A DNA stretch of 64,000 nt, from assembly GCA_040954595.2 (NCBI GenBank), contig CM082585.2, forward strand, positions 634,814 to 698,813. Direction: 5' to 3'. Positions 1 through 64,000 of this stretch are shown here, in pieces. Both the position numbers and the translations under genes were made by a program. This DNA is from Balanoglossus misakiensis. Its lineage: Eukaryota; Animalia; Hemichordata. The notes beneath the pieces are model-generated. The model worked only from the letters and a program-made list of their open reading frames with translations, did not search any database and was not told the DNA's origin. How positions within the stretch are numbered: position 1 is the stretch's first letter; each line of letters begins with the position of its first letter.

Positions 1-88
1 TTCTCAATCATCATTTTCACAAAACCCAGTTCTGTTTGATCTACTCATCGCCAGTGTCGTTATCTTCAAGAACATTTCCCCCTGGTTT

Positions 89-322
89 TCAGTCTCCACC
101 ATAGCATTTGCAGAGGGGAGTACATAGTAAATCATTCTTTGAGCAACTGCAACGTCCCCTACAACCTGCTTTGCAGCCACATTTGATAAGCTCTAGTACT
201 GCCTTTGGTGCAGGGAGAGCAAGACATTTTACTGGATAAAACACGCCATTCTCCGATTTCCACCCATTCTTTTCGATTGGTGGAAGTTCAGGACAATTTG
301 TTGCGTATGATTTATCTCTCAT
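89..322 (-). mobile_element. Fragment of an Academ(X)-type transposon protein, C-terminal Cys8/CXC zinc-finger region
   Basis: ORF contains GW...PAPKAVLELIKCGCKAGCRGRCSCSKNDLLCTPLCKC followed by a stop. This is the tail pattern of Academ/CXC-domain TE proteins. No upstream transposase region is visible. Confidence 0.6.
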
Positions 323-880
323 TGTGATGAAGGGGTGGCACCCTTTTCACAGATCACGCAAATCTTATTTTTATCTACATATTAATTCTGTAGTTTATTG
401 CAAAATGTCCTAATAGCTATCGAACTGGAACGTAAAACGCTGCTTACGGTGCTAAGAAAATAGCCAATATGTATTTAGTAATAAAACTGAGATGTAGTTC
501 ACAGACTTGTTTTATTTTCAGTAGTATTGAGCTACAAAATGAGCCAAATTTGATATTGTTAATGTTTACCAAAACAAGTTTTAGAAGTAAGACATAGTTC
601 AAGGGCTTTTTACAGCACTATTTTGCTATTGGCATGAAAATTTTGAAAATACTACTTTAAAATAGACAATACTTCAACTGATATGGCTTTATTTACGACA
701 GTATTTAACTTTGAAATGAGTTCAACTGAATATCGTTTTAATACCCCAAAAAACAAGTGTTGATTAAAACGTACTTCAGAGTTTATGCACAGACTTATAT
801 CGGTGAGAATTTTAGTACAATGGTAAATATCTCAGACATTGATTGTGCTACGAAAGAATAAACAACTCTTAACGAAAAAG

Positions 881-977
881 TTACCAGAATCATATGCATA
901 TGATTCTGGTAACTCACGGCCCCTCGGGTGTAATAAACGGCTGCTATGGCCCTCATGGCCAGGCAATAGGTGTTCAC
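881..977. repeat. Dispersed hairpin element with perfect 32-bp palindrome
   Basis: ttaccagaatcatatg|catatgattctggtaa at 881-912. 901-977 is near-identical to about 56927-57003. Confidence 0.85.
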
Positions 978-1244
978 TATTTGGTATAGCCTAGTATACT
1001 ATATTTTTGTAAACCATAGAAAACATGAGTGTGGTGATGAGTTGGGTGGCGGTCCAAGGTGAGGGGAGGTATATTATGCTAAGTCCAAACCAGAGAGATA
1101 TTTGTGGTTGATTTGTTAGTGTCAAAATTCAACTAAGTATATTTATAAAAATAAGATAGCGCTGTAGTATATGTGACAACTGATACAAATGTAGGTAACT
1201 GATATGTTTACCCATAAACCGTCTAATATTTAAGATTCCCAATA

Positions 1245-2015
1245 TGTGGAGAGGCCCTAAAATTTGACCTCATTTTTGAGCAGTTAGGTCCCCATAGAAG
1301 TTAAAAAAAAAGAAATTGGAAGAAATCCTTTACAAATACACATGTCACACTATGAACAAATATCTCCAGGACTGCTAAAACTAAAGTGACCCCCCCCCCC
1401 TGCAAGAAAATGTGATGGAGGGGTCCAACAAATTGATTTCCATCATTTTGGGGATGTTTATTCATCATTGAAACCAAAACAGCAAACAAAACAAATAACT
1501 ATTAGCAAAAACTCCTACGAGAATACACGGTATAGGTGAACAAATACCGTTAAGATTGTCGGAATGTAAGTGCCCCCCACAAATGTAATAGAGGGGCCCT
1601 AAAATTTGCATGTGATCTTTTGTGACCAGGTGTCGAAACAGCAAAAAAAAAATTCTTTAGCAGAAAATTCTACGAAAATGGAGTAGATAGGTGAATAAAT
1701 ATCTTCGGGGAGGCCAAAACAGGAGTGACGACCCCCCCCCCCCCGAAAAAATATGATGGAGGGGCCCTAAAAATTGCACCCCATCATTTTCGGGTAGTTG
1801 GGTCCCCATAGAAGCCAAAACAGCAAAAAAATCAATTTTAGCACAAAAATCCTACTGGAATACACATCATACCACAAAACGGAAGTACCCCCCCCCCCGA
1901 GAAAAATATGATGGAGGGGCCCTTAAAATTGCACCCCATCATTTTCGGGTAGTTGGGTCCCAATAGAAGCCAAAACAGCAAAAAAATCAATTTTAGCACA
2001 ACAATCCTACGGGAG
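1245..2015. repeat. Tandem array of about five degenerate 155-175 bp units
   Basis: Recurrent atgatggaggggccctaaaattgcaccccatcattttcggg...aaaacagcaaaaaaatcaattttagcac...cctac. The last two units (from about 1753 and 1909) are nearly identical. Confidence 0.85.
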
Positions 2016-2687
2016 CTGTTTTTCATGACATACCATACCGCACTATTAGTTCTTGAAAGTCTATGTACCGGTAAATGTTTTGCTCCAGTGTCAATACTGA
2101 CCAGATTGTCTCATTCTCGCCCCACCAGACTACGGATTTCTTTCGTTTCACTATCGAAATCACGTACTCTGGTTAAAATGGAGTACCGCGCTGGTATTTG
2201 AACAAATTGGTAATGCATATTCATGAGATGACATCATTATAATCTGGCCAATCAAAGCCCGTCTCTCAAGGAGAGCTGGGAGACTCAGAGCACTGCCACT
2301 GGAAGCCGCCATGTTGTTTAGAATGAGATGTAATGAGATGCGTGAATGGGATGTAACAAGCAATCTGATTGGTTGTTGGATGTACTATGAAAGCGCCTAG
2401 ACCAAATACTGAATACATGGCCGTATTATACCACGGCCTTTTTGCAGGGAGCAGAGCGCTGCCGTAAAAGGGCCGTGGTTTGCGACGATGGATTGTCTCC
2501 AATTCCTCATTGTGATTTGTAACATTGTTATGAATGATTTTATTTTGTCTTGTTTTGTGTGTTGCACTGTATTTTTTTAAATTTCTCACCCAAGATTGAT
2601 TTAATCACTAAATGTACTTGAAAAAAACTGCATACTGTAGTATTTCCAGTGTTGTCTAAAGGAGTTTTTTGGTTTGTGTAATTGCAG

Positions 2688-3611
2688 GTTTGCGGGCAAT
2701 GCCTGAACGTGATTGGTTCAAATGATGTATCTGTAGTTGTCCGGGTAACAGACATGTGCATTTACCCGTACTGCATGAGTGATGAAGATGGTCTGGTTCT
2801 AAGTCAGGATGCTTACAACATCTTGTCAGATGGTGAAAGTCCTTCATCTCTTCTTGTATCCTACTCAGTTGTTGCCTGTCCTGATGATGTCTCTATCAAG
2901 TTCAAGGTTTGTGAAACAACACAATTATTCACTAATTTAGATACCCTTTTCTTTAATTGCTACTTAAAAGTAAATATTTCCTGTAGTTGTCACATCACTG
3001 CAAAATTGTTTGAAACCTCACTAGCCACATTTTAAATAGTATTTGTAAGATTGAAGTTAAAATTGTCAGGAGTGGTCCATCTGTTTCTTTACTGGAAGTT
3101 TAGATCTCTTGGAAATCAAACCAGTCTCAACTGATTTGGACTAGGGCAGATCCAGTGGGGACTAGGACATTGACAATAATGTGTTGCTCTAATTTCAAAA
3201 TATTATGACCGACTAGGGGCTGTCATTCATTTTTTGAGTGTACCACATTTTGATTGATTGATTTGTTGATTTAGTTTGCAGAGAGCATTTCTGCATCATT
3301 CAGCTTATTAATATTGGATCATCGTTACCCTGTCACCACTGTGGAAGTCCACACAACTGGTCCCTGGATTACTCTAGACAGACTCAGTGATAACTTATTT
3401 GAACCACCCATTGGTTCTGGTGATATACAAGCCCCTCTCAATGTCAAGGTCTATTCGGTGTCTGGTAAAATTAACTACAGGGTTAGAGAGTTTCAGTTTG
3501 GTGAGATTATTGACACCTCCAAGCAATTTCGACATTGTGAGGATGATGAGTTTGAAGTTACTACACTTCCAGACTTTGGAATAGTTACAACAATTGAGAG
3601 TACGCTTGAAG
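2688..3611 (+). CDS. Two exons encoding an expansin-like (EXLX/YoaJ-type) module: DPBB D1 C-terminal part plus CBM63-like D2
   Basis: Exon 2688-2906: VCGQCLNVIGSNDVSVVVRVTDMCIYPYCMSDEDGLVLSQDAYNILSDGESPSSLLVSYSVVACPDDVSIKFK. It splices in phase 0 to 3275-3611: FAESISASFSLLILDHRYPVTTVEVHTTGPWITLDRLSDNLF...APLNVKVYSVSG...IDTSKQF. The motifs follow the order of the expansin motifs CGxC, VxVTD, LDLSxxAF, W/YxxVxCP, NHxYPV, W, NxF, VR/KxT, QF. Confidence 0.8.
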
Positions 3612-4158
3612 GTAAGATGGTTTCATTTTATACAATATGTAATTAGTTTACTGTATAACATAGGTAAATGTTGCTGATGATTTCAATGGAGTGTAGCTGA
3701 ATTTGTTACATTAGTTGTGATATCTGATATTGTGTTTTGCACACCAATATCTGGTACACTCTTATGCAAAATTTTCGCAAGAGGAAATGTTCATGATATC
3801 AAATGTGGCAACTGTTACGTGGCGATTAATTTTCACGTTCTGGTATTTCACTGCATCGTTATCTCTGAAAACCATAAGCGACTTTTTTTTTCACCAGTAA
3901 ATTTATCGTTCGTGAAAATTTCCTATTTTACTGTATTTTGAATAAGAAATCTCAACACCCTCATAAACAATTGCATTAAAGAAAGCAATAGAATAATAAC
4001 ACAATATCATTTGAATCACACACCGGGATGAGAATACCTTGAAATTGTCTCCTGCCAGGAACATTGATTCAATACTGTTCATGTTAGTGGAGAACAATAT
4101 AACATTAGATTTCCTTGTTCTAGATTATTCAAATTGTAATGTTCATTTTTATCAACAG

Positions 4159-5378
4159 ATGAAACAACGCTGGAATATTTAACTAGTCCCTACACCGAAG
4201 GCACAGAAAAAAGCATCTCAACTGATGGATATGCCATAACTTCGCCCAGAATGACAACTGTGTTGGACACAGACAATATACCGGCTGTGACAACTGGAAA
4301 AAGCAAGTCAACCACAACAGTTACTATGGTTACAGTAACCATGCCTGTTGTCGTGACAACAGTAGAGGCAAGTTCTGAAAAGCCTGATCAGCAGTCAAGC
4401 ACAGAAGGTGAGGGTACATACAAGACAACATCTGCTCCGATCTCAAAAACAGAAATGATGTCAACAGCAGAATCTGTGGATATTACTCCTGCAGACCAGA
4501 CTTCAGAGTATGACGATGCAAGTGATGTGATGCCAACAGAGTCATGGACCACACCAGAGAAATTGTTGACAACAAACAAAATGGACGCCACCACACCAGA
4601 GACACTTTTGACAACAAATAAAATGGACGGCACCACAGAATATTGGCAAACGGTAGAAGGCACCACAGAATGGCAAACACAAATGATAACTGATGAAACT
4701 GCCACTTCCCAAAGAAGAACAACAAGAAAACATACAACTGAGGCACCGACAGATCTGTTAACATCAAAAGGTGAATGTGAATTTCTACACTTTTCAGCAT
4801 TATGAGCTCCAAAGTAAGGATGGATCTTGTTTACTTAGTTGACACGACTCTAGCTCCTGGATGACACCATTATTTTTAGGGGGTGAGGGGTGGAAGAAAG
4901 GAGAAAACATATTCACTCCTCACTTTTTTTTCAAAGAAATGTAGGTTTACTTCCTATTATGATAAAGTAAACTATGAATAATAAAACATTGAAAATTTGG
5001 CTTTATTGATAGAAACTTCATGTACGGGTACAGTGAAAATTTCAATTGAAAAAAAAAATTCATAATACCTGCAATGTAAACAGTTAAACAGTTATACATT
5101 GTTAGTTACCATCATCATCGTTGTTTGAATCAGACTCTATGTCACAAATGAGGCAATAACAATGCTCAGTGCAATTGATCTGTATACAGTTGGTCAAATA
5201 ACTCTTCCACTCTTATCATATAGACACCCATGTCCAGTGTGTAATATAAAGTATTCATTCAATTTCATTTATACAGTATATCATGATGTCAGTACTAAAC
5301 CAACTACGAAACCAGCAACAACTCTGAAAGCCACAACAGGTGGTCTTACGACCCTACCAACTCCAACTCAACTACCAG
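4159..5378 (+). CDS. Thr/Ser/Glu-rich mucin-like stalk exons (4159-4770, 5277-5378)
   Basis: Low-complexity Thr-rich reading frame with internal duplications (TTPEKLLTTNKMDA/TTPETLLTTNKMDG; GTTEYWQT/GTTEWQT). Phase-1 splice sites are compatible with the neighbouring exons. Confidence 0.8.
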
Positions 5379-6871
5379 GTAAGAGATATTACCCTTAGTT
5401 TGGTTGATAACGTGTTGTATTTGAGTGATGTCTCAAAGTGTTAAAACATAACATCCAGAAAACTTGTTTTTGGAAGTTAATTTAAATTGCTTGTCACATG
5501 ATAGTTGTGTAAACAATGGTCACACCAAAATGTTCTCCTATATTTACTTTCAGAAAATATATACTTTTAGGGGATTCTCGATAATTAACAGAACTTGATA
5601 ATTAACAGAGAAATGTTTATTTCAAAAAGTGATTTTTTTTTCTTGTATCTTTCATACACACCATGAAGTAATAATACAGTTAAATTTAGAATCAGAATAA
5701 ACCACAAAGAGTTGAACCCATTTATGCTTTGAACAAATTGACCTGAAGAGAATAGGAGTTGTATGGGTCTGTATTTACAATTATTCGATAATTACTTTGC
5801 AGACCGTGACGTTCCTGACTACTGTGCACAGCTTAGTGTGTCATATAATGGTAGTGGGCAGATTACAGACCAGCAATCCTGTGGCAACTACTATGGTACA
5901 GAAATAACAACACAACTTGTTAATGGTTTAACTCAACTCCTGTCTCAAGATCCATCAGGAGCATGTGTTCCTCTTGCTGGTCTGGTTACAATCAATATCG
6001 CATTATCCACCACCAGTCTCACCTCGCTATCGGATAATTCGGTGGGTACTCTAACTGTCTCTTTCAGTCTTGCAGAAAATCTTGTAGACTCTTTCTGGAG
6101 TCTAGAATATTACACTCAACAAATTGTTCACTTCATAGCATTTTATCTCACATGCTCTTCAGATTGCATATCCAAAGAAAAAATGCATATTGGGAGAATA
6201 TTTTCATGCAAATGTGACAACCATGCGATGTTTAATTTTGTCGATACAATCGATCGTAAACTGCTCAGCTGAAACAGTGAGCAGTCATCTTTCTTTTTTG
6301 TTTACGTGCGTTGGAGTGGGGATGTCTTGAAACCATCCGCATAACAGTACATACCTGTACACGGTGAGTTGGGGCGCCTTGAAACTTAAGGCGTATTTAA
6401 CACGCGTTCCGTACGTACCGTTCCGTATGGCTTTTTAGTACACGCTAAATTCTATTGTTCTTGGTGCCAGATGCATAATAATAAAGCATATTAAACATAA
6501 CATCTTTTAAAACAAATGCTTATGACTGTATTTTCATTACCTGCAGCTTTTAATGGATGTGGGGCTGAACTTACTGATTGAACCCATAGACCCATTGAGC
6601 CCTGGATACGACAATGCAGAATTGTCGGGATGTGGTCTTCAACTAATCTTTTATCTGACCAACCATCCAAGTGTATTTCCAGTTTTGGTTGCCATTGACA
6701 GTTCAGACAATTGTCCAGAACTATCATCTTCTGCAAACCCAATTCAAGAAGATGATGCAACATTCTGTTGTCCTGAAGGATATGAGCTCTTCCAGAATGT
6801 CAGATGCAGTATGTATAAAATCATTATTTTTATTCACACTAAAGTGGCGCTTATATCTCTTCTTTTCTTTT

Positions 6872-7160
6872 AAGGATGTACGCGCAGAACATAAACCGGA
6901 AAACTGCACGCACCCGTCTTTTTCCCATAGGATTACATTGATAATTGCTAGAAAACAAACTTCTTCTATTGTCATTGTCACAAAATTTTCTACATAGCTC
7001 AGTCCAGTAAATATAAATTCATTGGTCACTTAAAATATAAGGGTCACCTTGCTCTATTTTGAGATAAATTGCATTAAAAAAAAATTGCCCATAGACAAAC
7101 CATTGGTGAAAAATGCTGAATCAGCAGTTTTCTTCTATTATCGACTAAATTCGTGACTCT
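6872..7160. repeat. Dispersed repeat fragment (second copy about 39127-39380)
   Basis: Both loci share gatgtacgcgcagaac...ttcccatagga...ccatagacaaaccattggt...cagttttctt...tcgactaaattc. Confidence 0.75.
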
Positions 7161-8057
7161 GTAATGTGTATATCATAAACAGGCACGGTCATCAGGTAAA
7201 TGCATGCTATGAGCGGTGTGTTACAAGCATGAATTAAGTATTACTTACAGAAAAAAAATTCTTCTTATTTCAACAGCAGCCGCAGTGGAAGTTGTGAGGA
7301 AAAGAAGGGATGCATCTGAACAGTCATCATTTCTCACTAATGCTAAATGGAATGGCACTGCACCTGTTTGTATTGGTATGTTCATTAGGTCAAAATAAAA
7401 AAATATGTGCTGTTCCAATTACCCGACCTACCCTAATTATAACCCGCTGACCCTACACATTTTAGAGCTTCCTAAACCGGAAGTATAAAAAACAATGTCA
7501 AATATACAAAATTTATGAAAATTGCAAGAATCACGTAAGAATTATGACGTTATTCTTATACACTACGGCGGCCAGAGTAATAAAAAAAATGCAACATAAA
7601 AAAACATTCCCTACCTACCTACCCTATTTTTGAAAACCATGTAATCAGAACAGCACAATTTAGCAATTTATCCGCCAGATTGAGTTCTTGAATGAAATCA
7701 CCAATGTTGGAATTGGATTTTAATGTTTGTTTGTGTTTCATTCTAATTTGATTCTGATTGTGTTTCATTCTGATTTGATTTGATTTGATTTCATGCATTG
7801 TCTGCCTGCTTTCATTTGTGGAAATCACAAAGCTTATAAATGGTCCATCCTCATTGGAGTGGTTGTCAACATCACTGGGAAAAAGGACGATGTTCAACTG
7901 GTTTAGCAATTGGGGTTGTCATGGAGCCACCTACAGAACAGTTCTTCTCCCAGCTGAATTCAAGATTACTATGTCGCTTTAATGGCTGGCAAGTATTGTG
8001 GTTACAAACTTGGCAGATTACAGTCTCATATCTTATGAAATATTTTTTGGCTTGCAG

Positions 8058-8766
8058 ATACCATGCCACCAACTTTAGACTGTCCAGACACGTACATAAT
8101 TCTTGTTGATGAAGTGGAACACAATGTGTCATATCCAGCAGTCTCTGTTGTAGACAACCACGGAATCAGTGACGTCATATATGAACCACCAAATGGAACT
8201 GCAGTTGAAACCAGGAACTACATCACAGTGACTGTTACTGCAACCGATTACAGTGGCAACCAGGCTCAGTGTCAATTTGATGTTTCTGTTCAACGTAAGT
8301 GTTCAGCTAAACTAGCCCACTAGTTGCTTGGTGAATTTTGAATCTCAATACTTTTGTGTGTTTGTGGTGATTTTTTGTCTTTATAATACTTTTTGTGTGC
8401 ATGCTGCTTTGAGCGTTTTTCTGGTACTGAGTTGAGTTTCGAAAATAATGCAAAAAGTGGTGGCAGAGACTTTAAACATTTAGAAGTTAATATGGCATTG
8501 TTTTGAGACATTAGACATTTCACCTTTTAACATCTCATTTTGTTATTCAGCTGATACATGTCCAGAGTGGTCACTACCTACACCAGAAGGTGGACAGAAG
8601 ACTTGCACCCGTGTCATTGGAGGACCACTGGGTTCAGGATTCTCATGTGCATTGTCCTGTCAAGCTGGTTATGATTTCATTCAAGAAATTGATTCACCTG
8701 GAGGAATGTACACCTGCATAATTGGTGGAACATGGCTACCCCATAATTACGTACCTGATTGTGTTG
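8058..8766 (+). CDS. HYR domain exon (8058-8294) and Sushi/CCP-like exon (8551-8766)
   Basis: DTMPPTLDCPD...VSVVDNHG...VTVTATDYSGNQAQCQFDVSV is HYR-like. CPEWSLPTPEGGQKTC...CALSCQAGYDF...YTCIIGGTWLPHNYVPDCV is CCP-like. Confidence 0.85.
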
Positions 8767-10813
8767 GTGTGTATGGGCTTCTACTGATCTATTTTTGCGT
8801 AATTGAAATTCAACTGATATCATATCAATATTCATTAGGCCCCCAAAATAATATGTGAATGCTGATGAAGATAATAAACTTGAAGAACCAAAATAACCAA
8901 CTAATTCAGTGTTACTGTTGGTTCAAATTTTCTCTGATATGTGAGGGAATTTGTGTTTTCCAGTTTGCTATGTGTGCCCTTATATAAACTGATCATTTTA
9001 TAATCAGTCAATACCTACATTTTTATAATCAGTCAATACCTACATTTTTATAATCCGTCTATACCTACATTACCGCATGGAAGATGGCACTAGTCCAGAT
9101 TTGAGTGGATTAGCAAAAATGGGATTTTTTCACCAGCTTAGTAAAGCGAAAACTGGATTGACGATTGACAATTCAACTAGTTGGCCTGAAGTTAAATTCT
9201 CTTCCATATTGATTTTTCCACAGAGAAGGAAGTTCCAGATTATTGCCTGACTGTGGGAGGTGTATACAACTCTGTGATAACCATTCCAAGTGATACCAAC
9301 CAATGTATCTCATATTACGAGTCGAGTCTGCTTGGAATTGTGCAGTCTGTTGAACCACTGTTGTGGGTCCTGTGTAACTCGATTGAAGACAGTGTTGAAG
9401 TTCAAAGTGACTATTCAACAATGGCCATAGTAGACTCCAATCAGGTATTATTATCTGTCCTGCTGGAAAATTTTACAGTTTTACGCTGAAGAAGAAGGTT
9501 GATGTAATCCTTTATTTGATTTCTGTCGTTACATTATTGTACAATGTGTTACCCTAAGGTTGGGTTCTCCAAGGTGTGTCATTTTTAAGAAGCATTATCT
9601 TGTTATTGGAGGGACAAAGTCTCTCGCTCGCTGCCGTTTTCCCATTAATTATGTTTGATACAAGACACAGTTTATGTTATTCTACATGTGGATATATAGT
9701 GAATCATCATTTGACCACACACAACTTCCATCTTGTTTGTAGGATATGAGAGTAAAAACTCGCCCAAAATGAATGAATGGTATTCATTTTTCGCGTGTTT
9801 TTTCACTGTCGCGTCTACAAGAGGATGGAAGTTGTGTGTGGTCAAACATTGATTCTCTATATATCCACATGTAGAATAACATAAACAGTGTCTTGTCATT
9901 GTATCAAACATAATCCCTTTAAATGCTCCATAATAGCTTTATCTTTTTGCTACATTTTCAGTGTGTTTGTTTTGTGTATCTACTGCAGTTTCTTGTTCAA
10001 ATACCTGAAGAATCATAAAATGTTGAGCATTTGGCTTAATATCAACACAACATATATGTGAATGGTCAGCATTGTTATTGTGCAATGGTCAGCATTGTTA
10101 TTGTGCAAAATTTAATTTCAGACTAGAATTCATTTGTCAACAATAACAATGGCTGTTACACGCATACATGATAAGTACTGGGTATAGTAACATGCTGTTT
10201 GGAGAAATAGCGTTTGATACACGGAAGAAAATACTGAAAAAAGCCAAAAGTTACAGCTATGTTGTCCTTTTAACCCATTAAACCAAACTTTCTATTTGGT
10301 GTTTTTCATACCGGTAGGTGAATGCAACAGTTGCCATGAAATTACTTGCAAAGACAGACAACGCAACAAGTTTATATCTCCAAACCTGTGGTGATAGTAT
10401 AATGAGTGCAATTACAACTCAGTTCAGTCAATTCAACAGTCTCATCAAAATCGAGGCAAATGGTGCTTGTCCAGAATTGAATCTGTCAGGAGCCCCAACT
10501 AATGAGTTCTCAGGATGTTGCTGTCCATCTGGAAAGATTCTCAGTGACTGTTATTGTTGTAAGTATCATCAATCCAATATACCTTGAACCAAGAGTCTAA
10601 GTTTATGGTGTCAATTACTTGTCAACTTATAAATATTTTCATCCCAACCCACTAGTGACTTATACTGGTGTACCATATGCTTCGACATATCTCCAAGGCT
10701 TACATGCATATACACCTTACACAACAGCTTATAAACAGCATCATTATCATCACAATTTATCCTGATATAATTGTTCATAGACAGTTGCTCCGAAAAAATG
10801 CATAATTTAATTA

Positions 10814-11003
10814 GTACAGTAAAACCTGTCTAAACTGAACCCTGTTGAATCTGGAAACCTGTCTAAACCAAACACATTGTCCTGTCTCTTCGACATACAT
10901 GTAGAACACCATGTTAAAAGAACGTCTATAAAACCAAACACCTCTGCAAACTGAACAGTTTCTTCAGTCCATTTGGTGTTCAGTTAAGACAATTTTTACT
11001 GTA
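10814..11003. mobile_element. TA-flanked CAGT...ACTG MITE (Tc1/mariner/pogo-like); related copies at 28258-28434 and about 23383-23470
   Basis: Terminal inverted repeats tacagtaaaacctgtctaaactgaac...ttcagttaagacaatttttactgta. Confidence 0.7.
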
Positions 11004-11037
11004 CTGGTATATGTGTCACTTCTGTGCCTTGATGAGT

Positions 11038-11282
11038 TAAAGGGAAGAGGTTGTCCCACCGCGTGGGTGTCCTCCTTGATGAGAATATCTCCTCCAATAC
11101 AAGCACAAACCCCACTGCCGTCATCAAGACCTACTAGGATCTTCAGTTTCTGTCATGCCCAGTCTATGCTGCGGTTGGCTGCTTTGTTATTCATCCTAAG
11201 AATTATCTATTTTCAGAGATTTGTGGATGCATTATAATGTTTATAAACAAACAAATGCGTCGCGATGACCCCTTCACTTTAA
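11038..11282. mobile_element. TTAA-flanked non-autonomous element (Kolobok-like); inverted copy about 27013-27238
   Basis: ttaaagggaagaggttgtccc...gatgaccccttcactttaa. The ORF track shows the shared FINKQxxRDDPFTLN on opposite strands. Confidence 0.7.
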
Positions 11283-11315
11283 ACATCTTTGTCTTTTTAA
11301 TCTGTTACATCGTAG

Positions 11316-12566
11316 TGACGTGTACAGCTGGAACTTATGATACAGGAGATGAATGTGCTAGCTGTCCTGTTGGATCTTATCAAAATTCCGCTGGTCAAAC
11401 ATCATGCATTACCTGTCCATCAGGTTATAGTACACACGATAAACACAGCAAGAGTCAAGATGACTGTATTGGTAAGAGAAATAGTCTATAACAAATACCA
11501 CATCATCTCTGATGAGCTAGCACTGTGACTGACAGACTCGTTTATTTTATTCCACATACGGTTTTGGTAACACGTACAAACGAGATTTTAAAAAAAGCCA
11601 TTACATGAATACTTTGAATTTTACAGATCGCACATCATGCAAACAAGGTGCTTCTGTTGGATGTAATTGTAAAAAGACTGTGTTGCTATTGACTTCTCTA
11701 GATTTCAATCTTTTTATGACGTGATGATTCAAAACTAAATAGTACATGCAGTTTATGAATATATAGTGTTTAAGGTCAAATTGTGATCTTTTTTTAACTT
11801 TTAGAGTTGTGCAAACCTGGCTATTACTCAGATGATGGTAAAGCTCCATGTACACAATGTGTGCAAGGATCTTATCAACCAGATTATGGTTCTACTGATT
11901 GTCATCTGTGCCCAAATGACACGTCAACACACGGGGTAGCAGTTGTAGTAGAGAGTTGCAAAGGTAGGAAGATTATTTTACAATGCCAAGTTTTTATTGG
12001 GCCAAAAAAATAGTATATGCTGTTCCGATTACATGGTTTTCAGAAATAGGGTAGGTAGGTAGGTAAGGATTTTTTTTTATTTTGCGATTTTTTTTAGCTC
12101 TCAATGTGCATTTCACATCAGAAAAAACTATAGTGTAGAAGAATGACATCATAGTCCTGCGTGATGTGCGCGATTTCGTCATAGTTCTCGCATGATTTGC
12201 GCAATTTTCATAAATTTTGTATGTTTGACAACAATGTTTTTTTTTACTTCTGGGTTTACGAAGCTCTAAAAAGTTTAGGGTCAGCAGGTTATAATTAGGG
12301 TAGGTCGGGTAATCGGAACAGCACATATTTTTTATTTTGGCCTCATTTCATCTTTTCCAGGATACAACATCATATTAAAATTTCAATTTGTATTTAACTT
12401 CCAGAAAAATGCACAGTTGGCTCATATTCCAACACTGGTCTTGAGCCATGTGTACTTTGTCCCCGTCACTATTACCAGAATGAGAGTGGTTCCAGAGAAT
12501 GCAACCCATGTCCAACAGGACTGCGTACAACGCATGAAGGTGCCAATAGTTTGGATGACTGTATAG
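11316..12566 (+). CDS. Three exons of ephrin-receptor-like (GCC2/GCC3) Cys-rich repeats
   Basis: CPVGSYQNSAGQTSCITCPSG; CVQGSYQPDYGSTDCHLCP; CPRHYYQNESGSRECNPCPTG. Confidence 0.9.
12000..12343. mobile_element. MITE with GGCC-ended TIRs; further copies about 7388-7660 and 37810-38055
   Basis: ggccaaaa..atatgctgttccgattac...gtaatcggaacagcacatattttttattttggcc, with internal tagggtaggt motifs. Three copies in the window. Confidence 0.8.
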
Positions 12567-12710
12567 GTAGGTACATTTGGCATAAAAATTGAAGGGTTTA
12601 CTTATATATTGATTACATATTCTTTTCCTATTTCTTGAGTTTCTTGCAAAAAAAACACATATTGACCAAATTTGATCATTATGGTTTTATGTTTACATCG
12701 TTTATTTCAG

Positions 12711-18884
<6,174 letters not shown>

Positions 18885-19804
18885 GTAACTGTGTGCTGAC
18901 CATTTGTGATCCTATTCTTGGTTTCTTTAGTAATGTTTACTGTAAAATGGGAAATTTTTGCCGCAAACTACGCGAGAGCCAAAATAACATGCAAATAAAA
19001 CGTCGCGTAAAAAAAATTTCGGAGATAACAATGCAGTGAAATACACGAACACAAAACTTAATCGTTGTGTAACAGTTGCCCCTTTTGATATCGCAAAAAT
19101 TCCCTGTCGCGAAAATTTCCCATTTTCCAGTATTTATTTCCATGCTGTACCATGCATATTACTTTTTACAGCCTGAATTTCATTTACCTGTATTCTTCTT
19201 TCTCAGAAATATGTCGATCAATTTACCAATCATTGAATGTATTATATAAATAAGCAAGCAGGCTTGCTGCACAATCAGATGTATAGAGGCTTGGATCTTT
19301 CATTACATTTGCTGGTTCATTGCTGTTCTGTTCTCGGATGTGCGCCTCACTACATGTACATCTGAATCTACTCCATTGAAAATGTTGAATGTGTTTTTTC
19401 AAAAGTAACCAATCTAAAAGCAGCTAACTTAACGCTTTTTGCTATGTGTTCTGACAGGTGCATTATGTCTTCTGTAACGAGTGCTTAGATTGGCTTGAGA
19501 AAGCACATGATTTTCTATGTGCATATGAGGTGAATATTTGAGAATAGGAAAGCAAAGAACTAGCGAATGTAAATATCAATCAAACACTACACCAGTTAGC
19601 CAGCAAGCCATCCAGGAAACAAACTCATATGTTAGTATTTTCATTTTAGCTTGAAGTACAGTTTTATAGAACTGATAATATTCTATAGATGAAAGTACAT
19701 AGTACATACCATTCCAGTACAAACAAGTAATAATAAGTTGCACATGTTTTGGTTGTAAAGCTTAGTCTAATGTTCTGTTATGTTTGCTTTTATATTTCTA
19801 ACAG

Positions 19805-22800
19805 AAAAGTCATCCAATTATGATCTCTTCTTCGATGGAGCTGACTCAATGGTTGTCTCACCAACATTTAATTGCAGTCAAGACTTCAGTGTATCACTGT
19901 GGGTCAGATATAGCACCACTGATAAATCAACACCAGGTGTCTATCTTACCATAGCATTGCAAGGATCAAGGTACTCTTTATGTTATTCTTTCTAGTCTGC
20001 AACCAATCTGATTAAAATCAGAAGCCCCCGTTCAACCTCCCGTTGTGGCCAGGCCAATCAGTACAGTTGAAAGTTCCTGCACTAAAAAAATAAATATTAC
20101 AATGAAATGAAATATAATGTCTCGGGAGTTCATTTACTTCCATATGTTCTAGTGGATGAGATAATGCTTTGTTTAGGAATTTCAAAGTGGGAAATGCAAC
20201 GTTTTCTCATTGTATTTTGCATTTTCTCACGGTGGCGACCATATTCCTTTGCGGCGAAGATTTATTATTTGTCTGGTTTAAACTTGCATATGCACTTATA
20301 CTTAGGGTTCATAATACTTGTACATAGTTCAGTGCATACTTCTGTATGGGCTAAAGGTGGTGCAGTTTGAAAAAAGTGTGATAATTTCCCAAAAGTAACA
20401 GCTGATGCACCGATTTATGTCTAATCTCTGTTTTGAATTTCTTGGCAGCTTAACCCAAGTTGATAGTACCCTTCCTTGTCCTGGACAGAAGTCTATCTGT
20501 CAGTACAAATGGTGTAACCGTATCAGTTGATGACAACTCGTGGCATAATGTTGTCATGGTAATTGAAGAAGGCATTGTGGCAGTTTACTTGAATGGTGTT
20601 GCAGTAACATCACCCCTTCCATCCTGGACAGGTATCACTGACTCAGAAAAGTAAGTTGCTAGTGGAACTCCGAACATTTTTAACTCCTACAAAGCCATAG
20701 AAAATTGTCATCATCACATGTTAAAATTCTATATTTTCCTATACTGTCAAGTTTTCCCAAGCCTCAAGAGAAGTGAACCATTTATTTGTGAAGCAGTTAT
20801 CTTGTTTATAACTTATCTGCTAGGTAGCTTGTCTTACTCCTACATGACAATACAATATCATCATAACATGTTGCGACTTACAACAAAACTGGCCAAAAAA
20901 ATCAAGGGAGCAAACTATGGACATCAGCAAAGCTATCTTCGTGGCACTTTCAAATTCAAACTTATGCGGAACGATACTGATTTTCACAGTTTATTTTTGA
21001 CAACTTCTTACCAGCACTTTTAATGAATTCATTATTCTCTTGTTTTTCAACAGCTGTATGGTAATTCTTGGTCAAAGCTATGACGAAAATGGACTCCTTG
21101 ACAACTATTTTAGCTTCCATGGTGATGTTACACAGATGAATGTATACGATTATGTATTGACTCCTGTTGAAATCCAGAGTCTGGCTTTGAACTGTTCACA
21201 AAGTCCACTTGGCAATCATGTCATGTGGGTTGAAATGGATCAAGAGTTATTGGGTAGTGTGGTCAAAATCCAGCCATCAGCTTGTGGAAGTACCAGGTGC
21301 CCAATTGGTTACTCTGGTTCACCATGCACACCTGTTGGTAAATAGCCTTATTCATTACTATCAAACAATTTTATGCATAATCTGACGAGGAGAAATTGGG
21401 TCATATTCACAGAGTTGATTAATCCTAAATCCTTACTTTAACACAGCTCTCCTTGTAATGTTGTGTCTGTCCAGGGAAAACTGTGTGAAATGTTGAGTAG
21501 TTTTTCCTGTGTACATTCACCAGCCCCTAGCTGCTGTGTGTTGTACTCCAATCACACAGCCTGCAATCTCCCTACTTTAGGAAGTATAGGGAATCATCAT
21601 CTGCCCATGCCTGTATCGCTCACTCTTTTTGTTTCTACCGTACATGTATTTAACACTGAATGTAATGATACTATTCACAACCACCACCACCACCATCATC
21701 ATCATAATCATCATCACCACCACCACCACCACCATCATCATCATCATCGTCATCATCATCACCATCATCATCATCAGTTTCTGCTGTTCCAAGAACTAGG
21801 CTTATCATGAGTGTAATTGATCATATCAGTTATTATGCCTATGGATACCATCTCATGACTCCTGTCCTATCTTGTAGTGTTTCTTGACAGTGATCTAGTC
21901 TATTCACATGTATCAGAAAACAAGCTCTTAACAATATCTGGATTTCTCATGAATATGTGACAGATATTAACATCTAGTAGTGCATTTACCTAAATGTACC
22001 AGTGTATGCATAGGGGGTGTGGACCAGTTGTTTAATTTACAAACATTTGTTATTCTTTCACTTTTTTTTCTTCAGATAAACACGCTCCTGAAGTCATTTA
22101 CTGTCCCAATACGACCCGTATAATTAGTCCTAATAGCTTGACAACAGGAGTATGGCAGGAGCCTATATTTACAGATGATGTCGCCATTGCCAATGTGACA
22201 CAAACCTACACAATGGGTAAGTTTCCTATAAAATATCATTTCTGATTATAGATAATATATAACATTCACACTAACTAAGTTTTTTTTTATCGGGGTGGGG
22301 TGGGGAGTTGATCTAAACAGAAACCAACAAGCTGAGACAACTTTCCTAAGATTATGGTCAGTATGAAGCATACTGGTACAGTTTATTCTTGTGGCCGTTA
22401 CTCATATATGGCTAGCACATCCTATGTGCGACAGATGATCTTGCTTCCAAGTATTAAAGCCTCAATTGCTGATACTATTACCATATGTTTATAGGCCCTT
22501 TCCTCGATCCCAGGGCAGTACAATGAAGTTAAAACTCGAAAGCATTTGTGTTTGCACGTAATTGTTTATTGGAAACAAAAGATTTGACCAACTGTTGAGC
22601 AAGGCCTTTAATCAGTAAAGTACTTAATATTCTCCACTACTACTGGGGATACCCATACCACAAATGTTGTGTTCTCTTACAATGGGCAGTTGAATAAACG
22701 TGTGCGGCACCATATCTGTTTAGTATACATATCTTGTTCATGTTTATATGTACAGTCACAATCAGGAGTTGATAATATGCCTGTGTATACCCACCAGATA

Positions 22801-23015
22801 GCTCACTTAAATGGACCATTCTAAGTTTGAAAAGAAAATCATGAAAAACATTCAAGAAACGGAAGCTATTTTGGCTTTAGCACCCATGCCTGTAATGATG
22901 TGCATAATTTTGTTCTTACAGGTGACACCTTTACCTGGGGAACCTACCAGGTCAGCAGTTGCTTCAGATACAGCTGGCAACAATGCACAGTGCAACTTTT
23001 TACTCTATGTACTGC
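19805..23015 (+). CDS. Pentraxin/LamG-like domain exons followed by HYR exons (disrupted)
   Basis: FSVSLWVRY; DDNSWHNVVMV..VYLNG; ILGQSYD..SFHGDVTQMNVYDYVLTPVEIQSLALNC; then DKHAPEVIYCP..WQEPIFTDD..GDTFTWG..ASDTAGNNAQCNF. Probable frameshifts near 20469 and 22955. Confidence 0.88.
21678..21775. repeat. Intronic (CAC/CAT)n compound microsatellite
   Basis: Read directly; lies in the intron 21338-22075. Confidence 0.95.
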
Positions 23016-23671
23016 GTGAGTGAATTTTTTTATCATTCATACATAAACTCTACAAATTAATTAATATCTTGACAAATTGTCATCTCTACCCCTTGTTATG
23101 TCTTGTCACATACTGTAAAACGGGACATTTTCGTGACAGAAAATATTTTGCAATATATCAAAAGAGGCAACTGTGACACGAGAATTAAATTTCCGCATTC
23201 TAGTATTTTACTAACTACTCTGGTATCTCTGAAAAACATTTTATGCGACTTTATTTTCTTCTTCTTTTTTGCCGAAGTTTGGGAAAATTTGCCGTTTTAC
23301 AGTAATATGATTGCATCATTATCACTTTTGTCCATATGTAACTATCAAAAATTATAACAACATCATTCAGAACATACAAGGACACTCAAACCCGTCTAAA
23401 ACAAACCCTGTCTAATCGGGAAACCTCTCTTCAACCAACAGCTTTTCCTAGTCCCTTTTACATAGAAACATGTTAATGTGTTGGTGTTCTGTTTACAAGA
23501 TTTGACTGTGTAATAAATATGGGTGTCACACATACACCATTAAGACAGTTCTGAAGCATCTCAGAATTGATACTGTCTTAAAAAAACATGTGTGGACGGT
23601 GTAAGTGGTCCTGAAACGTCTCAGATTTGAGACGGCTCTGCCAGCCAGACCTGAGCCAGTGTAAGGATTAA

Positions 23672-24657
23672 GGTAGTTGGAAAGGCTATTTTTGAAGCAA
23701 ATTCTCTCAATGTTTGTGAATTTATTTTCACAAGTTAGAATAAAGATAATGACTTGAAATTTGCAGCATGTGTTCTTAACAAACTAAAAAGTGAGGGAAA
23801 AATATGACTGTAAAAATATCTGCTAAAATTATGAAATTTGATACGCCTAAATATAAATATTCATAATTTTACAAAATATTGATTGAATCTTGACATGTTT
23901 TCACAAATTATTGAATAATTTGTATTCATTTTAATATGAAGCAACCCCTCCAGCAATGTATGGGACACTTTCAGCAAAAACTTATTTTTTTCAAAGTTAT
24001 CACTCAGGAAAACACAGTTTTTGTTGATATTTTGTATACAACTTTAACGTGCTGCCAAAACACAACGGGAAAACTTATGAAAAAACTGTCCCGTAAAATT
24101 GTTCTTTGGGATGTCCCGAGCCTTTCCTGAAAGTTTCATAATAAAAAAATTATCTGGCATACCAATTCAATCACAAATAAAAACCATAACATTATGGCGA
24201 AGGGCAGAAAAGTAGCGAAATACGCAAAGTTTAGCGGCAGTTCACGGCGAAGGATCGCATTTATCTGGGTCAAATGCTTTTCCGCTGGCCTTTCGGGTTC
24301 CCTAGAAATGCAAAAATGTCCATAATTTGGCAGCCTTTAATAAACAAGCAAGGTTATCTATCGCTGAAAATTGCAAGAATCAGTGTTTGCAAGTTACATT
24401 TAAATGCCCTTGGCTAGGGGAACCTGTCCTTGTGCGCATAGCCTAGGAGAAGTCTTCCCCTAGAGGGCGCTCAAATAAGGCTCCCTAGCTTCCTTGCCAG
24501 ATGAATGAAATTAGGTATCATAAAACCAGCCATATCTTGTTACACGTTTATTGCCCCGAATTTTTCATGAGTTTAATGTTTCTCTAATACATTTCTAGAT
24601 ATAAATTCAGTGTTTTTAAATGAAATTTTAACTGACGCCCTAGCCTTTCCAACTACC
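23672..24657. mobile_element. 986-bp TTAA-targeting non-autonomous element (Kolobok-like), nested in another repeat
   Basis: TTAA at 23668-23671 and 24658-24661; TIR ggtagttggaaaggcta / tagcctttccaactacc. The host repeat occurs uninterrupted, inverted, at about 47480-47690. Confidence 0.85.
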
Positions 24658-24719
24658 TTAACACCTCTCCGCAACCCATTGTCTATGGGGCCGAGCCTCA
24701 GCGCCCATACATAAACTTT

Positions 24720-25030
24720 GATTGGATGACATTTTGCATTCCTTAGTTGACACACACAAAATGTTATCCAATGACGTGAAGTGTATTACACGGCAGAGAC
24801 TACAATGTGCCAGAAGACAGTTCCAGAGTCATTTATTCAATGTTTTTTAACGAATTTGGCTAATTTGTGGCCGTGTGAAAATATAATCTCACACACCAAA
24901 GACCTGGGATCATATTTCTCACGCTCATCACGGATATTTTGTCCCACACTCGCCTGCGGCTTGTGTGGGACAATAAATCCCCAACTCATGTGAGAAATAT
25001 GATCCCAGGTCCTTGGGGAATGGGAGATTC
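24720..25030. repeat. Hairpin element with leader; second copy about 30270-30587
   Basis: Shared gattggatgaca..aaatgttatcca leader, then hairpin tctcacacacca..gacct.ggatcatatttctcac...gtgagaaatatgatcccaggtccttggggaatg.gaga. Confidence 0.85.
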
Positions 25031-25602
25031 TAGTAATCCCACACTCTGGCAGATTTGAAAGCATTATATGTGCAATACATGGACAGAAACTTCAATGTGC
25101 CAGCAATCTAATTAGTATCAGATGTAGAGTTAGGCGCTTTTGATAGGTTTGGCTATTCTGTTCTCTTAGCTTTGGCTGTTCTGTTCTCTGTCTTGGCAGT
25201 TCTGTTCTCTGTCTTGGCTGTTCTCGGGTGCACGCATCTCTTTCAAACAGAACAGCCAAGAATCAGCGAAAGTAAAGAAGGCGCCTAATTCTACATCTGA
25301 TTTTAATCAGATTGATGTGCCAAGTGACAGTTACACGAGAAGTAGAATCTCAAACACCGAGGAACCTGAAATAAGATTTCTGACACTCAAACTAAAATAT
25401 TGCATCTCACACTCACCTTTGCCCATGAGAAGAAATCTAACACCATATCCTTTGGGATGTATTAGATTCTGTTAATCTCCTACATGGGACGCAAGACCTG
25501 TAATTCATTTTCCATAGCCAACAATGGGAGCTTTGAGCTAAATATTCCTATTTTATAACATTCAGCGAGCCAAATTCCATTGCATGGTTTTATCTTTGAT
25601 GT

Positions 25603-28600
25603 TATATTCTGCCATTATATTTTCCAAGAAATAAAAATGAGGAACAGTGGGCTGTCAGCAGATTACCAATTGATGTTGGCAACGAAACTGGGGAACCCAT
25701 CATTGAAGAGAGACAAATTCGAATCATGACAAATCCAGCAAAACCTTTTTGACTCAGGTGAAGTATTTGAGCCCCAGTAACTCTAACATTTGACTGTTTT
25801 TTCAGTATTTTTCTCCTGTGTCATTTTCTTCTTTTACTCTTTATAGCTTTTCAACAAAGTCTGTATATAAGCAACGGCCATTGTTATTGTAGAAAATGAA
25901 TTCGAGTCTCGACTTCATTCAATTTTCATCAATAACAATGCAGATTACTACAAAAGGGCTGTTTTGAAATGATATCTTAGTATAATTTCTGGCACTCGAC
26001 GTAGTCAAGGGGTTTAACCCTAATGCTACTGGGTGTCATATCTGTTCAGAGTGTCATGTCCCTTAAAAACCTATATGCCATTTTTCTTCTAAAACATATT
26101 TTGACTGTCTTGACATGGCTCTCATACGTACTTAGACACACTTGGCAGTCTGAACCCCCTGTAAAATGTACCAAATCGCACTGGTTTGCACTGTATTGGT
26201 TTGAGGGTCTTGTATAGGCCCAACTGATTAACACACACTTGGCAGCCTAACATGCCTGGGAGCCAGGATTCTAGGCACCCTGGAAATTAGTCTGGTCCCC
26301 TGCCCCAATCCCACCGCTGGCTGCGCTACGCTAAAGGGAAAGGGGTCAGGTACGGCCCGATTTCACACCCAGAAACCTGGGAAGACCATGTGATCATAAA
26401 CAAGATGGATGCCTCCAATGTCCGTACGCCAGTCAAGATTCATCCAGACAGTTTATTTTGTTTCGTTTGTTGTAAAGTTGAAAATCGAATGATAAACATT
26501 AATGGAGGTGAAGGAGAGAACGGGAAATGAGTATCTTACAACAACTTATACTTAAGTAGAAATAGTGCTCGTATTTATTGACCAATGAGAGCCATGTTTA
26601 CAATAGGCCGTGCCTGACCCTTTCCCTTTAGCGTAGCGCAGCCAGCGGTGGGATTGGGGCAGGGGACCAGACTACCTGGAAATCAAACCAGTTTCAACTG
26701 ACTTGGCAGCGTTAGGGTTAATGTGTTTTGTCTGTGTGTTTTGCAATGTAGATGATGAAGATGATGATGATGATGATGATTACCTTCTACCAAATGCGCA
26801 TGAAGATGTTGAAGTGAACATCAGTGGTGTTGGTCAACACTCATTCGCTGTCATGGAAGGGGATCATGACAAAGAAAGAAAAGAAAAATTACACAGTAGA
26901 ACTTCAAATGAACAGCTCTTTGTTGTAGTACAACAGAGAAGGTAACGCCACAACCTATCAAATGTCACAGAATTCATCAAAGTATGAGCCCAGGAAAAAA
27001 ATTCCAGACAATTTAAAGTGAAAGGATCGTCGCGCTGCGTTTGTTTGTTTATAAACATTACAAGTCATCCACAAATCCCTGAAATTAGATCATTCTTAGA
27101 ATGAACGAAGCAGCCAACTGTAGCGTAGACTGGGCATGAAAGCAACTGAAGATCTTAGTAGGTCGTGGTGACTACAGTGGGGTTTGTGCTGGTATGGGAG
27201 GACATATTCTCATCAAGGGGGACAGCCCTTCCCTTTAAACTCGACATACAGCCTATCAGTTAACTTTTCGTATCAATCAAAATTGACTAGGAAAGATCAA
27301 AATGTCTGGCTTTTTTCATTAAGGTTAGTGAATTTAATAACTGGAAGTTGTGAAAAAAGTACCATTTACTCTCCCACAAATCAAGAGTCTCATATTTTTG
27401 AGGAATGATTCTCAGAAAATCTTGTTCAGTTGCTTTGCAGGGTCTTTATGGCCGTCCTTGTTATAATGTTTCTCATTTTCTGACTCTTTCTGTTGTTTGT
27501 TTTATGCAGATACAACCGCTGGCTGCAGAGATCTCGGCAGACTGATCTGACTGAAATTGCAACACTGCATTGTCTCTATCAGTCTAGAGTGGATTATTTT
27601 GGTCGACCTGTCATTTTCTTTGTTGGCAGAAATTTCCCAGCAGCTTCCATTGACCTTGACAAGGTAATTAAAGCTCCATTAGCTTTATCTTTTCGCTACG
27701 TTTTCAGTATTTTTGTTTTGTTTATTTACTGCAGTTCTTTTTTTTCAAATTCCTGAAGCATGATGAAATGCCCAGCAATTTGCTTATTGAGTTATGACAA
27801 CCAGTAATTGATCCCATTTCAGTGAGCAGAACAATACAAATAATATTTCACAAGAAAATTTAAATAACTAAAATAATGTCAAAAATGAGTGACTTTGTCC
27901 CTTTAACCAATTTTTTCACATCTGAAGTGTTTTTTAGTCCACAGTTAGCTATTTTCTCTATCAGTGTTTTATCAGATCTCTGATTTTTTTTTCAGGCTGT
28001 GCTTTACCTGATTCAGCAGTTGGATCCCATTGTGAACAAGGATTACATTGTTGTGTACTTCCATACACTCAGTTCTCCGGCTAACCATCCAGACATCTCC
28101 TGGATTAAACAGGTCTACAACTTGTTAGATTTTCGATGGAAGAGGAACCTCAAAGCATTTTACATCATTCACCCAACGCTGTGGTCAAAGGTCAGTTGCT
28201 AAGGTTACTTCTGTTTCTAACATACAGAAGCCTAGATTTTCATCTCTGAATGTAAAATACAGTAAAATCCATTTAAACTGGGCACCATAGGGACTGAAAA
28301 AAATTGTTCAGTTTGCTGAGGTGTCCAGTTTGTAGAGGTATCCTGTGGTTCTATGTTAAAGGGCTTGTGAAAGATGTTTGGTATAGACAGGTTTCCAGAT
28401 TAGAGAGAGTTCAGTTTAGATAGATTTTGCTGTAGTATGGGGTTATGTGCAAAAAATTGCCATATGTGGATGAAAGCCTTGTTTGTGGCATATTAGACGA
28501 CCAATGACAGAGTCCAATAGTTCACATAGGGAGCCAAAGTTCATATGTGGTCATGTTTTGTGTATGATTCATTGTTTAACACTTTCATTAGTTAATTCAT

Positions 28601-30107
28601 TGATTAAGGGGGTATTGCATGAAACCGTCAAGACTTTTTCAGAGGCCTATTTCTCATCAAACACTACGTTAAAACCCCCTATAAACCATACATATTCTGG
28701 AAGCTAAGTCTTTGAACTTTTGTTTGAGTTGCATATTTTATTGACCCCCGGAAATGGTGGCCAATCAACGCAAAGCAAAGCTACTTAGATCTAAAGTTGT
28801 TAAAAGTGGCAGAAATGCAGACCAAGAAAAACGGCAATGTGCATTGTTGACACTTATTTCTTCAACTGCGGACTCATTCAGAAAAGTGCTATTTTGGGTG
28901 ATTATGTACCATTTCTGCCAAGATGCATTTGTCAGAATGTGGGTCAGTATTAGACCTACCGATTATGTAAAAAAGAAAAAAATTGGTAAAAATCATAACT
29001 TTTCATGTAAGGTAAATATTTAAAAACAAGGGAGGAACACAATGCCTTCATTACAAGTTGTCACACACAGTAGAAACACTTGTCAATTTGTTTTGGGATT
29101 CCAAACCACTCCAAATTTGTGTAACTTTCCAAGGTTATGAGATCTCAAGGGTGAGAGCCAATGTGTTTTGTTCTAATATCAACTTCAACCCCTTGTGTTG
29201 TCTTTGTGGGTGTTGGTGGTGTCACTGACTCCTTGGTGGCTGGTGTCAAACTGGGGAGGCTAAACCCCCATTGAAATCAGTCTGTTGGGAATAAGTGCAA
29301 ATGTACATAACTGTGGAAGGAATTTGTTCTGCTATGCTCACTTTAGTTGAGAGAATGAACCTGATTAGAAATGTTTTAAGTTCATTTTAGTTCATATGAC
29401 CTACATGCTGAGTGTGCATGTTCTGTGACATCTTTTGCCTTTTTGAAGTGATCAACGCATCTGAACCAGAGTTTTCTTTAGCTGTTGGTGAAATAAGAAA
29501 TATGTACTACCTAAATATTAAATAATAATTAAGACAAAGCATACCTATGCTTGTGAGGTCAAAATGGGCATCATAGATTATCAGAGATGGTGGTGGTGGT
29601 GGTGCATAGTATGTTTTAAAAATGATGAAATTACTGTTTAGAAATCCTTTTTTAAACTCCCTGGCTAAAGAGAAAAAAGGGTGTTTATTAACTGAAAATG
29701 TCATTAGACATCAAACTTTGGTGTTTGTTTATGATTACCAGTCACTTTTATAATCTTAACATTGTTTTATTGGAGAACCGTTTTGATATGTGGTGACAAC
29801 ATGGTTTCATGAAATTCTTTTTAATGAGTGAAAAGAATTGAAAGCACACTAATTATATTTCAGATAAAGAAAGGAGATGGTTGAAGTACCTTACTTTATC
29901 TAACAGACTTACGAGTTTTGTATGATATGTTCATGCTTGTGTAGTTTATCTGTTCCATTTCAGGTTTTGACGTGGTTCTTCACAACATTCACAGCATCGA
30001 GTCTCAAAACGCGTGTTCACACTCATTCAGGAGTCAAGAACCTGTATAATCTCATCCCTCCAGAACACCTGGATATTCCACCTTTTGTTTTGGACCATGA
30101 CATGAAA
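25603..30107 (+). pseudogene. GDAP2: Partial GDAP2 (ganglioside-induced differentiation-associated protein 2) homolog: linker and CRAL-TRIO/BCH exons only
   Basis: Exons 25603-25757 (YILPLYFPRNKNEEQWAVSRLPIDVGNETGEPIIEERQIRI), 26752-26941 (HSFAVMEGDHDKERK), 27510-27663 (YNRWLQRSRQTDLTEIA..GRNFP), 27996-28190 (YIVVYFHTL..KRNLKAFYIIHPTLWSK), 29964-30107 (WFFTTFTAS..IPPFVLDHD) match the recalled GDAP2 sequence. The first exon lacks an acceptor and has an extra T at 25746-25750. Macro-domain exons and last exon not found. Confidence 0.9.
26288..26674. mobile_element. MITE with TAG...CTA termini and 9-bp TSD (AcademH-like non-autonomous); short derivative about 49663-49747
   Basis: ~68-bp TIR starting tagtctggtcccctgccccaatcccaccgctggctgcgctacgctaaaggg. 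TSD cctggaaat at 26279-26287 and 26675-26683. Confidence 0.85.
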
Positions 30108-30591
30108 GTGAGTATCATTTTGATGCTTATAGGATGATTTTCTTACAATTACTTTGTGCAAATAGGGTGTTCTTACACTGCTGGCATGCTGATAGTGTGG
30201 GATCAGAGTGTGTGAACAAATCGATCCCACACTCTCACTGAATGGGGAAACTGTATATAATGCGAGCGCTGATTGGATGACAAAGCATTCTTTTATTACC
30301 AGGCGCTAAATGTTATCCATTGGCGCAAAGTGTAATACATGGACAGAAACTACAACGTACGAGACGACATTTACAGTCAATTATTCAATGTTTCTAATGC
30401 GAATTATAATTTGGCTTTTTTTTGTCGTGAGAGAAATAGAGTCTCACACACCAAGGACCTAGGATCATATTTCTCACACTCGTCGGGGATATTTTGTCCC
30501 ACACTCGCCTGCGGCTCGTCTGGGACAGAAAATCCCCCACTTGTGTGAGAAATATGATCCCAGGTCCTTGGGGAATGTGAGATTCTATTAA

Positions 30592-33500
30592 CCCTTTGAA
30601 CCCCAGTGCCCTGAGAGCTTGAGAAACATTTTTGAGGTACCTTTTGGAATTACAGCTGGCTTCTAAAATTATCAAGGATAACCCCGTATAACCATATATT
30701 TTTGGAATCGCCATAGAACTATTGTCCCAAAAATATGCAAATTAAGATCATGTGACCTCATTATATATTCAAAATGGCCGCCAGAATGTCAAAATCTTGA
30801 TATTTTTCATATATTTCTATATTTTCCTAGTAGATCTTCAAAAAATCATGATTTTCCTCACCAAACCTTTGTTTTATAACAAATCATAATAAACTGACAT
30901 GAAATTGCTCATAATATTTGAAGATACACAGGTATTTCACTCAGTCTGGCTCATCAAGTATACATCAAACAAAAGGCCTTGGATAAGGTTTAGGGACGTC
31001 ATCACATCATCTGGCATAACATTTAGTACTTGAATGTATCAAAGATTACTCCCAATAACCATATATTTTTGGAATCACCATAAAACTGTTGTCCAAAAAA
31101 AATGCAAATTAAGATCATGTGACCTCATTATTTATTGAAAATGGCCACCAGAATGTAAAAAACTGGATATTTTTTCATATATTTCTATATTTTCCTAGTA
31201 GATCTTCAAAAAATCATGATTTTCCATCACCAAACCTTTGTTTTATAACACATCACAATGAACTGACATAAAATTGCTCATAATATTTGAAGATACAGAG
31301 GTATTTTCCCCCATTCTGTGTATGTTTACAAGCCAGTCATATCGCAGTATATACAGTTACTTGGCAATCATTGCAGAACTGAACATAAAACTGATCACAG
31401 TTTGCAAAGTCTATGACTTAACATGCACGAACACAAGAAAACACAATTTTATTGAAATAAAACCAATATTTATTTTATTCCTTCCTGCTATAACAAAATT
31501 TAAAAAATAAACAAAGGAAGTGCAAAAAATAACAGGCCAAAAACCATCAATATATTGTGCGTGAAAACATGTTTTGGAAACCTGGGTGTGTGGGGTGGTT
31601 GGGCAGGGGGGGGGGGGGGGCAAATACATGTGCAAAATGGGGCTGTGATGATTCCTTTATGTCACTGTCGCTGTCTGTTGTCACTGTCCGAGATATCCAT
31701 GTCATCCATACGTCGTCCTTTCCCATCTACCAACAGTTACTCTGAAGAAAATAAAACAGAACGACTGCAGTATTCAAAGTGCATCATAACATGATTTTTT
31801 TCTATCAGCAGGTTGCTATGAAGAAAACAAAACGGCATTGTCTACACTATTTTGAATCTAATCTCCTATATTTTATTCTTGGAAAAAATTAACCCTAAAT
31901 AAACACTGAAATGGACCCATTATCTCATCTGACACTGACAACTCTTATACACTGCAAATATAGACCGTTGCAGTTACACAATATACAAACCATAGATGTT
32001 GACATGGTATTATACACTTCACTGGTCACAAGATGATTTACTCGGTGTTGTTGAAAATGTGAGCAATCTGATGTATCATTATGCATACTAAAAGGGGCGT
32101 TGACAGAACTAAGCCACAACATAGTATCAACCTGTAACGACAATACTGACTCATGAACAGCAGTTGTCCACTTGGTCTGGAGACCATTGATGACATTACT
32201 TGCTGCTCAACGCCAGAACTCCACAAGGTCATGAAACCTGTCAAAGCAGGTCCTGCCATCGGCCCTATCTGTACTCTGTATGCATAAGAATACATCACAT
32301 TGTACACATTTGAAGACAGATCTCGGGTATGACCTGTTCCGTACTTTTGCGATGTCTTCGGGACGGGCAGAGTGTCTGATGGTCTCAGTACAAACAACAC
32401 ACTGTCGTCCACCAGTGGTAACACGCGCTGGTCTATGGCGTCCTTCCAAACGTTGTTCTTGGGTGATGCGGTTGTAGGGTGTGTGTAGTGAACGGTGGGC
32501 TCGCCATTGGTCTGTCAGCTGGTTGATAAGTTGAATGCGAAAACTCAACATGCTCCGCCTCCGGTGATGTTCCTGGACATGTGGTGTTAGGCAGCCCTCG
32601 ATGATGTAAGCATTCAGGATGGCCACCTCTATGCAGTAAAACAGGACACGTCGGTACCAGCGAACTGATTTCCGAGCATACCCATAGTACTGGATCATCT
32701 AATCGCACAAATCTACACCTCCCATGTATCGGTTGTAATCCGGAAGCAGTGGTGGACAAGGAACCTGCCTGGATCCCCCAGCCTGGCGTCTATCCACAGT
32801 CACTGGCACACCATGGTCCTCTGGAGAATGAATGGTAGATAGAAAATACACTGGCTTCCTATCCATCCAGCTAGTGGCTAGAACAGGGCCAGCCATCCTC
32901 CATCGCATGGTGCCCCTCTCAACGTTGGTGAGCCTGATGTCTTCTGGCAGTGCGGAACTAAATCGGACTGTTGCCCTGTTGGTAGAGATCGTTAGCTAAC
33001 CTAACACTTGTATAAAAGTTGTCAGTATACAGATGATGCCCTAAATTTTGTAACCCCTGCAAGAGATCAAAAACTACTCGCCTTGCTTGCCAAACTTCCG
33101 GTCTCTGGCCCTCTTTCCCTGAAACAGGAATAAACACACAAAATAAACATTACTTTGAAAATTTTGTAATTTTTGCAAGTGTAAAAATTTTAAAATCATA
33201 ACAGTTATTTACACTCAATCATGGAAATCATCATGAGTATCAGCATTTTTATTTGAGGTAAACTAAACTAAACTTTACATTTGGATAAAATGTAAACAAT
33301 ATTTACCTTTGTAAAATTACAACTTTTTACTCCACATGATCCACAAGTCACTCGATAATATCGAATCTTTACAATTAGTAAAAATTGTAAAAAAAATCAG
33401 AAGTAAATTACATAATAAATTTATAAAAAAAAACAAATGAAAATTATAAAAAATTATCAGAATAAACACTTACTGTATCTAAGAAATCTAATACTGGCCA

Positions 33501-34889
33501 ACATATGTCACTTGTAGAAAATATGGATCAATGCTTTCCTAACATGATGTATATTAGAAAATATATTATAATAAGAACTAAGGTATCATGCAGACTCAAA
33601 TAAAAAAGTTTGAAAAAAGAATTAGGTTATATCAGAATTATTAGTAACAATAATTGGTCTGTTATCATTTACAATATTTATGAACATGCAAATAAATTGA
33701 AAACACATTAGGGGGATACTGACCTTGATAAATCTGAAGCCTTTTGACATAACCAGTTTCGGCTTCAGATAAAACTCAAGTTTTGATACCAAATCTGTGG
33801 GGCTTGTTTCTTATAAATACTCTAAAGGACAGTCTTCCCTTGAACGGTATGATGGATTCGTCGATGGATATCTCCCAGGAAGAAACAAAAGCGTCAAAAA
33901 AGTTCGCATTTATTCGATCTAAAAATTGTCTAATTTTGAATAGTTTGTCATACCCCGGTTGTCCTCTCGGTTGTTGTAAATCATCATCGGAAACATGTAA
34001 GTAGCGATAGATCTGTTGGAATCTATTTCTAGACATGACCTCAGGGAAATTACAACGAAACAGTCGGTCAGTTTTCTTCCAATACATGTCTATAGTCGGT
34101 AAAATGAGGACTCCCATGGCCAAACATAAACCTAAAAATGCCCTAATCTCTAACTCGTCAACGTCTGTCCAAGCCCCCCTGTCATTTTGCGCTGTCGTTT
34201 CCTAGCCGCGTTGAGGTTAGTCATGTTTACTAAAAGTCGAACTATGTCATCGTCGAGAAATGTCCGAAAATAATCTAATGGTGTACTGTCAGCTGGCATT
34301 TGTCTCGTCGGTCCACGTCGTTGATTATAAATAGGAGCCTGCCTACCGTTTATTATGTTGCCCTGCCATATCATAGGTGGTGGGTTTACTTCGCGGGCAC
34401 GGGGCAGTCTGTTCACTCGTTGCCGAACTGGTGGGGGTGGTGGGATCGCGGGCTCTGGCTCGATTTCTTCTTCATCGTTCGCGCGGTTGGGGTCACCATC
34501 TTGGTCCGTAGCGATGTCAGGCTGGTCTTGTTCTTCATCTTCACTTTCTGAGCTACTATCTACTAGTACTCGGTCAAAATGAGCCCAGAAAGCATCCTCG
34601 TTTTGCAATGGATCAATGCGTAACTGTCGTCGGGTCGCCATTTTTAAATCTCTGTCAACTTTCGCTAAAAATCGCTCCTTGGATATCACTATTTGTATGT
34701 AGTCGCTCGCATAGGAATCGATTTCTAGTCATTTAGAAGGTCGCATTAGGGTCCCCTAGCTTTCTAACTCGCTTTCATATGGCTGGATTTACAATGTCGG
34801 CGGGAAAATGCCTTGACGTCAGCATATTGAAAAAATAGGGGTCAAAAGGTCATCCTGCAGCGGTAAACCGCCGAGCGGAGTTCAAAGGG
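30592..34889 (-). mobile_element. piggyBac DNA transposon, full length but decayed
   Basis: TIRs ccctttgaacccc / ggagttcaaaggg. TTAA at 30588-30591; right flank reads TTTTAA. ~250-bp subterminal direct repeat at about 30688-30940 and 31055-31308. Confidence 0.9.
32207..34641 (-). pseudogene. piggyBac (PGBD4-like) transposase with one spliceosomal intron (33119-33723)
   Basis: MSRNRFQQIYRYLHVSD, SIDESIIPFKGR, TDNFYTS, YNRYMGGVD and a C-terminal Cys-rich domain. Frameshifts near 34175 and 32975; premature stops at 33776 and 32699. Confidence 0.92.
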
Positions 34890-35434
34890 TTTTAACTAGA
34901 CGGCTGAACTCTGAATGTTGATTCAGCAAAAAAATGTGTTTACGGCAAGGTTTCGATCAATACGACACATTTACCATTGAAAACGCCCAAAGTAAGTGGG
35001 GGCGTTTGACCATCAATCAAAACCACGCCCAGGTGCATGTGAACGGCCGAAGCAGTGTAACGTTTCACATTCCGTGCAACGTCCGACACTGTGTGAAAGC
35101 GGTTGATGTCGGGTGGCTTGACCTAATTTTCGTACATTGATATGCATTTGACACCTCACTACCTGTTTTCTCAATATTGCTAAAACTTTGCGTTGAAATA
35201 TCACTGAAATGTTGATGATCCACGCACAAGTCGTCTACCCCGGCATGAAAAGCGTCTTATACAAGAAAACTAATTGCACATGACCACCAAGGTCATACCG
35301 CAAGGTGTGTCTAAATGTCAAGGAAGGACATTGGGTGGGGGGACTTGGGTCAAGAACGACCATGACGGAGGGAAAACCGACAAGTCATTGTGTAACCTGT
35401 TTACTTGCCAATAGTCGAACGTCAAAATTTACTC

Positions 35435-35758
35435 TCAACTTGGTTGCAGATCGAGTCTCCCGAATTTCCAACTTTTATGATTGGGTAAATACCGATATGC
35501 GACTGGTATGCGACGCGTTGACGACGCGAAGATTTTGTTGAAATCAAATGGTTTGTCAAATGTCATCTCACACTGGAGATACCGTGGTAATCTGACATGA
35601 AAGGGTTCGATTGGGTCTGACCGCCGTCGTTCATCCATGCTTAGAAGGCGGCCATCATGGTACAAAGTAAAACCAAGGTCAAACCTTACTGAACACATGT
35701 ATTGCATGGAGAAACTTTTCTCCCTGTCTGTGTACTGAACACGTACCGTGATTGCCAT
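35435..35758 (-). CDS. Intronless orphan ORF, 107 aa
   Basis: ATG start and protein-like composition; no family recognised. Confidence 0.3.
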   Translation of the reverse strand: MAITVRVQYTDREKSFSMQYMCSVRFDLGFTLYHDGRLLSMDERRRSDPIEPFHVRLPRYLQCEMTFDKPFDFNKIFASSTRRIPVAYRYLPNHKSWKFGRLDLQPS

Positions 35759-36416
35759 AGTTACAAACGTTACCCCGTGAGAGAGATTGCATTTTACATC
35801 TGTCTTTTCAATTTTGTTGCTTTCTTACTATTCGGAATGATGGAGTCGAAACGAAAACTTTTTGCTTCAGTTGGACCTAGGGGAAATACCTTATTTGTGA
35901 CTTTTTTCATGACCCTAAAAAGACGTCGGAATTAATGTGGCTGAGGTCACTCAGGACGACGGAATGGTTGAGCAATTTTCTTTTATGAGCTCCCACTAGT
36001 ATTTGTTTTATTGTTTCGGCAGTGTGTCGCGTTATTCGAGCAATCTGCAGTCTGAAAACGAACGGTTTTCAAAGTTTATAACAGAAGAACAGGGGTTTAA
36101 GCATGAAAGGTCCTGTTGTCTCCCTCGCTGTGTTTGTGTCACTGTGTCTTTGACGTCTGACTGACTGATTAAAGAGTTTATTACACCTATCAAAAAATAT
36201 TTTTCATTGTTTGACTGTAAACTAAAATTGCATTCATGATTTTAATTCTGGTGTCGTTTTTTTTTTTATTCTCGTCGATGAATAAATGTTATCCTAATAA
36301 ATGTTCACTCCTTCAAAAAACTCTCTGTCTGAACGGTCCCGTTACGTGTGACGTCATTGGGGGCTCTCCTTCGCTTTTAGTCTACAATTCATCGCATCGA
36401 GAGGCGTACATGTCGT

Positions 36417-36716
36417 CTACTTGACTTTTATGGCGTCAACGGTAAACACGGTCAGTGACGAGGCATTTTGTTGGGAGAGTATAAGATTCAGACAGTAGCG
36501 ATGGAGAGTTTTGGGCTCTTCGTCGCTGCTTTCAAGGAAATTCCTGTCACAGCCGTATAGATTTGAACCAGCAAGGCGTGAGGTGAGGTCTCTCCTCAAC
36601 CTGTTCGGGCTGGTGGGGAATCCGTCGATGTACCGGGCGAAGAAATGCCTGCAAGCGCGGGTCGAGATTCGCCAGTCTTCTCGAGTGGGAAATATAGATT
36701 GGTGAATAAGCATCAT
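36417..36716 (-). CDS. Intronless orphan ORF, 99 aa
   Basis: AAAATG start context, upstream TATATA (about 36836-36841) and downstream minus-strand AATAAA (about 36265 and 36177); no family recognised. Confidence 0.35.
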   Translation of the reverse strand: MMLIHQSIFPTREDWRISTRACRHFFARYIDGFPTSPNRLRRDLTSRLAGSNLYGCDRNFLESSDEEPKTLHRYCLNLILSQQNASSLTVFTVDAIKVK

Positions 36717-38818
36717 TTTCTGTTTGTTTGTTTTTTTTTACAATAAATATTCAGGGAGTGGTTCAGTGAAACTCAAATATTCTCGTAGCCGATCTGCCTC
36801 CCCGATACGGAGGTCTGCGCTCGTCTGATCACCGATATATACACTAAGAACCCGGTGCGCAGCACTACGCCATGCCGACACGGTCCGTACTAAAACATCA
36901 TTGCTGACATCTCAGTTGTGAAAAAAACGTAATGGGACGACAAATTTCATACATAAATATCACAGATAAACTCCCTGTTCACAAGCGACCGGTTACCCAA
37001 AACTGGCATAACACCGGTACAGTTCCATTCATCATTACCTTTACGGTGATGTAGTGACCTTTGGGCCGTTTTGTACGAAGCGCTCCCATTTTTCTCTCAG
37101 TCCTTTGCTTTTCGGAAATCTATGTACACTATGTACACTACGGATAGTGTTTTTACAGCCCCCGACGACGCATCGTTTGATAATAATGATGGAAACGCGG
37201 GACTCTCGCTTTGGGCTAAGCTGTGCAACGATATCACTGTTTACATACTGGCAATGACTTCCCCCAATGACGTCATGTCACGTGGTCTATACGCGGCAAA
37301 TACGAATTGAGATTTTTTCTGAGGGACATGAATTTCGACGATTTTATTAATGAATCATTAATTATAGAAAACCACAGCCAAAATATAATGTCTTGATTTG
37401 GATAAAATGGTTATTTTACTAAATGAATCTTTTACACTCAAATGAAATAAAAATAGGTGTAATAATTCCTTTAACTGGCTGACTGACTTACTGACTGTCT
37501 GTCAACGTCGGTCTGTCTGACTGTCTGCCCCCTCTCTCTGAGAGAGAGAGTGAGCGAGCGAGCGAGCGACCGATGAGTGTCTCTACTGATGACTGTTGCT
37601 CTGTCTGTCTGCCACTCTGCCTGTTTCACTCTGTCTCTCCTAATTTCTTTAAAATTAGGGATATGCTATTAATGCGATATGAAAGTCAGACACGACGGAA
37701 ACCTTTTATTCTCAAAACTGTCTGTTGTTTGCTGTTAAATATTGCAAAAGGTTAAGGGCCCTTTTCGCACGAGACACATGGCTTTGCAGCCGTAGCTCCC
37801 AGTGTCATAACGATTACCCGAACTACCCTAATTTTAGCCCGCCGACCCAAAACAGTTTAGATCTTCGTAAACCGGAAGTAAAAATAACGATGTCAAATAT
37901 ACAACAATTCATGACAATTGCGAGAATCACGCAAGAACTATGATGTCATTCTTCTACACTACGACGGCCAAAGATATAAAAAATGTTCCTTTCTACCTAC
38001 ACTATTTTTGAAAACCATGTAATCGGAATAGCACATATTAGTTTTTTTTGGCCTGAGACATATCCAATTTCCCAACTGAACATGACACGTGATCAAACAT
38101 TTTCGACTTATCAGATGCAATCGCTGAACACCTCACACTGAGCGAGGTTTTGTCTGTCTTTATACGCGCCCTTTGTATTTGTGCGTGACATGTCCAAGCC
38201 TTGTTAGGATCTCCCGTAAAATTCTACTCAAATGATGTATACTTTCATACTTACGACTGACAGGTATTTTCAGCGTTGCCAGCTGATTGTTTGTCAGGTA
38301 CCGCTTTATAACAAGACGCCCCTCTGAGTTGATAACCTGCAATGTAACATCATTCAATTGGTCTAGTCATGTTAGCATTAGTAAAATGCTTCAAAAGTGT
38401 TAAAGGGACATGATACAAGACACCGTTTATGTTAGTGAATGAACGTTCAACCACACACAACTTCCATCCCGCTTGTATGATACGAGAGTAAAAACTCGCC
38501 CGAAATGAATAAATGGTAGAGACCGTTTATTCATTTTGGCGACTTTTTAAAACTCTCGTGTCTATACAAGCGGAGTGGAAGGTGTGTATGGTTGAACGTT
38601 GATTCACTATATCCACATGTAGAATAATATAAACGCAGTCTTGTATCAAACATAATTAATGGAAAAAGGGCAGCGAGAGAGAGACTTTGTCCCTTTAATG
38701 AATACAGCCACAATGTTCTGTTTATATCTACTGACGGACCAGGCATGGATTGTCACGTATAATTCTTTGAAACGTTTGGTGCTCTGAAGAAATCTGAGCA
38801 CTCATCTACTCAGTTTGC

Positions 38819-40489
38819 TTATTTTGTCTTCCTCCACCAGTCAGTGATATCGTCCGATTTGATACTCCACTCTAAGCCTCTTTCTGAATGGCTCTTTAAG
38901 TTGTGATCTGTAAGTCTTAAACCTTTCATCACCCCCCCCCCCCCCGTTTAGTCCAACATTACCATAGAAAACAATTGGTTTGGACTGAACCATGTTGGTG
39001 AAAGGGCTAGGGTCAATTCAACTTACCTTCTGGACATTCATATTTCACAAAGGGTGTTCCAAACAGTGCTCCAAGATCCAATTGCTGTGACAAAAAAACA
39101 ATAAATTAGCTGCCAGTACACTCAATGATGTACGCGCAGAACGTCAACTGGTAAACTGTGCGCCTGTGTCTCTTCCCATAGGAGTACATGGAGAATAGTT
39201 AGAAAACTCACTTCTACTATTGTCATTTTCATGAAATTTTACACATAGCTCCGACAAATCAAAATAAATTCACCACGCTCTATTTTGAGATAAACTTTGT
39301 TCAATATTGTATCCATAGACAAACCATTGGTAGAAAATGCTGACCGTTAGCAGTTTTCTTCAATTGTCGACTAAATTCACGGCCTTGTTTAAAGTCGAAA
39401 ACAAGTGCAGTGACCCAAAATGGATTTTCATTATACATACAAATCAGAAACGAAAATCCACAATTAAAAGAAATGACAATGCTTTCAATTTTACTGATCG
39501 TACATCCTTAACTCGCTGCCCTTTTCCATGTTTGATACAAAACACCGTTTATGTTAATGTAAATGTGGATATATAGTGATGCAACGTTCAACCGCACCAC
39601 CTTCCATCCCGCATGTAGACACGAGAGCGAAAACTCGCCAAACTGAAAAATCGGTCTCTACCATTTATTCATTTTGGGCGAGTTTTTACTCTCACATCAT
39701 ACAAGCAGGATGGAAGTAGTGTGTGGTTGAACGTTCATTCACTACATATACACATGCCCATTAATATAAACGGTGTCTTGTATCAAACATAATTAATGGA
39801 AAAGGGCGACGAGAGAGAGAGTGTGTCCCTTTAAGGCGACATGATGCATGAAGTGGCGAGAGATAAACGCGGCTGACCACCGCATTAAACACTGTCAAGC
39901 AAGGCACTTCAAATGCCATTGTTTAAGTGTGTACTAAGTAATAGGTTCATGTACCATGTCCTGGGGGGGGGGTCAAATCACAACAGTTGGACATGTACGA
40001 ATATGAAGAGACGATATCAGTTTTTTCATGTCTTCCTTTAGTAAAAAATCTTTTTTGAACTTTGTATAGAATTCATTGAACTTTACTTTAGCTTATGAAC
40101 TCTCATTTGCACATCGTCATCTTGAAATTGTGTCGACTTTATCATAAGGTTTTTATCACTCAACTGGGTCGCAAAACCTATTTAAGTTAGTGAGAATACG
40201 ACGTTCACCTTTTGAGTTGATGGCTACAGCCGTTAATCCTGACTCATACACATGTTGCAGCCAGTATACTCTGCAGACATTGGACACAACATTTTTACGA
40301 ACCATTAAATTCTATTGGACCATCAAGTTTATTGACCCATGACGTTCATATAGATTTTATGACACGACTGACGCTATAATCGGTCCTTACCTTCGGCGAG
40401 CCAAGTGTTTTATAACATCATAAGATATTAATACCTATCACCCAGTCAATCGATTTCAAGGTTATAACATTTCCACGCCAATAGGACGC
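38819..40489 (-). pseudogene. Three phase-compatible 3' exons of an unidentified minus-strand gene
   Basis: Exons 40489-40391 (phase 0-0, one internal TGA), 39084-39027 and 38907-38819, with AG acceptors and GTAAG donors. They read ..CYKTLGSPK|QLDLGALFGTPFVKYECPE|DHNLKSHSERGLEWSIKSDDITDWWRKTK*. Confidence 0.45.
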
Positions 40490-40629
40490 CTTTAGGTGGA
40501 AATGCAACCAGGTATCCTGAATAGGAAAATATTCCGGGTATCTGTCAAGTTGAGTCCCATATTTAGGGGACCAAGCGTCCTCAGGCGCTTGGTCCCCTTC
40601 TGTTATTGCTGGAGTTTGTCTTCCTTTAA

Positions 40630-43332
40630 GCAATGTAATTTTCGAGTTGATTGGAAAAAATTGTCACAGCAGAATATATCCGCCTACACCCGTTGTACCA
40701 AAGCCAAGGTTGATAAGATTAATTTATCTGAAGAGTTATTCTGCACTAATGTGAACTGTACAGACCCTTCGCATTTACAGGCATTTGATACTTGTTATAG
40801 TAGTATTGTGGACGCATTGAATTGTGCTGCAAAAGGTACCATTTGGCGTAAGTTTCACCAGAAAGTTCATGTTGTGCCTGGCTGGAACGATTTTGTAAAA
40901 GAAAGTCACGACTATGTCCGTTCTATGTTTTTATTATGGGTTAATGGGGGGTAAACCTAAACAAGGCCCGCTTTTTGAAACCATGAAATCTTCCAGAGCT
41001 CGTTTTAAGTATGCTTTACGTGCTTGTAAAAAGATGGAGAATCAAAATAGGGCTGACAAGATGGCTGACAATTTACGCTGCCACAAACAGAACGACTTCT
41101 GGAAGGAAGTCAGAAAGCAAACTAGCAGAAAAATGCCACTTTCTGACACTGTAGGTGGAGCGACTGGTGAGAGTGAAATTGCAATTATGTGGCACAAGCA
41201 TTTCAGTGATATTTTGAATTCTGTCCAGGCTCAGACTGGTAAAAATGACATCGAGGAGAAAATGAAGTATGTTAAATTTTATTCTGATATGTATGTTTCT
41301 GAAGAAGAAGTAATTTCTGCTATACATAAGTTACCTGACGATAAGACAGCTGGCATTGACAATATTTCAGCTGAGCACCTCAAATTCTCAGACTCCTCTA
41401 TTTTACCCATTTTGACTTTTTGTATTAATGCTATGATTGTTCATGGTTACCTGCCAACTGAGGCAATCAAAGTTATTTTAGTTCCAATTAAGGATAAAAC
41501 TAAGCTTTGTAGTGATGCCAGTAACTACCGGCCGATAGCACTAGCAACTGTTTTCTCTAAAGTTTTTGAGCCTATTTTACTTTCTCGTTGTGAGGAGTTT
41601 CTTACCTCTCATTATTTACAATTTGGTTTCAAGCGAGAACATTCAACTGACCTGTGTTTATTTGCATTTAAAGAAATCATTAGCTACTACACCAGCAATG
41701 GAAGACCAGTGTTTACTTGTTTTCTGGATGCTTCAAAAGCTTTTGACAGAGTTAATCACTTTAAACTGGTTAACAAGCACATCGACAGGAATGTTCCCTT
41801 GTATGCTGTACGAATTTTATATTAATGGTACAGAAATCAATTGTTTACTGTATTACGGCTGGTTTCTCATGATTGTTCATGCATCGGGGAATCTGTAGCG
41901 ATGAGGTATCGGGCTCTGACGAGAACAGTGATCCACGGAGACACGTATCTGATTCACGTTCATTTATTGTGCAGAACTACTCCAGTACATCAAATACGCC
42001 CAGTAAAGTACATGAGGAAGGGAACGAGCTCAGTAGCCTGAGGTACTCTCATCTCCCGTTAGATTATTTCTCCTCAACTTTGGAAACAAAGTTCTCTTAT
42101 AATTACTTTTCTCAAGGCGTGGTTAATAATGTAAAATATATGTGTTACAATTTCATTGGGCATCAGTCAACTCTATACGAACCAATTTACATAAGGTGTT
42201 ATATAACAAAGTCAGTTCGGTGATGATTGACAATCAGAGCAGTCAGTTAAACACCCGCTCTCCCTATCTACTTCAAATACATAAAATCAAATACTATCAA
42301 ACATTGACATTTCCGAGCTCTGGATTAATTAACCCTTGAAATCGTATTTGACCTTTATACAGATCGTAACAACTGTGTTGTGGGGTAATGAAACCTCAGA
42401 GTTGTTTTCTGTTTCTAACGGTGTAAGACAAGGGGGAGTACTCTCTCCCTATCTTTTTAATGTCTACATTGATGATCTTATCAATGCACTCTGTAAAGCC
42501 AAAGTTGGCTGTATCATGTGTGGTGTCAGCGCTAACATTTTAGGTTACGCTGACGACATGACTCTACTCAGTCCAAGTATTAAGGGTCTACGCCGTCTTC
42601 TTAGAATTTGTGAAATTTATGGCAAGGATTATGATATCATTTATAATTCTAGTAAATCTGTGTGCATGCTTTTTAATGGGAAGAATATGAGCGTTCAAAG
42701 AATTCCTTCGGTTAAACTTAATGACATCACTTTAAAGTTTGTACCTGTACACACCTATCTGGGCCATGTTATATCTTGTGATGGTTGTGATAATGAAGAT
42801 ATTGAACGACAGAGAAGAGCATTTTGTGTTAGAGCAAACATGCTATTGAGACATTTTCAACATTTTAGTCAAGATGTGAAGAAAGTTTTATTTTTGGCAT
42901 ATTGTAGTAATATTTACTGTTGCAGTTTGTGGGCATCCTTTAAAGTTAAACCGATGAAAAAAATTAAAACTATGTACAATAATGGTTGGAGAAGACTTCT
43001 CGGTCTTCCGCCATTTTGCAGTGCATCGGGTATGTTTGCTACAAACCATGTACATGTATTGTCACTTGGTGAAGTTTTTAGACGCAATATGTACAGTTTT
43101 AAGCGTAGACTCGAAAATTCTTCTAATGTTTTACTTGATGCGATCTGTTCATCAGATGGAGCGACTGACAGCATATTTTTTCAAACATTGGCGAAAGCAA
43201 TTGTATATCATGTAATTTTGCAGAGTTTTTTTGTGTGTGTCTCAGTTTCAGATTTTCATTAGTGTTTTTTTTTCTTCTCTCTTTTGGGTATATGGACTTT
43301 TTTTTAAGTCTGAAATAAAGAATTATTATTAT
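40630..43332 (+). mobile_element. 5'-truncated non-LTR retrotransposon ORF2 (RTE-X-like, clade tentative), interrupted by a solo LTR
   Basis: VPGWNDFVK..KPKQGPLF, NYRPIAL, QFGFK, FLDASKAFDRVNH, GVRQGGVLSPYLF, YADD. 3' end AATAAA plus (ATT)n tail. Frameshift near 40950 and stop at 41823. Confidence 0.9.
41849..42371 (-). mobile_element. Solo LTR of the Gypsy family at 51019-57678
   Basis: Reverse complement of the 522-bp LTR with TG...CA ends; flanked by AC/AC. Confidence 0.95.
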
Positions 43333-43639
43333 TTGTTAGCTGTTGCCATTCAAATGTGTCTACGCAAACCCGGCTACACTGGCAGTGGACTTTGACCCTA
43401 AGTCGCTAATGTTGTGGGAGGTTTCATTACCATTGTAGTCACATGTAGTGGATAGTAGTTTGGGAAATTGGCTGAAATACGTCAGCAGACCAGTGATTTT
43501 CTTGCACGAAGGGAGTATGGTACCAGCAATAATCAGAGATCAGGCTTCGTTGCCGTTCAAAAGTTCCTACTTCAGTCGTGATGTTGCAACTGGACGTTCA
43601 GTATGGGGGTCGGCCCGCAGGTGGCCGTGTGGGTTATCA

Positions 43640-45470
43640 GGTCGCCCGTAACGGCACGCAGCTACATGCAGCTGTATGGGACCAAAATAATACACCCGAT
43701 TCGGGTGTCACCTGTGACACCTGCATAACTCAATAATTATGTGCATGCGTAATTGTGGGGTCAATGAAAGGGGTGGTAGCGTGGTATTTGTTGCACATGG
43801 ATCAATATGAAGTCCGATTTTCCCGTCAAGTTGTGGGCGACCTTATGTGACCTTTCACCTACTTTTGCTTAGTGAGCATCCACAGCAGATGCATGCAGCT
43901 TTGGCTTGGGGGGCATATACGGATGGGACCATAATGATATACCAAAGGCGGGGTCACCTGGTGCACCTGCCTAAGTCATTGATTTTGTACATTTAATTGG
44001 ACACTAACCAACAGGGCGATAGGTGTGGTTTTTGTTCCACAGGGACGAATGTAAGTGTCAGTTGGTTTTTGCCCAAATGTCCATTGAGGCCTGTATCCGT
44101 GATCTTAAGGACTGGATAACCCAAAACAAGCTTCAACTCAACGACTCCAAAACTGAGATTCTACTTATTCGTTCACAATTTCATCACTCTGCTGATGCTA
44201 TTGACAAGATTACCATTGGTTCAAGCTCTGTTCCCGTCGTTAAATCAGCTCGCAATATTGGTGTAATATTTGACAATACGCACATGTATAAAGATCACAT
44301 CAAGAAAACTTGTCAATCAATATATTACCACTTTCGCCGTGTCGGACAAATCAGGAAATTTCTTAACAAAGCAACATGTCAAACATTGATTCATGCTATT
44401 TTGGCAGCGAAACTCGACAATGGTAATGCATTACTGTATGGTATACCAGAAAGCAGTCTGAACCTTCTACAACGCACACAAAATACAGCTGCAAGAATCA
44501 TAACTCAGTCCAGGAAGTCTGCCCATATAACGCCAGTCCTTCAACTTCTTCATTGGTTACCAGTTCGCCACAGGATAGAGTATAAAATTAATCTGCTCAC
44601 ATACAAAGCCTTAAATAATCTCGCTCCGAACTATATCCGCGATCTCATTCGGACATATTCTCCTGGTCGCAGGCTTCGTTCAGCTAATAAGAGCCTTTTA
44701 TGCACTACAATGTACAAACGTTCTTCATACGGTGGCCGAGCATTCTCACATGCTGCACCGAAACTGTGGAACTCTCTGCCACAAGACATTCGTCAAGCTC
44801 CAAGTTTGAGTATCTTTAAGAAAAGACTGAAGACGCATTATTTCGCAAGAGCATATGGTGTGGGCCAATGAGCACAAGCGCCTTTGAGTATGACACTTGT
44901 TATAGATACTGGCGCTATACAAATTTCTCTGATTGATTGATTGATTGATGTATAAGGTGATTTGGATGACCTCTGTCATACAGTGCCATATCTCATCCCG
45001 TTGTACAGGTGCAGCTTTGGTATTTGGAGGGATGAAACTATCATGAAATGCCAAATACAGGGGGATACCTTTGACACCTGCTTGATTCATGTATTACGTG
45101 CATACCTAATGTTAGGCAAAGTGAAAGGGCTGCAAATGTACGATTTGTTGCACAACACATAAACAGGAATGAAATTTTTCTGTCAAATTTTTGAATGAAC
45201 TCAGGTGTCCATTGACCTGCTTTCCACATGTTAGCATGCACATCATATATAGCCACGTGTTTGGAGGGGTAGGGTAGGACCGTCATGAAATGCTAAATTT
45301 CTAGGGACACCTGTAACTTACTTGCGTAACTCATTATTATGGCCATACCCAATTTTAAAAACCCAAAGGGCGAGAATTTTCCGTTGTCTTGAATATGAAC
45401 CAAATAGGAATCCAAATTTTTGGCCCAATTTTTGAGTACCCTCAGCTGACCTTTGAAGTACTTAACTGAA
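43640..45470. repeat. Unclassified repeat with degenerate internal units, hosting the L2 fragment
   Basis: Recurrent gg(g/t)(g/t)cacctg...acctgc.taa.tca and gggacca..at.ata units on both sides of the L2 insertion. Confidence 0.45.
44081..44948 (+). mobile_element. 5'-truncated L2-clade LINE (ORF2 C-terminus, 3' UTR and tail)
   Basis: WITQNKLQLNDSKTE, LHWLPVRHRIEYKI, GRAFSHAAPKLWNSLP, FKKRLKTHYF. 3' UTR agcgcctttgag..gcgctatacaaat followed by (GATT)n. Confidence 0.9.
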
Positions 45471-45758
45471 GTCCTTACATAACGTAGAAGTTCACTTTTG
45501 GTTGTTGTGTTTGTACTTGTAGGACATCCATTTCGGGTGGTTGCCTACTTCCCCATATCTCCACATCCAGAGCAAATACAGCCTACACATTTGAATGGTA
45601 CAACCCTGAATGGAGTCTAATGGTTATTATCTCTATGCTTGGGCCCCTTCAATGCTGCTTGCAGCTTTAATTATTACTATTATTATTGTCACGATATAAA
45701 GACACCAACTAAAAACTTACAAAATCACAATGTCTTCACAACTCAAAATTTCACTCAC

Positions 45759-46256
45759 TTCTTTTAGTTTGGTAGCCACCCCTCCTTTTTGTCCTAGCAT
45801 AACAGGAGCACCATCACTGCCCAAAGCAGACAGACGATCTCTTAAGACAATACCATTCTCTGAAGAAAACTCTTTCACTGACTGTGCAATGGTGTCTGCT
45901 CTGCCATCACCAACCTAAAAAAGTGAAAATAAAACCTTGATGTTAACACATGCAATGTACAACTCAATGTTTGTCTCACCTGAAATAAGTAGTCAGCTAA
46001 ATCAATTAAATGAGGTCACTCAAAAACATGTTTAATCGTATGTTTTTAATTCAGTGTAGACTTAAAAATTGAAAAACTTTCCACTTACTTCTTTAACTCC
46101 AAGGAAAGACACAACTGACTTCCCAGACTTCAAGGTGTACTTGGAATAGATGATTAATTGCTTCAATACAGCCACATCAGTTGTTTTCATCTATTAACAG
46201 TGAATAGAAGTTACTTCCTTTCATCTTCTCTAAAATCTCATCACGGATGACTTTGC
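45759..46256 (-). pseudogene. Intron-containing hAT transposase fragment (ZNF862-like); exons 46256-46089 and 45914-45759
   Basis: KVIRDEILEKMKGSNFYSLLIDE/TTDVAVLKQLIIYSKY (1-nt frameshift) spliced to VGDGRADTIAQSV..LSALGSDGAPVMLGQKGGVATKLKE. Canonical GT-AG sites; possible CAGGGC terminus at 46776. Confidence 0.8.
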
Positions 46257-46889
46257 CTGAAAAATGAAATAAATGAAAATTACTCTTCAGATTAAACTTA
46301 TCAAAATTCACGGTAATTTGTACAGTAATTATTATTTATTGAATGTAACACTATTGCTTAAACAGTGATCCTTTCTTGAAAACAACCAGGTTTAAATAAA
46401 TGTTACTACATTTATTGTATTGAAATAGATGGGGGGAGGCACAATGAAAATGGCATATGTTTAGCCTATAGATTTCTGGAAACCACTGGTGAACTCGCTG
46501 ATAGTACTGAGCAATCTGAATGATACGAACATAGTGGTTATTTGGTTGTAGATACAAGACCTCTCTGCAAAATTTTCCTCAAAGACGTTTTAAATCCGTA
46601 ACCAAATATAAGCGCACACCATTTATAATGTCATTATATATAATATGATTTTGTGTGATAAAAAATCTGATGTTTGGATTTTAAGTATTACATGCCAGAA
46701 AAGCCTCGTTGCTCACTGCTCATGAAAATGCCACTTGTACAAACATGTTCTAGAATTTCTTAAGTAGAGCGCCCTGATGCCCATGACCAATCCAAGTTTA
46801 TAAATTGTGTTCTATTCAGGTGCATTCTCTTTTGTGTATTTTATTTCAGTTATTTACTGTTCAGGTCTTCTAGTAGAGAATGTTATGAC

Positions 46890-47042
46890 AGAACCCCATG
46901 GCTCGATCGTGCAAGCACGGCGTAACGGTAGTATTTGCATCGAGTGTCTGGCGGTGTATTCTTGCGCCCGTTAATACACCGCCAGCACGAGTGCAAATAC
47001 TACTGGTACGCCGTGCTTGCACGATTGAGCCATGGGGTTCTG
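46890..47042. repeat. Long hairpin element
   Basis: agaaccccatggctc.atcgtgcaagcacggcgta...tacgccgtgcttgcacgat.gagccatggggttct. Confidence 0.8.
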
Positions 47043-48421
47043 TTTTTATTACATATGTTCATCCCATTTTGAAAAAAAGACCGAAAATGAAAGAAATGAG
47101 ACCGCGGAATGATATTGCTTGTTTCGTGAACAGGCCACTCATTTGCATACAGGTATAGCATAATGTTTTTGGTATTGCACTGAGTGCAAATACCGATGTT
47201 ACGCGCGCGCTCGGTGCAAGTAATCGACGGTACATATGTAATAAAAACCCTTGCTTCAACCAATCACAGAGCTTCAATCAGACCAAGTATACCCTGGTAT
47301 TATAAATTTATGATCTATGTTATACAGGTATAGGACATTTTGTCTTTCACCATGTTTACACTGGGTAAAATGAGAAACATTTCAGATACCAGGTTCAGGC
47401 AGGGAAAAATTTGAGACACTATTTGCCTATGGTAAACACAGAGCATTAATCCTTTGAGTCGTTTGTGTCCACACACACGAAGTTTATGTATAGGCACTGC
47501 GAGGCTCGGCCCCATAGACAATGGGTTGCGAAGAGGTGTTAATCATTACACCGGATCAGGTCTGGCTGGCAAAACCGTCTCAAATCTGAAACGTTCCAGG
47601 AAGACTTTAATTGTTCACAAAGTATTTTTTATGTCAATGTTTGAGTTGAGATGTTTCAGAAAACTTTCAATGGTCCCTATGTGAATGCCCTATTTTTAGT
47701 TCCTTTGTGTTGTATGTACAAACACATACAAGTTTCAGCTTTAGGGATCAGTCAGAGCATATTATCAAGCAGTCTGTCTATCGGTTGCTATGTGTGTGTG
47801 TGTGTCATCTCCACAAAAAATATGTAGCACTACATGTACTTCATGAATCACAATATACACACAGTGACTGGCTGTGAGGGTAACATGTGGATGACATGAT
47901 GGTGTTATAATGCTATTAAGTGCAAATGTAAAACCTGGACTACAGGCAAGATTTTTGAAAGGACGGTAAATGTTGATGCAAAGAATGTTTGAGTCAGCCT
48001 ATGCACGTGAACTCAAATATACAGAAAAATTTACAAATCTTAAAGTAACATTTTCATATGGAATTGTGTACTTTTGAAAATCATTTCAAAATCATGTTAT
48101 AGGCTTGTTGAAAGACTGTTGACTACATCTGAATAAAAAGAAACATGAAATTCAAGCAATAACCAGTATTTTACTTCTCTCTTATACATAATCATCATGA
48201 CATGATCAATAGGTCATTTTCATGATCCCTATGTGACTTCTTGACTTGCATATTCATTGGAATGAATCCTCTATTTTGATTTAAAACTCTGTAAGTGCCA
48301 ATAATATTCACTAATTTGAATTCCCCCTTGATCTATTTTTTGAAAAACTTTTCGCCATGTATAGCTCGCACTATTTCTACAAAACAGGGACAAATTGGCT
48401 GAATTTCCAATGTTGTGTTAA

Positions 48422-48925
48422 AGGCACGTAAGCTGCAACTGGATAGAAAATTAAAGTTTTAAATAATCTCATATATGCTTTTAATTATGTCTATTAAATG
48501 ATATTTCATGATAATATATCAAGCTCAACACTTATTTATGACAAAATAGCCAAAAATTAAAGAAAAACGAAAATTCCTGCAATTTTTAAAAAAGTGCAAT
48601 ATTGCAATGAAAAATGAAAATCTGATGTCTCAGTGGTGTACATTTACTTCCATGAGCTCAAGTGGATGAGATCATGTTTTGTTTATGAAGTTTCACAACC
48701 GGAAATGCAACATTTTCATTGTTTCTTGCATTTTCCCACGGTGGCGGCCATAATCGCTTGCGGCAAAGCTTTATTATTTATCTGGTTAAAACTTGCATAT
48801 GCACTCATATTTAGGGTTTATAATGCTTGTGTATAGTTCACTGCCTTCATCTGCATGGACTAATGGTAGTTCAGTTTGAAACAAAAATTATGAAAATTAT
48901 CCCAAAAGTTACAGCTTACGTGCCT
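48422..48925. mobile_element. TTAA-flanked non-autonomous element (Kolobok-like); partial copy about 20080-20410
   Basis: TTAA at 48418-48421 and 48926-48929; TIR aggcacgtaagctg.aact / agtt.cagcttacgtgcct. Confidence 0.8.
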
Positions 48926-49310
48926 TTAACTGTTTTATTAATCATGAGGAAAAAGCGCCGGGCTTATAACTTCCACGGGCGCGCCCAACATTATTTGGGC
49001 GATACCATTTTGTGGTAGGTGTCACTGGCAAACATGCACCGGACTTCTGATTTATATACTACATGTACTAGGGTCTCACTTGTTGCAACAGTGTTAAAGA
49101 AATCAAACGGTTTTGTTTTGGCCGGTAAACACCGATGGATTAACTCTTAAGTCCATCGTGCATCCAAACGCAGTCGAGTCGGTTCGGTCATTGTTTATGC
49201 GACAGTAAATGCCAAATGTGACAGAAGCATCATATTAAATGAGATAGAATACACAAACAAACAAACATACGAATAAACAAACAGGCAAACAAACAAACAA
49301 ACAACCATTA

Positions 49311-49559
49311 GGGACTGTTCAGAATTTACTTCCAAGTTGGGGATGGAGGATTTTTTATTTTCCTGGTGATTCCCATGGTCTCCCCTAGTAAATTGTGGAG
49401 GAAATATGTGGTCCCCCCTTAAATTTCCTGGGGATTTTCCATGGTCCCCCTATTGTGACTTTTATGTCTAGTCTCCCCTAATTTGTCTTGGAGAAAATGG
49501 GTGGTCCCCCCCCCCTCTGAAAATTCTCCGCCCCCTGGAAGTAAATTCTGAACAGTCCC
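49311..49559. mobile_element. MITE with GGG termini (PIF/Harbinger-like)
   Basis: TIR gggactgttcagaatttacttcca / tggaagtaaattctgaacagtccc; internal ggtcccc repeats; left flank TTA. Confidence 0.7.
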
Positions 49560-51540
49560 TTGTTAAAGCCAACAGCTAGCACCCTGGCTTCTCTGCCAGA
49601 GGAGCGATAACATCGACAAAATGCAGATACACAAGAAATGAGCACTTTATTCCACAAGTGAAGTAGTCTGTTCCCTGCCCCATTCCCACCGCTGGCTGCG
49701 CCCTTGAGCGTAGCGCCGATGGCAGTGGGAATGGGGCAGGGGACCTAGTCCAGGAGCTAGATGCCGTTAATCAGAATTTTTGGTAAGGAAGGTTTGAGAG
49801 GTCCATTCTATGTAAAAAATGGTGCTGATTCCAAAAATGTCAGTCTTATTGACCCCACTCAAGACAAAATTGCCATTTTGGCCATTTTTAACCCAAAAAT
49901 GGTGTTTTTTTAAGAAAACACTAAAACACACTGTTTTCGTCACATTCTAAGATCTGATGACATATGATATGCTTATTCTATGTAAAATTTGGTGAATATT
50001 ACGAAAAAAATAGTTCGATTGACCCAAAACAACAGAAAATTGCCTTTTTGACCATTTTTTGCCAAAAAAAACGTCATTTTTAGAAAAAATTTAAAACACA
50101 CGGTTTTCTTCATAATAGTTGATCTGGTGATATATGGAAAGTCAATTCTATGTTAAAAGTGGTGACTTTAAAAAATAAAACAGTCTTTTTGACCTCAATC
50201 AATACAAAAATGCCATTTTTGGCCACTTTTAGAGGTCAAAAAAGGTCATTTTTACAAAAAAACTAAAAATAAATTGTGTTTTTCATATTCAGAGATCATT
50301 GGATATATGAAGTGTCCATTCTATGTAAAAAAACGGTGCTGATTTCAGAAATAGCAGTCTTATTGACCCTACTCAAGAAAAAAATGCCATTTTTACCACT
50401 TTTTGCCCCAAAACGTCATTTTTAGAAAACACTCAAAATTTATATATTTTCTTCACTTTCGGAGATCTGATAATGTATTATATGCCCACTATATGTGAAA
50501 AATTTCCAAAAAAGCAGTTTTATTGATGCCACCCAAGATAAAAGTGCCCTTTGGCAAGTTTTTGCCCAAAAAGTGTCATTTCTAGAAAACACCCAAAACT
50601 TTTATATTTTCTTCACTTTCGGAGATGATGATGTATTATATACCCACTCTATGTGAAAAAATTCAAAAAAAAAAATTACTAGCGCCACTCAAGAAAACAG
50701 TGCTTTTTTGACAAGTTTTTGCCCAAAAAGCCACTTTTCGAAAATCATTATAAACAAACTGTTTGATTCTTATTTGGAGATTCTATGATGTGTGAAAAGT
50801 ACATTTATTGTAAAATAGGTGTTGATTCCAGAAATGCAGTCTTAATGACCTCAACCATGATGAAATCACCTTTTTGGCTAAGTTTTGCACAAAATTGTTA
50901 TTTTTAAGAATATATTAATAAGCATTCTCTTTTCTTCACTTTCGGTGATCTTATTATAAATAAAAGCCCATTCTATATTGAAACGTGGTTACTGTTCCAA
51001 AAACGGAAGTCTTACTTATGTTACGATCTGTATAAAGGTCAAATACGATTTCAAGGGTTAATTAATCCAGAGATCGGGAATGTCAATGTTTGATAGTATT
51101 TGATTTTATGTATTTGAAGTAGATAGGGAGAGCGGGTGTTTAACTGACTGCTCTGATTGTCAATCATCACCGAACTGACTTTGTTATATAACACTTTATG
51201 TAAATTGGTTCGTATAGAGTTGACTGATGCCCAATGAAATTGTAACACATATATTTTACATTAATAACCACGCCTTGAGAAAAGTAATTATAAGAGAACT
51301 TTGTTTCCAAAGTTAGGAGAAATAATCTAACGGGAGATGGGAGTACCTCAGGCTACTGAGCTCGTTCCCTTCCTCATGTACTTTACTGGGCGTATTTGAT
51401 GTACTGGAGTAGTTCTGCACAATAAATGAACGTGAATCAGATACGTGTCTCCGTGGATCACTGTTCTCGTCAGAGCCCGATACCTCATCGCTACAGATTC
51501 CCCGATGCATGAACAATCATGAGAAACAAGCCGTAATACA

Positions 51541-51557
51541 TGGTGGAGATGTCGGGG
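51541..51557 (+). promoter_or_regulatory. Primer-binding site complementary to tRNA-Ala 3' end
   Basis: tggtggagatgtcgggg directly after the LTR, versus the recalled tRNA-Ala complement TGGTGGAGATGCCGGGG. Confidence 0.75.
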
Positions 51558-51615
51558 TAGACGAAACAAATCCATCGGAGACAGAAACGGCGACGACCAG
51601 CGGAAAGATTACAGC

Positions 51616-54600
51616 ATGGATCGCGAGATGCTAAACGACATGAACAGTCAAATATCGGAAATACGACAGGTTACACTGAGAACTGGAGGTCAGGTAGGCC
51701 CAGGTTTCTTTTCGGGTACAGAGACTGAGAATGCACACCGATGGTGGAACAAATATATAGACTTTGCTGACTTTAAGTAATGGTCAGACGAGAAACGGCT
51801 TAAAGGAATCGGACTATATTTGACTGGTGAAGCGGAGCGATGGTTCTACAGACTGTCTGCTGAAAAGAAAAATGACTTGACGACACTGCAAAATGTCTTC
51901 CTCGCTCGTTTTGATAAGTGCGGTCCGATGTGGCTGTATGACGAGAAACTGTTTCGCCTGAAGCAACTGCCGGACCAGACTGTTGAACAATATGCGGAAT
52001 TAATATGCGAAAAAGCAGAAAAAGCGAAAAAGACTGATGAGGAAATACTATCTTTCTTCATGAACGGACTGAGACCGGACATACTAAAGTTCGTAGCGGG
52101 AATGTCACCTAAGGACTTCGAAACAGCGTACAAACATGCTCGAACAGCAGAGGTCGTGGCAGGATTACCAGAGACAGACGAGCCAGAAGCGGGTCTTTTA
52201 CAACAAATCTCGACACGGATTGACGAGATGAAACAAGAAGATCAAGAAGTGAAGACCAAACCAAGCGCGGCAGATCATCGAGGACGATCGACAAAAAGAG
52301 AGAAGAAATCGCCGAATTACAGAACAAGAGAACGAACAATAGACAATAAGGTAAAGAGGAACAGATATAATTTTACTGGGCACTCTACCCAACGTTTTCC
52401 TCGACATAGTCAATTTAATTCCCGTGCATGTTTTAATTGTGGGCGTTACGATCATATAGCTAGAAATTGTTCAAAATATGCGTTCTCTGGAAATGTTTCG
52501 AAGCTTAGTCGGAAATTTTATTTTGATGGATCGTCCGACAGGAGGTCATGTACAGGTATAAATGCACTCGGGAAAGAGGGTGCCTATAATGTTAAAGATG
52601 GTGTAAACGTTGTTAACAAAGATGGGTGTGCTTTTCATGAGAATGTTATTCCAATTTCAATATGTCATGAAAAAGTGACGTCATTAATTGATACTGGAGC
52701 ACATATTACTGTAGCTCCTATTCGGTTGTTAGAGCTAGTACCCGCTCTAAAGAATTATCCGATGTTCAAGTCCAGATATAATTGTGTACATACAGCACAC
52801 GAAGAGAAATTGGAGGTAATTGGATTTATGAAAATACCTGCTTTTATTGGGAATAAGCGTGTATTACTGTATGTTAATTTAGTTGAGTCTCTTCAGCATA
52901 ATCTGATTTTGGGACTTGATTTTATGAAGCGTTATAGAGCTGTTATTGATTTCAAGGGTAATATTTTAAGATTACAATCAGACGTACCGTTAAGAACAAA
53001 TGTTGATGTTAACATTTCACCTGGAAGTGAAATGGTTATTCCAGTGAAAGTACCGTATAAATATCTTACTGGAGTTTTAGGTTGTATTTGTGATAAACGA
53101 ACACGCTTAACCCCGGGTATTTTGGTAGCTAAGGGGTTGGCCTATTCGAATAAGAATTTTCTTCCCATGCGAGTTGTAAACACTTTGGATACTGTGGTCA
53201 AAATTAAGAAAAATAGTGTTGTTGGAATGTTTTCGCCCTTGCCCCGTAATAGTGAAATAGTCCTACTCGATAATACTGCCGTTAATTGTGTCTCACCTCA
53301 AGGGCCCCGTACACAGAAAGAGACGGATCATTTGATGGGTCAATTGAAATTTAATGAATTAGAGATAACTAAGGCACAGCGTAAACAGCTTAGAGATGTT
53401 TTACTGCACAATATGGAAGCTTTTGTTGATTCTAGTGGTCGTTTAGGCAACTGTGATGTAATCAAACATACAATACGATTACAAGAGGGTGCTGCCCCGT
53501 TCCGTCGCCCACCTTACCGAGTAACGCCTGAGAAAAGGCGTGAACTTGAGCGACAAGTTGATCAGCTGTTAGAACAAAATATTATCGAGCCGTCCACTTC
53601 ACCGTTTGCTAGTCCAGTAGTTTTAGTCAAAAAGCCTGATGGTTCGTGGCGTTTTTGCACAGATTTCCGTCATTTGAATAATATTACAGTGCCTGATTCG
53701 TTTCCCTTTCCTAGAACTGACGAATCTCTTGAAATGTTAGGCAAGAATAAGCCTCAGTATTTTTCGACGCTTGATTTACAGTCAGGATTTTTTCAATTGG
53801 AATTAGATGAAGAGAGCAGACCAAAAACAGCTTTTGTCACACATCAAGGTTTATATCAATACAGGAGACTTGCCCAGGGGTTGCGAAATAGTCCCAGTTG
53901 TTTTCAGCGTACTATGCAACACGTGTTACGCAATATTATGTGGCAATATGTGTTATGTTATATCGATGATATTATTATATTTAGCAGCTCTTTTGAGGAG
54001 CATCTTCAACACATTGATACTGTCCTAACCAGGTTACGTCAAGCTGGATTGAAATTAAAGCCCAGCAAATGTCAATTTATGAGAAAGAGTGTTAAATTTT
54101 TGGGTCATATTATCAGTAAGGATGGAATTGCGGTTGACGAGAGTAAAGTAACAGCTGTTAAAGAATATCCCCGTCCTCATACTGTCACACAGCTGAAATC
54201 ATTTTTGGGGTTGGCCAATTATTATAGAAAGTTTATAAAGAATTTCTCGATCATTGCAAGGCCTCTGCATAAATTGTTGGGAAAGGACACGAAATTTGAA
54301 TGGGATGATCGATGCGAACATGCATTTGAGAAATTAAAACATGTCCTGTGTCAAGCACCAATTCTAGGGTATCCTGATATGAATGAAAATTTCACAATTT
54401 ATACCGATAGTTCCACCCATGCCCTGGGGTTTGTTTTAGGTCAACGACAGAATGGTGTTGAACGAGTGATTTTATATGGGGGTCGAAGTTTAAACTGTCA
54501 CGAAAGAAATTACTCAATTACAGAATTGGAAGCTTTGGCCGTCATTCATGCTATCCGACAATGTGATCACTATGTACGGAGCAACCATGTCACTATAGTG

Positions 54601-55311
54601 ACTGATCACTCCAATCTGACTTACATGTTTAAACAGAAAATACCAAGGGGGCGTATTGGCCGTTGGATAATGACCATGCAGCAGTACGATTACGAAATTA
54701 TCTATAGACCTGGTAAGAAACACATGAATGCTGACGGGTTGTCAAGGAGACCATATCAACAATGTGAGGGGTACAAGTCTGACGTCACTGATTTAGAGCA
54801 TGCGCCTGAAATGAATTACAAGCCTAACAGTCAGCCAATGGTAGATAAGTGTGTAAACACTGAGCCCATAAACTCACCTTATATAAATAATATACATACA
54901 GGGCAACAAACCGAACCTGAGGTTCATAATTCTGCTAATAGTGAGGACACATCTGGGTATGGGCTTTTACTTAACAGTTCTAACGACACTTCTAACACTG
55001 ACGTGGAGGAAAATGCTTCCAACACTGAAGTGGATAAAACATTCGACAGTGAGGTGCAATCACGAATGAAGGGAGAACAGAGAAAGGATAATTATTTGAA
55101 TAAATTTCTTAATTATTTAGAGAATGATGAGTTACCAACTGATCAAAAGTTAGCTCGTAAATTTGTTAGTATGGCTCCAAATTATGACATTGTTGACGGG
55201 GTTTTGTATCATTTTTGGAAACCTACGGGGAAATCAGCTGGTAAATTAGATTGTGTTAGACAGGTTGTGATACCTAATTATGCGAAATTATGTTCTGCGG
55301 TGGGCTCATGA
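51616..55311 (+). CDS. Gypsy gag-pol (capsid, CCHC knuckle, protease, RT, RNase H), with a premature stop near the start
   Basis: ATG at 51616 is in frame, TAA at 51778-51780. Motifs CFNCGRYDHIARNC, LIDTGA, ILGLDF, YIDD, YTDSS, ELEALAV, TDH, NADGLSR. Confidence 0.93.
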
Positions 55312-56782
55312 TTGCGTTTTAGCGGGACATTTGGGATACACTAAAACGTTGGGAGTTTTAAGACAGAGGTATTTTTGGGAAAGGATGCCCCGGGATGTTA
55401 ATATGTACGTAAAGACATGCGCACATTGTCACACACGAAAGAGAGCCACACCCCCTACTCATGCTAAGTTGTTACCTATTCCAGTATCAGGACCCTGGGA
55501 CCGACTGGGTATGGATATTGTGGGACCCCTCCCTAGAACGTATGATGGTCATAAATACATCTTAGTACTTACTGATTACTTTACTAAATTTCCACTAGCA
55601 TATCCATTACGTAATGCACGAGCTGAGACAGTCGCTAAGATCTTGTTTGATGAAGTAATTGCTACTTATGGCAGCCCCAGAGTTTTGCTGAGTGATCAGG
55701 GATCGAATTTTTTATCCCAAGTAGTTCGTGAAACTTGCAAATTTTTCAACATCCAGAGGAAAGTTTCGACCCCTTATCGTCCACAGACTAATGGCCTTAC
55801 AGAGCGTTTCAATGGTTGCCTAGTCGACATGCTCTCCATGTTTGTCGATAGTAAACAGAAAGATTGGGATCGGTACCTAAGTTCAATGCTTTTCGCTTAT
55901 AGAGTTAGCCCTCAAGAGTCCAGTGGGTTCAGTCCTTATTATCTGTTATATGGTCGGCATCCCACATTGCCCATGGATGTTGAATTCCAGCCAGTTGAGG
56001 GGAGGACGAGAAATATAGATACACACCTTAAACATTTAGCTGCTAAAAGGGAGATAGCTCATAAAATCGCCAAAGAGAATATAGATCGATATCAACAGAA
56101 TATGAAGGACCGTTATGATCAAAATATCCAACGGTCACAAAATCTTAAAGTGGGGGATCCTGTATATTTATACACACCATCTGTTAAACCAGGAGTTAAT
56201 AAGAAATTCGTACATAAGTGGACAGGTCCTTACATTATTTCTGAGAAGGTGGGTCCTGTTAATTACAAGTTGCGTTTCATAAATAGCACCAGGAATTATC
56301 GAAAGGTCATTCATGTGAATAGACTTAAAAGAGCTTATTTGCGCCCCTCGGAGTTTGACTCATCCTCATCTGATGAGTCGTGTGAAGAAAACGATGTCCC
56401 AGAAACCACAAATTATGAAAATGGGACCGAAATATGTCAAAGTCCAGAAGCAGAAACATATGCAGAATCAGACAATGGTTCTGATCAAATTGAGGGATTG
56501 AAAGATTTGTCGTCAAGGACAAATCCCAGTGCTTTCGATGAAACTGACAACAATGGAAATTGTCAGACTAATGCTTCTGAGCCATTTTACGATATAGACA
56601 ATGTGTTAAAGGGTCGATATAGAAATGGGAAATTACAGTATTTGGTTAAGTGGAAGAATTATTCAAACAAACATAATACGTGGGAGGATGAAGACAATTT
56701 GAATGAAACTGCGAAAGAGTATTTGATAAGAAATCCTGTAAAGATACAAGGGAAACAGGTTATAGCACATTTGCACATTTAA
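55280..56782 (+). CDS. Gypsy integrase with C-terminal chromodomain, frameshifted relative to pol
   Basis: HHCC motif (AHD..AGH..CAHC), MDIVGPLP, SDQGSNF, QTNGLTERFN, GPY motif (WTGPY), chromodomain YDIDNVLKGRYRNGKLQYLVKWKNYSNKHNTWE. Confidence 0.93.
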   Translation: MRNYVLRWAHDCVLAGHLGYTKTLGVLRQRYFWERMPRDVNMYVKTCAHCHTRKRATPPTHAKLLPIPVSGPWDRLGMDIVGPLPRTYDGHKYILVLTDYFTKFPLAYPLRNARAETVAKILFDEVIATYGSPRVLLSDQGSNFLSQVVRETCKFFNIQRKVSTPYRPQTNGLTERFNGCLVDMLSMFVDSKQKDWDRYLSSMLFAYRVSPQESSGFSPYYLLYGRHPTLPMDVEFQPVEGRTRNIDTHLKHLAAKREIAHKIAKENIDRYQQNMKDRYDQNIQRSQNLKVGDPVYLYTPSVKPGVNKKFVHKWTGPYIISEKVGPVNYKLRFINSTRNYRKVIHVNRLKRAYLRPSEFDSSSSDESCEENDVPETTNYENGTEICQSPEAETYAESDNGSDQIEGLKDLSSRTNPSAFDETDNNGNCQTNASEPFYDIDNVLKGRYRNGKLQYLVKWKNYSNKHNTWEDEDNLNETAKEYLIRNPVKIQGKQVIAHLHI

Positions 56783-57143
56783 ATCTATGGACAGAGAAAT
56801 ATATACGTAACAGAAAAAAAAACGGAAAAGGGAGACACGTGGTTGAGTGAATTGAAAATGTGAATATGATTATATGACAGAATCATACGCTATTTCCCTC
56901 GGCCTACGGCCTCGGGAAATAGCATGTGATTCTGGTAACTCACAGCCCCTCGGGTGTAATAAACGGCCGCTATGGCCCTCATGGCCAGGCAATAGGTGTT
57001 CATTATTCTGTAGTAATTTGTGTATTGTAATTTTATAAATTTTTAAGACAATCACTTCATAGACATAACTCGATTTTTTTCAAATATACCCTTGGTGTAC
57101 TGCTCTTTAAGAGATTTGTGTCCAATGCGGGACGCATTGGTTT

Positions 57144-57156
57144 AAAAGGAGGGGAG
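57144..57156 (+). promoter_or_regulatory. Polypurine tract
   Basis: aaaaggaggggag immediately before the 3' LTR TG. Confidence 0.9.
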
Positions 57157-58196
57157 TGTTACGATCTGTATAAAGGTCAAATACGATTTCAAGGGTTAAT
57201 TAATCCAGAGCTCGGGAATGTCAATGTTTGATAGTATTTGATTTTATGTATTTGAAGTAGATAGGGAGAGCGGGTGTTTAACTGACTGCTCTGATTGTCA
57301 ATCATCACCGAACTGACTTTGTTATATAACACTTTATGTAAATTGGTTCGTATAGAGTTGACTGATGCCCAATGAAATTGTAACACATATATTTTACATT
57401 ATTAACCACGCCTTGAGAAAAGTAATTATAAGAGAACTTTGTTTCCAAAGTTAGGAGAAATAATCTAACGGGAGATGGGAGTACCTCAGGCTACTGAGCT
57501 CGTTCCCTTCCTCATGTACTTTACTGGGCGTATTTGATGTACTGGAGTAGTTCTGCACAATAAATGAACGTGAATCAGATACGTGTCTCCGTGGATCACT
57601 GTTCTCGTCAGAGCCCGATACCTCATCGCTACAGATTCCCCGATGCATGAACAATAATGAGAAACAAGCCGTAATACCTATTCAATTGAAATTTGTAATT
57701 TCGGCCACTTTTTTGGTCAAAAATGTTCATTAAAAACAAACAAACTAAAGACAAATTGTTTTCTTCATATTCAGAGATCTGATCATGTATGAAAAGTCCA
57801 TTCTGTGTAAAATTTGGTGACTATTCCAAAAACGGCACTCTGGTTGGCCCCACTCTATTCAAAATTGCCTTTTTTGCTATTTGTAGCCAAAAATAGATCT
57901 ACTCAAGAAAAATTTATCATTTAAGCCATTTTGTACCGAAAAAATGTTTGTATTTGGAGTTTTTGCAAAATTAGCCCAAGTTGAACTCATAATGATGATG
58001 AAACAGCGTCGAGAGGAAAAGAAGTTACGAATGGAACAAAACTCGCGTCAATGAATGTAAATACGCCGCCCGGGACCAAGCTCTAAACATGATACAGATG
58101 ACAAAAGAAAGGCATTGCACATTGCCCAAATATTCCCATACAGCAGTTCCAAATTAAAACGTCAAGGGTTTTATGTTTATTTAGTTTAAGCCCACA

Positions 58197-58300
58197 TTTT
58201 CCCTGCTGCGTGCTAGTTCAGGGGCCAGTTTTAGCAGTGCTCTATTGAGTATTCTAGCATCGTTGCACTCCTGTCCAATCAGTATGACGGAGGTATCATG
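58197..58300. repeat. Dispersed repeat (second copy about 61748-61862)
   Basis: ttttccctg.tgc.tgcta..gttcaggggccagttttagcagtgctctattgagta...tccaatcag at both loci. Confidence 0.75.
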
Positions 58301-61300
58301 ATATAAATTATAATATAATTTCTGATTTTGTATTCAGATTGAAGAGAATAAATTTCAACACTCTCTCCCGAGCTGGCATATCTGAACCTAAATATTCCAC
58401 ACCACGCATAATCGACTTATAGTAGACAGTGCGTATACATGGATCATCTTATTGTTAAGTTCAGTTTTGGGCTAAATTTGCCAAATTGTGGCAACCCTGT
58501 CTTTCAATATCATCAATTTAATTGATATTATATGGTTATGGCGTTTTAAATATGCATATACAACATCAGAACACAAAAGGCAAAAACATCAATTATATTT
58601 GTTTTCTGAAAATGCCTATTGTTGACCAAAAGATGGCTAAATGGCAATTTTGTACTGAGCGGGGTGTCTCAATAAGACCGTTGTGCTGGTATCAGCATAT
58701 TTTTTGCACACACACACACAAAAAAACGAATTTACATACATCACAAGGGCTCTGAATATAAAGGAATAAGTTTGTATTTATTTTTTCTAACAGTTACCTT
58801 TTTGAGCAAAGAGGCCAAAATGATATTTTTTCCCTCATTGGGGTCAGTAAGAGTGGGTTTTTTAGTACTTTTATTTATCATTTGATCACCAATGGGAAGA
58901 AAATGGCATAATTTTCGTATTTTCTAGAAATGACACTTTTTGGGCAAAAACTTGCCAAAAAGGCACTTTTATCTTGAGTGGCATCAATAAAACTGCTTTT
59001 TTGGAAATTTTTCACATACAGTGGGCATATAATTCATTATCAGATCTCCGAAAGTTAAGAAAATATATAAATTTTGAGTGTTTTCTGAAAATGACGTTTT
59101 GGGGGCAAAAAGTGGCAAAAATGGCATTTTTTCTTGAGTAGGATCAATAAGACTGCTATTTCTGGAATCAGCACCATTTTTTTACATAGGATGAACATTT
59201 CATATATCACATGATCTCTGAGCTTTATGAAGAAAAGTTTGTTTTTAAATTTTTTTCTAAAAATGGCCTTTTTGGGCAAAAACTTTCCAAAAGGGCATTT
59301 TTGCATTAGGTTGGGTCAATAAATCTGCTTTTTTCGAATAATCACCAGATTTTACATAGGGTGGGCATATAATACATTATCAGATCTCCGAAAGTGAAGA
59401 AAATATATAAATTTTGTGTGTTTTCTGAAAATGACGTTTTGGGGCAAAAAGTGTCAAAAATGGCATTTTTTCTTGAGTAGGGTCAATAAGACTGCTATTT
59501 CTGGAATCAGCACCATTTTTTACATAGAATGGACATTTCATATATCCAATGATCTCTGAATATGATAAACACAATTTATTTTTAGTTTTTTTTGTAAAAA
59601 TGACCTTTTTTGACCACAAAAAGTGGCCAAAAATGGCATTTTTGTATTGATTGAGGTCAAAAAGACTGCTTTATTTTTTAAAGTCACCACTTTTAACATA
59701 GAATTGACTTTCCATATATCACCAGATCAATCATTATGAAGAAAACCGTGTGTTTTATTTTTTTTTCTAAAAATGACGTTTTTTGGGCAAGAAATGGTCA
59801 AAAAGGCAATTTTCTGTTGTTTTGGGTCAATCGAACTACTTTTTTCGTAATATTCACCAAATTTTACATAGAATAAGCATATCATATGTTATCAGATCTC
59901 AGAATGTGACGAAAACAATGTGTTTTTGGTGTTTTCTAAAAAAGACCATTTTGGGGTTAAAATGGCCAAAATGGCAATTTTGTCTTGAGTGGGGTTAATA
60001 AGACTGACTTTTTTGGAATTAGCACCATTTTTTACATAGAATGGACTTCTCAAACCTTCCTTACCAAAAATTCTGATTAACGGCACCTATCTCATAGTGT
60101 AACCAGACTACAAGTGAAGAACCCCAGTAACAGACGTAACGAACAAACAAACTACATGTACTAACAACAAAGCAAGAAAAGTGTCAAGCGTCGTCAAAGA
60201 AAACGAAATAGTTCCAGCATGGTTGGTAAAAGTTATTGGTAGAAAACGAATAGGGCCTTCTACAAATGACGTCTCAGACCCGCAAACGCCACCAGAACAC
60301 AAAACACATGCACAGAACAGTTTAAGCCGGTTGTTGTATGGAGCAGCAATAATCTGCGGTTGGGCCGTCGTAGATTTTCGCTGGTGGTGAAAATAAATAA
60401 AACACGATCGATGTTCGATTTATTCCAGATCACATGCGTTTACGGCCAGAAGAGAGCATAAAAGTCTTCAAATGACCATGTGGTGGCGCACTTTTTCCGA
60501 TTGGCTGTATTTCAATTTGTTCGTGGTAAATTAATTTTGTGGAGGTGACCGGCACTGAAGCTCTTAGCTAGGATGAGGTGGGATGGAAAAATGCCCCATT
60601 TGACTCATTTTAGCTGTTTTAAAATATACGACTATTTATAGACAAAAGGAAAATAAAACAAGCGCAAAAACATACCAAACCTAGTTTTATTAATTACAAA
60701 CAAAATTGCTGAGTAAAGGTTTTCATGTGGGCATTCACTTTGAACTTGCTAAATTAATTTAAAGAGACAAAGTCGCTCTCTCTTTGTCCTTTTGCGATGA
60801 TGGAATGCTTGCTTGAAGTCTCTCGTGCAATAAATGATGTCGATTCATACATGTATGGATGGTGTTTAGGTGGTCGGAATTTACATGTCTTTGCCACGAC
60901 CAAACCAACAACACATAAAATCAAACTTTGGGTCATGAAATCGAGTTTTGTTACAGTCTAGAATTTCATGCCACCCCTTTTGGTCATATTATTCTTGGTA
61001 GGCAAAAGTGACAAGTAGTCAAGTTTCAACACAGGCAACATTTTTTACAAACAAACCACAAAGAAGACATCAAAAGGGAGAGAATTATAGAATGGTCAAT
61101 GTGTGAATAGTTAAGATACGTAAAGTGGCCGGGTTCAACATAACATTAACTCATCGACTTCATATCGTCTCCATGCCATGGTTTTGCCTGCCCTGAAAGT
61201 TCTTGTCGTTGCAGAAGTGGTTTTAACAGAAAGACTTTAGTCTTCCGGGATGTTTGTGATTATTTGAACACCAGACAATACAATGCAACCTTGACTTCCA

Positions 61301-62744
61301 AAATACTTACCGGCATTGCATTATCTTACCATGGTTAGGCCTACAGAGAACAAATTTTCAACAATATTTTCTGAGTTACCGCTGATATTTGTTTTGTAGT
61401 ATGGATATTAAATTATACATCCCGATACAAAACAGAATGTTATAGAATCCTTCCTGAGTGATATTGAAAAAATTACCGGAATGCTATAGCCTAATCTATG
61501 GTTAGGGTTATTGCTATTATTTTATATCAGTAATCGACTTTGTGTATATCAATGTCATTTTCATAACGAAAATGAACTCGAGTCTAATCTAAACGTTACG
61601 AATTGATCGAAAGGCGCTCTGATGAATGTTAACACGAGTGCGCAATGACAATCGTGCATGACAGTGACAACAGTTCCTATAGAGCAGTTAAAAAATAAAC
61701 CGGCCGTCCGTAAATTGATCAGCTATATTTTTTTTTATTTAGTCACGTTTTCCCTGTTGCATGCTATTAGTTCAGGGGCCAGTTTTAGCAGTGCTCTATT
61801 GAGTACTTTCGTATCGATGGATTGATCTCTCGTCCAATCAGAATGGCGGATGGTAGCATGATCCGACATATTGCGTATTACAATAGGGCTTCCTCATACA
61901 GGTCAGAACAGAGAGGTCATTCCTTTTATTTTAGGACGTCTCAGCTCCTTTGTCTTTTCTGTTATTTTTTGACAAATGCGGATTGACGTTCCATTTCCAA
62001 TTGGCGATAATTATATTTATTTGTATTTCATTGCATAAGCGCTTGCTAGTCGTTTTTTAGCAATTTTTTTTGTAGTACAAAAACACTGAAGAAAACGAAA
62101 TATTTTATTCATTCGCACTTCCAAAGAACACCGTGACATAATTCCTCAATTTGCATTTCAGTGTGTGTGTCTGGTGTGTCTGCATTGACGTGAGGCGCAT
62201 TGTCCACCCGCACACATACGTTGCATTGCATTCTTTGACTAATTAGTGTTACGTCATGTTGAAGCAGGATTCTGATTGAGTAGTAAGTAAGTTGCATAAT
62301 TGACGCACAGCTGGTGCCTCGTTCTCTTACCGCTGACCATTGCATTTGAAAAATCATTGCAGCTTTGACGTTCATCAAGCATGGAGGTCCCGGTCGCCTC
62401 CATGCTTGATGATGTCGTTTCTCTGGTAAGCATGGCATTTAATGTTATTTTACAAGTACATGTACACTCCTTCTAGCAAAAACTGGTCGTGGTAGGGCGA
62501 GAGGGTCCTCCCAACATCGAAATTCTGACTTTGGGAAGCGTTACAGCACCAAACAGTAAACTCACAGTCGCATGGAATTTGTGCGTTATATTACACCGTG
62601 CGAGTAAATTGTACGTCGTTCGTTGGCTCGAGTCAGCTTTGTTATTGTGGAGCAGGTGGTACCGTAACACCACAGGGGGCTCTCCCTAGGCGATTTTATT
62701 GTTTGTTTGTTGTTGTTGATTGGCATAATAAACAAATACATATT

Positions 62745-62992
62745 TCTTTATTAATAAATATGGTTTGTTGACATGTAAGGGTTAGGTTATTAGGGTATAT
62801 TTGACAGGTTATGGTATATTCAACGGTTAGGATTAGTGTTGGCATTTTTTCGATCCATGGCCGGCATCACCCCCCCCCCCCTGTGGCTTAATGATGCCCG
62901 GGGCCGTGGATCGAAAAAAATGCCAACAGTAACCCTAACTGTTGAATATACCCTAACACTTACATGTCAACAAACCATATTTATTAATAAAG
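62745..62992. repeat. Palindromic element with (TAACCC)-like internal motifs
   Basis: Outer arms tctttattaataaatatggtttgttgacatgtaag / cttacatgtcaacaaaccatatttattaataaaga; inner arms tgttggcattttttcgatcca / tggatcgaaaaaaatgccaaca. Confidence 0.8.
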
Positions 62993-63184
62993 ATATATAA
63001 CTTTTAAGGCAAAGCGATAGCGAATAAACTGACCAGGGTTGGTTTTGTTGTTGGGGAGATTTTTGGCACCATTGAGACTGTTATAAGCTACCAGTGTGAG
63101 CTATGGTATAGCCGTTAACACGCAGCCCTGCCACGCAGAGCTTCTATGACTGGTTACTAACTTCTATGTCTATTTGATTCACAG

Positions 63185-63259
63185 ATGCTGCCTGAAACTG
63201 TCTGCGTTTCAACTCGGGATTCTCTTCCTTGTCCGGGGCGAATTTAAGACCGCTCAATG
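63185..63259 (+). other. Isolated exon-like segment, possibly a 5' exon of a gene downstream of the window
   Basis: Branch-like ctaac plus tcacag acceptor and atg|gtaagc donor; no recognisable product. Confidence 0.3.
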
Positions 63260-63501
63260 GTAAGCATGACTTGCTTTATATTTGCTTTTATCGGGTGTTG
63301 CAACCGAAACAATAGGAAGAAATGTATGTCTACGAACTAATTTACATATTCCAGCTTTCAATACAATGTACTTGTTTTTTCCCCTTCGAATTCTGGCCTC
63401 GATTGCTTGTGATATGATCGTGATGTCATGAATTAGATGGACAACTCACAAGTTCAAATCTTCACGTGGAGCATAAAATAAATTTGGATGCATTTCCTTA
63501 A

Positions 63502-63849
63502 AGGGACAAAGTCTCTCTCTCGCTGCCCTTTTTTCCATTAATTATATTTGATACAAGACACCGTTTGTTATTCTACATGTAGATATATAGTGAATGAACG
63601 TTCAGCCACACACAACTTCCGTCCCACTTGTAGACACGAGAGTAAAAATACTCGCCAAAATGAATAATCGTTCTTTACCATTTATTCATTTTGGGCGAGT
63701 TTTTACTCTCATATCATACAAGCGGGATGGAAGTTTTGTGTGGTTGATCATTTATTCACTATATATCAAAATGTACATTGACATAAACAGTGTCTTGTAT
63801 CAAACATAATTAATGGAAAAAAGGACAGCGACAGAGAGACTTTGTCCCT
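63502..63849. mobile_element. 348-bp near-palindromic TTAA MITE (Kolobok-like); other copies about 9610-9922, 38400-38698 and 39510-39833
   Basis: TTAA at 63498-63501 and 63850-63853; TIR agggacaaagtctct...agagactttgtccct. Confidence 0.85.
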
Positions 63850-64000
63850 TTAACCATATAGCTAAAATTACTCCCATATCAATACACAGGGAGATACTTT
63901 AACTTTGGCTGAACGTGTGCTAGTCCAACACTATGCTTAATCAAACTGGCTAAGAGATCTGTTATTATATTAGACGCATGAAGGAAAGTAATGTTGTTTA

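What the first reader, a model, noticed from the sequence alone, without database searches (positions are those of the whole stretch)
2688..3611. Expansin-like two-domain module in an intron-containing animal gene, fused to a mucin stalk and an SVEP1/Uninflatable-like array
Seen: two exons splice in frame to give CGQCLNV-G..VVVRVTDMC..GLVLSQDAY..VSYSVVACP..IKFK|..LILDHRYPVTTVEV..GPWITLDRLSDNLF..PLNVKVYSVSG..DTSKQF, and then splice in phase into the mucin exons and the downstream array. Known (recalled Bacillus EXLX1/YoaJ): ..YLEVEGPKGKTTVYVTDL..ALDLSPNAF..IKWRVVKAP..RNHKYPVMKMEY..GKWINMEKMDYNHF..LKVRMTDIRG..GHVQF. The motifs are colinear over both domains. Expansins are polysaccharide-binding wall-loosening proteins of plants and various microbes and are not a standard animal ECM domain. 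Inference: a possibly horizontally acquired expansin that gained introns and was exon-shuffled onto a large extracellular protein, perhaps as a tethered glycan-binding or sensing module. I do not recognise this architecture from any described protein.
Basis: partly seen in the sequence, partly recalled or inferred. Interest (0 to 1): 0.92.

Follow-up and report, generated by a model that had tools for sequence, protein, structure and literature searches.

The report
Expansin-derived module inside acorn-worm Uninflatable
Acorn worms carry a module derived from expansins, the wall-loosening proteins of plants and microbes, inside their Uninflatable-like cell-surface protein at the spot where insects have a discoidin domain; it lacks the residues that grip and loosen cellulose, so it likely serves as a binding head on a mucin stalk, and the copy in this window is broken as assembled.

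Summary
Confirmed. Exons 2688-2906 and 3275-3611 splice in phase and match consecutive parts of the EXLX1 expansin profile. They run in frame into mucin exons and a colinear Uninflatable (Uif)-like array. Intact homologues are gene models in two acorn worms: Ptychodera (4527 aa, 2 modules, 63% identical to this one) and Saccoglossus (4825 aa, 3 modules). The Ptychodera module folds as a two-domain expansin (TM 0.76-0.80). The modules sit where moth Uif has its second F5/8C (discoidin) domain, and they descend from stand-alone acorn-worm expansins. The fusion is therefore likely older than 373 million years and under constraint. However, 6 of 6 embedded modules lack Asp82, Trp125, Trp126 and Tyr157, which EXLX1 needs to loosen and bind cellulose. 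This is an expansin-derived, repurposed domain rather than a working expansin. The window's copy has five disabling lesions in exons 16-26, lacks the last 600 residues, and has two 5' exons on the opposite strand. No transcript could be checked and no donor lineage was identified. My literature searches found no paper on the fusion.

The parts
2688..2906 (+). Exon 1 of the window: C-terminal two-thirds of expansin domain 1 (double-psi beta-barrel). Asp71 equivalent kept (codon 2751); Asp82 equivalent is Val (codon 2796).
3275..3611 (+). Exon 2: expansin domain 2 (CBM63-like, about 3275-3541) and the start of the stalk. Trp125/Trp126 equivalents are small residues or a gap; Tyr157 equivalent is Asp (codon 3389).
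4159..5378 (+). Exons 3-4 (4159-4770, 5277-5378): Ser/Thr-rich mucin-like stalk; 262 aa with the end of exon 2, 34% S+T, no Cys.
5803..7375 (+). Exons 5-7 (5803-6041, 6547-6808, 7277-7375): a Cys-containing module with no Pfam match (my label 'SEA-like' is recalled), a duplicate of exons 10-11, then a conserved RKRR furin-type site at 7297-7308.
   Evidence: (exon 6 vs exon 11 E 1e-5)
8058..12810 (+). Exons 8-15: HYR, CCP-like, second 'SEA-like' module, three Ephrin_rec_like repeats, first EGF; open and in phase.
14597..18884 (+). Exons 16-21: EGF array with a frameshift near 14680, Cys-to-Tyr at 15264, a stop at 15441 with no usable donor, and TGA in place of Cys at 16893.
19805..23015 (+). 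Exons 22-26: LamG/pentraxin, EGF and HYR, with frameshifts near 20475 and 22957. Homology to the intact homologue ends at 23015 (Ptychodera residue 3909 of 4527).
38255..38336 (-). 5' exon of a Uif-like gene (start of the C-type-lectin region), 81% identical to Ptychodera 46-72, on the opposite strand.
39027..39084 (-). 5' exon of a Uif-like gene (first residues after the presumed signal peptide), 83% identical to Ptychodera 24-46, on the opposite strand.

Best explanation
The two exons encode an expansin-fold module that acorn worms carry inside a Uninflatable-like membrane protein in place of the insect F5/8C domain; it lacks the cellulose-gripping and loosening residues, so it likely acts as a non-catalytic binding head held out on a mucin stalk. 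Shown here: expansin homology and, on the Ptychodera orthologue, the predicted fold; position of the insert; loss of Asp82, Trp125, Trp126 and Tyr157 equivalents; conservation on a par with neighbouring domains. Inferred history: an early acorn-worm ancestor acquired a microbial-type expansin, which became a small family of secreted or tethered proteins. One copy was shuffled into Uif before the Saccoglossus-Ptychodera split and then changed in number (3, 2, and at least 1 here). Inferred mechanism: Uif is an apical single-pass protein, so the O-glycosylated stalks would space the acidic modules into the mucus or apical matrix, where they would bind an animal glycan or protein partner rather than cellulose. 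The conserved RKRR/RRRR site behind the insert would allow the lectin-CUB-CCP-expansin part to be cut from the membrane-anchored part. The window's own copy is most likely a recently disabled, rearranged copy.
For: Profile, PDB and shuffle tests. AlphaFold model of Ptychodera module 1 (63% identical to the window): pLDDT 86, Foldseek top 12 hits all expansins, TM 0.66-0.80 (0.76-0.80 for the microbial ones), VIA Z 18-20 for five expansins against 11 for the next. Ptychodera and Saccoglossus proteins align with moth Uif in three colinear blocks whose gaps coincide with the two F5/8C domains; 1554 and 1867 residues lie between the half CCP and the HYR, against 211 in the moth. Moth Uif has no hit to the expansin profile. 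Key residues: Asp82 is V or A in 6 of 6 embedded modules and D in 36 of 36 bacterial ones; Trp126 0 of 6 vs 36 of 36; Tyr157 0 of 6 vs 36 of 36; Trp125 0 of 6 vs 33 of 36; stand-alone Ptychodera P0002 module 2 keeps D, Y/W and Y. Roles of these residues: passages of PMC5072189. Constraint: window-Ptychodera identity 62% in the module vs 63-69% in four other regions; 7 of 7 shared Cys/Trp kept. Split date 373 Ma: passages of PMC4729200. Uif as apical membrane protein with two FA58C domains: passages of PMC3340373 and PMC12867482.
Against: No ligand, expression or splicing data. The window's copy cannot make the full protein as assembled. An older Saccoglossus model (P0008, 3097 aa) skips the whole expansin insert, so the insert may be alternatively spliced or model-dependent. 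Only one outgroup lineage (moths and butterflies) was retrieved, so 'replacement' of F5/8C rests on insects alone. Loss of canonical residues does not exclude binding of another polysaccharide: Asp71 and the disulphide Cys are kept in 6 of 6. The fold was predicted for the orthologue with an alignment mostly of bacterial expansins, which leans the model toward that fold; the window's exon 2 folded alone gave pLDDT 37.
Confidence: 0.6

Rival explanations
1. The module still binds an environmental polysaccharide (algal glucan, chitin or peptidoglycan) through a remodelled surface, and Uif uses it as a tethered food-capture or microbe-sensing head in mucociliary feeding.
For: It sits where insects have a putative carbohydrate-binding domain. 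Asp71, the Cys pairs and the HRYP and R-x-S-x-N-x-F motifs are kept. Acorn-worm pharynx secretes mucins for particle capture (PMC4729200 passage). EXLX1 binds peptidoglycan as well as cellulose (PMC5072189 passage).
Against: All three domain-2 aromatics and Asp82 are gone in 6 of 6 modules. The modules are acidic (pI 4.0-4.6), unlike the basic EXLX1 that binds acidic wall polymers electrostatically. Stand-alone paralogues that keep the residues are better candidates for this job.
Confidence: 0.22
2. The module has no ligand; it is a rigid, disulphide-locked spacer that breaks up long mucin stalks.
For: Most positions conserved across the six modules look like core residues (Cys, Val/Ile, Gly, Pro). 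Copy number varies from 1 to 3.
Against: 62% identity to Ptychodera module 1 but only 38% to module 2 suggests distinct, maintained surfaces. Several polar positions are invariant and differ from bacteria.
Confidence: 0.13
3. On the state of this locus: exons 1-15 still work as a shortened, secreted expansin-mucin protein and only the part behind the first frameshift is decaying.
For: All five lesions lie in exons 16-26; the chance that the first of five random lesions falls this late is 0.008, or 0.017 without the mucin exons (test chosen after seeing the data). Shared Cys/Trp lost: 0 of 60 in front, 4 of 81 behind, Fisher p 0.14.
Against: Two 5' exons of a Uif-like gene lie on the opposite strand at 38-39 kb, which suggests an inversion that cut the gene from its start. 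The back part shows no excess of replacements (55 on the window's branch vs 66 on Ptychodera's, p 0.36), so decay is at most very recent. The neighbouring CRAL-TRIO gene piece also has an in-frame stop.
Confidence: 0.2
4. On the state of this locus: the lesions and the inversion are assembly errors and the gene is intact in the animal.
For: Three of five lesions are small indels; no excess of amino-acid change; the region is rich in repeats.
Against: A TGA at a conserved Cys, a Cys-to-Tyr change and a lost donor site are not typical indel errors, and the last 600 residues are missing from the 41 kb downstream.
Confidence: 0.2

Closest known systems
Microbial expansins EXLX1 (Bacillus subtilis YoaJ 2bh0/3d30, Clavibacter 4jcw, Streptomyces 9ms5, Talaromyces 7wvr; NCBIfam NF041144)
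   Same: Two-domain order, profile match over both domains, predicted fold (TM 0.76-0.80, rmsd about 3 A), Asp71, Cys pattern, HRYP motif.
   Different: No Asp82, Trp125, Trp126, Tyr157 or Thr12 equivalent; intron-split; embedded in a 4500-4800 aa animal membrane protein. Fusions listed in the passages read (10.1101/637728, PMC5072189) are to GH5, CBM1, CBM2, CBM32/discoidin, dockerin or chitin-binding domains.
Insect Uninflatable (Uif; moth protein XP_022825719.1, cluster members named uif)
   Same: End-to-end colinear at about 31% identity in three blocks; CUB x3, CCP, EGF, HYR, Ephrin_rec_like x7, LamG and a C-terminal hydrophobic segment in the same order.
   Different: Both F5/8C domains and one HYR are absent; a 1.5-1.9 thousand residue insert of mucin, expansin modules, a duplicated Cys-containing module and a furin-type site replaces the second F5/8C.
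Stand-alone acorn-worm expansins (Saccoglossus APU50764.1 'expansin-yoaj protein-like protein 170', XP_006812919.2, XP_006812521.1; Ptychodera XP_070533744.1)
   Same: Same family; all 12 acorn-worm modules lie on one side of a 100/100 branch against 36 bacterial modules.
   Different: Short two-module proteins; some modules keep Asp82 and the aromatics. They are database names only in what I could search.
Nematode expansin-like proteins
   Same: Animal genes with expansin-type domains, described as acquired from bacteria (passage).
   Different: Domain order reversed (passage of 10.1101/637728); plant-parasitism effectors; not fused to an animal matrix protein. No nematode sequence was compared here.
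SVEP1
   Same: Shares Ephrin_rec_like, HYR, CCP, EGF and pentraxin domains (SVEP1 layout recalled); databases give Uif this name.
   Different: No vWA domain found by Pfam in the acorn-worm proteins; they begin with the Uif-type lectin-CUB block and end in a membrane segment.

Membership tests
Expansin (EXLX1 type) | Domain 1 (DPBB) followed directly by domain 2 (CBM63) | tested here: met
   Exons match NF041144 positions 39-109 and 118-193 in order; the first ~45 residues lie outside the window but are present in the orthologues (1633-1822 of P0009 covers 5-194).
Expansin (EXLX1 type) | Score above the curated profile cut-off | tested here: inconclusive
   Single exons score 29 and 26 bits (cut-off 100). 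Whole proteins P0009 (131, two modules) and P0001 (222, three modules) pass only by summing modules; Pfam Expansin_C not hit in either.
Expansin (EXLX1 type) | Two-domain expansin fold | tested here: met
   Predicted for Ptychodera module 1, not for the window's own peptide: pLDDT 86, TM 0.76-0.80, Z 18-20.
Expansin (EXLX1 type) | Asp82 required for wall loosening | tested here: not met
   Val or Ala in 6 of 6 embedded modules; Asp in 36 of 36 bacterial (numbering through).
Expansin (EXLX1 type) | Aromatic platform Trp125, Trp126, Tyr157 for cellulose binding | tested here: not met
   0 of 6 at each position.
Expansin (EXLX1 type) | Asp71 in domain 1 | tested here: met
   Asp in 6 of 6.
Expansin (EXLX1 type) | Thr12 motif at the start of domain 1 | tested here: not met
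   Ile or Val in 5 of 5 orthologous modules; region absent from the window. The alignment is loose here.
Expansin (EXLX1 type) | Cell-wall creep or filter-paper weakening without hydrolysis | not testable with these tools
   Needs recombinant protein.
Uninflatable | Colinear lectin-LDLa-CUB-CCP-EGF-HYR-Ephrin_rec_like-EGF-LamG-HYR-EGF-membrane layout | tested here: met
   Three colinear blastp blocks (E 3e-114, 3e-31, 0) for P0009 against moth Uif. Pfam did not list Lectin_C or LDLa for the acorn-worm proteins at E<=0.01, though the block covers them. Window exons follow P0009 1664-3909 in order.
Uninflatable | Two F5/8C (FA58C) domains and three HYR domains | tested here: not met
   No F5/8C and two HYR stretches in P0001 and P0009, against two and three in the moth.
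Uninflatable | One-to-one orthology (no second, canonical Uif in acorn worms) | tested here: inconclusive
   A word-based search with residues 2800-3330 returned 4 proteins of 1300 scored: two Saccoglossus models, one Ptychodera cluster, one lepidopteran cluster. No tree of Uif was built.
Uninflatable | Apical localisation, Notch interaction | not testable with these tools
   Known for Drosophila only.
SVEP1 | N-terminal vWA domain (recalled) | tested here: not met
   No vWA family in Pfam scans of P0001 and P0009 at E<=0.01.

The most novel reading that the evidence does not exclude
A microbial expansin entered the acorn-worm lineage more than 373 million years ago, founded a genuine animal expansin family, and displaced a discoidin domain in the conserved apical protein Uninflatable, where a re-engineered surface now binds mucus or microbial glycans: a horizontally acquired domain built into a core developmental receptor, shed by furin cleavage.
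Probability: 0.3. Interest if true: 0.85.

Novelty: new variant of a known kind. Interest (0 to 1): 0.66.

Why it matters
A survey of expansins (10.1101/637728, passages read) left open whether the few animal expansins are real genes or contamination. An intron-split module, spliced in phase into an animal gene and conserved across acorn-worm families, answers that for one phylum. It is also a clean case of a microbial-type domain taking the place of a native domain in a conserved developmental protein. It gives a natural pair for biochemistry: stand-alone paralogues that keep the active residues and embedded copies that lost them. The limits: the function is untested, the donor unknown, the range seen so far is acorn worms only, and this window's copy is broken, so the intact Ptychodera and Saccoglossus genes are the ones to study.

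Tried and rejected
The ESM Atlas did not complete. Word-index searches with exon 2 and exon 1 among proteins up to 2000 aa found nothing (0 of 151 and 0 of 71 candidates); the true homologues exceed that length. Folding exon 2 alone failed (pLDDT 37). An apparent frameshift and stop in exon 10 was my wrong donor; the donor at 9445 removes it. The CAG acceptor at 3281 was rejected for exon 2 because it is out of phase. No exon for the first part of domain 1, no signal-peptide exon and no exon for Ptychodera 71-1290 or 3910-4527 (beyond repeat cross-matches) was found in the window. A metagenome scan gave 3 short matches among 145 stretches; none is an expansin or Uif by my profile. A Pfam Expansin_C genome search rang nowhere, controls included, so it was uninformative. 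Relative-rate tests did not separate front from back (Fisher p 0.10). Rows left out: L007 (partial; in the profile, not in the tree), L014 (internal stop), L003 and L008 (duplicates); 4 of 50 plasmid hits were fetched. The bacterial set was picked by likeness to a Saccoglossus module and 33 of 37 come from one phylum. Literature: 10 searches; expansin+Saccoglossus and expansin+hemichordate each listed one unrelated paper; none of the 30 listed of 114 held 'expansin'; PMC4729200 main text and its 2 held supplements have 0 occurrences. Subscription papers and the bioRxiv supplement of 10.1101/637728 (Table 3, metazoan expansins) could not be seen and may list acorn-worm entries. No complex prediction was run: no partner is claimed.

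Full report
1. The observation. Exon 2688-2906 (73 codons, phase 0/0) and exon 3275-3611 (phase 0/1) have canonical sites. The in-phase acceptor is the TTTAG ending at 3274; the CAG at 3281 is out of phase. The next exon, 4159-4770, is phase 1/1. Exons 1-15 (2688-12810) join into 1120 codons with no stop. Each exon alone hits one NCBIfam family, expansin_EXLX1, at consecutive positions 39-109 and 118-193 of 194 (E 4.4e-7 and 4.9e-6). PDB sequence searches agree weakly and Pfam is below cut-off. The spliced 185-aa peptide scores 50.9 bits on a profile of 37 bacterial modules, against a best of 6.2 for 2000 shuffles. The first ~45 residues of domain 1 are not in the window.

2. What it belongs to. 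A full HMMER search of 1.84 billion representatives with domain 2 gave 4 hits at E<=0.001, all from acorn worms. The best is a 4825-aa Saccoglossus model (XP_077862127.1) with three modules. A search with its downstream region added the Ptychodera model XP_070567428.1 (4527 aa; three isoform records, of which I read one) and a lepidopteran cluster whose members are named uif. The window's exons follow the Ptychodera protein in order from residue 1664 to 3909 at 62-69% identity by region. The source is therefore very likely an acorn worm closer to Ptychodera than to Saccoglossus (inference). The window's module matches Ptychodera module 1 (63%) rather than module 2 (38%); no second module lies between it and the downstream array. 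An AlphaFold model of Ptychodera module 1 (37-row alignment, pLDDT 86) has expansins as all 12 Foldseek hits at E<=0.001 (TM 0.76-0.80 for microbial ones) and as the top five VIA hits (Z 18-20; next 11).

3. Where the module sits. Both acorn-worm proteins align with moth Uif in three colinear blocks at about 31% identity. The gaps coincide with the moth's two F5/8C domains. At the first site there is a plain gap (43 residues against 194). At the second, right after the same half CCP domain, 1554 and 1867 residues lie before the HYR domain, against 211 in the moth. The insert holds mucin stalks (34-45% Ser+Thr), the expansin modules, a duplicate of a later Cys-containing module and an RKRR/RRRR site present in all three species. 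Drosophila Uif is an apical single-pass protein with two FA58C domains described as putative carbohydrate binders (passages of PMC3340373 and PMC12867482). The direction of the swap rests on insects as the only outgroup.

4. Origin. Acorn worms also have short two-module expansins, one deposited as 'expansin-yoaj protein-like'. Their best modules are 43-44% identical to bacterial ones and pass the EXLX1 cut-off. In a 48-row tree the 12 acorn-worm modules are separated from 36 bacterial ones (100/100), and the six embedded modules form one group (99/92) nested among the stand-alone ones (midpoint root, several long branches). The Uif module thus came from the animal's own family, likely before the 373 Ma split (PMC4729200 passages). 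The donor is open: no eukaryotic expansins were in the tree, and a fungal and a Streptomyces expansin score almost equally against the stand-alone module.

5. How it likely works. EXLX1 needs Asp82 to loosen walls and Trp125, Trp126 and Tyr157 to bind cellulose (passages of PMC5072189). Mapped through the alignment, all four are absent from 6 of 6 embedded modules, while 33-36 of 36 bacterial modules keep them and stand-alone Ptychodera module 2 keeps Asp and three aromatics. Asp71, the Cys pairs and the fold motifs remain, and the module is as conserved as the neighbouring regions. So it is maintained, but not as a canonical expansin. The most likely role is a non-catalytic binding head spaced by glycosylated stalks in the apical matrix or mucus and releasable at the furin-type site (inferred, 0.6). 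Rivals are binding of environmental polysaccharide through a new surface (0.22) or a ligand-free spacer (0.13).

6. State of this copy. Against Ptychodera, exons 16-26 carry frameshifts near 14680, 20475 and 22957, a stop with a lost donor at 15441 and TGA for Cys at 16893. Nothing matches the last 600 residues, membrane segment included, in the 41 kb downstream. Two 5' exons of a Uif-like gene lie on the minus strand at 39084-39027 and 38336-38255, as an inversion inside the gene would leave them. A CRAL-TRIO gene piece with its own stop and many transposons lie between. The window's branch shows no excess of replacements, so any decay is recent. I put a recently disabled copy at about 0.6, a shortened working front part at 0.2 (lesions cluster behind exon 15, P 0.008-0.017, post hoc) and assembly error at 0.2. 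Against the fusion itself, an older Saccoglossus model skips the insert, and no reads were available.

7. Novelty. The survey 10.1101/637728 (passages) names Oikopleura and bivalves as animals with annotated expansins of unconfirmed status, and lists only carbohydrate-active fusions. Ten searches found no paper on acorn-worm expansins or on this fusion (listings only unless named above), and PMC4729200 with its two held supplements never uses the word. The architecture exists in databases as 'uncharacterized protein'. Verdict: a real, apparently undescribed variant of Uif with an expansin-derived domain; function untested; interest 0.66.

Noticed in passing
window 25600-30108 (+): Five exons of a CRAL-TRIO/BCH-domain gene (Pfam CRAL_TRIO_2 E 1e-17 and 3e-5; the name GDAP2-like is recalled). 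The first has no clear acceptor and a stop at 25750; no upstream exons were evident in 23020-25600.
   Followed up: partly
window 51019-57677 (+): Young LTR retrotransposon: 521-bp LTRs 99.4% identical, gag-pol ORF 51781-55311 and integrase-chromodomain ORF 55271-56782 in another frame; flanked by an 83% inverted repeat (49754-50966 / 58868-60093).
   Followed up: partly
window 41829-42371: A lone LTR copy of that element (98% identical, opposite strand) lies between two reverse-transcriptase ORFs at 40899-41825 and 42333-43262.
   Followed up: partly
window 32038-34900 (-): Broken DDE transposase (Pfam DDE_Tnp_1_7 E 4e-34 at 33779-34201), piggyBac-like by recall, with an AT-rich insert at 33000-33770.
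   Followed up: partly
P0004 (Saccoglossus XP_006812521.1): A second tethered form: two degenerate expansin modules, a mucin stalk and a C-terminal hydrophobic segment; sister to the Uif-embedded modules in the tree (98/89) and a possible source of the shuffled cassette. Pfam misses it; NCBIfam passes it.
   Followed up: partly
P0002, P0005 (stand-alone acorn-worm expansins): Tandem two-module proteins in which the second module keeps most functional residues and the first has lost more; P0005 ends in a hydrophobic tail that might be a GPI signal (not tested).
   Followed up: partly
L001-L034: Expansins are common in one bacterial order (30 of 277 genomes searched), some in tandem pairs and some in ORFs of 900-1100 aa.
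   Followed up: no
window 89-346 (-): Cys-rich ORF resembling the CXC-type end of a transposon protein (recalled); no Pfam match.
   Followed up: partly
window 21675-21775: CAC/CAT microsatellite in an intron.
   Followed up: no
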